Part shown: one piece after another, positions 1 to 64,000 of the stretch
Numbering within the stretch: position 1 is the stretch's first letter
How the letters are laid out: every line of letters starts with the position of its first letter
Assembly: GCA_964016885.1 (NCBI GenBank)
Contig: OZ024742.1
Location: forward strand, 239,196,001-239,260,000
DNA length: 64,000 nt
From: Eledone cirrhosa
Taxonomy: Eukaryota
Direction of reading: 5' to 3'
Made by a program: the position numbers and the translations under genes
Notes under the pieces: model-generated
Told to the model about the DNA's origin: nothing
The model's input: only the letters and a program-made list of their open reading frames with translations
Databases searched by the model: none

Positions 1-2343
1 ATATTTTCATGAAATATATTTGTGGATTCTTGTGGCATTTCTTGCAATTCTTGTTTTGATTTGATCCTATGGCTCCTTTTGCTAGGAATATTAGCACCAA
101 GCCAAATGACCTGATCAGATGAACCAAATAAATGGTGTCCTAACAACTTATCAGCACTCTCATATGCTCCAATGTCTCTTTTCCAATGAGCTGAAGACCA
201 GCTGATTTGTATCTTCCATATTTTGATCTAGTTTCATCCAAATTTTCCCAAACACCTTCAGCCTCATTCTTTTCAGCTTTAGTTTGGTAATTAGTGACAT
301 ATCTTGTCAAAATCATACTATTTTCTCCAATGCATTGAACATCTACATTGGCTTGCCAAATCAAAAGAAGTAAAGGATTATAATCATTGATATATTTTTC
401 AGATGATTTTCTTTGAAGTTGATACAATTTCTTGACACCTCTACCATTTTTTCTTGATTTTACACTTTCTGCCACAGTAAAGAATTTGAATTCTCCATCA
501 GACTTTGGAAATCCAAATCTACACTTTTTTGCAACATTTTTCCCTCTGCCATAAACTCTCCAACAAGTTTTTGTGCATGAATGCACTTGAAATCTAGACA
601 CCAAATTATGCAATGTGGGGCTAGATACAGAAGAAAGCATTCTGCAAGTAATATGTTGCTCAATGAATTGTTGAATTTTTTCTGGAGGGTCCTTGTCATA
701 AATGGGTGCCTGATCACACCAGAGCTTCATATGGGTGTGCGGGGCACCCCTTTGTTGATATTCAATTCTCCAGAAATAATGTGAAACTTTACCAAAAATT
801 GGATTATTTTTTGCCAGAAACACTTATGATAGCATTTAACCTATGGTAAAATAATTCACTAACAGCAACAACATCATTGACACAAAGTGTGCTGGTATTG
901 GCTGTTTTGACATTTGCAATATCACTATTCAATTTTTCCAAATATTCTCTCAAATCTGGCCAACAATATTCTGCACATGAAAGTGTAACAAACAATGTTG
1001 CAGGGCCAAATTTTTCATCCATAGCATGGAGGTCCAATGCCTTTCTATTCCAAAATTGTTTTGAACCCCTGACATTTGCTATCATCATTGAGAGGTTGCC
1101 TTCAAGAGCTTTGTCATTATTTTGTATTTTTTGGTCATTTTTCCTGATTTCATTGACTTCATAATGGCAAAAATTCCAGCATCCAAACCTCTTTTGTCTG
1201 CTTTGTCAACATTGTACAAAAGATATTGGATGTTTCTTCTAAATCTAGGGTCAGAATGCCTAAGTCTGTTCTGACAAACATATGAGGCTTGACATTTCCA
1301 AATTGTCTATCTTGAAACATTCCATTTTTCCCTGTAGGAAACAAAATGGGAAAGCACATCATATCCAATTTTGGATTGTTATCTTTCATTAAATCTCCTT
1401 CCGATAGTCAACAAATGATCAGAATCTTTTGTGCAGTTCTGTCCAGTACACAAAACAATGTCATTGAGATCATTTGTTGTGTCAATTTCAATGTCTTTGT
1501 AAATTTCATTGTTTTCTTTAAGCCAATATAAAGTGCATCCAAAACATTTTGCATATTTACTAATGATTTCCAAATTATTTTATTTTTAGTTGGCAATGAG
1601 TCAACAACAATTTCCAAAGAATTGTGTTCTTTTGATGGTAAAGTGTCCATAACATGATTAATGGTATTTTCCATAGGAATTGGCAAATGAGTTGCTATTC
1701 CTTTGATAGCAGGCAACATTTGGGAGGATGGTCCTTTGAATTTGAATCCTTGAACAAGCTTTATCACATTAATAAAGCATTTGGCTCTTTGTATCAAAAT
1801 TTGTTCATAAATATTCAATTTTGCTAATTCCTTAGGAATTTTTTCAACTTCAAGACCATTGATTGAAGCCAGTAAAGGAATTGTTCCTATTTTCAAATAA
1901 GATTGGCAATTGAGACACATAGTACATGGCAAAGTATAATTTTCTTTAATGATTTCAGGAACTTTTTCATCCCATTCAGTCAAATTTTTCAAATCACTGT
2001 CATATTCTCTTTGTTTGCAAATGTCACGGGCATTAACTTTCATATTTTGAGTTTTTTTATTAAAATTTTTAATAAGATGAGAAAATCTGTTGACAATGTT
2101 GGGTTCAGAATGGTCAACTTCATTTTCTCTTTCAAGCAAACCTCCAATAATTTCAGAACTGATTTGATTAATTGTGTGTTTGTTCACCAATTTTTTAAAC
2201 ATAGGCCAGTTTCCTTCCAAAATAGCAATATCATACAAATGCAGCCAAATGCATACAGCTCTTAATTTGTACACATGATTCACTAATGTTCTAAGTCTGG
2301 GAGTAAGGGGGGCCATTTTTCTAATGAGTTCGAGTTTAGGCAT
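1..2343 (-). mobile_element. Helitron/Helentron Rep (HUH endonuclease) gene, frameshifted, runs off the window start
   Basis: Consecutive minus ORFs: 1408-2343 (CxxC-YLK..IP..A..NGL..IPKEL, DUF6570-like), 1159-1389 (CFPILFPTG), 804-1088 (NVRGSKQFW..DL.AM...GPATLFVTLSCAE..W), 140-823 (RIEYQQRGAPHTH HUH motif; YVTNYQTK tyrosine motif). Confidence 0.9.
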
Positions 2344-2862
2344 AATTTTCTTTGTCAGAAGTAAAATTAATTTTCAAAAGTGAAACTTTTAAGCTTAACA
2401 GTAACAGTTTCACTTTCGACCAGACCTAACTATCGATAATGTTTATTTGAGTAACTTAGTACAGCTACGGTGGATTTATACTAGAGTTATGTCCCTCATC
2501 TGATTTTGTCACTTAAAGTCACTCAACTCGATTTCTATGGCACCAATCTTTTCAATATTGACAAATTTTGATTCAGCTTATCGAGTTCTATCTACTGAGA
2601 TAGGTAGCATGAAATTATATTCGAAATTTAAAAAGTTATGATGAGTCAAAGTCAATGAGGTGCCTTATCCCCCACTACTTGACCACACATATTTTAGCAT
2701 AACTCTTTTTCTACTGATCCAAATTTCAATTTCCTTATACCAAAATGTAGCCTGGGATGAGTCCATTCTAGTGCAAAAAACCTGATCAAATTTGGTTGAG
2801 AACTGAATTAGTGACAAGTCCTAGAAGTGGCTGTCGTTGGGAAAAAGTTGACCGTAAGAAAA

Positions 2863-2914
2863 TTATTCACACACTACTGTGTGTGAATGATCACACATTA
2901 CCGTGTGTGAATGA
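2863..2914. repeat. Twin hairpins, candidate left terminus of the Rep-encoding element
   Basis: attcacacac-tact-gtgtgtgaat followed by tcacaca-ttacc-gtgtgtga, directly abutting (TA)n, about 520 bp upstream of the Rep ORF. Confidence 0.5.
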
Positions 2915-3137
2915 TATATATATTTATTATATATATTTTATAATGTATATATTATATATATATGTATATATTATATATATATGTATATATTATATATATA
3001 TGTATATATTATATATATATGTATATATTATATATATATATATATGTATATATTATATATATATGTGTATATATTATATATATATGTGTATATATATATA
3101 TTATATCTGTATATATTATATATATTATATATTTATA

Positions 3138-3896
3138 CTAGCAGAAAAAACACCTTTCGGGTGGTTTTCTGCTAACATGTGTAGTGTGCATGTAGATATG
3201 ATACATCAAATAAAATCGTAATTGACAATATACACAGAAATTGAACGAAGACTGTGTTACACTGTCTTATGTAGTCAGTAACTTAATCCATGATACATTA
3301 AAAAAAGACGATATTATATATATATAAACAGGTACAAGCTGAAGCATATAGACAATATGCCCCACACCCTCCCACTGCAAAGTGGTCGTGGAGGTGCCAT
3401 GGCAAAAAAGCACCCAGCCCACACTGTAAAGTGGACGTGTAGGCGCCACGGAAAAAAGCACCTAGCACTCACTGTAAATGAGGTTGGTGTTAGGAAGGGC
3501 ATCCAGCTGTAGAAACCAAGCCAAAATCAGTTCCTGTATGAGCAAGGCATGGTCAGCCGACCAGACACTGCCCACAACAGGACAACCCGTCTAACCCATG
3601 CTAGCATGGAAGAACGGTGATGATGATGATGAAACTGCATTAGGAGAAAATTAGTGACGGAAATATATGAATGTTTATTTAAGCGATCGCTAACCGGAAG
3701 TGTTGACATTAAAGAAGTGAATCTTAAACTAAGCAACAAAATTATTTATATTTAATCAAGAATAACGAAATTTAGTAGATAAATTATGTAATAATCATTC
3801 ATTATTTATTCAAAGTAATCCAACTTATTTTACAAACGGGGTAAAAAAATATATTTTGGACGCAGTCCCGCACTCCTTACTTTATTATAGTTTAGA
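3138..3896 (-). mobile_element. Non-autonomous Helitron with both canonical ends
   Basis: Minus strand starts A|TCTAAACTATAATAAAG (3896) and ends with hairpin agcagaaaaccacc-cgaaa-ggtgttttttctgct plus CTAG|T (3138). Interrupted by an RTE 3' module. Confidence 0.7.
3329..3632 (+). mobile_element. RTE 3'-UTR module (5'-truncated), (GAT)n tail
   Basis: Same sequence as the 3' UTR after the RTE fragment at 42600-42918 and as 14187-14500. Confidence 0.8.
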
Positions 3897-3974
3897 TATA
3901 TATATATATATATGTATATATATTATATAAATATGTATGTATATATATATGTGTTTTTTTATATATATTATATA

Positions 3975-4026
3975 TTTACTCTTTTACCTGTTCCACCCAT
4001 CTGGCTGAGGCCATGCTGGGGCACCA
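3975..4026 (-). mobile_element. Short CR1-type/SINE 3' tail
   Basis: Matches the 3' end of the CR1-like element at 50292-50342. Confidence 0.6.
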
Positions 4027-4095
4027 TATTATATAATATATATATATGTATATATTATATTTATATATGTATATATGTGTATATATATATATATA

Positions 4096-4335
4096 CATCG
4101 TTCCTTTGTCAGTGTTGAACAAAAGGGCAACGATGGTTCCCGAACACTGTACGGCTTAATTCGGTCTGTTTGTTTACAAACAAACCGAACATTATAATAA
4201 ATGTTCGGTAAACCCATACGTACATATATATATGTGTCCATGTATGTATATACATACTACTGTACGTCTGTATACATATATGTATGTACGTATACATACT
4301 TATATTTAAGTATCAGCAGTACTAAGAGTGAGATG
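4096..4335 (+). mobile_element. Permuted fragment of the hammerhead unit at 39340-39670
   Basis: catcgttcctttgtcagtgttgaacaaaa matches the reverse complement of 39361-39390. 4252-4333 matches the reverse complement of about 39580-39660. Confidence 0.75.
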
Positions 4336-4900
4336 TATGTATATATTATATATGTATGTATATATGTATCATATATATGTATGTATTATATATATATGTA
4401 TGTATTATATATATATGTATGTATTATATATATATGTATGTATTATATATATATATGTATGTATTATATATATATGTATGTATTATATATATATATATGT
4501 ATGTATTATATATATATGTATATATTATATATATATGTATTATATATATATGTATATATTTTATATATATGTATATATTATATATATATGTATGTATTAT
4601 ATATATATGTATGTATTATATATATATGTATATATTATATATATATGTATTATATATATATGTATTATATATATATGTATATATTATATATGTATTATAT
4701 ATATATGTATATATGTATATATTATATATATATGTATATATTATATATATATGTATGTATTATATATATATGTATATATTATATATATATGTATGTATTA
4801 TATATATATGTATGTATTATATATATATGTATATATTATATATATATGTATGTATTATATATATTATACATATTAAATATTATATATTTATATATATAAT
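4335..4900. repeat. (TA)n/TATG compound microsatellite
   Basis: Low-complexity tract; the ORFs here are artefacts. Confidence 0.95.
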
Positions 4901-7445
4901 ATCATCCCTCGCATCCTTCTAACGTCTCTCCTACGCTAATGGCTCCTTGCTGGCATTTCTTAGCTCTTTTCAATTCACTTTCTCATCTCATAAATGAGTA
5001 GATCTATATTTTACTTTCATTTGGATTCATTCAAGTATGTAGCCTCTTTAATATCCCCAACCGAAACATGCCTTTCTATATTATTTCATTCCACATATTT
5101 CATTCAACCAATCAAACCTCTGCAGTGCAAACTAGTAATCTGCCAACTCAATTCCCACTCCTTGGATAGTTGTTTCTGAGCCTGTTGTTTGTTCTGTATG
5201 GCATATGGATTACTAAGTTGGAGTACTCTTAAACAATGAACCCACCAACCTTCTTTGGACGTCCATGTGATCGCTCTTCTCTATTTCAGACATGGAAAAC
5301 CAACACCAACTCATCTTTCACACCCGCTACCAAGTTTTCATCTCCCTCTCACTCTCCCATTGTACTACATAACTTCAGAGTTGGCACCATCAACATTGGC
5401 ACAATGAAAGGTAGATCTGGAGAGATTGTAGAGATGCTTGAACGAAAGAATGTCGATATGTGCTGTGTACAAGGGACTAACTAGATGGTGAGGTATGTCA
5501 ACTAGATTTCTTGTGGGCAAAAAATGATGCTACAAATTTTTCTTGGTGGTAAATGACGACAGGCTGGGTGGAGTAGGGGTTTTGGTAACAGAAAAATGGG
5601 TTAACAAAGTAATTGCTGTAAATAGAGTAAACGACAGAATAATTAAACTTAGACTTGTACTAAATAGAACAGCCATGACAGTTGTATCTGCATATGCACC
5701 TCAATCTGGACTGCTAGACACACTAGAAGACAGATTTTATGAGTCCCTAATGCACACAACCTCCCACATAAATGACAGCGATTTCATACGCATTGCAGGG
5801 GACTTTAACGGGCATGTTGGGTAACATGGCGAGGGCTTCGAGATTCACAGGGATTATGGGTTCGGTGCTAGAAATGAGGAAGGCTTCAGACTGCTGGAAT
5901 TCTGCGACGTAAATGACTTATCTATCTGTAACACGACCTTCAAAAAATGAGACAACCACATAATCACGTATATATCTGGTGAACACGCCAGCCAAATAGA
6001 TTTCATTCTCACCAGAAGTCATTATTGTACTGCAGGCAATATCGGAAGAGTTTAAGACTAGCTGCCCTTGGGAACTTCTGTATGCAGATGACCTAACCCT
6101 TTTAGCTTATTGTATAGCTGAATTAGAGATGAAATTCCAAACTTGGAAGTACAGCCTGGAATATAAAGGTCTTAAAGTCAACTTAGCAAAGACTAAAGTT
6201 CTCGTAAGTAGAAAGGATAACAGGGCCCAGATCTCCTCAGGGAAATGACCTTGTTCAATGTGCAAAAAAGGAGTAGGTAGAAATTCCATCCTATGTCCCA
6301 AGAGCAAGCTATGGGTACACGAGTTGTAGGTTGGTTAACAAAGAACGTAGTAAAAGCTCTCGGGGGATACAATCACCTTAAAATGCCCAGAGGCTTCTAT
6401 AGAAGTAGTAGATAGCTTCTGTTACCTGGATGACCAAATCAACAGTGGGGGAGGGTGTTCCGAAAGTACAGTAGCCAGAGTGAGATCAGGTTTGAGAAAG
6501 TTCAGGGATCTACTACCAAGGTTTTTCCCTCAAAGTGAAAGGCATACTGTATGATGCATGTATAAGAACAACTATGTTGCATAGCAGTGAGACCTGGGCA
6601 CTGTGTGCAGAGGACCTGCGAAGATTGGAAAGAAATGAAGCTTCCATGCTTCAGTAAATGTGCAATAGCAACATATGTGAATGGCAAAGCATAAATGAAC
6701 TGCATGAGAATTTAGGCATAAGAGGGATCAGATGTATGCAGGAGAGGAGATTGTGTTGGTATGGACGTGTGTTGCGTACGAAGGATGACAGTTGTATAAA
6801 AAGGTGTAGAGCACTCGAAGTTGATAGTAGCTATGGAGTAAGTAGGCCTAGGAAGACTTGGGATGAGGTAATAAGAGCTGACTTTGCTCAATTACACTTC
6901 ACTAAGGCTATGACACAGAACCATGACCTCTGACGCTATGAAGTATCACAGAAGACCCGTCCTCAATTATTCTCAGACTGAGGCATATACCTGGTAGGCA
7001 ACATTATTCCCTACCATTTCCCCTCCCATAAACCTCCCTCTACCTATGTCCCCAATTTACCCAAGCATCTTCCCCACCCCTCCCAAGTTTCCAACCTCCT
7101 CCATAAAGTGATCCCCTGGAGCCATGACAAAAGAACCCAGCCTACACTATAGTGGTCATGCAGGTGTCATGACAAAAAGCACCCAATCCTCACTGTAATG
7201 TGGTCATGTAGGTGTTACTACAAAAAAGCCTCCAGTCGACGCTGTACAGTGGTTGTGTAAGTGACATGGCAAAAAGCACCCACTTCACACTGTAAATGTG
7301 GTTGGCAGTAGGAAGGGCATCCAACCATAGAAACCAAACCCAAATCAGTTCTGTATGAGCGAATCATGGTCCCCCGACCTGATCCGTTATGAAGGGACAG
7401 CCCATCTTACTACTGTGGAAGATGGACGTTAAACGATGATGATAT
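4900..7445 (+). mobile_element. RTE LINE family A, degenerate, with a large internal deletion
   Basis: APE motifs (FRVGTINIGT, SAYAPQ, AGDFNGHVG) jump at about 6020 to RT (CPWELLYADD), then the C-terminus (GxxRPRKTW), a repetitive 3' UTR and a (GAT)n tail. Confidence 0.9.
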
Positions 7446-7479
7446 ATATATGTATATGTATACATTATATTACACACAG

Positions 7480-7514
<35 letters not shown>

Positions 7515-7516
<2 letters not shown>

Positions 7517-8016
7517 AATGTAAATCTGAGCTTTCCGAATATTAATAATAATACTCAATTCATTTGCAATTATGCAAACAGCCTCTTTAAGCCATGTAAG
7601 TAGAATGATATCATCATTCTTTTCTTGTGTTGGCATATAAACAGAATGGCAGACACTAATGTTTCTGGGTGATTACCCTTCATCAGTACCGTATACTGCT
7701 TACAACTGTCAGAGCTAGTGAAAATATATATTTTCTGAAATATACAGTGACTAATCGGCCTGATTTGCATATTAGCAGACTGGCTGATCAGTCAGATCTG
7801 CATATTAGCAGACCCACTGATCAGCCAGATCTGCATATTAGCAGACCCACTGATCAGCCAGATTTGCATATCAGCAGACTGGCCAGTCAGTTTCATGTAT
7901 ACAAGCAATTAATGGCTGGCGTTGCCATAGTTAAATATCTAACAAATAATTTTATCGCTCTACATGGCTGAATATAAGAAATGTAAATCTGAGCTTTTCG
8001 AATATTAATAATAATA
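7515..8016 (-). mobile_element. Hammerhead-containing non-coding unit with terminal direct repeat (retrozyme/Penelope pLTR-like)
   Basis: aatgtaaatctgagcttt.cgaatattaataataata at about 7516 and about 7980; internal 33-bp tandem repeat at 7757-7890; hammerhead at 7648-7690. Confidence 0.65.
7648..7690 (-). ncRNA. Minimal type-I hammerhead ribozyme
   Basis: ggta CTGATGA a gggt-aatc-accc a GAAA cattagtg TC tgcc; helix I ggta/tgcc. Confidence 0.7.
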
Positions 8017-8021
8017 TATCT

Positions 8022-8462
8022 ATACCAACGTAATCTCCTCTCCTGCACACACCATTTGATTCCTTTTGTGCCTAGTTTCTCTCTGTTTGTTTATGCTTTG
8101 CTGTTCATATATGTTACTATTACATATCCATTGGAGCATGCAAGTTTCATTTCTTTCCAATCTATGCAAGTCTTCTGCACACAGCACCCAGGTCTCACTA
8201 CCATGCAACATTGCCGTTCGTATGCATGCATAATACAGTCTGCCTTTCATTTTGAGGGTCAAACCATTTGTAGCTAGCATTGCTAATAGCTCACTGAACT
8301 TCCATCCCATTCTTACTCTGGCCACTGTACTTTCAGAAGACCCACCTCCGCTGCTAATTTGGTCACCTAGATAGCAGAAGCTGTCTACTGTTTTTACCAA
8401 GCCCTCCCAGAATTTGATAGTGTTTGTTTCCTGTGGTCGTTTGCTGCTTACTGTCCCGGTGC
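8022..8462 (-). mobile_element. RTE family A fragment (RT C-terminus)
   Basis: VDSFCYLGDQISSGGG...AMLHGSETW. Confidence 0.9.
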
Positions 8463-8471
8463 ATATATATA

Positions 8472-8510
<39 letters not shown>

Positions 8511-8523
8511 GTGTGTAAATGCA

Positions 8524-8556
<33 letters not shown>

Positions 8557-9318
8557 CCATTAAAATATATTATAATTTAATTTACAGTTGTTTCATCTTT
8601 GTGGGACTCATTGGGTAATGGTATGTGATGAACCTATATAACAATAGATATACATGCACAGCTGCAGATGCGTATATGCAGGCATACGCACACGCACATA
8701 TTTTTGATCGTGTGGTGATGGGTGGATGCGTACTGAGATGTGTGTGTGTGAGAGAATGTGTATGTGTGGGGTGAGGTTGGGGTAGCTACCAACATTAAAG
8801 TAGTTCCCTTTTCCTAATTAATCACTAGAGTATGTGTTTTGTTTTGAGGGTAAAAAGTATTAGTAGATTCACTAACTCAATTTGTCATGTTATTAATTTT
8901 GTTAATTTATACACATATGCCTATGTACATACTCATTGACTGATATGAGCATGTGTCCGTATATGTGTGGGTGTGTGTATTTGTTTGGCATTTATACAGA
9001 GTTTATATAATACTAAGTCTGTAATTGCTTGCTTGCTTGCTTGTCTGTAATGTAATACAGCCAAAAGGGCACATAATGGGAAAATACTTTGAAAGGAAGT
9101 TGACCCTGAAATGGGAATACAAATGGAATAAAACAAATTTCACATAAATCGAAGCACGGGTTCCCGAGATATGGGGTTTTTCCGGGTACCTTCATAAACA
9201 GAGAGAGAGAAAAAGTAGAGGTTGTGAGAGAGTAGATTGAAAGAGAGACATAGAGAGAGGGAGAGGAGACAGAACGAGAATGGAAGAGAGAGAGAGCTGG
9301 TGATGTTGTGTATATATA

Positions 9319-9353
<35 letters not shown>

Positions 9354-9354
9354 G

Positions 9355-9876
9355 TAAATATCTTTAAGTCGTTTGGAAGCCTCAACAATGCAAATGGGTA
9401 AATCTCCGGGTAACAAGGTCCGGTGGTGGAGAGAGAGATGTAAGTGGGTGTACGTTGAGATGCGTGATGTGTATAAGATGTGTGAGATGTGTAGAATGAA
9501 GGGAAGAGTATATAGGATAAAAATAAAAATAACAACACAAGAGAGAGTTACCTTGGGAGAGATTTAATAGTCCCTATATATTTCGGATTCACATCCATCA
9601 ACTGGGGTTTTTTTCCGGGGTGGGGGAAAAGGTCTGTCGGACAAGTCCGGAACGCGTCTTTCGCTGTTTGTTGTTTTGGATATTCTCTCTTGTGTTGTTA
9701 TTTTTATTTTTATCCTTTATACTCTTCCCTTCATTCTACACATCTCACACATCTTATACACATCACGCATCTCAACGAACACCCACTTACATCTCTCTCT
9801 CCACCACCGGACCTTGTTACCCGGAGATTTACCCATTTGCATTGTCGAGGCTTCCAAACGACTTAAAGATATTTAC
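9355..9876. repeat. Inverted repeat, about 200-bp arms (9355-9552 / 9678-9876), degenerate hammerhead in the spacer
   Basis: Arms are near reverse complements. Spacer minus strand 9572-9607: ccc CAGTTGA t ggat-gtga-atcc GAAA tata TA ggg. Confidence 0.85.
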
Positions 9877-9929
9877 TTATTGTTCCACAATGCTTCAAGC
9901 AAACTTCAATACTCTCTTATATATATATA

Positions 9930-9990
<61 letters not shown>

Positions 9991-10047
9991 CTATGACCAG
10001 TGTATATAGATCACAGACACCCATATATATATACACAGACACATATA

Positions 10048-11219
10048 TATCATCATCATCATCATCAGGTTTAGCGTCCGTGTTCCACGCTTGCATGGGT
10101 TTGGACGGGGGTTTTCCCACTTGAAGCAAGAGTGGTTGTCTTGCTCGCATAGGACTGTCTGGCGGGTTTTCTACAGTTGGATGCCCTTCCTAACACCAAC
10201 CACATTTACAGTGTGGGTCTGGGAGGTTTTTACCGTGTTGCCTACACGGCCACATTACAGCGTGGACTGTCTGGCGGGTTTTCTACAGCTGGATGCCCTT
10301 CCTAACACCAACCACATTTACAGTGTGGGGCTGGGAGGTTTTTACCGTGTTGCCTACACGGCCACATTTACAGCGTGGACTGTGTGTTTTTTGTCGTGAC
10401 ACCTACACGATCTCATTTGTTTCGGCCTGGATGTTGTGGGACCAACATAACTTTACATTGAAAGGGGCGGTGTGGGTGGGGTGGAGGTGGTGGGACGGGG
10501 GTGTGTTTTGATAGAGATGCCTACTGACTGTAGTAGGTTTTTACTTTGTATTTAGGTAAGGCGGGTCTTCTCTATTACTGAGTACCGCCAAAGGTCTCGG
10601 TCCAGTGACATTGTCTTGGAGAGGTGTAAGCGTGTGAGGTCGGAATTTATCAGCTCGTCCCATGTTTTTCTGGGTCTGCCTACTCCGTGGCTACCGTCTA
10701 TCTTTATTGCCCTGCACTTTGTTATACAGCTGTCGTCTTTCATGCGCATCACGTGACCGTACCAACGTAGCCTTCTCTCGAGTAAACAACATCTGATCCC
10801 TCTTATTTCTAATTTTTTCCTTAGTTCGTTTATGCTTTGCCGTTCACGTATATTACTATTGCACATCCAGCGGAGCATGCAAGCTTCGTTCCTCTCTAGT
10901 CTGCGTATATCCTCTGCACACAATGCCCAGGTCTCACTGCCATGCAGCATTGCTGTTCGTATGCAGGCATCGTATAACCTGCCTTTCATTTTTAGGGAGA
11001 ACCCTTTAGCGGCTAATAGTGGTATAAGCTCTCTGAACTTTTTCCATCCAGTTCTGACTCTAGCTACTGTACTTTCAGAGCACCCTCCCCCACTGCTGAT
11101 TTTGTCACCCAGGTAACGGAAGCTGTCCACTATTTCTATAGAACCCTCTGCGCAGTTGAAGGAGCTAGTATTTTGTGGGCACTTGCTGCTACTTATTGCA
11201 CCAGAGCACCGGCCACATG
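10048..11219 (-). mobile_element. RTE family A, young 5'-truncated copy
   Basis: ORF 10552-11358 C-terminal part is near-identical to 54694-55361; same 3' UTR with an approx. 112-bp duplication. Confidence 0.95.
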
Positions 11220-11253
<34 letters not shown>

Positions 11254-11371
11254 TACATATATATATGTATGCACACAAACACACACATATATATGTATGC
11301 ACACACACACACACATATATGTATGCATACACACACATTTATATATATACATACACACACATATATATATA

Positions 11372-11500
11372 TGGGCCTTCCAGTTTCACATTATATACAT
11401 GTCTGAATATTTTAATTACTTAAAAATTATTTTTAAGTGAACATGATTTTTAAAAAACATTTTGAAGTGAACGTGACCCAACGGGTCACGGGTGGTCTAG
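11372..11500 (+). mobile_element. Helitron 3' terminus
   Basis: Hairpin cgtgaccc-aac-gggtcacg (11472-11490), 6 nt, then CTAG|T. Confidence 0.7.
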
Positions 11501-11540
11501 TTATGTATATATATGTATATATATATGTATGTATATATAT

Positions 11541-12080
11541 TTAGTCGTTAGCGACTAAACTGGCAACCCCACCAAGGTTTCTTGGTGAGGAGGGTGACTT
11601 TGGACATCCTGCAGGACTAAAAACAAAACCTGTCAAAGGGCAAAGGAGCTCTTAAGAGTCAATGGCCATTCAAAATCACCGGGAGAGATGACCCCTTAGC
11701 CTTTGTCAAGGCAGAATTCTAGGAGAAGGAAAACTCTGATATAACACCTGCAATCCTGATGGTATCCAATGATGTTGACTTTTTGGTAAATATCATCTTG
11801 GTTAAGAGAGTGGGACTGGCTTTGTGCAGTGCCTTTGCTCACTATAAAAGCTTCACGGCACAGGCATTGCTTTATATCTGGAGATCTCTCTGCACTTATC
11901 GTCACAAGGTACCATGGGCCCAGTACTATGTGTCAATAATTGTCACAAGTGTAGTGTTTGTACCAGAGTTTTCAAGTCGCTGGCTGGACTAAAAAGTCAC
12001 ACTCGTTCAGCGCATCGGTAGGGGTTCTCCTACATGGATATAAAGTAGTGGCCGTACTCGAAAACGAGTTGGCAGCCGCC
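11541..12080 (+). mobile_element. Short bipartite non-autonomous RTE/BovB-like element
   Basis: RTE-like 5' motifs (aaaacaaaacctgtcaaaggg, ggagaaggaaaactctga) joined to a C-terminal C2H2 finger CSVCTRVFKSLAGLKSHTRSAH* and a 3' hairpin actcg-aaaa-cgagt. Confidence 0.6.
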
Positions 12081-12099
12081 ATATATATATATATATATA

Positions 12100-13500
12100 T
12101 ATTATGGCTTCATCTACCTTATTGTTCCACCACCATATCATTCTCCTTCTCCCTGTAGTCTTGCTCCAACCACAGATCTCATCCGTTGCCTTTTGTAAGT
12201 TATTTTTTTGGAACTCCCAGTGCTCTTCTATATTGAATATCTCTATCTGTTCTTCTTTACTGTCATAAGCATCAAGTAGAATATGTCTAAATCTGTTAGT
12301 AGCTGAGGGATCTTTCAGCTTCCAGATCTTTCTCCTCCAGGTTGCCTTCTGTTTCAAAGTTCATCTAGCTCTGACAGTGAGGTCGCTGACTACTTGGCTG
12401 TGTTGGCAGGTACATTCCTCGCCCAGGAAGGCTTTCGTGTTTACAACCATCCATCTATCTCATCCTCTGGTAAGGATAAAATCTGAATAGAATGCTTCCC
12501 GGATCTATAGGTGATCAGATGGTTGTCAGGTTTTTTGAAGTTTGTGTTACATATTGACAGCTCATTGGCATTACAGAATTCTAGAAGCCATAGACTCTGT
12601 AGAAGCCATCACTGTGTTTCCCAACATGTCCGTTAAAGTCCAGTGCAATGAGTAGGAAGTCAGTCATTCATTAGAGTGGTAGTTTGCATTAGGGACTCGT
12701 AAAACCTATCTTAAGTTCGTCTGGCAACCCAGATTGGGGTGTGTAAGCAGATATAATTGTAGCTATTATTTTATTCAGGACTAATCTTGAGTTTAATGAT
12801 TCTCGCGTTCACCCTGTTCACTGAGATTACCTTATTTACCTATTTGTCAGCTATTTGTAGTAAACCTACACCATCTAACCCATTGTCATTTCCCGCACAG
12901 AAAAATTTGCAGCACTGTTTTTTTTCCAACAAGGAGCCTAGTTGACTCTCCTCTCCATATAGTCTCTTGCACACAACCTACATCAATTTCTTTTCGCTCT
13001 AACATCTCTACAATTTCTCCTGTTCCTCCTTTCACTGTGCTCACATTGATGGTGTCGATTTAGAATTTTGGGAGTTTGATGTCAATGGTGGGTTTTTGCA
13101 GTGGAGGGGGGTGGTGGTGTATGCTTTCTGTATCTGTATCTGAATCTCCTGCAAACACGTGCGTTTATGTTCATTCAAAGTTCTTCCATCATGTTCAGCT
13201 CATCCATAGATAACGATAGACAAAGATTTCTCGAGGGGAGGGCTTTAAGAAAGATAACTAGTAGTAGCATAAGTTGCTGCGGGTGATCGATGAAGGTATG
13301 TGTTGCTGTGGTATGATTAGTCAGGGAGTCTACGATGGTGTGTGGGGGCGAGTGGCAAGAAAAATGTGAGATAAATAAGTATATGCACGTACATGTCTCG
13401 AGGAAAATTGAGAATTGAGAAAATCTAGAAGTCTGTCTGTCTATGAATAGCTAATATAGATGAATTATGCAGACATTATAAGTGGAATAGAATATACCGA
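12100..13500 (-). mobile_element. RTE family A-like 5' part (UTR plus APE), degenerate
   Basis: RRKIWKLKDP, WWWN motif, SAYTPQSGLP. Confidence 0.8.
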
Positions 13501-13519
13501 CTTGCTTATATATATAAAT

Positions 13520-13980
13520 ATAGGCCACAAATACCGCTCCCTCCATCTTTAACAGACACAGAGTAAAACTAGGGTACTCCAGCGCTAAGAATATGAAGGC
13601 CCACATCACCAACAGTCCTAAGAGTGGCACCCCACCAGGATGCTCTTGCCAAAAGCCTGAAGCTTGTCCCCTTCAACAGCAATGCAACACACCCGCTATA
13701 GTTTATGAAGCTGTGGTCACTTCCAACCGACCAAATCAACCACAAGAGGTCAAATCCTGTGTGGGTATGGTGGAGGGCCGATTTAAGGAACATTTCCTGT
13801 AGCATCAGTCGACCTTTAGGTACCCGGATAAATTATCATCCACGAAGCTCGCGAGCCACGTATGGTCCCTCAATGGTATAGACTACTCCATTCAATGGAA
13901 AGCTATCACTAAGTCCAAGCCATACGCAAGAGGTAATCCGTCTTGTGGACTGTGTATTGAAGAAAGGATAAATATTCTAA
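13520..13980 (+). mobile_element. Penelope-like element GIY-YIG fragment
   Basis: GYSSAKNMKAHI..CSCQKPEACPLQQQC..IVYEAVV..VG..FK..STKLASHVWSL..W..Y..CGLCIEE. Confidence 0.85.
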
Positions 13981-14170
13981 GGCCAGTAATTTGGGGGAGC
14001 GGAAAGTCGATTAAATCCACCCAGTATGTTACTGGTGCTTTATTTTATCGACCCCGTAAGGAGGAAACGCAAAGTTAACCTCGGCGGGATTTGAACTCAG
14101 ATCATAAAGGGTTGTAACTCTATACTGCAAAGCATGGCGTCCGACCCTCTACCGATATTGCCAATCCCCC
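13980..14170 (-). mobile_element. tRNA-like SINE with Nin/Deu-type core
   Basis: gagttcaaatcccgccgagg B box plus cctt.cggggtcgataaaataaag.accag core; same family as 59985-60162. Confidence 0.75.
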
Positions 14171-14186
14171 GTATATATAATATGCG

Positions 14187-14500
14187 GGTACAAGCCGAAG
14201 CTGAAGCATATAGAGAATATGCCCTCACCACCTCCCACTGTAAAGTGGTCGTGTAGGTGTCACAACAAAAATCACCCAGCCCACACTGTAAAGTGGTCAT
14301 ATAGGCACCACGGTAAAAAAGTACCTAGTACTCACTGTAAATGAGGTTAGTGTTAGGAAGGGCATCCAGCTGTAGAAATCAAGCCCAAATCAGTTCCGTA
14401 TGAGCAAGACACAGTCACCTGACCTGGTATTGCCCACAACAGGACAACCCGTCTAACCCATGCTAGTGTATAAGAACGGATATAAAACTGATAATGATAT
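14187..14500 (+). mobile_element. RTE 3'-UTR module
   Basis: Homologous to 3329-3632. Confidence 0.8.
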
Positions 14501-14707
14501 ATATATATATATTTATTTAGGTTAGTTGGTTCACTACTGGATAGAACTGGTCATTCTGTATGGTCAATCTCAATGTAATATTATGGAGAGTACTCAACGT
14601 AATGCAACTCACCCGTCTTCGTTTGTGTAGTTGGTGGTGCGAGTACGGAGTTAATTATTATAAAATAACAGGAGGCTGGACTGGTGTAAATCCTTGAAAG
14701 GTTTATT

Positions 14708-14765
14708 ATACTATGATCATTTCAATAACTGGCTTCAGTATGAATCCGGTGATATCATCAGGTAT
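14708..14765 (-). ncRNA. Hammerhead ribozyme (left-arm copy)
   Basis: atac CTGATGA tatcaccgg..ccagttatt GAAA tgatca TA gtat AATAAA. Confidence 0.7.
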
Positions 14766-14930
14766 TCGAAATATAACAAAGGAATATAACAGATAAAATC
14801 CATGGGGCTGATAATCAGAGACAAGAGGACGACCGACTATTTAGCAGCTTCTACCTCAGTCGGTCGTCCTCTTGTCTCTGATTATCAGCCCCATGGATTT
14901 TATCTGTTATATTCCTTGGTTATATTTCGA

Positions 14931-14988
14931 ATACCTGATGATATTACCGGATTCATACTGAAGCCGGTCATTGAAATGATCATAGTAT
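14931..14988 (+). ncRNA. Hammerhead ribozyme
   Basis: atac CTGATGA tattaccgg-attcatactgaag-ccggtcatt GAAA tgatca TA gtat AATAAA; palindromic helix III. Confidence 0.75.
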
Positions 14989-15061
14989 AATAAACCTTTC
15001 AAGGATTTACACCAGTCCAGCCTCCTGTTATTTTATAATATATATATATATATATCTATAT

Positions 15062-18000
15062 ATCATCATCATCATTTTACGTCCGCTTTTCCCTGCTTGC
15101 AAGGGTGGGACGGATCTTATTCAGCACAGCATCTCTCCACGTGTCACGGTCCTTCGTCATCTCCACCGTGACCTTCATCGATCGGAGCTCTGTTCTCACC
15201 ACCTACGCCCATGTTTTTCGTGGTCTACCTCTACCACGTCTTCCTTCAACTGGCATTTCCTGGCACTTCTTCACCCATCGGTTATCCTCCATGCCCATCA
15301 CATGTCCATACCACCTCAGTCTCCTCTCTCGCACACTACATTCTATCCCTCTCAGACACAGTTTCTCTCTCAACACATTCATGCTGGGTCAATCACGCAC
15401 ATTGACATTGCACGTCCAACGGAGCATGCTTGCCTCATTTCTCTCCAGCCATCGCATATCCTCTGCAGTTACTACCATGCAGCATCGCGCTCCTCACACA
15501 GGCATCATATAACCGGCCTTTCGTATGCAGGGAGAAACCCTTCTTTGACAGCAGAGGAAGCAGCTCCCTAAACTTCTTCCAACCCGTCCATATTCTAGAT
15601 ACTATGGCTTCGGAACCCCCTCCCCCCCTTCCATGCTAATCTGATCTCCTAGGTACTGGAAGCTATCCACCACTTCTATAGCACCCACCTGCATTTGAAA
15701 AATGTGTCTACCAATGCGACTTCTACTGTCTAATTTCCCTGTACATCTACTGCATACGTATTTATGCCAGTTCCTTTTCTGCTTATCGAACATGGCCATT
15801 TCCCTGACGGAATCAGAGTGTTCTCCTCTTTTCTACTCATCAACACTTTTGTCTTAGCTAGGTTCACTCTCAGTCCTCTTGCTTCCAACTGCTGTTTCCA
15901 TAGCCAGAATTTATTCTCTAGCTCCTCTACTGATTCTGCTATAAGAACCAGATCGTCAGCATAGAGAAGTTCCCATGGACAGCCAGTCTTAAACTCCTCT
16001 GTTATGGCTTGGAGGACTATAATGAACAAGAGCGGGCTGAGGACCGAACCTTGATGTACTCCTACTTGTAGCTGGAATTCCTCACTAAACTCCATTCCTG
16101 CCCTGACTTTCCTGACAGCACCTCTGTACAAAGTTTGCACTGTCCTCACAAGCCATTCCTCAACACCTAGTTTCCTTAGGGACCACCAGATGACAGATCG
16201 GGGGTACCCTATCAAAGGCCTTCTCTAGGTCAACAAAGACTAAGTATAGTGGCTTATTCTTCTCTGAGAACCTCTCTTGTAATTGTTTCACCAAGAAGAG
16301 GGCATCTGTTGTACTTTTCCCAGGCAAAAACCAAACTGCATCTCATCTAGTTTGACCCTTACTCTAATTAGTTGTGCTAATATCCTTTCTGCCACTTTCA
16401 TAACCTGATCCATCAGTTTTATACCCCTATAATTGCTCCTCTCCAGAGCATCCCCTTTACCTTTGTAGCAATTTATGAGAATATTGCTGCACCAGTCTTT
16501 GGGTATGACACCACCATATATAGCCTGATTGATGATGCGTGCAACCAGTTTAGTGTCTACGTCCCCTGATGCCTTCAGCATCTCAGCAACTATCCCCGAC
16601 GGCCCAGCAGCCATATCATTTTTCATTTCCTTAATTGCCTCTTGGATCCTATATTCATCAATCTCAATAGCTGGTCTCTCTGTCGGATCTACTGAGGGTA
16701 ATTTCTCTCTCTCCCATTCGTTCTCCACATTCATCAGTCTCTCATGACATTTCCAGGCCTTTTTCTGATCATTCATGACACTAAGTACACCAGCATCATT
16801 CCGGACACATTTATCTCCAACAACATCCTGATTTGCATTGACACACTGCCTTGCAATGTGGAACACCGCACGCCTCTGATCTTCCCGTCGCAGAAAATTG
16901 GCAAACCTCCTACTCTCAGCCTCCTTGCGTGCTAAGTACACCTGACATCTAACTTCTCTCTTAGCGGCTGTATATCCTTCTCTACTCCCACCCTTTTCCC
17001 AAGCCTTCCATGCTAGTCTTTTGTCTCTAATGGCCTTATCTACTGTGCTGTTCCACCACCAGGTCACTCTCTGTCTGGTTGGAGCTCTGCTCCAGCCACA
17101 AGTTTCATCAGTAGCCTGCAGTAAGTTGTCACGTGAGAAATTCCAGTTATTATTTATGTCATACATCTCTAAATCGTCTTCTTTTTCGTCATACACATCT
17201 TGAAGGGCTTTCCTAAATTTGTATTTTAGTGAAAGATCTTTTAGCTTCCAGACCTTTCTTCTCCACACCTTCCTGTATGTCTCATTCCATCTCTTGCTTA
17301 CTGAGATATCACTAACGACTAACCTATGTTGTGGGGTACATTCTTCCCCAGGGTATGCCTTGGTATTTGACACCATCTGCCTGTCCCGCTGCCTAACTAG
17401 TAAGAAGTCAATCTGGCTTATGTGCTCACCAGATTTGTAGGTTATCAGGTGGTTGGCAGGTTTCTGGAAGTTAGTGTTGCAAATAGTCAGTGTACTTGCA
17501 TCACAAAATTCAAGAAGTCTCACTCCTTCATTTCTTGAGCCGTAACTGTGCCCACCATGTACCCCAGTGTAACCATCCTGGAGCTGTCCAACATGACCAT
17601 TGAAGTCTCCTGCTAGCATAACGATGTCTCCGTCCTCTGTCATTGCGGTTGTTTGTAAAAGTTGCTCGTAAAAGCAGTCTTTCTCTTCTTTACCAAAGCT
17701 TCCCTGGGGAGCATAGGCAGAGATGATTGTCAACAGTCTCGTGCCTACAACTAATCTAAGCTTAATTATTTGATTACTAACTCGAACTACCTTTATTTAT
17801 CTTATTGATCCATTTCTCAGCCAGGAAAATGCCTACCTCCCCTAACCCATCATCCTTACCTACCCAGAAAAGCTTATAGCTAAGATGTTTGCCTGTGACT
17901 AGTCTCGCAGAGGCACCTCTCCATCTCACCTCTTGCACGCAACACACATCCACATGCCTTCTCTCCAGCATCTCCGCTATCTCAGCAAGTCTACCTGTGA

Positions 18001-18200
18001 GAATGCCAACATTAAGTGTTGTAACTCTGAAATGCGACGTCTTCATATTTTTGTTGTTCCTATATACTTGTTGCTGTGCTTATAATCGTTTTGACATTGA
18101 TACTCTGGTTGGATGCCCTTCCTAACACCAGCGCCACTTTACAGCATGGACTGGGTGCTTTTATTTGTGCCACCAGCACTAGAGAGGATGTCTTACTGGA
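15062..18200 (-). mobile_element. RTE LINE family B, near full length, frameshifted
   Basis: ORFs 17777-18046, 16288-17733, 15730-16215 (APE; NYRGIKL; GVHQGSVLSP; LLYADD); short 3' UTR with (GAT)n. Confidence 0.95.
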
Positions 18201-18314
18201 CTCATGGGCCCTATCTACCCCTCCATTTTACAGCATGGTCATAAAAAAAATATATATATCTATAATATACAATGATATTAAATAAATGGAAACTATATTT
18301 ATAAAACCATATTT

Positions 18315-18377
18315 ATTTTATTATATATATTTCAAGGGCAACCAAGACAACATTGGTACGCTTTCATCAGATAAAAT
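18315..18377 (-). ncRNA. Hammerhead ribozyme
   Basis: attttat CTGATGA aagcgtaccaa..ttggttgccctt GAAA tatata TA ataaaat; 7-bp helix I; flanks homologous to 35740-35870. Confidence 0.75.
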
Positions 18378-18536
18378 ACAAAGTTTGTATATTTATATAT
18401 ATATAAATAGAGACGTACCCATGAAAAACATACCTTATCGGTTGGAAATTTACTCCAGTAACTTGTTGAGTGCTCTAAATCAGTTATAAATATTTATGTT
18501 TGTCGGACTTCCAACAAATTAAATACAACTTCTACT

Positions 18537-18584
<48 letters not shown>

Positions 18585-18711
18585 TTAGGGTAAACATTGA
18601 TGCAATTCAATTCAAGCACTCAACGTACTTTTTCCACATAGGAGTGACAGAGTAAATATCGAATAAGTAAAAGCGAAGTAGTTTCAGATGTTCAAGTCCT
18701 TTAATAATAAT

Positions 18712-18785
18712 GCTGTGATATATATTTCAATGACGACACTGGCCACACTGTTCTGTGTGCGAGTGTCGTGACATCATCAGACAGC
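18712..18785 (-). ncRNA. Hammerhead ribozyme with long helix II
   Basis: gctgt CTGATGA tgtcacgacact..agtgtcgtcatt GAAA tatata TC acagc, then ATTAAA. Confidence 0.8.
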
Positions 18786-19252
18786 TTTTTACATAATAAG
18801 GTTATGTTTCCGAGGCAATCCAAGTTGAATCGACATGGGAACGGACGAAGTGTGTGCTTTTGGGTTCTTCACCCCTGTGAGTACCAATTCACCCCCACCG
18901 GTCTGCGCAGGCGCATGTCCGAAGGAATTTGACCATTAGCTACCGCAGATTTCAACGAAATTCGCTTAGTCAGTTCACCCTCTCAGCCAAACAACGACTC
19001 ATTTAGGCCTGTACTAGTTTACTGCTACCCGTCCCGTCTGTGGCAGTCAGCCGAAAGCCAGAGGGGATGGGAGAATGTTAGTTTTTACAGGTAACAATAC
19101 TACCTCTCACCAAGCATGGACAGTACTCTCCATCAACTCCCAAGAGAAAATATACTTAATTCTAGGAATCATGGTTTTACATTGGAAGTTATGAGTGAGA
19201 GTTGGAAATAAAAATTAAAATCCTAAATATATATATATATATTACATATATA

Positions 19253-22200
19253 TCATCATCATCATCATCATCATCGTTTAACGTCCATGTTCCACGCTTG
19301 CATGGGTTTGGATGGGTGTTTTCCCACTTGAGGCAAGGGTGGTTGTCTTGCTCGCATAGGACTGTCTGGCGGGTTTTCTACAGCTGGATGCCCTTCCTAA
19401 CACCAACCACATTTACAGTGTGGGACTGGGAGGTTTTTACCGTGTTGCCTACACGGCCACATTACAGCGTGGACTGTGTATTTTTTTGTCGTGACACCTA
19501 CACGATCTCATTTGTTTCGGCCTGGATGTTGTGGCACCAACATAACTTTACATTGAAAGGGGCGGTGTGGATGGGGTGGGGGTGGTGGGACGGGGGTGTA
19601 TTTTGTTAGAGATGCCTACAGACTGAATTAGGTTTTACTTTGTATTTAGGTAAGGCGGGTCTTCTCTATTACCGAGTACCGCCAAAGGTCTCGGTCCAGT
19701 GACACTGTCTTGGAGAGGTGTAAGTGTGTGAGGTCGGAATTTATCAGCTCGTCCCAGGTTTTTCTGGGTCTGCCTACTCCGTGGCTACCGTCTATCTTTA
19801 TTGCCCTGCACTTTGTTATACAGCTGTCGTCTTTCATGCGCATCACGTGTCCATACCAACGTAGCCTTCTCTCGAGTAAACAACATCTGATCCCTCTTAT
19901 TTCTAATTTTTTCCTTAGTTCGTTTATGCTTTGCCGTTCACGTATATTACTATTACACATCCAGCGGAACATGCAAGCTTCGTTCCTCTCTAGTCTGCGT
20001 ATATCCTCTGCACACAATGCCCAGGTCTCACTGCCATGCAACATTGCTGTTCGTATGCAGGCATCATACAACCTGCCTTTCATTTTTAGGGAGAACCCTT
20101 TAGCGGTTAATAGTGGTATAAGCTCTCTGAACTTTTTCCATCCAGTTCTGACTCTAGCTACTGTACTTTCAGAGCACCCTCCCCCACTGCTGATTTTGTC
20201 ACCCAGGTAACGGAAGCTGTCCACTATTTCTATAGAACCCTCTGCGCAATTGAAAGAGCTAGTATTTTGTGGGCACTTGCTGCTACTTATTGCACCAGAG
20301 CACCGGCCACATGTAAAATCTATGTTCTTAGTTAGCTTACCTATGATCCCACTACATCTTTTATGCATCCATACTTTGCATTTGGGACATAAAATGGAGT
20401 TTCTACCTACGCCTTTCCTACACACTGAGCATGGCCATTTCCCGGAAGGGACCGGCGCCTTATTTTCTTTCCTACAAACTAGAACTTTAGTCTTAGCCAG
20501 GTTAATTTTAAGGCCTTTTGATTCTAGGCCGTGCTTCCATGTTTGGAATTTCTTCTCTAGCTCGGCCATTGATTCAGCTATGAGCGTTAGATCATCTGCG
20601 TATAGGAGTTCCCATGGGCAGCCGGTCTTGAACTGTTATAGCCTGAAGGGCAATAATAAATAGTAGGGGGCTAAGAACAGAGCTCTGATGAACACCAACT
20701 TTTACGCTTAACTCTTCACTATATTCGTTGTTAATTCTAACCTTGCTGACTGTTTCTTTATACATGGCTTGTATAGCTCTCACAAGCCATTCATCAACAC
20801 CTAGTTTTCTAAGAGCCCACCAGATAATGGAACGGGGGACTCTGTCGAAGGCTTTCTCCAAGTCGACAAAAGCTAAGTAGAGGGGTTTACCTTTAGCTAG
20901 GTACTTCTCCTGTAGTTGACGTACAATGAAAAGAGCGTCTGTGGTACTTTTGTCTGACACAAACCCGAACTGCATTTCATCTAGATCGATTCTCTCTCTG
21001 ATTAGTTGCTCTATTACTTTTTCCGTGACCTTCATGACCTGGTCGATTAATTTAATGCCTCTATAGTTACTCCTATCTAGGGCGTCTCCTTTACCCTTGT
21101 AGCAGTTAATGATGATGCTGCTACGCCAGTCCTTCGGAACAACCCCATTCTGTATGACTTGGTTTACTATCCGGGTGACCATGGTGTGTCCCACCGTTCC
21201 AGAGGCTTTCACCATCTCAGCAACTATTTCCGAAGGCCCAGCCGCCTTACCCGTCTTCATATCTTTGATTGCCTTACTTATTATACTACATTCGACTAAC
21301 ACTGCTGGTCCCTCTCTTGGGTCGATGTGGGGTAGACTGTCTTTCTCCCATTTATTCTCCTCATTTAGTAGCCTTTCGTAGTGACACTTCCAAGCTACCT
21401 TCTTATCAGCGTCAGGGATGGCAAGTGTGCCATCATCATTAAGTACACACTTCTCCCTGACAATATCACGGTTTTCCTTGACACATTGCCTAGCAATCCT
21501 GAACACCTCACGTTTTTGGTCCTCGCGTTGTAGAACATGCTTGAACTTTCTTTCCTCTGCTTCCCTTCTTGCGAAGTACACTTGTCTCCTAGCTTCCCTC
21601 CTGGCCACTTAATAGTCTTCTCTACTTCCTCCATCCCGCCATACTTTCCAAGCCTGCTTTTTGGCCTTAATTGACTCCTCCACCTTACTCTCCTCCTTAA
21701 TTGACTCCTCCAAGTTACTCTCCTCCTTAATTGACTCCTCCAAGTTACTCTCCTCCTTAATTGACTCCTCCAAGTTACTCTCCTCCTTAATTGACTCCTC
21801 CAAGTTACTCTCCTCCTGCCTACAGGCCTCCTGCTCCAGCAACAGATTTCATCTGTCGCCTTCAGCAGGTTAGCTTTCAGGTATTCCCACTGTTCCTCTA
21901 TATTGTACGACTCTAATTGCTCTTCCTTACTGTCGAAAGCATCAAGTAATATGCTTTTAAATTTATTTCTGGCTGTGGGGTCCTTTAGCTTCCATATTTT
22001 TCTCCTGAGGATAGTCCTCTTCTGCTGTCGAGTACGTCTCGTCCTGACTATGAGGTTACTAATTATGAGTCTATGTTGGGAGGTGCATTCTTCATGGGGG
22101 AGGGATTTAGTGTTTACAACAGACACTCTGTCACGTCTTCTGGTAAGGATATAATCTACCTGGCTGGTATGTTCCCCTGATCTGTAGGTGATCAAGTGAT

Positions 22201-23972
22201 TGTCTCGTTTTTTGAAGTTAGTGTTACAGATAGTTAGGTTATTTGCATCACAGAATTCCAGGATTCTGGAGCCTTCCTCATTTCTAGTACCAAACCCATA
22301 GCCTCTGTGGATTCCGTCATAGCCGTCACAATGTTGACCAACGTGGCCATTTAGGTCGCCAGCAATAATTATATAGTCACTGTCGGTTATTTGGGAGGTA
22401 GTGAGCATCAGTGTCTCATAGAATCTGTCTTTTATAGCGCCAGGCAGTCCGGATTGGGGCGCGTATGCCGATATTACTGTCACAGTAGTCCTATTTAGAA
22501 CAAGTCTTATTTTAATTATTCTGTCATTTACTCTATTTACATCTATTATCTTATCCACCCATTTTTCTGCTAACATGATTCCTACCCCACCTATCCCATT
22601 GTCATTTCCCACCCAGAAAAGCTTATAGCAACGTTTTTTACCCACAATGAATCTAGCAGACCCGCCCCTCCACCTGGTCTCTTGGATACAGCAAACATCA
22701 ACCTCCTTACGTTCAAGCATTTCTACAACCTCGTTAGAGCGGCCTTTTAAGGTGCCTACATTTATGGTACCAACTCTGAAGTTTTGGATTGTGTTTGGAG
22801 GATGGGGCGCAGGGATGGATGAGGGGGATAGGGTTGGGGTTATGTTGGCCATCCGCGGCCGAAACAAAGAGGAGGGGGCCTTGCCCTTTCGTCCGGCAGC
22901 ATGAGGTGAATTTGTCGTTATCTTTGGCATTGTCATCGAGTGTCCAGATTCTTCAGACTCTCCAGAAATTCCTTAGTCCATCCATCATATCGAAAAGCGA
23001 CCAGAAGTGATAGCATAGGCCGTTGACTTGTGATTGGTTCAAATAATAAGGTGGAGAGTGGGGGCGGGAGGGAGAGGTATGGGGTAGTTAGCAAAGAGAA
23101 GATTATTTAGAACAAATGGGGTAGTTAGCGAGAGGTTTTAAATGAAATCTTCGAATTTTGGGGGGCATAATTGGGGAAGCATATAACAGTAATAATAAGC
23201 AAATGATGGGGTTTTAAAATACAAGAAGATTATTTAGAAACAACCAGACAGAATTATAGAATAGCATTGAGAGAGAGCAAAGATTCGATTTTGGGCGATA
23301 ATACGGATATATGAATGAATGGACTGATAGCAAGGAGAAGATTATTTAGAACAATATGAATGAATGAACCGATAGGCTGGAGAGAGATAAGAAAGAAAAA
23401 GGTCATTTACATTATACTTCGCAGCGACTTGGTATGACCATTTTTAACCGTTGACAAATTCTGAGATTCGTACCTCGCAGCAGGTTTATTTATATTTGGA
23501 GAGAGAAGGGAGTGATTGAAAGGGTGAGCTAGCCAGTGCGTAACACGCTATAGTGGGGACGGGGGGTAAAGGATAAGAGGGACAATGAGGCCATTTTATA
23601 AATCCTAGCATTTTTCGGCCAAAATTAAACAAACAAGATTGTTATTTTAGAAAAGCAAAGAGAAGATTATTTAGAACAAATGGGGTAGTTAGCGAGAGGT
23701 TTTAAATGAAATCTTTGAATTTTGGGGGGCATAATTGGGGAAGCATATAACAGTAATAATAAGCGAATAATGGGGTTTTAAAATACAAGAAGATTATTTA
23801 GAAACATCCAGACAGAATTATAGAATAGCATTGAGAGAGAGCAAAGATTGGATTTTGGGCGATAATACGGATATATGAATGAATGGACTGATAGCAAGGA
23901 GAAGATTATTTAGAACAATATGAATGAATGAACCGATAGGCTGGAGAGAGATAAGAAAGAAAAAGGTCATTT
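19253..23972 (-). mobile_element. RTE family A, full length including a tandemly duplicated 5' region, frameshifted
   Basis: ORFs 21395-22936 (APE), 20592-21608 (RT), 19646-20569 (PHD-like plus C-terminus); (GAT)n tail at 19253. Confidence 0.95.
21666..21797. repeat. 30-bp tandem repeat, about 4.5 copies, inside the RTE ORF
   Basis: Unit tcctccttaattgactcctccaagttactc (RRRVTWRSQL). Confidence 0.95.
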
Positions 23973-24091
23973 GTGTATATATATATTTTTTTTTTTAATA
24001 TATATATATATATATATATATGTAATATATATATATTTTATAGATATGTATATATATATTTTATATATATATTATATATATATATATATAT

Positions 24092-24144
<53 letters not shown>

Positions 24145-24252
24145 ATATATATATATTAATATATATATATATTATATATATATATAATATATATATATAT
24201 TAATATATATATATATTATATATATATATTTATATTATATATATATTATATA
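23973..24252. repeat. (TA)n microsatellite
   Basis: Low complexity. Confidence 0.95.
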
Positions 24253-24630
24253 TCATCATCATCATCATTTTACGTCCGCTTTTCCCTGCTTGCAAGGGCA
24301 GGACGGGAATTGATTCTGGCTTGATTTCTACAGCTGGATGCCCTTCCTAACACCAACCTCATTTACAGTGAGTGCTGGGTGCTTTTTTTCCATGGTGCCT
24401 ACACGTCCACTTTACAGTGTGGGCTGGGTTTTTTTTTGCCGTGGCACCGCCACAACCACTTTGCAGTGGAATGATAGGGACCCAGTCCTATCATCTCATT
24501 TCTACAGCTGAATAAACTGGAGCAATGTGAAATAAAATGTCTTGCTCAAGGAAACAACACATCACCCGGTCTGAGAATTGAACTCACAACCTTCCGATTG
24601 CACTTTAACCACTAAGCCATGTGCCTCCAT
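24253..24630 (-). mobile_element. tRNA-headed SINE with RTE-derived body and tail
   Basis: A box tggcttagtgg, B box gagttcaattc, ccttgagcaagaca core, 3' end matching RTE family B. Confidence 0.85.
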
Positions 24631-25170
24631 ATTATGTAAATGCTAAAGGGTTAAAACAAGATGGAACACATTGAGGAGTTTCCACACATTCTGACTATGA
24701 AATTTCCCACACAAGGCCCTGGTTAATTTAAGAGTTAAAGAACAAGACTTAGCTGATGGTTTCAAACCTTGACAAGGCATATTATGTAATTACTTCAACA
24801 CAATTTAATGAAAATTTCAGATGAAATCTTTATATCTGGCATGGCCAGGATAGCAGAGACTAGTGGATTGTAGCAACTCTGAACACAAGTAATTTGTTAT
24901 TTATTTGTACTTGTGTTGCCATTCACCTTGGGATTAGGTGAACTGACTTCAAGGAACCAACAGCATCATAAACAGAAGCTGATCATATTCAGTGATCAAT
25001 GCCACATTCAGCAGTCCCCATATATTTGAGGATCAGAAATCAATTAGAGATCTGACTTAACCATATTAATCTAGAATTTCAGCAGTCCACCTTGCTATTT
25101 ATGCAATCTTGGGAGAAGCTGGCTTTGACATGACAATATATATATATTTATATATATTATATATATATAT

Positions 25171-25202
<32 letters not shown>

Positions 25203-25230
25203 TATATATATTATATATATATATATATTT

Positions 25231-25530
25231 ATAAAGAAAAAAAGATAAAATCGAAAATGTAACTGGAGTCTTATTTTTTTAAAAATATATATATTTATTT
25301 GGTTCCTTTGCCGGTTTCGCAGTTCTTCTGCTTTTCAAAAGTAGAGTTGAGATGGAGGGTCTGTGGTTTTTCTCATATCTGATGTGAGAAAAACCACAGA
25401 CCCTCCATCTCAACTCTACTTGTGAAAAGCAGAAGAACTGCGAAACCGGCAAAGGAACCAAATAAATATATATATTTAAAAAAAAATAAGACTCCAGTTA
25501 CATTTTCGATTTCATCTTTTTTCCTTTATA
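25231..25530. repeat. Fold-back, about 145-bp arms, degenerate hammerhead
   Basis: Centre at about 25380. 25419-25454: ctt GTGAAAA gcag-aagaa-ctgc GAAA ccgg CA aag, then AATAAA. Confidence 0.9.
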
Positions 25531-25534
25531 CTTT

Positions 25535-28500
25535 CACTCGTGTAGGACACCTCGGTTATTTTTCATTTTGTAAAAAAACCTCACTTTCTAATATATATTT
25601 ATATATGGTCCATTCATCTATCTGTATCATTTCGCCCAGAATCCAATCTTTGCTTTTTCAATGCTATTCGATAATTCTATCGTATTTTTCAAAACAATCT
25701 TCTTGTATTTTTTTTAATTTCCCATAATTCTTCTCTTATTACTGTTATGTATGCTTGTTAAATTATGTCCAAAATTCGAGGATTTTATTTAAACCTTAAC
25801 CTTCTCTGCTCCCTCCTATTCTTCACCCCCCCCCCCATATCATGCTGGTTCTCTCTCAATCCCTTCCTCTCTCTCCAAATATAAAATAAATCTTTTGCAA
25901 GTACGAAACTCAGAATTCGTCAACCCCTTTTCAGGCTAGGCTGCTCGCTCGGTGAAATGTAATGTACTAATTGTTATTTCTTCACTCTTCTGTCCATTTT
26001 TTATTCCCTGGTCCATTCATCTATCTGTATCATTTAGCCCAGAATCCAATCTTTGCTTTTTCAATGCTATTCGATAATTCTATCGTATTTTTCAAAACAA
26101 TCTTCTTGTAATTTTTTTAAATTCCCATAATTCTTCTCTTATTACTGTTATGTATGCTTGTTAAATTATGCCCAAAATTCGAGGATTTTATTTGAATCTT
26201 TTCGCTAACTACCCCATATCTCTCCCACCCGCCCCCACTCACCACCATTATTACGTGGGCCAATCATAAGTCAGCAGCCTATGCTATCACTTAAGTTTAG
26301 ACCTGGTTGCCTTTCGATATGATGGATGGACTACGGAATTCTGGAGAGTTTGAAAAGAAAAAATCTGGACACTCGGTGACAATGCCAAAGATAAAGACAA
26401 ATTCACCTCATGCTGCCGGATGCAAGGACTCCTCTTTATTTCGGCTGCATAACCCCCCCCCCCCCCCCCCCCCCTCCCCCGCGGCCCACCGTTCCCACCC
26501 TCCAAATGCAATCCAAAACTTCAGAGTTGGTACCATGAATGTAGGCACCTTAAAAGGTCGCTCTAACGAGGTTGTAGAAATGCTTGAACGTAAGGAGGTT
26601 GATGTTTGCTGTATTCAAGAGACCAGGTGGAGGGGTGGGTCTGCTAGATTCATTGTGGGTAAAGAACGATGCTATAAGCTTTTCTGGGTGGGAAATGACA
26701 ATGGGCTGGGTGGAGTAGGAATCATGTTAGCAGAAAAATGGGTGGATAAGATAATAGACGTAAATAGAGTGAACGACAGAATAATTAAAATAAGACTTGT
26801 CCTCAATAGAACTACTGTGACAATAATATCTGCATATGCACCACAATCCGGACTGCCTGGCATTATAAAAGACAGATTCTATGAGACGTTAATGCTCACT
26901 ACCTCCCAAATAACTGACAGTGACTACATAGTTATCGCTGGCGACCTAAATGGTCACGTTGGACGACATTGTGACGGTATGATGGAATCCATGGAGGCTA
27001 TGGGTTTGGTACTAGAAATGAGGAAGGCTCTTGAATCCTGGAATTCTGTGACGCAAATAACCTAACTATCTGTAACACTAACTTCAAAAAACGAGACAAT
27101 CACTTGATCACCTATAGATCAGAGGAACACACCAGCCAGGTAGATTATATCCTTACCAGAAGACGTGACAGAGTGTCTGTTTTAAACACTAAATCCCTCA
27201 CCCATGAAGAATGCACCTATCAACATAGACTCATAATTAGCAACCTCATAGTCAGGGCGAGACGTACTCGACAACAGAAGAGGACTATCCTCAGGAGAAA
27301 AATATGGAAGCTAAAGGATCCCACAGCCAGTAATAAATTTAAAAGCATATTATTTGATGCTTTTGATAGTAAGGAAGAGCAATTAGAGTCGTACAATATA
27401 GAGGAACAGTGGGAATACCTGAAAGCTAACCTGCTGAAGGTGACAGATGAAATCTGTGGCTGGAGCAGACCTATAGGAAGGAGGAGAGTAACTTGGTGGT
27501 GGAACAGTAAGGTGGAGGGGGTCAATCAAGGCCAAAAAGCAGGCTTGGAAAGCATGGCGGGATGGGGGGAGAAAACTATCAAGTGGCCAGGAGGGAAGCT
27601 AGGAGACAAGTGTACTTCGCAAGAAGGGAAGCAGAGGAAAGAAAGTTCAAGCATGTTCTACAACGCGAGGACCAAAAACGTGAGGTGTTCAGGATTGCTA
27701 GGCAATGTGTCAAGGAAAACCGTGATATTGTCGGGGAGAAGTGTGGACTTAATGATGATGGTGTACTTGCCATCACTGACGCTGATAAGAAGGTAGCGTG
27801 GAAGTGTCACTACGAAAGGCTACTAAATGAGCAGAATAATTGGGAGAAAGACAGTCTCCCCCACATCGATCCAATAGAGGGACCAGCAGTGCAAGTTGAA
27901 GGTAGTATAATAAGTAAGGCGATCAAAGACATGAAGACAGGCAAGGCGGCTGGGCCTTCGGAAATAGTTGCTGAAATGCTGAAAGCATCTGGAACAGTGG
28001 GACACACTATGGTCACCCGGATAGTAAACCAAGTCATACAGAATAGGGTCGTTCCGAAGGACTGGCGTAGCAGCATCATCATTAACTGCTACAAGGGTAA
28101 AGGAGATGTCCTAGATAGGGGAAACTATAGAGGCATTAAATTAATTGACCAGGTCATGAAGGTCACAGAAAAAGTTATAATGCTACTAATCAGAGAACAA
28201 ATTGATCTAGACGAAATGCAGTTCGGGTTTGTATCAGGTAAAAGTACAACAGACGCTCTTTTCATTGTATGACAACTACAGGAGAAGTACCTAGCTAAAA
28301 GTAAACCCCTATACTTAGCTTTTGTTGACTTGGAGAAAGCCTTTGACAGAGTACCCCGCTCCATTATCTGGTGGGCGCTTAGAAAACAAGCCATGTATAA
28401 AGAAACAGTCAGCAAGGTTAGAATTAACAACAAATATAGTGAAGAGTTTAGCATAAAAGTTGTTCATCAGGGCTCCGTCCTTAGCCCCTACTATTTATTA

Positions 28501-29892
28501 TTGCCCTTCAGGCTATAACAGAAGAGTTCAAGACCGGCTGCCCCTGAGAACTCCTATATGCAGATGATCTAACACTCAGCTGAATCAATGGCTGAACTAG
28601 AGAAGAAATTCCAAACATGGAAGCATGGCCTAGAATCAAAAGGCCTTAAAATTAACCTGTCTAAGACTAAAGTTCTAGTTTGTAGGAAGGAAAATAGGGC
28701 ACTGGTCCCATCTGGGAAATGGCCATGCTCAGTGTGTAGGAAAGGAGTAGGCAGAAACTCCATTTTATGTGTCAAATGCAAAGTATGGGTACATAAAAGA
28801 TGTAGTGGGATCACAGGTAAGCTAACTAAGAATATAGATTTTATATGTGGCCGTTGCTCAGGTGCAATAAGTAGCAGCAAGTGCCCACAGAATACTAGCT
28901 CATTCCATTGCACAGATGGTTCTATAGAAATAGTGGACACCTTCCGTGACCTGGGTGACAAAATCAGCAGTAGTGGAGGGTGCTCTGAAAGTACAGTAGC
29001 TAGAGTCAGAACGGGATGGATAAAGTTCAGAGAGCTTATACCACTATTGGCCACTAAAGGGTTCTCTCTATAAATGAAAGGCAGGCTGTATGATGCCTGC
29101 ATACGAACAGCAATGTTACATGGTAGTGAGACTTGGGCATTGTGTGCAGAGGATATACGCAGACTGGAGAGGAACGAAGCTTGCATGCTCCGTTGGATGT
29201 GTAATAGTAATATACGTGAACGGCAAAGCATAAATGAACTAAGGGAGAAATTAAGAATAAGAGGAATCAGATGTTGTTTACTCGAGAGAAGACTACGTTG
29301 GTATGGTCACGTGATGCGCATGAAAGACGACAGCTGTATAAAAAAGTGCAGGGCGATAAAAATAGACGGTAGCCACGGAGTAGGTAGACCCAGAAAAACC
29401 TGGGACGACTTGATAAATTCCGATCTCACACACTTACACCTCTCCAAGACAATGTCACTGGACCAAGATCTTTGGCGCTACACAGTAATACAGAAGACCT
29501 GCCTTGCCTAAGTACAAAGCGAAACCTACAGTCAGTAGGCACCTCTAACAAAAATACACCCCCGTCCCACTACCCCCACCCCACCCACACCACCGCTTTC
29601 GATGTAAAGTTATGTTGGTATCACAACATCCAGTCCGAAATAAATGAGGCCGTGTAGGTGTCAAGACAAAAAAAACACACAACCACGCTGTAATGTGGCC
29701 ATGTAGGTAACACGGTAAAAACCTCCCAGTCCACACTGTAAACGTGGTTGGTGTTAGGAAGGGCATCCAGCCGTAGAAAACCCGCCAGACAGTCCTATAC
29801 GAGCAAGACAACCAATCTTGCCTCAAGTGGGAAAATTCCCGTCCAAACCCATGCAAGCGTGGAAGATGGACGTTAAACGAGGATGATGATGA
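25535..29892 (+). mobile_element. RTE family A, full length, degenerate
   Basis: ORFs 26307-27065, 27104-27796, 27562-28272, 28588-29073, 29074-29511; 3' UTR; (GAT)n tail. Confidence 0.95.
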
Positions 29893-30000
29893 TATATATT
29901 TATATATTACATATATATATATTATAACGGAGCAAAGGACTTGCGTATAATCCTGTAATTAAATGAGCTCAAAAGAAAAAGTTTTCCTGGGCACTTTAAA

Positions 30001-30240
30001 ATACAATATATAGAGGGGAAAGACACAGAAGAATGTGTTTCGTGAAGAGAATATAAGCTAATAGAGGCATAGGAAGTGAGTTTGTACATGTGTGAGGTTG
30101 GTTTCTCATTTTAATTTATACTTTTAATTTTAATGTTTTTCCTATGACTCTAGTAGCTTATATTCTCTTCACACTGGTGGTTTGAAATTCCTGTAAAGAA
30201 AAACACACTCTTCTGTGTCTTTCCCTTCTATATATTGTAT
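30001..30240. repeat. Imperfect inverted repeat (30001-30075 / 30139-30240)
   Basis: atacaatatatagaggggaaagacacagaaga pairs with tcttctgtgtctttcccttctatatattgtat; about 30-nt indel in one arm. Confidence 0.8.
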
Positions 30241-30495
30241 ATATTACATATATATATATATATATTACATATACAATTAAGTTAAAAATGTACATCCACA
30301 TATGTATACTGAAATACTAGTATGCATATGAATACACACACGTATACATATGTAGATGTACCGAGTTTTTCACTGGTCACTTTACTGTGAGTGTCCAGCT
30401 ATTCTGTATGTAAACACACAGACAAACCGGTTTTTAGAGTCATACTGGTTTTTGAGGAAACACCTTTCCTCTATTCTCCAGAAAGCCAGACAAGG

Positions 30496-30540
30496 AATAT
30501 TGAACTAGTTTCGATGTTGTTACATCTCATCAGCAATATT
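30496..30540 (-). ncRNA. Hammerhead ribozyme
   Basis: aatattg CTGATGA gatg-taacaa-catc GAAA ctag TT caatatt. Confidence 0.9.
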
Positions 30541-30918
30541 TACCTATCTTCCGGCCTCTCTAGAGAATCGTAAAAGCACATATCGTTATATGCTTTTTCT
30601 ATGAAAATTAGTAGTGGGCAGACTAATTTGCATAGAGCGTGAGTACGTACCGGTTCAACGGAGACGATAAAAACAAATAACGAAACGAAATTAAATTTCG
30701 TTTCGTTTGTAACTCACTTTTGTATAACTGACGCTTAAACAATTAAGTTAAAAATGTACATCCACATATGTATACTGAAATACTAGTATGCATATGAATA
30801 CACACACGTATACATATGTAGATGTATGCAAATTAGTCTGCCCACTACTAATTTTCATAGAAAAAGCATATAACGATATGTGCTTTTACGATTCTCTAGA
30901 GAGGCCGGAAGATAGGTA

Positions 30919-30963
30919 AATATTGCTGATGAGATGTAACAACATCGAAACTAGTTCAATATT
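30919..30963 (+). ncRNA. Hammerhead ribozyme
   Basis: Identical motif; 7-bp helix I, 4-bp helix II, palindromic ACTAGT helix III. Confidence 0.9.
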
Positions 30964-31260
30964 CCTTGTCTGGCTTTCTGGAGAATAGAAGAAAGGTGTT
31001 TCCTCAAAAACCAGTATGACTCTAAAAACCGGTTTGTCTGTGTGTTTACATACAGAATAGCTGGACACTCACAGTAAAGTGACCAGTGAAAAACTCGGTA
31101 CATCTACATATGTATACGTGTGTGTATTCATATGCATACTAGTATTTCAGTATACATATGTGGATGTACATTTTTAACTTAATTGTTTAAGCGTCAGTCA
31201 TACAAAAGTGAGTTACAAACGAAACGAAATTTAATTTCGTTTCGTTATTTGTTTTTATAT

Positions 31261-31299
<39 letters not shown>

Positions 31300-31440
31300 C
31301 ATATATATATATATATATTACATATATATATATATATATATATATTACATATATATTACATAACGAAGGAAATGTGGTAAGGAACCAGGTGGACCATAAC
31401 GCACCAAAGTACTCAATACTTAGGGTAGTAGAGTGGGTAA

Positions 31441-31556
31441 TAGGAATGAATAGGACCCCGACGGCTGAGCTCAAGCCGTTTCGACGGCTAATTCTGGGTC
31501 CAGAATTAGCCGTCGAAACGGCTTGAGCTCAGCCGTCGGGGTCCTACTCGTTCCTA
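31441..31556. repeat. GC-rich near-perfect hairpin carrying the 3' half of a hammerhead
   Basis: About 57-bp arms centred at 31498; gtc GAAA cggct-tgagctc-agccg TC gggg. Confidence 0.9.
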
Positions 31557-31657
31557 TATATTACATATATATATATATATATGATAATAAGGGCGCTGCG
31601 GAGTTGCATATATATATATATATATATATATATGATAATAAGGGCGCTGCGGAGTTG

Positions 31658-31759
<102 letters not shown>

Positions 31760-31760
31760 C

Positions 31761-32376
31761 ATCATCATCATCATCATCATCGTTTAACGTCCGTCTTCCA
31801 CGCTTGCATGGGTTTGGATGGGAGTTTTCCCACTTGAGGCAAGAGTGATTGTCTTCCTCGCGTAGGACTATCTGGCGGGTTTTCTACAGCTGGATGCCCT
31901 TCCTAACACCAAGCACATTTACAGTGTGGGGCTGGGAGGTTTTTACCGTGTTGCCTACACGGCCACATTACAGCGTGGACTGTGTGTTTTTTGTCATGAC
32001 ACCTACACGATCTCATTTGTTTCGGCCTGGATGTTGTGGCACCAACATAACTTTACATTGAAAGGGGCGGTGTGGATGGGGTGGGGGTAGTGGGACGGGG
32101 GTGTATTTTGTTAGAGATGCCTACTGGCTGTAGTAGGTTTTACTTTGTATTTAGGAAAGGCGGGTCTTCTCTATTACTGAGTACTGCCAAAGGTCTCGGT
32201 CCAGTGACATTGTCTTGGAGAGGTGTAAGTGTGTGAGGTCGGAATTTATCAGCTCGTCCCAGGTTTTTCTGGGTCTGCCTACTCCGTGGCTACCGTCTAT
32301 CTTTATTGCCCTGCACTTTGTTATACAGCTGTCGTCTTTCATGCGCATCACGTGACCATACCAACGTAGCCTTCTC
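31761..32376 (-). mobile_element. RTE family A 3' fragment
   Basis: ORF 32151-32351 plus 3' UTR and tail. Confidence 0.92.
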
Positions 32377-32429
32377 TCTCTCTCTCTCTATATATATATA
32401 TACATATGTATATATATATATTTATCCAT

Positions 32430-34274
32430 CTAATCTCACTTCACAGCCGAATTGTCGATTTGAGAATGTAAGCAAACCACTTTTGTCTGTCATTTCATTT
32501 TTTGTAGTCCATTTGACCAGTGTCATTTAATCTGCCATTTATGTCTGTTTAGAATCTAATCACTCTTTTTCTCTCGGAATTTCAATTACTATTTCACATG
32601 CTTTTAATAATATGCCTCATTCTGTTGGACCCTTAAAACTAACCTTACCCTAAAGTTACCCATTTCCTGCCCCTCCCCACACCTGCACACCACCATTGCT
32701 ATTTGGTCCAATCATAACTCACTGGTTTATAGTAAGTTCTCTTACCAATCTGTATAGCAAAGCCACCACCTCGGTTATTACTCCTTAAGTTTAGACCTGG
32801 TTGTTTTTCGGTTTGTTAAGTGGACTGTGGAATTTGGAAAGTCTGAACACTCAATGACAATGTCACAGATAAAGATAAATTCACCTCCCGCTGCAAGACG
32901 AGAATGCAAGGACCCCTCTTTATTTCAGACATGGATGACCAACATAATTCCATCTCCCACACCGCTCCCTGCCCCTCCAACCCATCAATTCCACTCAGCC
33001 ATCTTTAGAGTTGGTACCATGAACGTAGGCACATTGAAAGGTCATTCAAATGAGGTTGTAGAGATGATTGAACGTAATGAAGTTGATGTTTGTTGTGTTC
33101 AAGAGACTAGGTGGAGAGGTGGGTCTGCTAGATTCATTGTGGGTAAAAAACGATGCTATAAACTTTTCTGGGTGAAGTAGGAATTATGCTAGCTGAAAAA
33201 TGGGTAGATAAGGTAATTGCCATAAATAGAGTGAATGACAGAATAATTAAAATAAGACTAGTTCTAAATAGAACTACTGTGACAATAATATCCGCTTATG
33301 CACCCCAATCTGGTCTACCTGACGTAATAAAAGACAAGTTCTATGAGTTGCTAATGTACACTACCTCCCAAATAACCGATAGAGACTACTTAATGATTGC
33401 TGGCAACCTAAATGGTTACATTGTGATGGCTATGATGGAATCCATGGAGGCTATGGTTTGGTACTAGAAATGAGGAAGGCTTCAGAATCCTCTGACGCTA
33501 ATAACCTAACTATCTGTAACACAAACTTCAAAAAACGAGACAGTCACTTGATCACCTGTAGATCAGGGGAACACACCAGCCAGATAGATTATAACCTTAC
33601 TAGAAGACGTGACAAAGTGCTGTTGTAAACACTAAGTCACTCCCCCATGAAGAATTCACCTCCCAACATAGCCTAGTAGTTAGTGACCTCACAGTCAGGA
33701 ATAGACGTACTCGACAACAGAGGAGGACTACCTTGAGAAGAATACGGAAGTTGAAAGACCCCCACAGCCAGTGATAAATTTAAAAGTTTATTACTTCATG
33801 ATTTTGACAGTAAGGAAGAGCAATTAGAGATGCACAATATAGCGGAACAGTAGGAATTTATGAAAGTTAACCTGCTGAAGGTGACAGATGAAATCTGTGG
33901 CTGGAGTAGACCTATAGGCAGGAGGAGAGTAACTTGGTGGTGGAACAGTAAGGTGGAGGAGTCAATCAAGGCCAAAAAGCAGGCTTGGAAAGCATGGCAG
34001 GATGGGGGAAGTAGAGAACACTATCAAGTGGCCAGGAGGGAAGCTAGGAGACAAGTGTACTTTGCAAGAAGGGAAGTAGAAGAAAGAAAATTCAAGCATG
34101 TTCTACAATGTGAGGACCAACAATGTGAGGTGTTCCGGATTGCAAGACAGTGTGTCAAGGAAAACTGATGTTGTCGGGGAGAAGTGTGTCCGTAATGATG
34201 ATGGTGTACTTGCCCTCACTGATACTAACAAGGTAGCTTGGAAGTGTCACTACGAGAGACTACTAAATGAGGAC
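32430..34274 (+). mobile_element. RTE family A 5' part, degenerate, ends in (TA)n
   Basis: FRVGTMNVGT, CCVQETRWRG, SAYAPQ, VTWWWN. Confidence 0.9.
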
Positions 34275-35345
<1,071 letters not shown>

Positions 35346-35768
35346 AAGTTATATTTAAAATTGTTGGGTTACAACTATAAATAAATAAATAAATAAATGC
35401 ATCATTGATACACTTACTCAAAATGACCTCCCACTACCTAATTTTTCTATATCTATATTTATATATGTATCTATCTCTACTTCCTCTCTCTCTCTCTCTA
35501 TATATATATATCTTTCTGTCTCTTTACATGAAGCTCTTCGCTTTATCTATTTTTCCATCTCTCTATTTTGTCCCATGCATTTCTTCTTTTTCTTTTTCTT
35601 CTTTTTCTTCCTTTTCTTCATTTTGTCTTTCTTTCTTTCCTATTTCCCTCTTTTCTCTCTCTCTTTCTTTCTCTCTGTATTTTCACTGCTAGAGTGAACC
35701 TCTTCAAATGAAGTTGATGTTTATTACGGTATGTCGAATATATTTATCTATAAAACTGTTTATATTGT

Positions 35769-35832
35769 ATTTTGTCTGATGAAGGCATAGCATATTGTTA
35801 ATATGATATCCCCGAAATATATATAATGAAAT
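35769..35832 (+). ncRNA. Hammerhead ribozyme
   Basis: attttgt CTGATGA aggcatagcatatt-gtt-aatatgatatcccc GAAA tatata TA atgaaat, then AATAAA. Confidence 0.7.
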
Positions 35833-35917
35833 AAATATGGTTTTATAAATATAGTTTTCCATTTATTTAATATTGTATATATATATATATATATATTTTA
35901 TATATATATATATATAT

Positions 35918-35967
<50 letters not shown>

Positions 35968-35984
35968 ATATATTACATAGTATT

Positions 35985-38790
35985 AAGGGTACTATTTATG
36001 GTTATGTGTGCAATAAAACCTTTGATGGTAATATATTATATATACACAAACCCTAAATAGTGAGAGATAGTCATTAATTACTATCCTATTACCAGTAAGA
36101 TAAATAGCTCAATGTAATAACATCAGTTGTTTTACAGAGCAGTTATATAGAGATTACAGTAATCAAAGTTCAGTTTAAGTCATTTATTTGCTTACAATTG
36201 TTTCCTCCAAACCGAGGTTTGGATTCTTTGGAGCAACTATTTATAACATACTTGACCTCCTTTTCAACCCAAGAGACACATAAAACATATGCGCATATTG
36301 ATCAACAGTGGGGTGACATTCATCAAATGATATAGCATGGCAATTTACATATAAAGGTTACAGGATAAAAATAAAATAAAATAAAAACAAGAGTGAAAAT
36401 AAGAGTGAAAATAAAGATAAACATGAAGCGTTGGCAGTCTATGAAGATAAAGCAAGAGGAAAGCTTAGAGTAGTCAGTGTATGAAACAATCTCCCGTGTA
36501 GCATGCACGCGTGCCTTATCTATACATGATTAGAGTGCGTCAGAATGATATTTGCAGGGTCAGGCAGTTGAAGCAGGCAATCGATCTTATTATATAGGCT
36601 GAATTATTAAGTCATTTATTCTCATACATCTGTATGATATACAGTCTCGGATGCGGGGAAACACCAAAATATCAAAAACCTTCAACATACTATAAACCTT
36701 ATTGTATCGTAGGCAAGGTCGTACCACTGTCCTTGCTCACACCACCACTCACATAATCCATGAGACGCAATATATATATAGAGAACACGCGTCTATCGTA
36801 TAATTCGCAGTGGTTCAGCATATAGTCAAGCTATAAACCGTATCCAGTCGGTTCTTAATTAATATATCATGCTGTCCAGATTCCGGAAGTGCCTGAATGA
36901 CTAAGGGGAATTAATGCGTAAGGGGAGGTAACTAGCTAGTTATCTTAGTTACATTACTATGCTAAACTACATTAATGGTGATTCAAATATGTGCCTATCA
37001 TGTGAGGTTATAACTAATATCTAGAGTATGTTACCCATTTATAGGTTAGAGAGTTGTCCATTAAGAAGTACAAGGGTGTATATATTAGGATGATTACCAT
37101 CCATTAATTAAGGGGTGTCATATCTGAACGTTCTATAAGAGGAGTCAGACTCTCAAGTCACTGCTCCATGCAAATGTAATATAACAGTAGGACCTGGTAT
37201 GGTCCCACTATTATATATGCCACCCGGTAGGCTCCGGGTCATTGCTTGCCTGCATCACCAGTAAATCTTTGGTATGGTCCGGAGATCCAATCTCTCATAT
37301 AAATGCATTAGTCTGGCCATCAAGCAATAGACAACCCCCGTCTCAAATATAAATCAATTATGTATCACATCTCCAAGCTAGAGTGGAGTCTATTAATAGG
37401 TATTAAAGGAGTCCACATCAAGATGATTACGTGCATAATTCAATCAACTGATCGCTTACAGTATATAATCACTTAACAATACGATTATCTATCTAATCAT
37501 CAATCTATCTCTTGGTGGTAATCCATGCACAGGACTATGCTATCGCAACCAGTACCGTGTCCCCAATTTATACTAATCTTATATTTGTGCAATGCAGAAT
37601 AAGTAGTCCACGATCGAGATATCAGTATTAGAGGTACAAGGGGGTATTCCCAGGGTAGGTGGTACTAAAATGCTGTCAGTATTATCTTTAGAGTATAGAG
37701 ATGGGTGTGGATGTGAGGTGTAAGGTGTGCTACTGATGTTAATTGCTAGGGGTGGTGCCGGTTCCAGTCTGACATTATTATATATAGGGTTTAAAGTTTT
37801 GGAACGAGTGTCGGAAGCGGTGTTGGCAATTTGCGAACACTTCTGATTTTTTATTAAGGAGATTATGTTTAGAGAAGATGATAGTATGGGTCTCTAGTAG
37901 ACAGAGGTTACAAAATTTATTAGGTGGTTTGTACGATGTTGCACTACCTACCACTTCCCATTTAAGTGTATATATTTTATTTTTAGTTTTTAGATAGTGT
38001 ATGTAGCTAGATAGTGAAGTGGAGTTGGCTAGACTGTTTTTTGAAAGAGTGGAGGTGCGAATTGTATCTAGTTTTGAAGCAGTTAGAAGTGGAGCCTATG
38101 TAGGTTTCAGAAGAGCCGTTAGTTGTGACTGTACATGAGTATATGATATCCTTGGTTAAGCATTTTTTATCTAAAGGGCAGGTTCTACTTGATCTACAGT
38201 TACAATTACTCTGGGTGCTAGTCTGCCGGTTACTATGCTGTGTAGAAGTTTGGAGGTTAGCTATAGGGTTATGGTTATGCGGGTTGTGGTACGCAGCGTT
38301 AATGTTTACACTAGTGCTATTACTACTATTTCCATTGATATTACGGTTATTTGTTATAATGTTACTTTGACTGTTATTTTGAAGGTTTATCGACCGTTGT
38401 GATTTAGTTTGTTGGAAGTAAGAATTAATTTTTCTTTTATTTGTACTGCACACACACACTAATAGGGATTGTAACAACAAGAGTAACCCGCACCACAGAA
38501 ATGACCATAGGAACATTAAAGGAAACAAATCACCAGACATAAAAAACAGAAATAGAAGAAGAAATAATACATTTTTCAACCCTCCTTTCAATTTAAACGT
38601 CTCTACCAACCTTCCTAGGGCTTTCTTCTCACTACTAGATAAACACTTCCCATCCGGCCACAGGTACCACGGCCTTTTAAACAAAAACACTATTAAGATC
38701 TCGTACTCTACTACGCCTAACTTAGCATACCACATAGCTAGTACAAATAAAAGAAAAATGTTATTATCAACTGTCATTTCATCAGAATAA
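35985..38790 (-). mobile_element. Penelope-like element: GIY-YIG (about 37810-38447), long 3' region, 5' inversion
   Basis: CNCRSSRTCPLDKKCL..DIIY..ETYIGST..FKTRYNSHLHSF..CNLC..SEVFANCQH on minus. The upstream linker (FFNPPF..KHFP..KISYSTTPNL) lies inverted on plus at about 38520-38760. Confidence 0.85.
36188..36236 (-). ncRNA. Degenerate hammerhead downstream of the Penelope ORF
   Basis: ttgct CCAAAGA a tccaaacc-tc-ggtttgga g GAAA caattg TA agcaa, then ATAAA. Confidence 0.6.
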
Positions 38791-39297
38791 TTTTACTGAG
38801 GACCTGTTTGGTTTTTAGAGAGAATATTAGGAGGGAGGGGTGAAGTTGTTAGAAGAATAGTTGAGGGAGTGGTTTTTTGATAGCAGTGAGAATTTTTGGT
38901 AGCAGTGAGTAATTAGATTCCCATCTGTTGTTTTGACATTTTTATAGAATATATTATTGGTTATTTTTCTAAATCTATAGAAGGATTAGAGATAGTATAG
39001 ATATGCATGGTTGGTTTTGTGTTTGCACTTAATTAACATTCAGACTTAAATTTTTCTTTCAAATGTACATATCCTTTCGCCCACGCATTCACACACAAAC
39101 ATATATGCACACCTCTACAAAATACATATACTCACATACACATACTTACATGCTCATACTTACATACATATACACATGCACATATATATATATACATATA
39201 TACATGTACATACGCATTCATGTGTATACATTTTCATATTCAACTTATCTTTATATACACACGTATAGACACACATATATACATACATACTCCAGTC

Positions 39298-39339
<42 letters not shown>

Positions 39340-39342
<3 letters not shown>

Positions 39343-39662
39343 TAAGGCAACCACGTCACCTTTTTGTTCAACACTGACACAGGAACGATGTACTAGTTTC
39401 AAGCTTGTTAGCTATCATCAGCACCGTTTACCCATCTGCCAGATAGTTGAACGTTCGAAAGTATATACTTTCCTTATGAAAATTAACGGCTGAGCAGCCT
39501 AATTTGCATATTGAGTGAGTTAAATCGGTCAGGCATACCGAAAACGATAAGTTGAAAAAAATGAAAACGAAATTTCATTTCTCACTCTTAGTATGGCACT
39601 TACTTAAATGTAAGTATGTATGTATACGTACATACATATATGTATACAGACGTACAGTAGCA

Positions 39663-39670
<8 letters not shown>
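39340..39670 (-). mobile_element. Hammerhead unit related to the 30.3-kb family
   Basis: Shares tatgaaaatta..cag.ctaatttgcata and tttacc.atct.cc blocks with 30540-30700. Confidence 0.7.
39384..39428 (-). ncRNA. Hammerhead ribozyme
   Basis: aacggtg CTGATGA tagc-taacaa-gctt GAAA ctag TA catcgtt. Confidence 0.8.
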
Positions 39671-39731
<61 letters not shown>

Positions 39732-40331
39732 GCATACAGGTACACATACATATATGCACGCATCAGTTTAGCCGACGTTATATATATATATATAACGACG
39801 TTATATATATATATAAACACTTTAATACATGTATACACTTACATCTAACTATACTCATCAAACATATATATATATTTACTTATTTATATACATTTTCACA
39901 TATATATACATACATATGGTCACTTTTAGACACATTCATTATAGCATATTCGCACCTATTCTCATCAGCATATCTTTCCATTATTAGTGTGGTAATTTAA
40001 GGTTATTAATATACATATATATGTTGAGAAGAGATTGTTTTTATATTTTTCTAACTAGATTGAGGTTTATATAGTTGGGGGGATGTCCCTCTTTTATGTA
40101 ATATAGCGCGCCATACTGTGTGTAATATTTATATTACAACACTACGGAAAATACTGTATATATATATTATATATATATTATATATCATCATCATCATCAT
40201 CAACGTTTAACGTCCGTGTTCCATGCTTGCATATATATATATATATATTATATATATTATATATATATATGTATTATATATATATATGTATTATATATAT
40301 ATTATATATATATATATATATATATTATATT

Positions 40332-40372
<41 letters not shown>

Positions 40373-40373
<1 letters not shown>

Positions 40374-40780
40374 TTTATATCTATGAAAACTTAGGAAAGA
40401 CAACATGGAAAGAAATGCTAAAGCTAAAAGTGTGCATTTGCAAATATAGACTATAGGGCAAGAGAGCGGTAATATGTCAAACCCTTTTAGCTTTAGCATA
40501 TCTTTCCTAAGTTTTCATAGATATAAATTCCCTGTTCTTCTGAGTTTTGGCTTGTTCTGGCTGTTAATACTTCTTGTCTCTTTACTTGCTCTGATGAGTC
40601 CCTATTAATGGGACGAAACACTGTCAGCTAATAAAGACTTTTGATGTATTGAAGGCTTCTTTGTTTATTCTTTATAATTTTACGGGTCTGTTGAATTACA
40701 TTGAGCTATACCTTTACTGTCATTTCTCTAATACGACGAGTGTGTTTAACTCAAACGCACTCAAGTATTTTAATCTTATA
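40373..40780 (+). mobile_element. Hammerhead unit with a 5' partial inversion
   Basis: atttatatctatgaaaacttaggaaaga and atgctaaagctaaaag recur inverted at 40484-40528. Confidence 0.7.
40588..40628 (+). ncRNA. Hammerhead ribozyme
   Basis: gct CTGATGA gtccc-tattaat-gggac GAAA cactg TC agc t AATAAA. Confidence 0.9.
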
Positions 40781-40797
40781 TATATATTTATGTATAT

Positions 40798-41140
40798 GGA
40801 GGCACATGGCTTAGTGGTTAGAGCATTGGCCTTGCAATCGAAAGGTTGTGAGTTCAATTCTCAGACCGGGTGATGTGTTGTTTCCTTGCGCAAGACTCTT
40901 TATTTCACATTGCTCCAGTTTCCTCAGCTGTAGAAATGAGATGATAGGGACTGGGGTCCCTATCATTCCACTGCAAAGTGGTCGTGGAGGTGCCACGGTA
41001 AAAAAAGCACCCACCACTCACTGCAAACAAGGTTGGTGTTAGGAAGGGCATCCAGCTGTAGAAATCAAGCCAGAATCTGTTCCCGTCCCACCCTTGCAAG
41101 CAGGGAAAAGCGGACGTAAAATGAAATGATGAATGATGAT
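40798..41140 (+). mobile_element. tRNA-headed SINE
   Basis: Same family as 24253-24630. Confidence 0.88.
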
Positions 41141-41145
41141 ATATT

Positions 41146-41198
<53 letters not shown>

Positions 41199-41229
41199 GT
41201 ATATATATATATTTATGTATATATACATA

Positions 41230-41262
<33 letters not shown>

Positions 41263-41564
41263 TAATACAAAAACAGAGATAGTTTAAAGCTAATCTCTGA
41301 CTGGTAACCATCTCACTCAACAAACATTAGGTTATATTTTAATATAAACCCAATTTAAGTGTTTGGGGTGCTAACAATATGTATTATGTGGAAAAGCCAG
41401 TTGTATTATTTTATGAGATATAATTAAAGTTAAAATATATCTCTCTTTCCAAACAATTGTTTCATTATAAGTTATCTACAAATTCGGAGAATATTTCCAG
41501 TTTATGTAGAAGCCTAATATACATTCATGTAAGAATATATTTAGGTGGGCGCTTATAAATCATA

Positions 41565-41650
41565 TATATATATATTTATGTATAGATACATATCTATATT
41601 TATGTATATATACATATATATATATATTTATGTATATATATATATATATT

Positions 41651-41702
<52 letters not shown>

Positions 41703-42056
41703 TATGTATATATATATATTTATGTATATATATATATATATTTATGTATATATATATATTTATGTATATATATATATATTTATGTATATATATATATTTA
41801 TGTATATATATATATTTATGTATATATATATATTTATGTATATATATATATATTTATGTATATATATATATTTATGTATATATACATATATATATATATT
41901 TATGTATTTATATATATAAATATTTATGTATATATATATATTTATGTATATATACATATATATATATATTTATGTATATATATATATATAAATATTTATG
42001 TATATATATATATATTTATGTATATATGTATATATACATATATATATATATTTATG

Positions 42057-42087
<31 letters not shown>

Positions 42088-42200
42088 TTATATTATATAT
42101 ATATATATATATATTTATATTATATATATATATATATATTATATATATATATTTATGTATATATACATATATATATATATTTATGTATATATATATATAA
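41565..42200. repeat. (TA)n-TTTATG compound microsatellite
   Basis: Low complexity. Confidence 0.95.
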
Positions 42201-42240
42201 GACCTACGTAGATTATATATATATAAGATTATATATATAT

Positions 42241-42918
42241 AAGACCTACGTAGATTAGAGAGAAACGAAGCCTGCATGCTCCGATGGATGTGTAACAGTA
42301 ATATACGTGAACGACAAAGCATAAATGAATTGAGAGAGAGACTGAGCATAAGAGGAATCAAATGCTGCGTGCAGGAGAGGCGGTTACGCTGGTATGGACA
42401 TGTGATGCGTATGAAGGATGACAGCTGCATAAAAAGGTGCAGAGCACTAGAAGTTGATGGAAACCGCGGAGTGGGGAGACCCAAGATGACTTGGGATGAG
42501 GTGATAAAAGCCGACCTTACCCAACTACACCTCTCAAAGTCAATGACACACGACCGTGACTTCTGGCGTCACGCAGTAATACAGGGTACCCGACCTCCCA
42601 TGGGTACATGCTGAAGCATATAAACAATATGCCCCCCCCCCCCCCACCGCAAGGTGGTCGTGGAGGTGCCACGGCAAAAAAGCACCCAGCCCACACTGTA
42701 AAGTGGACGTGTAGGCGCCACGAAAAAGCACCCAGCACTCACTGTAAATGAGGTTGGTGTTAGGAAGGGCATCCAGCTGTAGAAATCAAGCCAGATCAGT
42801 TCCTGTATGAGCAAGGCATGGTCAGCCGACCAGACACTGCCCACAACAGGACAACCCGTCTAACCCATGCTAGCGTGGAAGAACGGACGTAAAACGGTGA
42901 TGATGATGATGATGATGA
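42241..42918 (+). mobile_element. RTE (family A-related) 3' fragment with UTR
   Basis: ORF 42276-42614 [18 protein letters not shown]; (GAT)n tail. Confidence 0.9.
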
Positions 42919-42944
42919 TATATATTTATGTATATATATATATT

Positions 42945-42977
<33 letters not shown>

Positions 42978-42996
42978 TTATGTATATATATATATT

Positions 42997-43029
<33 letters not shown>

Positions 43030-43169
43030 TTATGTATATATATATATTTATGTATATATACATATATATATATATATTTATGTATATATACATATATATA
43101 TATATTTATGTATATATACATATATATATATATTTATGTATATATGTATATATACATATATTTATGTAT

Positions 43170-43523
43170 TTCATCATTTCATTTTTCATCATTTCATTTT
43201 ACGTCCGCTTTTCCCTGCTTGCAAGGGTAGGACGGGAACTGATTCTGGCTTGATTTCTACAGCTGGATGCCCTTCCTAACACCAACCTCATTTACAGTGA
43301 GTGCTGGGTGCTTTTTTGCCGTGTCACCTCCACGACCACTTTGCAGTGGAATGATATGGACCCCAGTCCCTATCATCTCATTTCTACAGCTGAGTAAACT
43401 GGAGCAATGTGAAAAATAAAGTATCTTGCTCAAGGAAACAACACATCACCCGGTCTGAAAATTGAACTCACAACCTTTTGATTGCAAGGCCAATGCTCTA
43501 ACCACTAAGCCATGTGCCTCCAC
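43170..43523 (-). mobile_element. tRNA-headed SINE
   Basis: Same family as 40798-41140. Confidence 0.88.
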
Positions 43524-43524
43524 A

Positions 43525-43559
43525 TGTATATATATATATATATACATATATATTTATAT

Positions 43560-43593
<34 letters not shown>

Positions 43594-43594
43594 A

Positions 43595-43629
<35 letters not shown>

Positions 43630-43630
43630 T

Positions 43631-43722
<92 letters not shown>

Positions 43723-43796
43723 ATTTATATATATTATATATATATATTTATATATATTATATATATATATTTATATATATTATATATATATATTTA

Positions 43797-43841
<45 letters not shown>

Positions 43842-43867
43842 ATTTATATATATTATATATATATATT

Positions 43868-43899
<32 letters not shown>

Positions 43900-43921
43900 A
43901 TTTATATATATTATATATATA

Positions 43922-43972
<51 letters not shown>

Positions 43973-43985
43973 GTTATATATATAT
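43525..43985. repeat. (TA)n microsatellite
   Basis: Low complexity. Confidence 0.95.
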
Positions 43986-44164
43986 TTCGTTTCTGAATTT
44001 GTTTAGCAAGATTCTTTATCTGAAATCGTGTGTTGAAACCGATATTGTTATACTTGTTACACCCGGATGTGGCGCATGCGCAAACTGAGCACGCAACCCG
44101 CACACAAACAAAATGGCGTAGGATAGAAGAAAGGAAAGGCACAGAAACGAAGAAAGAAATCCCC

Positions 44165-44209
44165 AGTCACTGAAGAGGTCACAGAGTGTGTGACGAAAGA
44201 ACTATGACT
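44165..44209 (+). ncRNA. Hammerhead ribozyme
   Basis: agtca CTGAAGA g gtcaca-gagtg-tgtgac GAAA gaac TA tgact. Confidence 0.85.
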
Positions 44210-44381
44210 ATATATATATAAACAACTATCTGGTTGTGGAACCAACCAACCAACCAGAAATTTATAAATTTGTAAATTTATAAATATATAATAAATTAAA
44301 TTGAAGTGAAAGCAACTGGTGCGTGTGTTTCTTATTGGCAACATGACCCTCCCAAAGTATAACAATATTATATATATATGT

Positions 44382-44413
<32 letters not shown>

Positions 44414-44597
44414 ATATATAAATGAAAAGAATAGAAATTGTTGTAGCGAGAAGATAACAGTATTCCATAACATATATGCGACTATAGCGTCAAAATGGGA
44501 AAATAGTTAACATAAAATATGGGAAAAATAATTCAGACTCAATTCAAAAGGAATCAGGATATAGAGAATATCCAACAGAATTTAGAGAAATCCAGGG

Positions 44598-44752
<155 letters not shown>

Positions 44753-44775
44753 GTATATATATATATATATATATT

Positions 44776-44818
<43 letters not shown>

Positions 44819-44825
44819 TTATTAA

Positions 44826-46640
44826 AATAACAGATTAAAGTTTAAGCAAAGAATCGCTGCTATCATCCTTAACGGGATCTTCTGAAACTAACAAAGTCAA
44901 TCTGTGAACGCAGATGTGAATATTTCAAAAAACGTTGCAACCGGAGGAAGACAGGAAGATGATACTTTGGTTCGTGGAATCGTTCCCTGGCAAAGAACGG
45001 GAAAAAACGAATATAATACGCCATTATTTGGAGCGGTGAAAAACAATTACATGCAAACACAAAACCACGTTTATGGTATAAAAGAAGTCGTAGACTAATA
45101 TTCTATTAGGTGGTTCATAGAGACATCCACTGGCAATGAACGGAAAAAACGAAGATAATACGTCATATGTGGAGCGTGGAGAACAATTGCACCCAAAGAT
45201 AAAACCACGTAAATGGTATAACTGAAGTCGTAGACTAAAATTCTAAGTAGGAAACCGAATGATTCTTGGCTTCAGAGTTAAGAATAAAGTAAATAAAATA
45301 CAGAGGTAATTGAAATTAAATAAATACATACACGCATCCATATACGTACATACACAAGCATACGCGAAAACAATCGCCATAGGTATACAAATACACGCAC
45401 GTACCCCCCCCCCCCCCCCCGCATGCACATACAGAACCAACGCAACACCTGTACCCGCACGCATACGAATGTATACACCAAATACACATAAAAATATATA
45501 TATATATATATGTGTGTGTGTGCGTGTATACATATAATTAAATAAACATATAAATAAATACGTATATAACAAGCGCACACACATACCTACATGTAAATAC
45601 ACATTTGTTCGGAGACGTACGTCAACCAAAACACGCACCCTACATACGTACGAAACCGCATACTCAAACAGACGCAAAACTCACGTATACATATAACCAA
45701 AAGCATATGTACTAGAATATATAATATATACTCCATAACATATACAATCAAATATACGTACGAGAAAGTATACGTACCTTCACAAAACATACAGGTAATA
45801 TATACTTACCTATACAAGTAAGTAATGGTATAAACATAAAATATACTTAGCTACCACATCAAGATGTAAAATATCCGCGTATAGTTTGTACTATCCATTA
45901 GGGTATAATGCGGGGCTGTAATACAGGAAAGTTTTGTGCAATTTGTTTACAAGCCGAAATTGCCTCAGATTTTTTGTTTAAGATGTGGTCTTTGGCGTAG
46001 AGTATTTCCAGGGCCTCAGCAGCGCAGAGATCACATGGTCTTTCACTTCTGTTATACGATCTAGCTCTAGCTAGGATCTCCCAGTGTAACTTATATTGGG
46101 TGTGGTTGTCTTTTAGACTCCAGATATAAGCTGAAAGTGACGTCATATTCCTTCTTAGAAGGTTAAGAAAAGAATGGGTATGCATGTAAAGACGCTGCTT
46201 GAATCTGTTGGCGGTTAACCCGATGTAGGCCCTATGGGACGTGGGTGTTTCAACCTTACATTTGTAGACAATGTTACTAGAGAGGCATTTCCCAGATAGG
46301 GGGCAGTCACCTTGGTTCCTAAAATTACAGTTAGTACTAGCTACAGGGTTGCACGTGTTCCTACGGCTAGGTAATTTAGCTAAATTTGAAGCAGTGATGT
46401 TATGTGCAAGGTTAGGAGGCGTAGAGTAAGAAATTTTAATGGTATTTCTATTAAAAATTTTATTATATTTATGTGCTGGGGGGAAATACTTCATAATAAG
46501 GGAGAGAAAGATCTTAGCTAATGGTGTGGCCACCTCCATATTATATGGTGGGTTATACTATATAATGCGTCGGGATCTATTTTTCCTAGATCTATGCTCA
46601 TACTCGGTATATGCTGCCTTATCGACAAATCCACTCTGAG
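44826..46640 (-). mobile_element. Penelope-like element, GIY-YIG end plus 3' region (left arm)
   Basis: ORF 45898-46539: KISYSTPPNL..CPLSGKC..IVY..YIGLT..FKQRL..H..SF..CDLC..LNKKSE. Confidence 0.92.
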
Positions 46641-46659
46641 CAAGAGCTTCATTGTAATA

Positions 46660-48331
46660 AATTGTCTTACTCTACGACTCCTAACCTTGCACATAACATC
46701 ACAGCTTCAAATTTAGCTAAATTACCTAGCCGTAGGAACATATGCAACCCTGTAGCTAGTACTAACTGTAATTGTAGGAATCGGATTGACTGCCCCCTAT
46801 CCGGGAAATGCCTCTCTAGTAACATTGTCTACAAATGTAAGGTTTAAACACCCATGTCCCGTAGGGCCTACATAAGGTTAACCACCAATAGATTCAAGCA
46901 GCATCTTTACATGCATACCCATTCTTTTCTTAACCCTTTAATAAGGAATATGACGTCACTTTCAGCTTATATCTGGAGTTTAAAAGACAACCACACTCAA
47001 TATAGGTTACACTGGGAGATCCTAGCTAAGGCTAGATCGTATAACGGAAATAAAAGACCATGTGACCTCTGCGTCGCTGAAGCCCTGGAAATACTCTACG
47101 CCAATGACCACATCTTAAACAAAAAATCTGAGGCAATTTCGGCTTGTAAACATAAATTGCACAAAACTTTCCTGTATTACAGCCCCACATTATACCCTAA
47201 TGGATAGTACAAGCTATACGTGGATAATTTATGTCTTGATGTGGTAGCTAAGTATATTTTATGTTTATACCATTACTTATTTGTATAGGTAAGTATATAT
47301 TACCTGTATGTTTTGTGAAGGTAGGTATACTTTCTCGTACGTGTATTTGCTTGTATTTGTTATAGGCATATATATTATATTATATATACTGGTACATGGG
47401 TTATGGTTATGTGTATACGTGAGTTTTGCGTTTGTGTGTGTATGTGGGTTTGCACGTATGTAGGGTGTGTGTATATGTGTACTTTGTGTTTTGGTTGACG
47501 TTCATTTAGCGAACATGTTTTTACATGTAGGTATGTGTGTGCACGCGTTATATACGTATTTATGCATGTATATTTATATACGTTTATATAATTATATGTA
47601 TACACGCACGCACACACACACACACACACACACAGACATACACACACACATATTTTTTTTATATATGTTTTATGTGTATTTGGTGTATACGTTCGTATGT
47701 GTGCGGGTACAGAAGTTATGTGGGTTTTTGATTGTGTGCGTGTGTTTTTGTGTACGTGCCTGTATTTGCATACCCATGGCGGATGTTTTCGCGTATGCAT
47801 GTGTATGTACGTATATGGATGCGTGCATGTATATATTTAATTATTGTTGATTTCAATAACCTCTGTAATTTATTTACATTTTTCTTAACTCTGAAGCCGA
47901 GAATCATTCGGTTTCCTAAATAGAATTTTAGTCTACGACTTTAGTTATACCATAAACGTGGTTTTGTCTTTGCGTGTAATTGTTCTCATCGCTCCACATA
48001 ATGATGTATAATCTTCGTTTTTCCATTCTTTGCCAGGGAACATCTCCACGAACCACCTAATAGAATATTAGTCTACGATTTCATTTATACCATAAACGTG
48101 GTTTTGTCTTTGCTTGTAATTGTTCTCACCGCTCCAAATAATGGCGTATTATCTTCGTTTTTTTCCATTCTTTGTCTCCACGAACCAAAGTATCGTCTTC
48201 CTGTCTTCCTTCGGTTGCAACATTTTTCGAAATATTTACTTCTGCGTTCACAGATTGATTTTTTTTAGTTTCACAAGATCCCGTTAAAGGTGAAAGCAGC
48301 GATTCTTTGCTTAAACTTTAATCTGTTATTA
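46660..48331 (+). mobile_element. Penelope-like element, inverted copy (right arm)
   Basis: ORFs 46611-46847 and 46854-47207; the 3' region mirrors the left arm out to aatctgttatt. Confidence 0.92.
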
Positions 48332-48419
48332 AATATTTGCTCTACGGTTCTTATATATTTGATATATATTTATCCTTATCGAGCCCTCTTTGGATTTTAG
48401 TCTTCAAATTTATTATTAT

Positions 48420-48470
<51 letters not shown>

Positions 48471-48480
48471 ATATATATAT

Positions 48481-50135
48481 ATCATCTTCATCATCATCAT
48501 CATTTGACGTCCGCTTTGCCCTGCAAAGGGTGGGATGGGTCCTATTCAGCACAGCATCTCTCCACTTCTCATGGTCCTTCGTCATCTCCACCGTGAGCTT
48601 CAGTGATCTGAGGTCTGCTCTCACCACCTCCACCCATGATTTTCGTGGTCTACCTCTACCACGTCTTCCTTCAACTGGCATTTCCTAGCACTTCTTCACC
48701 CATCAGTCATCCGCCATGCGCATCACATGTCCATACCACCTCAGTCTCCTCTCTCGCACACTACAATCTATCCCTCTCAGACACAGTTTCTCTCTCAACA
48801 CATCCATGCTTAGTCGTTCTTGCACATTTACATTGCACATCCTACGGAGCATGTTTGCCTCATTTCTCTCCAGCCGTCGCATCTCCTCTGCAGTTGCTGC
48901 CCATCTCTCACTACCATGCAACATCGCGCTCCTCACACAGGCATCATCTAACCGGCCTTTCGTACACAGGGAGAAACCCTTCATCGTCAGCAGAGGGAGC
49001 AGCTCCCTAAATTTCTTCCAACCCGCCCTTATTCTAGATACTATGGCCTCGGAACACCCCCTCCCATGCTAATCTGATCTCCTAGGTACCGGAAGCTATC
49101 AACCACTTCTATAGCACCCACCTGCATTTGAAAAATGTGTCTATCAATGCGATTTCTACTGTTTAATTTCCCTTCACATCTACTGCATACATATTTCTCC
49201 CTACCTGTTAGTTTGCCTGCTATCCCACTACATCTCTTGTGTACCCAAGATCTGCATTGTGTGCATTTTATAGAATTTATACCAGTTCCTTTTCTGCATA
49301 TCGAACATGACCATTTCCCTGACGGAATCAGGGTTTTGTCCTCTTTTCTACTCAACACTTTTGTCTTAGGTATCTTCACTCTCAGTCCTCTTGCTTCCAA
49401 CTGCTGTTTCCATAGCCAGAATTTATTCTCTAGCTCCTCTACTGATTCTGCTATAAGAACCAGATCGTCACCATAGAGAAGTTCTCATGGACAGCGAGTC
49501 TTAAACTCCTCTGTTATGACTTGGAGGACTATAATGAACAAGAGCGGGCTGAGTACCGAACCTTGATGTACTCCTACTTGCATCTGGAATTCCTCACTAA
49601 ACTCAATTCCTACCCTCACTTTACTGACAGCACCTCTGTACAAAGTTTGCACTGTCCTCACAATCCATTCCTCAACACCTCGTTTCCTTAGGGACCACCA
49701 GATGACAGATTGGGGTACCCTATCAAAGGCCTTCTCTAGGTCAACAAAAGCTAAGTATAGTGGCTTATTCTTCGCTAAGAACCTCTTTTGTAATTGTCTC
49801 ACCAAGAAGAGGGCATCTGTTGTACTTTTCCCAGGTTCAAAACCAAACTGCATCTCATCTAGTTTGACCGTTTCTCTAATTAGTTGTGCTAATATGCTTT
49901 CTGCCACTTTCATAACCTGATCCATCAGTTTTATACCCCTATAATTGCTCCTCTCCAGAGCATCCCCTTTACCTTTGTAGCAATTTATGAGAATACTGCT
50001 GCAACAGTCTTTAGGTATGACTCCACCATATATAGCTTGATTGACTATGCGTGCAATCAGTTTAGTACCTACTTCTGATGCCTTCAGTATCTCAGCAACT
50101 ATTGGTCCACCGCCTTCATTTCCTTAATTGCCTCT
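48481..50135 (-). mobile_element. RTE family B, 5'-truncated
   Basis: ORFs 49485-49925, 49041-49400, 48703-48984. Confidence 0.93.
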
Positions 50136-50243
50136 TTGACCCTATAGTCATCAGTCTATTTTATATATGTCTTATATGTGTGTATATATATATATATATA
50201 TTTTATATATGTATTATATATATATATATATTATATATATATG

Positions 50244-50291
<48 letters not shown>

Positions 50292-50293
<2 letters not shown>

Positions 50294-53020
50294 CTCTTTT
50301 ACCTGTTCCAGCCATCTGGCTGAGGCTATGCTGCGGCACCACCCTTGTTGCTACCCATTCTATCTCCAGCCTGTGTTGGCTGGTAATTGGTGTAAAAGGG
50401 AGTTCGTTGCTGCTACCTTTAGGTTACCTTCATGCGGTGCTTTGAGCTCACCCGGTCTCCTGATCAGCAGGGTGTCGAGATGTTTCTTGAAAATATCCAC
50501 ATCCACACCATGCAGATCTCTCAAATTCCTAGGCAGCTTGTTGAGTTGAGGGCTTTGAACCCCAGGTTATTTTAATATCTGTTCCTTATTCTAGATGTGA
50601 TATCCTGTTCAGGATTGGTCCAGCTCTCAATGCCAAAGTTTGGTGCTAGTCTCTCCAGGATTTTCTATATGTATATCACTGCATATCTCTCCCGTCTTCG
50701 TTTCAAGGAGTAGAGTTTCAGTTCTTTTAGCCTCTCCCAGTAGCTTATCTCCTTCATTGTGGCAATCCTCTTGGTGTAGCTTTGTTGGATTGCCTCAATC
50801 TCCGTGGTTAGTTTGATACTATGGGGTGACCACAGCTGGGAGCAATAGTCCAGGCGGCTTAGGACAAATGTCCTCCATTGTATCAACATGGTCTCATGGT
50901 CTCTTGTCCGGAAAGTCCTCAAGATTCAGTCAGAAGAAAAAGATGCATCGTTGCTCATGTCTATTCCCAGGTCTAGTATTGATTTTGACACAGGAATTTT
51001 AATCCCTCCTGGTCTGGTGTAGCTGTGTTATATTGTATTTGTGTTTGCAGGTTGCTATTGTAGGGCTTGAAATTTTCCTGCATTAAACTGCATGTTATTG
51101 TCCTCAGCCCATTTGTATATGACATTCAGATCTTGCATTCAACCCTGTCGAAGTCTTTTGCAAAGTCAAGATATTTCACGTTCACATGTGAGCTGTCTAG
51201 CAGTTGTTTCAGTACCCAGTTATAGTGTTGTAACAACTGTGTAAGGCAGCTTCTTCCTGGGTGAGAGCCATGCTACATGCTAGTTAGGTGGTTATTTTCC
51301 TCGAGGAACGTGATCAGTTTCTTTCTAAAGATTCGTTCCATGACCTTACTGATATGTGACGTCAGGGAGACTGGCCTGTAGTTTTTGGCCTCCACTCTGC
51401 TCCCTCCTTTATGGATAGGGCATATTTTACTTTCTTTTAGCTCTCTGGGCAGTTTACTGCTAGCCAAAGAACTTCTGAAGAGGGTCGTCAATGGTCTTGC
51501 TAAGGCATGCTTACATGTTTTTAGGAGCACTGCTGGGAATCCATCAGGTTCAGCAACTGAGTTTGTTCAAATTTCGTCTGTGGTGGATACCACATCTTCC
51601 TCCATTATGTCTTGTGGTTGATGGTCACCATTTCTTCATGGAGTGTTGTGGCATCAAAGAAATCGTCTGGTTTTCTTATTTCCATGTGCCTCAATGGAGG
51701 TGTGAACACACTTTTGTACTGTTCATTCAGTATTTCACTTATCTCTTGGGGATCCTCAGTTAATGAACCATCTTTATGGAAGAGTGGCCTAATCTTGCAG
51801 TGTACTGAGGCAGTCTCTTTTGCAAATTTAAAGAAAGCCTTAGTATTTGTTTTAATATTTTCTGTGGCCCTGATTTCTCTCTCTGCCCTTTCCTTTTCAT
51901 GGGAAAGTTTCAGTGCAGTTTCAATTTCAAGTAGTGCATGTTTCAGATAGGATTCCTTCTTGTTTTTTTGTTGTACATTTAACTGGTTTGACAGCTTAGT
52001 TCTTCGTATCATAAGGATTTTCCTGTCGCTGGGAAAACGATTTTTGTGTCCGTTGGCACTTTTCTCCGGGACAAACTTATGGCATATCATTTGTATTGTT
52101 GTCATGAAATGTTGAAAATGTGTGTTGGTGTCCTGTGTGGTGATGTTGTCGCTCCATTTTTGCTTCCGGATCTCTTTCTTGATTTTTTTCCAGTTAGCCT
52201 TGTGAAAGTTAAGGCTGGATAAGTTCCAGGTGCTTCTTAATGGTTTCGTCTCTGTTGACTCTCTCAGACCACATATCATTAATTCTACTAAGTTATGATC
52301 CAAGAAAATCGTTGGTGTCACCTTTACATTGTGAATGAACATTACATTGTTTGTAAAGCGGAGATCCAGGACATTCTTGCCTCTTGTTGGGAGGAGTACT
52401 GCTTGTTCCATTAACAGCCTGTGTGTGAGGGCCAGCAGGGACTCTGTCTCTGTTCAAGTGATGTCATACCAGCAAGGAGGTGGCCTTCAGGCCATTTGTC
52501 TTTTGGCAGGTTAAAGTCTCCCAGCAGCAGAATGTTGAGACCCTGGTCCAGTTTATCAAGTTTGTCATCCTTCTGAGGCTATCCTCAAATTTAATTTCAT
52601 GATTAGGGGCATCGGGTGGCTTATATGTGACACATTGCCGTTTTTAGTTGCTTCATATGTACTATCAGTGTCACAGACTGAGTTTGAATGCGCCAACAGT
52701 ACAATGGGTGTGACATCTTCACAGATGTACAGAGCAACCCCACCATGGGTTCTCTCCTTCCTGTCTGAACGAAATACAGTATATTTTGGTATGTATTTCC
52801 GCATCTGCTATACTGCTTATCAGGTGCGTTTCGGTTAGTGCCATGCATATTGCTTGATTGCTTATGGCTAAGTCTCTCAGGTAGGGAATATTTCTCATGT
52901 TAGTGAGTTTCACCAGGCCTCTGACATTCAATAGCAGCACTGGTGTGTCATTTGGGGTGTCAGCAATGGCTGTTGGTGTGGCACCTGGCCTGGTGTCAGC
53001 AGCGGCCACCCTGGGTCCCT
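50292..53020 (-). mobile_element. CR1-group LINE ORF2, degenerate with deletions
   Basis: LLNVRGL, LTETHL, FRSDR..GGVALY, GDFNLP, PTRGKNVLDL, YRPVSLTS..KVMER, SRLDYCSQLWSP, YWERLKELKLYSL. Confidence 0.85.
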
Positions 53021-53138
53021 TGATAGATAGATATAGATATATATTTTATATATGTATTATATATATATATTTTATATATGAATTATATATATATATTTTA
53101 TATATTTATTATATATATATATATATATATACATTTCA

Positions 53139-55869
53139 AATAAATTTCAAAGCAAATTACTTGACGCTTTCGACAGTAAGGAAGAGCAATTAGAGTCGTA
53201 TAATATAGAGGAACAGTGGGAATTCCTGAGAGCAAACCTGCTGACGGCGGCAGACGAAGTCTGTGGCTGGAGCAGGCCTGTAGGTAGGAGGAGAGTAACA
53301 TGGTGGTGGAACAGTAAGGTGGAGGAGTCAATTAAGGCCAAAAAGCAGGCTTGGAAAGTATGGCGGGATGGGGGAAGTAGAGAAGACTATCAAGTGGCCA
53401 GGAGGGAAGCTAGGAGACAAGTGTACTTCGCAAGAAGGGAAGCAGAGGAAAGAAAGTTCAAGCATGTTCTACAACGTGAGGACCAAAAACGTGAGGTGTT
53501 CAGGATTGCCAGGCAATGTGTCAAGGAAAACCGTGATATTGTCGGGGAGAAGTGTGTACTTAACGATGATGGCATACTTGCCATCACCGACGCTGATAAG
53601 AAGGTAGCTTGGAAGTGTCACTACGAAAGGCTTCTAAATGAGGAGAACAAATGGGAGAAAGACAGTCTCCCCCAGATCGATCCAATAGAGGGACCAGCAG
53701 TGTTAGTTGAAGGTAGTATAATAAGTAAGGCAATCAAAGATATGAAGACGGGTAAGGCGGCTGGGCCTTCGGAAATAGTTGCTGAGATGCTGAAGGCATC
53801 TGGTTCGGTGGGACACACCATGGTCACCCGGATAGTTAACCAAGTCGTACAGAATGGGGTTGTTCCGAAGGAATGGCGTAGCAGCATCATCGTTAACTGC
53901 TATAAGGGAAAAGGAGATGCCCTAGATAGGAGTAACTATAGAGGCATTAAATTAATCGACCAGGTCATGAAGGTCACGGAAAAAGTAATAGCGCAACTAA
54001 TCAGAGAGAGAATTGATCTAGATGAAACGCAGTTCGGGTTTGTGTCAGGCAAAAGTACCACAGACGCTCTTTTCATTGTACGACAACTACAGGAGAAGTA
54101 CCTAGCTAAAAGTAAACCCCTATACTTAGCTTTTATCGACTTGGAGAAAGCCTTCGACAGAGTCCCCCGTTCCATTATCTGGTGGTCTCTTAGAAAACTA
54201 GGTGTTGACGAATGGCTTGTGAGAGCTATACAAGCCATGTATAAAGAAACAGTCAGTAAGGTTAGAATTAACAACGAATATAGTGAAGAGTTTAGCGTAA
54301 AAGTTGGTGTCCATCAGGGCTCTGTACTTAGCCCCCTACTATTTATTATTGCCCTTCAGGCTATAACAGAGGAGTTCAAGACCGGCTGCCCATGGGAACT
54401 CCTATACGCAGATGATCTAACGCTCATAGCTGAATCAATGACCGAACTAGAGAAGAAATTCCAAACGTGGAAGCACGGCCTAGAATCAAAAGGCCTTAAA
54501 ATTAACCTGGCTAAGACTAAAGTTCTAGTTTGTAGGAAAGAAAATAAGGCGGCGGTCCCATCGGGGAAATGGCCATGCTCAGTGTGTAGGAAAGGCGTAG
54601 GTAGAAACTCCATTTTATGTCCCAAATGCAAAGTATGGGTGCATAAAAGATGTAGTGGGATCACAGGTAAGCTAACTAAGAACATAGATTTTACATGTGG
54701 CCGGTGCTCTGGTGCAATAAGTAGCAGCAAGTGCCCACAAAATACTAGCTCCTTCAACTGCGCAGAGGGTTCTATAGAAATAGTGGACAGCTTCCGTTAT
54801 CTGGGTGACAAAATCAGCAGTGGGGGAGGGTGCTCTGAAAGTACAGTAGCTAGAGTCAGAACTGGATGGAAAAAGTTCAGAGAGCTTATACCACTACTAG
54901 CCGCTAGAGGGTTCTCCCTAAAAATGAAAGGCAGGTTATACGATGCCTGCATACGAACAGCAATGCTGCATGGCAGTGAGACCTGGGCATTGTGTGCAGA
55001 GGATATACGCAGACTAGAGAGGAACGAAGCTTGCATGCTCCGCTGGATGTGCAATAGTAATATACGTGAACGGCAAAGCATAAACGAACTAAGGAAAAAA
55101 TTAGAAATAAGAGGGATCAGATGTTGTTTACTCGAGAGAAGGCTACGTTGGTACGGTCACGTGATGCGCATGAAAGACGACAGCTGTATAACAAAGTGCA
55201 GGGCAATAAAGATAGACGGTAGCCACGGAGTAGGCAGACCCAGAAAAACATGGGACGAGCTGATAAATTCCGACCTCACACGCTTACACCTCTCCAAGAC
55301 AATGTCACTGGACCGAGACCTTTGGCGGTACTCAGTAATAGAGAAGACCCGCCTTACCTAAATACAAAGTAAAAACCTACTACAGTCAGTAGGCACCTCT
55401 ATCAAAACACACCCCCGTCCCACCACCTCCACCCCACCCACACCGCCCCTTTCAATGTAAAGTTATGTTGGTCCCACAACATCCAGGCCGAAACAAATGA
55501 GATCGTGTAGGTGTCACGACAAAAAACATACAGTCCACGCTGTAAATGTGGCCGTGTAGGCAACACGGTAAAAACCTCCCAGCCCCACACTGTAAATGTG
55601 GTTGGTGTTAGGAAGGGCATCCAGCTGTAGAAAACCCGCCAGACAGTCCACGCTGTAATGTGGCCGTGTAGGCAACACGGTAAAAACCTCCCAGCCCCAC
55701 ACTGTAAATGTGGTTGGTGTTAGGAAGGGCATCCAACTGTAGAAAACCCGCCAGACAGTCCTATGCGAGCAAGACAACCACTCTTGCCTCAAGTGGGAAA
55801 ACCCCCGTCCAAACCCATGCAAGCGTGGAACACGGACGCTAAACCTGATGATGATGATGATGATGATGA
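53139..55869 (+). mobile_element. RTE family A, 5'-truncated young copy with an uninterrupted RT ORF
   Basis: The frame is open from the truncation point to 55361; 3' UTR with a duplication; (GAT)n tail. Confidence 0.97.
53319..55361 (+). CDS. RTE reverse transcriptase (partial ORF, endonuclease missing) with a PHD-like finger
   Basis: [50 protein letters not shown]. Confidence 0.9.
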   Translation: MEESIKAKKQAWKVWRDGGSREDYQVARREARRQVYFARREAEERKFKHVLQREDQKREVFRIARQCVKENRDIVGEKCVLNDDGILAITDADKKVAWKCHYERLLNEENKWEKDSLPQIDPIEGPAVLVEGSIISKAIKDMKTGKAAGPSEIVAEMLKASGSVGHTMVTRIVNQVVQNGVVPKEWRSSIIVNCYKGKGDALDRSNYRGIKLIDQVMKVTEKVIAQLIRERIDLDETQFGFVSGKSTTDALFIVRQLQEKYLAKSKPLYLAFIDLEKAFDRVPRSIIWWSLRKLGVDEWLVRAIQAMYKETVSKVRINNEYSEEFSVKVGVHQGSVLSPLLFIIALQAITEEFKTGCPWELLYADDLTLIAESMTELEKKFQTWKHGLESKGLKINLAKTKVLVCRKENKAAVPSGKWPCSVCRKGVGRNSILCPKCKVWVHKRCSGITGKLTKNIDFTCGRCSGAISSSKCPQNTSSFNCAEGSIEIVDSFRYLGDKISSGGGCSESTVARVRTGWKKFRELIPLLAARGFSLKMKGRLYDACIRTAMLHGSETWALCAEDIRRLERNEACMLRWMCNSNIRERQSINELRKKLEIRGIRCCLLERRLRWYGHVMRMKDDSCITKCRAIKIDGSHGVGRPRKTWDELINSDLTRLHLSKTMSLDRDLWRYSVIEKTRLT

Positions 55870-55881
55870 TTTTATATAACT

Positions 55882-56237
55882 GGAGGCACATGGCTTAGTG
55901 GTTAGAACATTGGCCTTGCAATCGAAAGGTTATGAGTTCAATTCTCAGACCGGGTGATGTCTTGTTTCCTTGAGCAAGACACTTTATTTCACATTGCTCC
56001 AGTTTACTCAGCTGTAGAAATGAGATGATAGGACTGGGGTCCCTATCATTCCACTGCAAAGAGGTCGTGGAGGCGCCACGGAAAAAAAGCACCCAGCACT
56101 CACTGTAAATGAGGTTGGTGTTAGGAAGGGCATCCAGCTGTAGAAATCAAGCCAGAATCAGTTCCAGTCCCACCCTTGCATCAGTTCCCGTCCCATCCCA
56201 CGCCCTGAAAGTAAAATGATGATGATGATGATGATGA
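55882..56237 (+). mobile_element. tRNA-headed SINE
   Basis: A and B boxes, core, RTE tail. Confidence 0.88.
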
Positions 56238-56264
56238 TATCTATTATATATACATATATATATG

Positions 56265-56597
56265 TGGAGGCACATGGCTTAGTGGTTAGAGCATTGGCTT
56301 TGCAATCGAAAGGTTGTGAGTTCAATTCTCAGACCGGGTGATGTGTTGTTTCCTTGAGCAAGACACTTTATTTCACGTTGCTTCAGTTTACTCAGCTGTA
56401 GAAATGAGATTATAGGGACTGGGATCCCTATCATTCGTGGAGGTGCCACGGCAAAAAAGCACCCAGCACTCACTGTAAATGAGGTTGGTGTTAGGAAGGG
56501 CATCCAGCTGTAGAAATCAAGCCAGAATCAGTTCCCGTCCCACCCTTGCAAGCAGGGAAAAGTGGACATAAAATGAAATGATGAAATGAATGATGAT
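56265..56597 (+). mobile_element. tRNA-headed SINE
   Basis: Second adjacent copy of the same family. Confidence 0.88.
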
Positions 56598-56687
56598 ATA
56601 ATTTGAAATAACAAAAAACAAACAAACGCAGGAGTAAATGTTACATGGTATTATTAGCTTCATGTTTGGTGAGAGTGGGGGCATGTG

Positions 56688-56723
56688 GTTGCAATGTTTC
56701 GGACATAAGCCCTTCATCGGGAG
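56688..56723 (-). ncRNA. Degenerate hammerhead
   Basis: CCGATGA a gggc-ttat-gtcc GAAA cattg CA; helix I lost. Confidence 0.45.
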
Positions 56724-56813
56724 AGTAGGGGGAGGAACTCTGAGGAGTGAGGGAGGAGTTAGTGGGAAAAACATGAAAGGATGGGAAAAATAGAAATAAT
56801 ATATATATATTAT

Positions 56814-57049
56814 ATCATCATCATCATCATCATCATCAACATTTAACGCCCGTGTTCCACGCTTGCATGGGTTTGGACGGGGGTTTTCCCACTTGAGGCA
56901 AGAGTGATTGTCTTGCTCGCATAGGACTGTCTGGCGGGTTTTGTACAGCTGGATGCCCTTCCTAACACCAACCACATTTACAGTGTGGGGCTGGGAGGTT
57001 TTTACCGTGTTGCCTACACGGCCACATTACAGCGTGGACTGTCTGGCGG
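56814..57049 (-). mobile_element. RTE family A 3' tip
   Basis: Matches 10048-10278, including the start of the UTR duplication. Confidence 0.9.
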
Positions 57050-57142
57050 ATATATGTATGTATATACATATATATATATATTATACCAACAGATTCTTGT
57101 GTTTTTATTGGCAGCATGACCCTCACAAAGTATAACAATATC

Positions 57143-57713
57143 TCAAGTCTTCTTGGGTCTTCTTACGCCATAGTTTCCATCAACTTTGAGTGCTCTGCAC
57201 CTTCATATGCATCACATGTCCATACCAACACAGTCTCCTCTCCTGTATACTGCATCTGATCCCTCTTATGCCTAGTTTCTCTTTCAGTTTATGTTTTGCC
57301 GTTCATGTATATTACACATCCGTCAGAGCATGCAACCTTAATTTCTTTCCAGTCTTCGCAGGTCCTCTGCATACAGTACCCAGGTCACTACCATGCAACA
57401 TTGTTGTTCATATATATGCATCATACAATCTGCCCTTCATTTTGAGAAAAAAACCTTTTGTAGCTAACATCAGTAATAACTCCCTGAACTTTCTCCATCC
57501 CGTTAGTACTCTGGCTACTGTATTTTCACAACACCTTCCTCCACTGCTGATTTTGTCATCTAGGTAACAAAAACTTTTGATTATTTCTACAGAGCCCTCT
57601 GGGCATTTTAAGGAGCTAGTATTCTTTGGGCTCTTAATACATTCTGCACCTGTGCATTGGCTGCATATAGAACCTACGTTCTTTGATAGCCTGCCTATGA
57701 TCCCACTACATTT
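57143..57713 (-). mobile_element. Older RTE fragment
   Basis: CSGIIGRL..CSQC..SFCYLDDKISSGG..MKGRLYDA. Confidence 0.88.
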
Positions 57714-57727
57714 TTTGAAAATTGCAT

Positions 57728-57900
57728 TTAACCCTTTAGCATTTAAACCGGCCATATTCGGCCAGACTTTTCTCACCTCTTCCTGTTCAAACCAGCTGTA
57801 ACTGGCTGCTCATACCCACAAAGGCATTGATCTCAAAATAAATAACATCAAAATCTTGTAGATTCGATATTATGTGAGATAATTATGTTAGATAAAGCCT
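57728..57900 (+). mobile_element. Putative piggyBac-like MITE end
   Basis: TTAA|CCCTTTAGCATTTAAA; the same end appears inverted at 24637-24654. No paired end identified. Confidence 0.45.
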
Positions 57901-58504
57901 TTACTGTGAAAATACAATAGTAAATATAGAGTAATGTAAATGCTACAGGGTGAAAATAGAAAAGCAGACAGTGAAATGTCATGGAATAGCTATAGTAATT
58001 TTGAAAATTATAGTTAAAATAGAAAAATATAAGTAAATTGTATACATGAATGGCAGTGGATATAAACAAAATAAGCAAATTTTGTTATTTCCATAGGCAC
58101 AGAAATTAAGTATGTTTTGATTTTCAATTTCTCATCTTTAAAATTAAGTGTAGTATCTCTGTAGGGGACAGACAGGCAATGGGATAAGGTTTTATTACTT
58201 TGTTATAATAACTGGCTAGTGGCCATTGAAACCTTTCCACATTTTAAACTTGATTATATACAAATAGACTGGGATTTTGAAGATAAAATAAAATAAATAA
58301 TAATAAGAAAGGACCAAAACACATTTAAAGTATAAAGTAAGTTACATATATTGAGAGAGGGAGAAGGGAATAAGTTATGTATTTATATAGTGAGGGAGGG
58401 GAAGAGTGTTACTATTAAATGTTTTCACTCTCTTACTAAGCATGCTTATGGAAGTAAATCTAAAGGACATGCCACCATCATAAATGAAATTTAAGAGTCA
58501 GTCT

Positions 58505-58860
58505 GGTTCATGGTCTTGGCCAACAAGATGGAGAAGACATTGTCCTGGTAGATGGTGGGGGAGATGCACTAGAACAGCCACTCCTCCTTGTGGAGCTTAC
58601 ACTTTCAGGTATCCACCTTCGTTTCGATAGCAGTGAGCAAGGATGTGGTCCTGGGGCCAAGAACACTGGAAATCTCCACTGCCATAGGCTCAACCACAAA
58701 TGTATCAGAAAGCGACAGATACTTTGAGAGTTTGGCCTCTTTGGCCTGGCAGGCAGTGAAGCTTGGACTGGTAGCCCAACACATCAGGTTATTGCTAGAG
58801 AAAGGATTACATCTGAAAGTTTCACTTTCCCTTTTATGGAACCTTCAAATAAGATTATGC

Positions 58861-58925
<65 letters not shown>

Positions 58926-59760
58926 GGACCCTTCATTGGTTCCGACAAGTGTTCCAGTTTGATCAGTGGGACAATACTTGTGAAATTAACATGCAAATGG
59001 CTAAAAATTCCACAGCCACAGGTAACCTTAGTGCAATTCTCAAGGAGATTCAGTGTGAAACAGTGTCTGTCAAGGTTGGCCCTGTGAATTACATGTACAA
59101 CTTATTTTTGCAAGCTGAGTGGACAGAAACAATGTGAAATAAAGTTTCTTGCTCAAGTACATAATGTGCAGCTGGGAAACAAACTTACCAACTTATAAAT
59201 GTGAAACAAATACCCTCACCACTAAGCCAGATACCTTCTCACACACATAGGACTATGCCTTCAGCTCTGTAAGCAGGCAGCATCTTATGGCATTAGCTGA
59301 GACCCAGACAAGACGTGATGGATGTTGAGTACAGTATTGTGGAATTTGGCCTCACTAGCTAACATTTATCACCTCAGACTTGGATGGGTTGATTTTGAGT
59401 CTGAGTAGCTTTAGAGCTGGGATGATTTGCTGAACCAACCAGGGTCGCGTTATTCAGGTACCAGACATTGAAGGGCAACTGGACAGAGTGGGCAATGTCG
59501 TCGACTGCTGGACACTCATAGTGGAAGTAACCATTTTGTCAGTGGCCATGAGTATGCTGGGTGTTTCATACAAGAGCTGAGCAAGAGGGAATCTAGAATG
59601 GGCTCATCTAAGACGTGTCTTTGAGTTGTGATCCCATCTAATGCTGTTGTAAGTGTTTCTCATGTCCAGCTTAACTAGGAAGTGGGGTGATGAAGAAGAC
59701 ATGTGCTCTATAAAATGTCTGGCTACATGAGCAGCTGTCTCACATCCACTGCCATTTTGT
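58505..59760 (-). mobile_element. CRE-type (RLE) non-LTR retrotransposon relic, interrupted by (GT)n and a SINE relic
   Basis: Minus strand: GCETAAHVARHF..LVKLDMRNTYNSI, SVQQ, VWYLNNATLVG, LKINPSKSE (RT); KEAKLSKYLSL..EPMAVEISSVLG..EEWLF..DNVFSIL (RLE end). Confidence 0.7.
58862..58924. repeat. (GT)n microsatellite
   Basis: Perfect run. Confidence 0.97.
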
Positions 59761-59984
59761 CTTCAGAGCACAGCCGAAACACCGTTCTGACCTAGGTGTA
59801 GGGTCTGTCATCCTCTTCTCTTCTTTTCTTTTTTCCTTTGTCTAGTAGTCCTTGATCTTCTGCTCCTTTTCCTTTCAAGGCATTTAGAGTCCTTTCCAAT
59901 GCTGCTCTCCTTTTCTGTATGTTTATTTGTTATGTTATTTATACAACTGTGAACTTCGAAAATTCAGTAAAATATTTGTTTCTA

Positions 59985-60162
59985 CTTTAGGCACAAGGCC
60001 AGCAATTACCCAGTGCATTACTGGTACTTTATTTTATCGACCCCGTAAGGATGAAAGGCAAAGTCAACCTTGGCGGGATTTGAACTCAGATCGTAAAGGG
60101 ACGTAACTATGCTGGAAAGCATGGCGTCCGACCCTCTACCGATTCTGCCAATCCACCGCCCT
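59985..60162 (-). mobile_element. SINE with Nin/Deu-type core
   Basis: Same family as 13980-14170; further relics at 61190-61240 and 62050-62235 (+). Confidence 0.75.
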
Positions 60163-61633
60163 TTCAAATTCAGTAAAATATTGATAAACTGAATGTACTA
60201 TCTGTTAGAACACGAAAAGTGTGAAACAACAGAATGTTCACTTTTCGTGTTCTAACATATATGCCTAGCTTCTTTAAAAATTTTTCGGGGATAGCCGTGG
60301 TGGTGGTGATCGTATGTCATTGGCTAATTTTCAACCAATCAGAGTACCTCTCTCTATATCTCTTCCACTGTTACTTACGCCTGTTTCTCTCTATCTGTTC
60401 CGTCTCTATATATATCTCTTACTCTTTCGCTTTGCACTCCTCCCCTTCAATACCATCTCTCCCCTCTCTATATATTTGTTACTCTATCGCTGCACGCTCC
60501 TCTCCTTCAATATATCAATTACACACGCTTTACACTCCTTTATCCCCAGCGCCCCTATATACACCCCCCCCCCCCTCTCCCGCATCTATATTTTAATGTA
60601 CCGTTGCACCGTGAATATATGTGTCTATATATATATACATATATATTGTATATACACATTCATGTATGTGTATACACACTCATGTATGTATATACACTGG
60701 TTTTATGTGTGTATTGTAAATTTGTACTGTTAAAACACGAAACTAACATTCGATTGACACTTTGATTACCTGTACAGGCAATAGTTATTAGAATGCTGTT
60801 GAAGTGTGTATATATTTTTGGGGGACATCCTGTATATACACACATTATATATAATACAATAAACAGATAAATACACACATATATATATGAGCTTATTTAA
60901 TTATAAATATTGTGAATTTTTAACTCAGTTCAATTATATATATAAATGGCTTCTACAGGACTAGAACTGTTTCATTCGAAAGAAATCATCATAATATTGA
61001 GAGGGGGGACTAGATAAAATATTTCAAATCAAATGTGTATAAGTTAAAATGTATAAATAGAGACGATAGTGGAGGTATATCTGTTTAGTGGAACAGTAGA
61101 CGATAGAATTAAATACAGACGAGAATCTCCCTTTAATGAAACAGCAGACGATAGAATTAAGGCAATTTAAATTTTAAGCATTTGCATTTTTGCCTTTCAT
61201 CGTTACGGGGTCGATAAAATAAAGTACCAGTAATACACTGTCACTAGACGACTTTCAAATTGAATTGTTGGTTCCATTTCTTTAGTATTTTCAATTGTAG
61301 TTATCTACTTAAAAAGCGTTACACGGTCAGAGACATAATTCGTAAGTTATATCTTCCCTATTAAACCATTGCATTATTTCGCCTACAATAGAACAAAAAT
61401 GAAATGTTCTTTAAAGAAACAGGAATATAACTTTATAAAAAAAAAAGTTGCATCCGCTTCTTTTATCATTGATAATTTTTTCGTTTTAATATTAATTGTT
61501 TTTTGTAGTTGTTTATATTAAAAATCTTACTGTAATATTTACTTAAACGAAGGCAAACATCTAAACTTATAGATTAATCTTGAGCGAAGGACTAGATAAA
61601 TCTCTCTCTCTCTCCCTCTCTCTCTCTCTCTCC

Positions 61634-61666
<33 letters not shown>

Positions 61667-62785
61667 AACGAAGAATGATAAAATTTCAAGCAAAGAGTTT
61701 AATTAGGTATATTTTGTAATATTATTAACTAATTATTATAATTAACGCGCATATTTTGCTATCCTCAAACACGTTTACAGATGGCATGAAATATAACTAA
61801 TCCGAGATGGCTAGGTTTCATCTTCTAACTGGATATACGAAATCCATTATGTCTTGACAACAACATGAGGTAACATTATGTTATTCACAGACACACTTTG
61901 TACACTGTTCCATATCAGAATGTATTTCCTTCGTCACATTCACAAACAGTATTGAAAATATGTTCTTCGGCAAATAAAAATGTTTTGTTCATAATATTTC
62001 AACTAGCGATTGCTCTACTCCACGCACGACCACCATAAATTAATGACCAGCTCAACACAAGTATTGGTAGAGCGTCAGACACCATGCTTTGCAGTATTGT
62101 TATGGTCCTTTGCATTCTAAGTTCAAATCCTGCCGAGGTTAACTTCGACTTTCATACTTACTAATTCAATAAAATAAAGTACCAGTAATGGACTGCCGTA
62201 ATGGATTTGTGCCGAAAAATAGAAACACTATTAATGTGCAATAAGAGCAAAATATAACGACATTGCTCAATTATTTTATCTAATGTTGTAATAACACAAG
62301 GAAATGTTGTTTGTGTATTTTTTTTTATATTTGCTCATAGGCTTTTACAATTTCGCTCAGCCAACAACTATTAAAAAGTGAGTTGCTTAAGATAACAATT
62401 TAATCACAAATTGTTGCTATCTTTTAATACACTCCAACAAGTCATCAAATTATGTACAATAAAAACAAATCTTATTAATTTGCTCAGGGAATATAAAGAA
62501 CATGTATATACACTGATAATTGCAATTGTATGTAAATATTTTGTTTTTGTATTGTTTATTTTATGTTTTCTATTATGTATAATATATTGATTTAATATTG
62601 ATTGTTTTTTGTAGTTGTTTATATTAAAAGTCTGAAAATATTTTTATACATCTTACACTAATATTTATAAGATAATTTATAATAACAATTACATAATCTA
62701 ATTACATTACAACGATAATTTATTATTAATATATATCCTGTTTAACTAGAGTTATTACAAGCGTTGCCTTAAAAAAATATTAAAC

Positions 62786-63987
62786 TAGACATGAAAAATG
62801 CGCAAGCTCAAAAGTGCCACAGAATGTTATAATAAACCTTCAAAAGTGTGGGACTAGAGTTGTTGCTAAAAAATATTGTAATCATTATATCGTACATTCT
62901 GTGGCATCCTTTATAAAAATAGCTTAAACCAACGAAGCCTTTATTTTTACGCTATTTCACTTAGTTAATTCTTAGAGTGTAACATATAAAAATAAATACA
63001 TCTATGTTTAATGTAATAACAGCTATAAATAATTACGTAATATTATTATCATATACTCATAGTAACAAAATAATTGTGTTGAAAATTAATATGATGCTTA
63101 TATGAACGATCAAATCTATAATGATAATTTCTTAAATATACTAATAGTAAAATAATTTAGTTATCTATTGTTACATTTTCATAGAACTATAATATTGATT
63201 TCTTTATTAGCCACAAGGGCGCAACAAGAAAGGGGACAATACAAAGACATGCCGGGGATTTTACATACAGTCGTGTAAAAAATATAAAAACAAACAATTT
63301 CAACAATCGAAATCCCCAATAGGGGGGAGGCGCCACAAATGGGTTGTTTAATACCCCGTCGATAGAACAACCCTCAACTCAAGGAGCGTGTTGTGCAAGT
63401 GCTCCTTTCTTCCTTTTGCTCTCTTCCTCAACCTACAGGCTTAATATTAACAATCGTATTGCATTATCAAATTTTTATCACTACAAACTTTCATATTGGA
63501 ATTACCTTAAGCCACTTATTATTACTTCGCTTTCGTACTTTTACAGCTGTAGATATTGCGCTGTATCTTATATCTAATATCAATATCTCATGGTAATTTG
63601 CATGCAGTGTAAAATAGGTTTATTAATAACTTTAATATGAAATGTATTATACAGGGCTGCGGAGTCGGCCAAAAATTGACTGGCTCCAACTCAGGATCCG
63701 ATACTCCATTATTTCCTAAATTTCAGCTCCGCAGGTCTGTTATTATATTAATTAATTTATTTTATAGTTGTAATATATTTTTATATGTTACACTCTAAGA
63801 ATTAACTAAGTGAAATAGCGTAAAAATAAAGGCTTCGTTGGTTTAAGCTATTTTTATAAAGGATGCCACAGAATGTACGATATATAATGATTACAATATT
63901 TTTTAGCAACAACTCTAGTCCCACACTTTTGAAGGTTTATTATAACATTCTGTGGCACTTTTGAGCTTGCGCATTTTTCATGTCTAT
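62786..63987. mobile_element. Non-autonomous TIR DNA element, about 1.2 kb, with about 205-bp TIRs
   Basis: 62786-62994 is the reverse complement of 63777-63987; ends TAGACATG...CATGTCTA. Confidence 0.85.
63652..63739. mobile_element. Nested 88-bp hAT-like MITE
   Basis: CAGGGCTGCGGAG...CTCCGCAGGTCTG; 8-bp flanks gtattata/ttattata. Confidence 0.65.
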
Positions 63988-64000
63988 GATAACATGTGTC

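Follow-up and report, generated by a model that had tools for sequence, protein, structure and literature searches.

A predicted hammerhead tandem repeat of Eledone cirrhosa and the likely origin of its copies by Penelope-type reverse transcription

Metazoan non-LTR retrozymes, as described by Cervera and de la Pena (2020, PMC7229834), are non-coding, low-GC tandem repeats (units of 150-450 bp are quoted) in which each unit carries one type I hammerhead with a short, palindromic helix III and the monomer is strongly self-paired. Expression, cleavage and RNA circles have been demonstrated for these elements, and a circle model of their transposition has been proposed, without demonstration, in the same paper. 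The GIY-YIG elements of the Penelope type (PLEs; Neptune/Poseidon) are marked by 5'-truncated copies, by partial tandems and by head-to-head inversion; one arm may bear a tail, there are two 3' start sites, the targets are AT-rich or microsatellite DNA, and the repeat contains a hammerhead (PMC11167929, PMC8557442, PMC3846280, PMC4209133). In vitro, an anole PLE cuts and extends both strands and starts reverse transcription (RT) at two internal sites, with no need for hammerhead cleavage (PMC11167929). PLE insertions carry the tail on one inverted arm, are arranged head-to-head and are biased to microsatellites (PMC3846280, PMC8557442). Finally, vertebrate retrozymes derived from PLE pLTRs have been proposed to be non-autonomous PLE derivatives that occur as monomers, dimers and multimers, on the basis of co-occurrence and pLTR homology (10.64898/2026.07.22.740005).

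The repeat family described here was met in a 64,000-nucleotide stretch of Eledone cirrhosa DNA (the window) and shares the structural traits listed above for the metazoan retrozymes and the GIY-YIG PLEs, apparently including the lack of coding sequence; like the vertebrate retrozymes, it is proposed to be a non-autonomous PLE derivative found as monomers, dimers and multimers. The RNA properties demonstrated for the metazoan retrozymes are, in this family, predicted from sequence. It differs from them, the published families being compared by their descriptions, in its internal TA tract, its (TA)n target and its insertions, which are mostly dispersed, 1-3 units long and often head-to-head. 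It differs from the GIY-YIG PLEs in apparently having no ORF and in a tail of about 54 nt, versus the 30-40 bp published, and from the vertebrate retrozymes in that its connection to PLEs is drawn from junction anatomy, with no pLTR homology found among 40 GIY-YIG loci. Our main reading, to which we assign a probability of about 0.75, is that the fragment beginning at window position 4096 is a truncated copy of an abundant, apparently non-coding, tandem repeat with a predicted hammerhead, likely inserted through target-primed reverse transcription by a GIY-YIG PLE, and that its 5' end likely came to lie at the predicted cut site through random truncation and a shared TA. No such family was found in the literature on octopus and cephalopod hammerheads, retrozymes and Penelope elements, and the words "ribozyme" and "retrozyme" are absent from the main text of PMC13282606; the comparison covered such papers, and the family may already have been described.

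The tandem repeat and its copies in the window

In its own genome, the family has 32,700 exact matches to one 16-mer and 1,834 to a 30-mer. A DNA search of the same genome returned 767 candidates; the 40 that were scored have 90-95% identity over the query, and the flanks of scored look-alikes hold head-to-tail units with the hammerhead immediately before CATCG. The repeat is a head-to-tail tandem of 420-480-nt units, each with one predicted type I hammerhead. This is the pattern of non-LTR retrozymes, whose units of 150-450+ nt likewise stand head-to-tail and contain one such ribozyme apiece. Array periods across loci run from 414 to 538 nt, and array lengths from 2 to at least 11 units. No terminal repeats were seen. 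Self-pairing of the monomer is strong (z -6.3, a figure inflated by the monomer's TA hairpin). We take the family to be a non-LTR retrozyme behaving as a non-autonomous PLE.

The fragment at 4096..4333 (plus strand) is a single, 5'-truncated piece of 238 bases that covers monomer positions 1-242 of a 428-nt subfamily. It has 93.4% identity to our reference monomer, a natural 428-nt unit excised from locus L030 between successive cut sites. The copy begins where the hammerhead is predicted to cut, reading TA^CATCGTTCC from window position 4096 (the caret marks the cut), and has neither a ribozyme core nor an inverted arm. Its 3' end, at position 242, falls between the usual family 3' ends at 217 and 271. 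The 5' flank is a (TA)n microsatellite (4026..4095), the likely target, and the 3' flank is a TA-rich array with a 19-nt period (4336..4898), whose spread may have removed the 3' end that the copy first had. A second fragment lies at 39339..39773 on the minus strand (about positions 108-428 plus 1-52) and crosses a unit junction. It belongs to a related, longer (466-480-nt) subfamily, placed here on the coordinates of the 428-nt L030 monomer, and its extension beyond 39706 was made by eye.

In a self-comparison of the window, 4094-4141 aligns to 39392-39346 (87.5%) and 4221-4333 to 39696-39580 (83.8%), the latter being sequence that precedes the ribozyme in the 39.4-kb copy, which lies on the minus strand. 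These alignments bear out the original prediction that the copy starts at the cut site and then continues into ribozyme-upstream sequence. Its caveat, that the TA before the junction overlaps the flanking microsatellite, holds as well: the same TA is found in the (TA)n flank and in the two bases preceding the cut site. The permutation of one copy relative to the other is trivial and calls for no special event, because two pieces taken anywhere from a tandem repeat will seem permuted. Nor is the copy at 4096 a monomer, since it ends at position 242 of 428. Open frames of at least 150 aa over this copy all extend through the TA array beside it, and there are none over the 39.4-kb copy.

The hammerhead is predicted at 39384..39428 (minus strand; core 39391-39421), with the cut between 39391 and 39390. 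It is of type I, with a 7-bp stem I, a CUGAUGA core, a 4-bp stem II and GAAA; the base of stem II is U.U, and the 2-bp stem III has the palindrome ACUAGU. Per-column counts over about 200 units recover the core CUGANGA ... GAAA ... UH, with each base at 93% or more. Stem I keeps at least 6 of its 7 pairs in 233 of 279 motif matches and stem II all 4 in 242, the 279 including overlapping loci. Stems I, II and III are found together with compensatory change. The third pair of stem I is G.U, A-U or U.G between subfamilies, a double-sided change, and in the relatives at 30.9 kb (see below) and at L133 stems I and II have changed, stem I with several double-sided changes, and stem III is still palindromic. 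The canonical G10.1-C11.1 pair that closes stem II is absent in the family of the 39.4-kb and 4096 copies, where U.U or C.A takes its place, and present in the 30.9-kb relative; a U.U variant at the base of helix II is described for the axolotl HHR_Amex2 (PMC7229834). Rfam returned no hammerhead at gathering score (the best was HH9, with 18.5 bits against 52 and E 1.5), and its miRNA matches were rejected as TA-hairpin noise. Conservation of the core, at 96.8%, does not exceed that of the remaining unit, at 95.5% (p = 0.23). Self-cleavage by this hammerhead is predicted only.

Several other repeats share the window. A related hammerhead repeat with a 466-nt period forms a head-to-head pair in (TA)n at 30270..31258 (cores 30502-30533, minus, and 30926-30957, plus), one arm being long-ended and the other short-ended, with the ends placed by eye; its family is about 66% like the 39.4-kb copy over part of the length. 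Elsewhere in the genome, L133 and L142 hold older, diverged relatives of the repeat, and the L133 hammerhead differs, with the palindrome ACAUGU and changed stems. Hammerhead-like cores of other families lie at 7652-7686 and 18319-18370 (minus) and at 35779-35830, 40591-40630 and 44170-44212 (plus). Helitron-like fragments (Helitron_like_N, DUF6570) occupy 140-2373 on the minus strand. At 53082-55361 (plus) is a LINE family with an RT and then a PHD-finger match, many related copies of which, 90-99% alike, are spread across much of the window. A small repeat with a long palindrome inside starts right after TA tracts at 31363-31560 and at L024, L029, L062 and L071.

3' ends, TA targets and paired arms

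The ends of copies were placed in a sample of the 30-mer matches, namely the 100 listed of the 1,834, in position order, from the first 118 Mb of contig C1, which make up 90 distinct segments. In 40 of these the 3' end is at 213-221, and in 27 at 264-273. There are thus two fixed 3' sites, at positions of about 217 and 271, 54 nt apart and joined to (TA)n. A TA run directly follows 60 of the 90 segments, and the element in antisense orientation forms the 5' flank of 44. About half of the copies have an inverted arm. The 5' ends of copies are scattered.

Head-to-head pairs were surveyed over loci L001-L149 and L190-L219. The survey found 80, both ends being at the fixed sites in 41; the other 39 were set aside as having at least one end elsewhere, in a TA tract, or at the locus edge. 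Among the 41 classifiable pairs, 38 combine a long-ended with a short-ended arm, two are short plus short and one is long plus long (p = 5.5e-9). Partner arms differ at 124 of 2,202 subfamily-diagnostic cells (5.6%), versus 42.7% for random arms, and therefore both arms share one source. Fold-back copying of one arm from the other was rejected, since the short-ended arm is the longer of the two in 17 of the 38 long-plus-short pairs (by eye) and arm lengths are uncorrelated (rho -0.11). At the inner junctions of the 80 pairs, the arms overlap by at least 1 nt in 46, meet bluntly in 10 and are separated by an insert in 24.

The insertions thus have the PLE-type combination of fixed 3' end(s), a tail on one arm, 5' truncation, head-to-head inversion and an AT-rich target. 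By analogy with those elements, a reverse transcriptase of the Penelope type likely placed the copies in TA repeats. On the ribozyme strand, family-wide counts are 296 for A>G and 205 for T>C (p = 6e-4), or 144 and 109 under a stricter filter (p = 0.1), with other pairs symmetric. The excess of A>G hints weakly that the RNA template undergoes A-to-I editing.

Young RT/GIY-YIG elements are present in the genome, with open frames of up to 1096 aa and about 97% identity between copies within a family. From 10,596 GIY-YIG candidates, 150 were scored and 40 loci were taken for comparison. The repeat gave no significant alignment, measured against shuffles, to 20 GIY-YIG 3' flanks. A blastn comparison with the 40 loci returned nothing beyond separate insertions, and no pLTR homology. 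PLE fragments were also met near retrozyme loci. Several young PLE families with long frames (938 and 1096 aa) are found at L170-L174 and L178-L184 and have a CxxxxCxxC linker before the GIY-YIG domain; these are tentatively classed as Neptune-like. A further PLE family (L150, L153, L157, L161, L187) carries, in the 3' flank of the GIY-YIG ORF, a short hairpin-like motif, AAGT...TTTCGTTT, about 110 nt before its 3' end. The TTTCGTTT motif resembles the tail hairpin of both retrozyme families and is a lead to the partner, noticed post hoc and with no significant alignment. Hammerhead-like cores also stand beside the PLE ORFs at L159, L160, L167, L179, L180, L182 and L183.

Possible circular and linear templates

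Young arrays are near-uniform inside, yet each has its own fixed variants, in keeping with rolling-circle copying of a monomeric circle. At L233, the 8 full units of both arms are all letter-identical. Relative to L233, L222 has 4 substitutions and L235 a single gap (466 vs 472 nt), each of these differences being present in all units compared; the 10 units of L235 have three sequences, all of 472 nt. Over the family, neighbouring units differ at 4.6% of diagnostic alleles versus 42.7% at random, and they share 14 rare variants where 0.7 would be expected, against 249 rare variants that are private to a unit. Common family variants account for 83 of the 675 non-CpG differences between neighbours, versus 3.9% by simulation. 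Whole subfamily switches occur between neighbouring units at L061 and L097, and with mixed-subfamily neighbours a single circle cannot be the template for such insertions. Ordered A-B unit patterns recurring between loci gave no clear signal (16 same-order vs 23 reverse-order pairs).

We propose the following route. Retrozyme arrays would be transcribed, and the PLE endonuclease would cut a (TA)n tract on both strands. From each cut end, cDNA synthesis would be primed at one or other of the two fixed sites in the RNA and would proceed a random distance along an uncut template, and the two cDNAs would then be joined at short microhomologies. The template would likely often be a ligated monomeric circle, copied by the rolling-circle mode, and in some cases a linear multimer of mixed units; we judge the odds that circles are a frequent template to be slightly better than even. 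A more specific version has a dimeric PLE enzyme reverse transcribing a ribozyme-made RNA circle by rolling circle, with the (TA)n cut ends priming on the same circle species, one per fixed site, to yield head-to-head arrays of identical units. This version is tentative, and we would bet slightly against it.

A different account has uncleaved, linear read-through transcripts as the templates and local amplification at the DNA level as the cause of array uniformity, with circles playing no part. We regard it as a serious possibility, with a chance of roughly one in three. Read-through of the cut site fits a circle and a linear multimer alike. Linear templates are further favoured by the insertions with mixed-subfamily neighbours and by the anole PLE, which uses uncleaved RNA in vitro (PMC11167929); Li, Clavereau and Pollet (bioRxiv 10.64898/2026.07.22.740005), who report cleavage in 1/9 Xenopus dimers, favour local amplification. 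The diagnostic alleles shared by neighbouring units argue against this account, as do the fixed variants that each young array has for its own and the identical opposite arms of L233, which are unlike the outcome of unequal crossover in one arm. The identity of units could also arise from young, uniform source arrays, from later unequal crossover or from assembly polishing.

The 5' end at the predicted cut site

When 5' junctions were set against the cleavage site in the sample and with a genome-wide filter, along the lines of the check that the original prediction had called for, no hot spot appeared in either. The 90 sample segments pass the cut site 101 times, and 0 ends lie within 2 nt of it, where 2.1 are expected from the sample mean truncation rate of 0.42% per nt; L071, in the same sample, was put at +1 by first-pass placement only. 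Truncation rates along the monomer range from 0 to 1.1% per nt (20-nt bins, sample). The genome-wide junction filter asked for a 22-nt exact block whose three upstream bases differ from the element, within a 3-nt window, and its pass rates were about equal over sites (0.41-0.53). It found 68 junctions in 18,844 units at the cut site, 85 in 19,172 at a control 8 nt downstream and 40 in 19,092 at a control 10 nt upstream; about 99% of units genome-wide therefore read through the predicted cut site.

Small internal indels were then removed by eye (9, 7 and 33 rows at the cut site, upstream and downstream), leaving 59, 33 and 52; a script run on 30 of the 68 cut-site matches classed 5 as internal deletions. 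The curated cut-site rate is 1.15x that of the downstream control (p = 0.5; uncurated 0.81x) and 1.8x that of the upstream control (p = 0.006; uncurated 1.7x), ratios that sit inside the several-fold rate variation along the monomer. Widened to positions -2 to +12, the filter gave 679 matches; of the 100 listed, 7 to 11 were assigned by eye to the cut-site class, no peak was seen, and 30 were checked by script. On these counts, the cut site was rejected as a hot spot of 5' ends. Among the top 29 look-alikes, a set that was ranked by full query cover and left out of the rate, two more copies (L007 and L012) begin at +1 and a third (L002) lies within 5 nt of it. The exact start of the copy at 4096 is real, yet within chance expectation at the family level, and is likely a coincidence.

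It is unlikely that this copy instead records a small-minority event in which RT ran to the extreme 5' end of a linear RNA released by self-cleavage. The exact start at +1 is what such a template would leave, and if the 1.7-1.8x excess over the upstream control were real in full (p about 0.006), self-cleaved templates could account for as much as about 45% of the starts at the cut site. However, the start rate at the cut site is estimated at ~0.22% per nt (59 / 0.48 / 3 / 18,844), whereas the sampled subfamily averages 0.42% per nt. Moreover, neither the raw nor the curated comparison exceeds the downstream control appreciably, and the TA is common to the flank, with 33 of the 68 junction matches ending in TA (by eye). 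Cleaved templates are a minority at most, and the 1.8-fold excess over the upstream control remains. The template named in the original prediction, a self-cleaved monomer from a tandem or circular RNA, is thus kept in part: a tandem hammerhead repeat with a likely circular or multimeric RNA template is supported, and the 5' end as the record of a self-cleaved linear monomer is not.

We think it less probable still that the ends of the copy are secondary, a longer insertion having been trimmed later by deletion or by microsatellite expansion. The TA arrays on both flanks are long and unstable, and a 3' end at 242 is unusual, both of which would suit such trimming, but the 5' flank holds no remnant of an upstream unit, and the cut-site starts in TA at L191, L198 and L216 have normal 3' ends. 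Mobilisation by a LINE, for example the window's RTE-type elements, or as a DNA element (MITE) is very improbable: endonuclease/RT LINE fragments are abundant in the window and many copies resemble inverted repeats, but the repeat itself ends in neither poly(A) nor a simple-repeat tail, its two 3' ends are fixed, internal and paired long with short, and its unrelated arm lengths and variable inner junctions are unlike terminal inverted repeats.

Our preferred reading therefore remains a randomly truncated copy, likely made by a PLE enzyme, and the single junction at 4096 has little weight in it; the interest is carried by the family-level asymmetry of the arms and by the uniform arrays. Self-cleaved 5' ends are rarely, if ever, where the cDNAs of this family stop. 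Because its units number more than 30,000 and some insertions are very young, the family offers a countable test of circles versus linear multimers in animal retrozymes, and it also allows a test of the origin of PLE head-to-head insertions with a one-sided tail. If the circle reading is true, these arrays would be direct genomic support for the circRNA step proposed in the transposition of animal retrozymes, and the PLE "tail on one arm" would be explained as an obligatory asymmetry.

Follow-up and report, generated by a model that had tools for sequence, protein, structure and literature searches.

The question raised by this locus is how a short repeat that encodes no protein and carries a hammerhead ribozyme came to be inserted in the genome of Eledone cirrhosa as a partial tandem fused to an inverted copy of itself, and whether the inserted copy is a source or a product of that movement. 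The window referred to throughout is the whole stretch of DNA that was analysed, 64,000 nucleotides of contig OZ024742.1 (positions 239,196,001 to 239,260,000; assembly GCA_964016885.1), and u positions number the ribozyme-sense unit, which is the reverse complement of window 30273-30738. The features of the locus are as follows.

30273..30826, minus strand: untailed arm, 554 nt, one complete unit at 30273-30738 followed by 88 nt of another at 30739-30826
30496..30540, minus strand: hammerhead identical to that of the other arm, predicted cut between 30503 and 30502
30626..30633, minus strand: second octamer-like motif
30825..30826, no strand: inversion junction, a 2-nt TA overlap at which the truncated 5' ends are joined, u379 to u105
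30825..31258, plus strand: tailed arm, 434 nt, u105-466 (30825-31186) plus the tail
30826..30833, plus strand: octamer-like motif, u106-113
30919..30963, plus strand: type I hammerhead with a 7-bp stem I, core, 5-bp stem II and 2-bp stem III
31187..31258, plus strand: tail, 72 nt, u1-72, between the two fixed 3' ends of the family
31256..31356, no strand: (TA)n microsatellite to the right of the insertion, whose left end borders a similar TA run

An earlier reading of this DNA from its letters alone had described a unit whose start is repeated after 466 bp, a strand switch at a TA microhomology, nearly identical arms and the lack of a credible ORF, and on each of these points it proved accurate. 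Positions 30273-30360 recur at 30739-30826, a spacing of 466; inverted pairing joins 30273-30634 with 30825-31186 and 30667-30826 with 31099-31258, the strands changing over within the 2-nt overlap; and across the roughly 520 bases compared the arms differ at two sites only, 30469/30990 and 30726/31199. In the first arm it is the minus strand that carries the ribozyme, which places the truncated 5' ends of both arms at the point where they meet; the 3' end of the untailed arm (u466) abuts (TA)n. The tail contains a 29-nt near-perfect palindrome (31218-31246), and no target-site duplication could be resolved inside the flanking (TA)n. The unit has 466 nt and a GC content of 36%; its arms hold no ORF of 100 aa, and the longest stop-free frames in a natural tandem trimer reach 57 aa in the sense and 60 aa in the antisense direction. 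Octamer motifs play a role in promoters, and the motif at u106-113, which we take to be an octamer and which is conserved in a sister family, may serve as part of one.

Both arms match the Rfam model Hammerhead_HH9, at 30480-30551 on the minus strand and 30908-30979 on the plus strand (36.5 bits, E 1.4e-5, below the gathering score of 52), and the plus-strand ribozyme is predicted to cut between 30956 and 30957. The two perfect hammerheads on opposite strands of the sequence-only reading stand in so far as there is one on each strand with a complete catalytic core, but they are less than perfect in that stem III has only 2 bp, with a palindromic loop of 2 nt, and in that the triplet at the cleavage site is GUU in place of the GUC of older subfamilies. 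GUU is the weaker cleavage site of the two. Of 287 segments sampled, 176 have U and 111 have C at position 17. Stem II carries a two-sided base-pair swap between subfamilies, and the pairing of stem I is kept through several changes in the sister family, a non-coding repeat of some 450 bp which aligns colinearly with the unit from end to end and forms the same inverted tailed insertions; as far as sequence comparison can tell, the compensatory changes in both stems show selection on the ribozyme fold. Elsewhere in the window, hammerhead-like cores of other families with an intact-looking stem II lie at 40591(+), 44170(+) and 7686(-), that of the 44170 type recurring in other loci, and an old copy of the sister family occupies about 39270-39560(-), with its core at 39421(-) and an altered cleavage site.

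A stem III this short is described in the available part of PMC4209133 as cleaving poorly in a monomer and as being rescued by a tandem neighbour. Folding of a natural tandem dimer of the unit places the double hammerhead at -202.1 kcal/mol, within 1.8 of the best fold at -203.9, and the unit as a whole is highly structured (z = -10). From such models the hammerhead is predicted to need a tandem partner in order to work. When either transcript of the window element is folded it forms a hairpin in which 866-878 of 986 bases are paired and the ribozyme lies inside. With one sense hammerhead per strand and that hairpin burying it, the window copy is unlikely to release unit RNA, and by these folding predictions it is likely to be a dead-end product. 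We therefore do not share the view that, among candidates for activity, this locus ranks first; head-to-tail arrays elsewhere in the genome are better source candidates. The family was recently active, and the window copy is likely to be one of its products.

The unit is far from single-copy, and it is young, as the earlier reading had it. In its own genome of 3.0 Gb a pattern for the hammerhead core has 9,201 exact matches, a pattern for the tail end followed by TA 2,122 and one for the untailed end with TA 980, reversed-pattern controls for all three giving 0 matches; cores identical to that of this copy number 933, and near-full-length copies of the unit range from 89 to 100% identity. The forms that copies take were counted in a census of the first 90 listed of the 2,122 tail places, all of them exact tail matches from the first ~122 Mb of contig C1 and including one duplicate pair. 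Inverted copies whose far end lies at u463-466 make up 56 of these, with three more inverted copies ending elsewhere and five short inverted stubs; seven are joined directly to TA, twelve are of other kinds (two of them being further inversions whose junction holds an insert, and three being tiny stubs) and seven outran the stretch examined. None of the 59 inverted copies has a tail at both ends. The tailed arm is longer than one unit plus tail in 44 of the 83 cases resolved, and the inverted arm exceeds one unit in 33 of 59. Nearly all resolved inverted copies have TA at the untailed end; at the tailed end TA was partly selected, since the tail pattern required ATAT. Sampling in reverse, from 14 untailed ends chosen from the listing of untailed-end matches with TA, gave a tailed arm opposite in eight cases, a tail stub in three and neither in three, and a fifteenth, hand-picked insertion is untailed at both sides. 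Since most copies in the census are inverted with an untailed far end and a single tail, the window copy is of the form usual in its family and in no way special there, and the Penelope geometry that the earlier reading saw in it is shared by most of the copies sampled.

The 5' ends of copies, by contrast with their two fixed 3' ends, are scattered, and no peak was found at the predicted cut u236/237 (0 of 140 exactly there; 6 within 5 nt, 3.3 being expected). A fixed 5' end at u13 appeared at many of 30 loci, yet in only 1 of 83 resolved copies in the position-ordered sample; it was discarded, since the query itself carries the rare u13 variant (2/306 segments) and probably drew such copies into the first set. 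Copies range from monomers to head-to-tail arrays of tens of units. Long arrays of about 30 to more than 60 units lie at C1:81.85-81.88 Mb, C1:5.74-5.75 Mb and C602:40.8-58 kb, and these are the likeliest source loci; in one very long array the units are unevenly spaced, which suggests that arrays of such length expand as DNA as well. Short foreign inserts of 28-65 nt at the inversion or 5' junction of four copies (L163, L116, L124 and L126) suggest template switches during joining. Twenty public sequencing runs, from 16 studies and under 17 organism labels, contain 0.20-0.83 of the element's sampled words; no RNA run was among those listed as containing them, which says nothing either way on expression. 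The runs may come from close relatives, mixed samples or horizontal spread, and we regard it as rather improbable that the near-identical words under 17 labels reflect a family that has spread horizontally.

What served as template is best approached by comparing the arms. Across 50 inverted insertions with overlapping arms the mean difference between the arms is 0.85%, against a median of 5.9% to other insertions. In eleven insertions each arm covers a site at least twice, so that later single mutations can be filtered out, and there the arms show no fixed differences in 3,090 sites, against 1.5% to arms of other insertions less than 3% distant, of which only 6% were identical; a looser version of the test gave 21 in 12,088. 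There are 37 genotypes among 54 arms, private variants are common to both arms in 8 of the 50 insertions, and three of 38 multi-unit insertions show 0 variable sites across ~7-20 copies. Neither arm contains the other in 15 of 55 sampled inverted insertions, nor does it at this locus, with arms of 554 and 434 nt. Taken together, the shared genotype, the arms longer than one unit and the arms that do not nest favour priming from both strands of the target on one RNA that is likely circular. Two primings on one repeating template fit these sequence comparisons best, and a unit-length circle, put forward as template in the parts of PMC4209133 and PMC7229834 consulted, is the simplest such template, although two transcripts made from a single locus, or gene conversion at a later time, could also leave the arms identical.

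The enzyme is most readily sought among Penelope-like elements (PLEs), of which the genome encodes examples with RT and GIY-YIG ORFs and a CxxxxCxxC linker, of the Neptune/Nematis type; the nearest named relatives of one of them are bivalve proteins, at no more than 60% identity among the named matches. In one genomic PLE family the hammerhead shares the 2-bp stem III and U17, the targets are TA and an inverted copy is tailed at one end only; the pLTR of that family shows no detectable homology to the unit beyond a 14-15-nt match. Nor was an autonomous PLE with a unit-like pLTR found among the PLE 3' ends examined or at 45 loci with related hammerheads, in a search that scored 150 of the 10,595 GIY-YIG candidates and looked into 42 of the 150. 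Relaxed hammerhead patterns were also tried as a route to the parent and gave the sister non-coding family and scattered variants, none of them traceable to the pLTR of a PLE ORF. As no pLTR parent was found in these searches, we infer the PLE partner from behaviour and leave it unnamed. That behaviour is distinctive: a tail at one end, an inverted 5'-truncated copy, tandems and microsatellite targets are hallmarks of PLEs in the sections consulted of PMC8557442 and PMC3846280, and, in what was available of PMC11167929, the tail of a PLE is the stretch between two RT start sites and the PLE protein cuts and extends both target strands in vitro. The family has the inverted 5'-truncated arm, the single tail and the AT-rich or microsatellite target of a PLE-mobilised element, and we consider it good footprint evidence, as far as insertion signatures go, for mobilisation by PLEs.

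The reading that we think probable is that of a young, protein-free hammerhead repeat which borrows the RT-endonuclease of a Neptune/Nematis-type PLE, with a circular template and two-strand priming. Tandem arrays would be transcribed, adjacent hammerheads would pair into a double hammerhead by which unit-length RNA is cut out, and this RNA would probably be circularised. A PLE protein would then nick both strands of a (TA)n run, and two cDNAs would start on the same RNA, one at u72 and the other at u464-466, each running round the template for a variable distance, until the truncated cDNA ends join at a short microhomology to give a tailed arm and an inverted untailed arm. The copy number and the TA targets are observed, as are the two fixed ends, the single tail of each insertion, the multimeric arms with their common genotype, the cases in which the arms do not nest and genomic PLEs that behave alike; transcription, cleavage, the circle, the acting PLE and priming on two strands are the parts that the cycle supposes. 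That thousands of copies record a PLE RT priming both strands of (TA)n, at fixed sites 72 nt apart, on one circular retrozyme RNA that it then rolls around is a more specific proposition, for and against which we would wager equally.

Several other accounts of these insertions have been weighed. The same family and a PLE enzyme might use a linear read-through multimer, or two RNAs, as template with no circle, leaving the ribozyme mostly a passenger and the arrays homogenised and expanded as DNA. The long arrays of the genome could serve as such templates, young subfamilies carry the weaker GUU triplet, and hammerhead cleavage is dispensable for PLE insertion in vitro in the account available in PMC11167929. 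Against this, each insertion has its own founder genotype in all units of both arms, as the number of genotypes among the arms and the invariant multi-unit insertions attest, the compensatory changes speak for selection on the ribozyme fold, and a linear template predicts arms that do not overlap, whereas the tailed arm ends inside the 72-nt tail in just 5 of 55 cases; we hold this account to be unlikely. A fold-back, in which the first cDNA primes itself and the inverted arm arises with no second priming, is an idea published in PMC3846280, as far as the portion seen goes, and it would explain both the identical genotypes of the two arms and the short overlaps that are frequent at the junctions of sampled inversions. 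It requires nested arms, however, which this copy and the 15 sampled inversions lack, and both outer ends stand at fixed positions on TA, so that we give it very little credence.

No more favour is due to accounts that change the nature of the element. In the part of their work consulted, Cervera and de la Pena tied opposite-strand hammerhead pairs, 100-700 bp apart, to truncated PLEs, which speaks for taking the copies as truncated solo pLTRs of an autonomous PLE, and no independent non-coding element. Two of the 90 census copies are joined directly to inverted fragments of PLE ORFs (L099:2920-4121 and L100:7248-7436). These fragments belong to two different PLE families with 3' regions unlike the unit, units run head-to-tail into themselves in up to tens of copies, and the sister family is colinear along the whole unit, all of which makes the solo pLTR highly improbable. 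The two joins are possible hybrid insertions of two RNAs or later deletions, and as later deletion explains them equally well they are not counted as support. Movement by an abundant LINE, as a SINE-like element inverted by twin priming in the manner of L1, is suggested by the RT/endonuclease ORFs of LINEs that are plentiful in the window, also beside TA runs, but the element lacks a simple-repeat tail such as the (ATC)n of the neighbouring LINEs, and its two arms, which overlap in sequence, stop at fixed positions inside the unit that lie 72 nt from each other, in the way described for PLEs; we find it scarcely credible. There remains an assembly or amplification chimera. The same architecture is found in 56 of 90 copies, each arm carries a rare variant of its own (2/306 and 2/302 segments), and an unrelated copy on contig C4, 97% identical and of another genotype, has exactly this inversion junction, as an artefact would hardly do, so that the chance of a chimera is negligible. 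An autonomous PLE and a plant LTR retrozyme were rejected outright, the former because the element lacks an RT and GIY-YIG ORF and the latter because the motif here is type I, open in stem I, and not the type III hammerhead found in the LTRs of such retrozymes.

Within this field the probable PLE-borrowing repeat has close relatives. By the features of its sequence the family appears to work as a metazoan non-LTR retrozyme does: it has a type I hammerhead in the unit, it consists of short, low-GC, dispersed tandem repeats, and it has no ORF; the single sense hammerhead on each strand of the window copy falls short of what a retrozyme carries, and other copies of the family do not. Metazoan non-LTR retrozymes, as presented in the available text of PMC7229834 and 10.64898/2026.07.22.740005, likewise have no ORF and a type I hammerhead per unit, range from dispersed monomers to long tandem arrays, are low in GC, are highly self-paired and co-occur with PLEs. 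The unit is slightly longer than the 150-450 bp of Cervera and de la Pena 2020 (PMC7229834) and inside the 51-972 bp of 10.64898/2026.07.22.740005. It differs from metazoan retrozymes as there described in that most insertions are inverted, bear a PLE-type tail and lie in (TA)n. In what could be consulted of their bioRxiv preprint (10.64898/2026.07.22.740005), Li et al. regard retrozymes as non-autonomous derivatives of PLEs on the grounds of co-occurrence and pLTR similarity, and report that only 1 of 9 Xenopus retrozyme dimers cleaved; the link made there through pLTR similarity is made here through the insertion signature, no pLTR homologue having been found. EN+ PLEs of the Neptune/Nematis type (PMC8557442, PMC3846280) and Anolis PAc (PMC11167929) share, in the sections available, partial tandems, an inverted 5'-truncated copy, a one-end tail, microsatellite targets and a hammerhead with a short palindromic stem III, and differ in that the unit has no RT or GIY-YIG ORF and a tail of 72 nt, against 30-40 nt. 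Repeats of the newt and axolotl satellite-2 type (the relevant part of PMC7229834) also combine a short stem III with a weak monomer and an active dimer, in a different sequence, activity in the present case being no more than a prediction. The non-autonomous elements of the Chlamys MRC1 type, in the passages of PMC8557442 consulted, are partners of PLEs with pLTRs and head-to-tail insertions, but they resemble the autonomous family at the 3' end, and no such match was found for the unit. In the literature covered, with few subscription papers and no preprint supplements, we found no report of PLE-type tails, inversions or arm-genotype tests for retrozymes.

The window holds further insertions beside TA runs. 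The TA tract of the locus contains at 31360-31557 a second, unrelated small insertion of the same tail-plus-inversion shape, with 58-nt inverted arms (31440-31497 and 31500-31557) and about 80 nt extra on one side only, whose end sequence recurs beside L017, L044, L189 and L191. A large old inverted pair at 44673-46438 and 46658-48482, 84% identical, with 140-bp tandem repeats and TA-run borders, is possibly another inverted PLE-type insertion, and other near-perfect local inversions adjoin TA runs at 14656-15040, 25230-25530 and 42694-43348. A LINE at 53082-55361(+) encodes an RT with a C-terminal PHD finger; its relatives at 10049-11221, 19226-21728, 27332-29923 and 31723-32378 belong to a type whose copies are 90-99% identical and which has 112-bp repeats near the 3' end and (ATC)n tails adjoining TA runs. 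Helitron-like Rep/helicase fragments (Pfam Helitron_like_N, DUF6570) lie at 140-2373(-). Rfam miRNA matches in the window are TA-rich hairpins far below gathering scores and were set aside.

We conclude that this is a new retrozyme family of a known kind, and that the copy in the window is real, young and typical. How animal retrozymes move, and how the tails and inversions of PLEs form, are stated to be open in the portions consulted of 10.64898/2026.07.22.740005, PMC8557442 and PMC11167929. The family is short, young, non-coding and abundant, its two start sites are sharply defined, and the same genome encodes candidate enzymes in long open frames, so that a 466-nt circle, a (TA)n target and one protein would make a direct test. 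Elements of this kind are known; what is unusual here is how clearly the insertions bear the marks of a probable mode of movement. If the proposed priming of both (TA)n strands on a circular RNA is true, these insertions would provide direct footprint evidence for the mobilisation of animal retrozymes by PLEs, and a single model would account for the tails, tandems and inversions of PLEs together.
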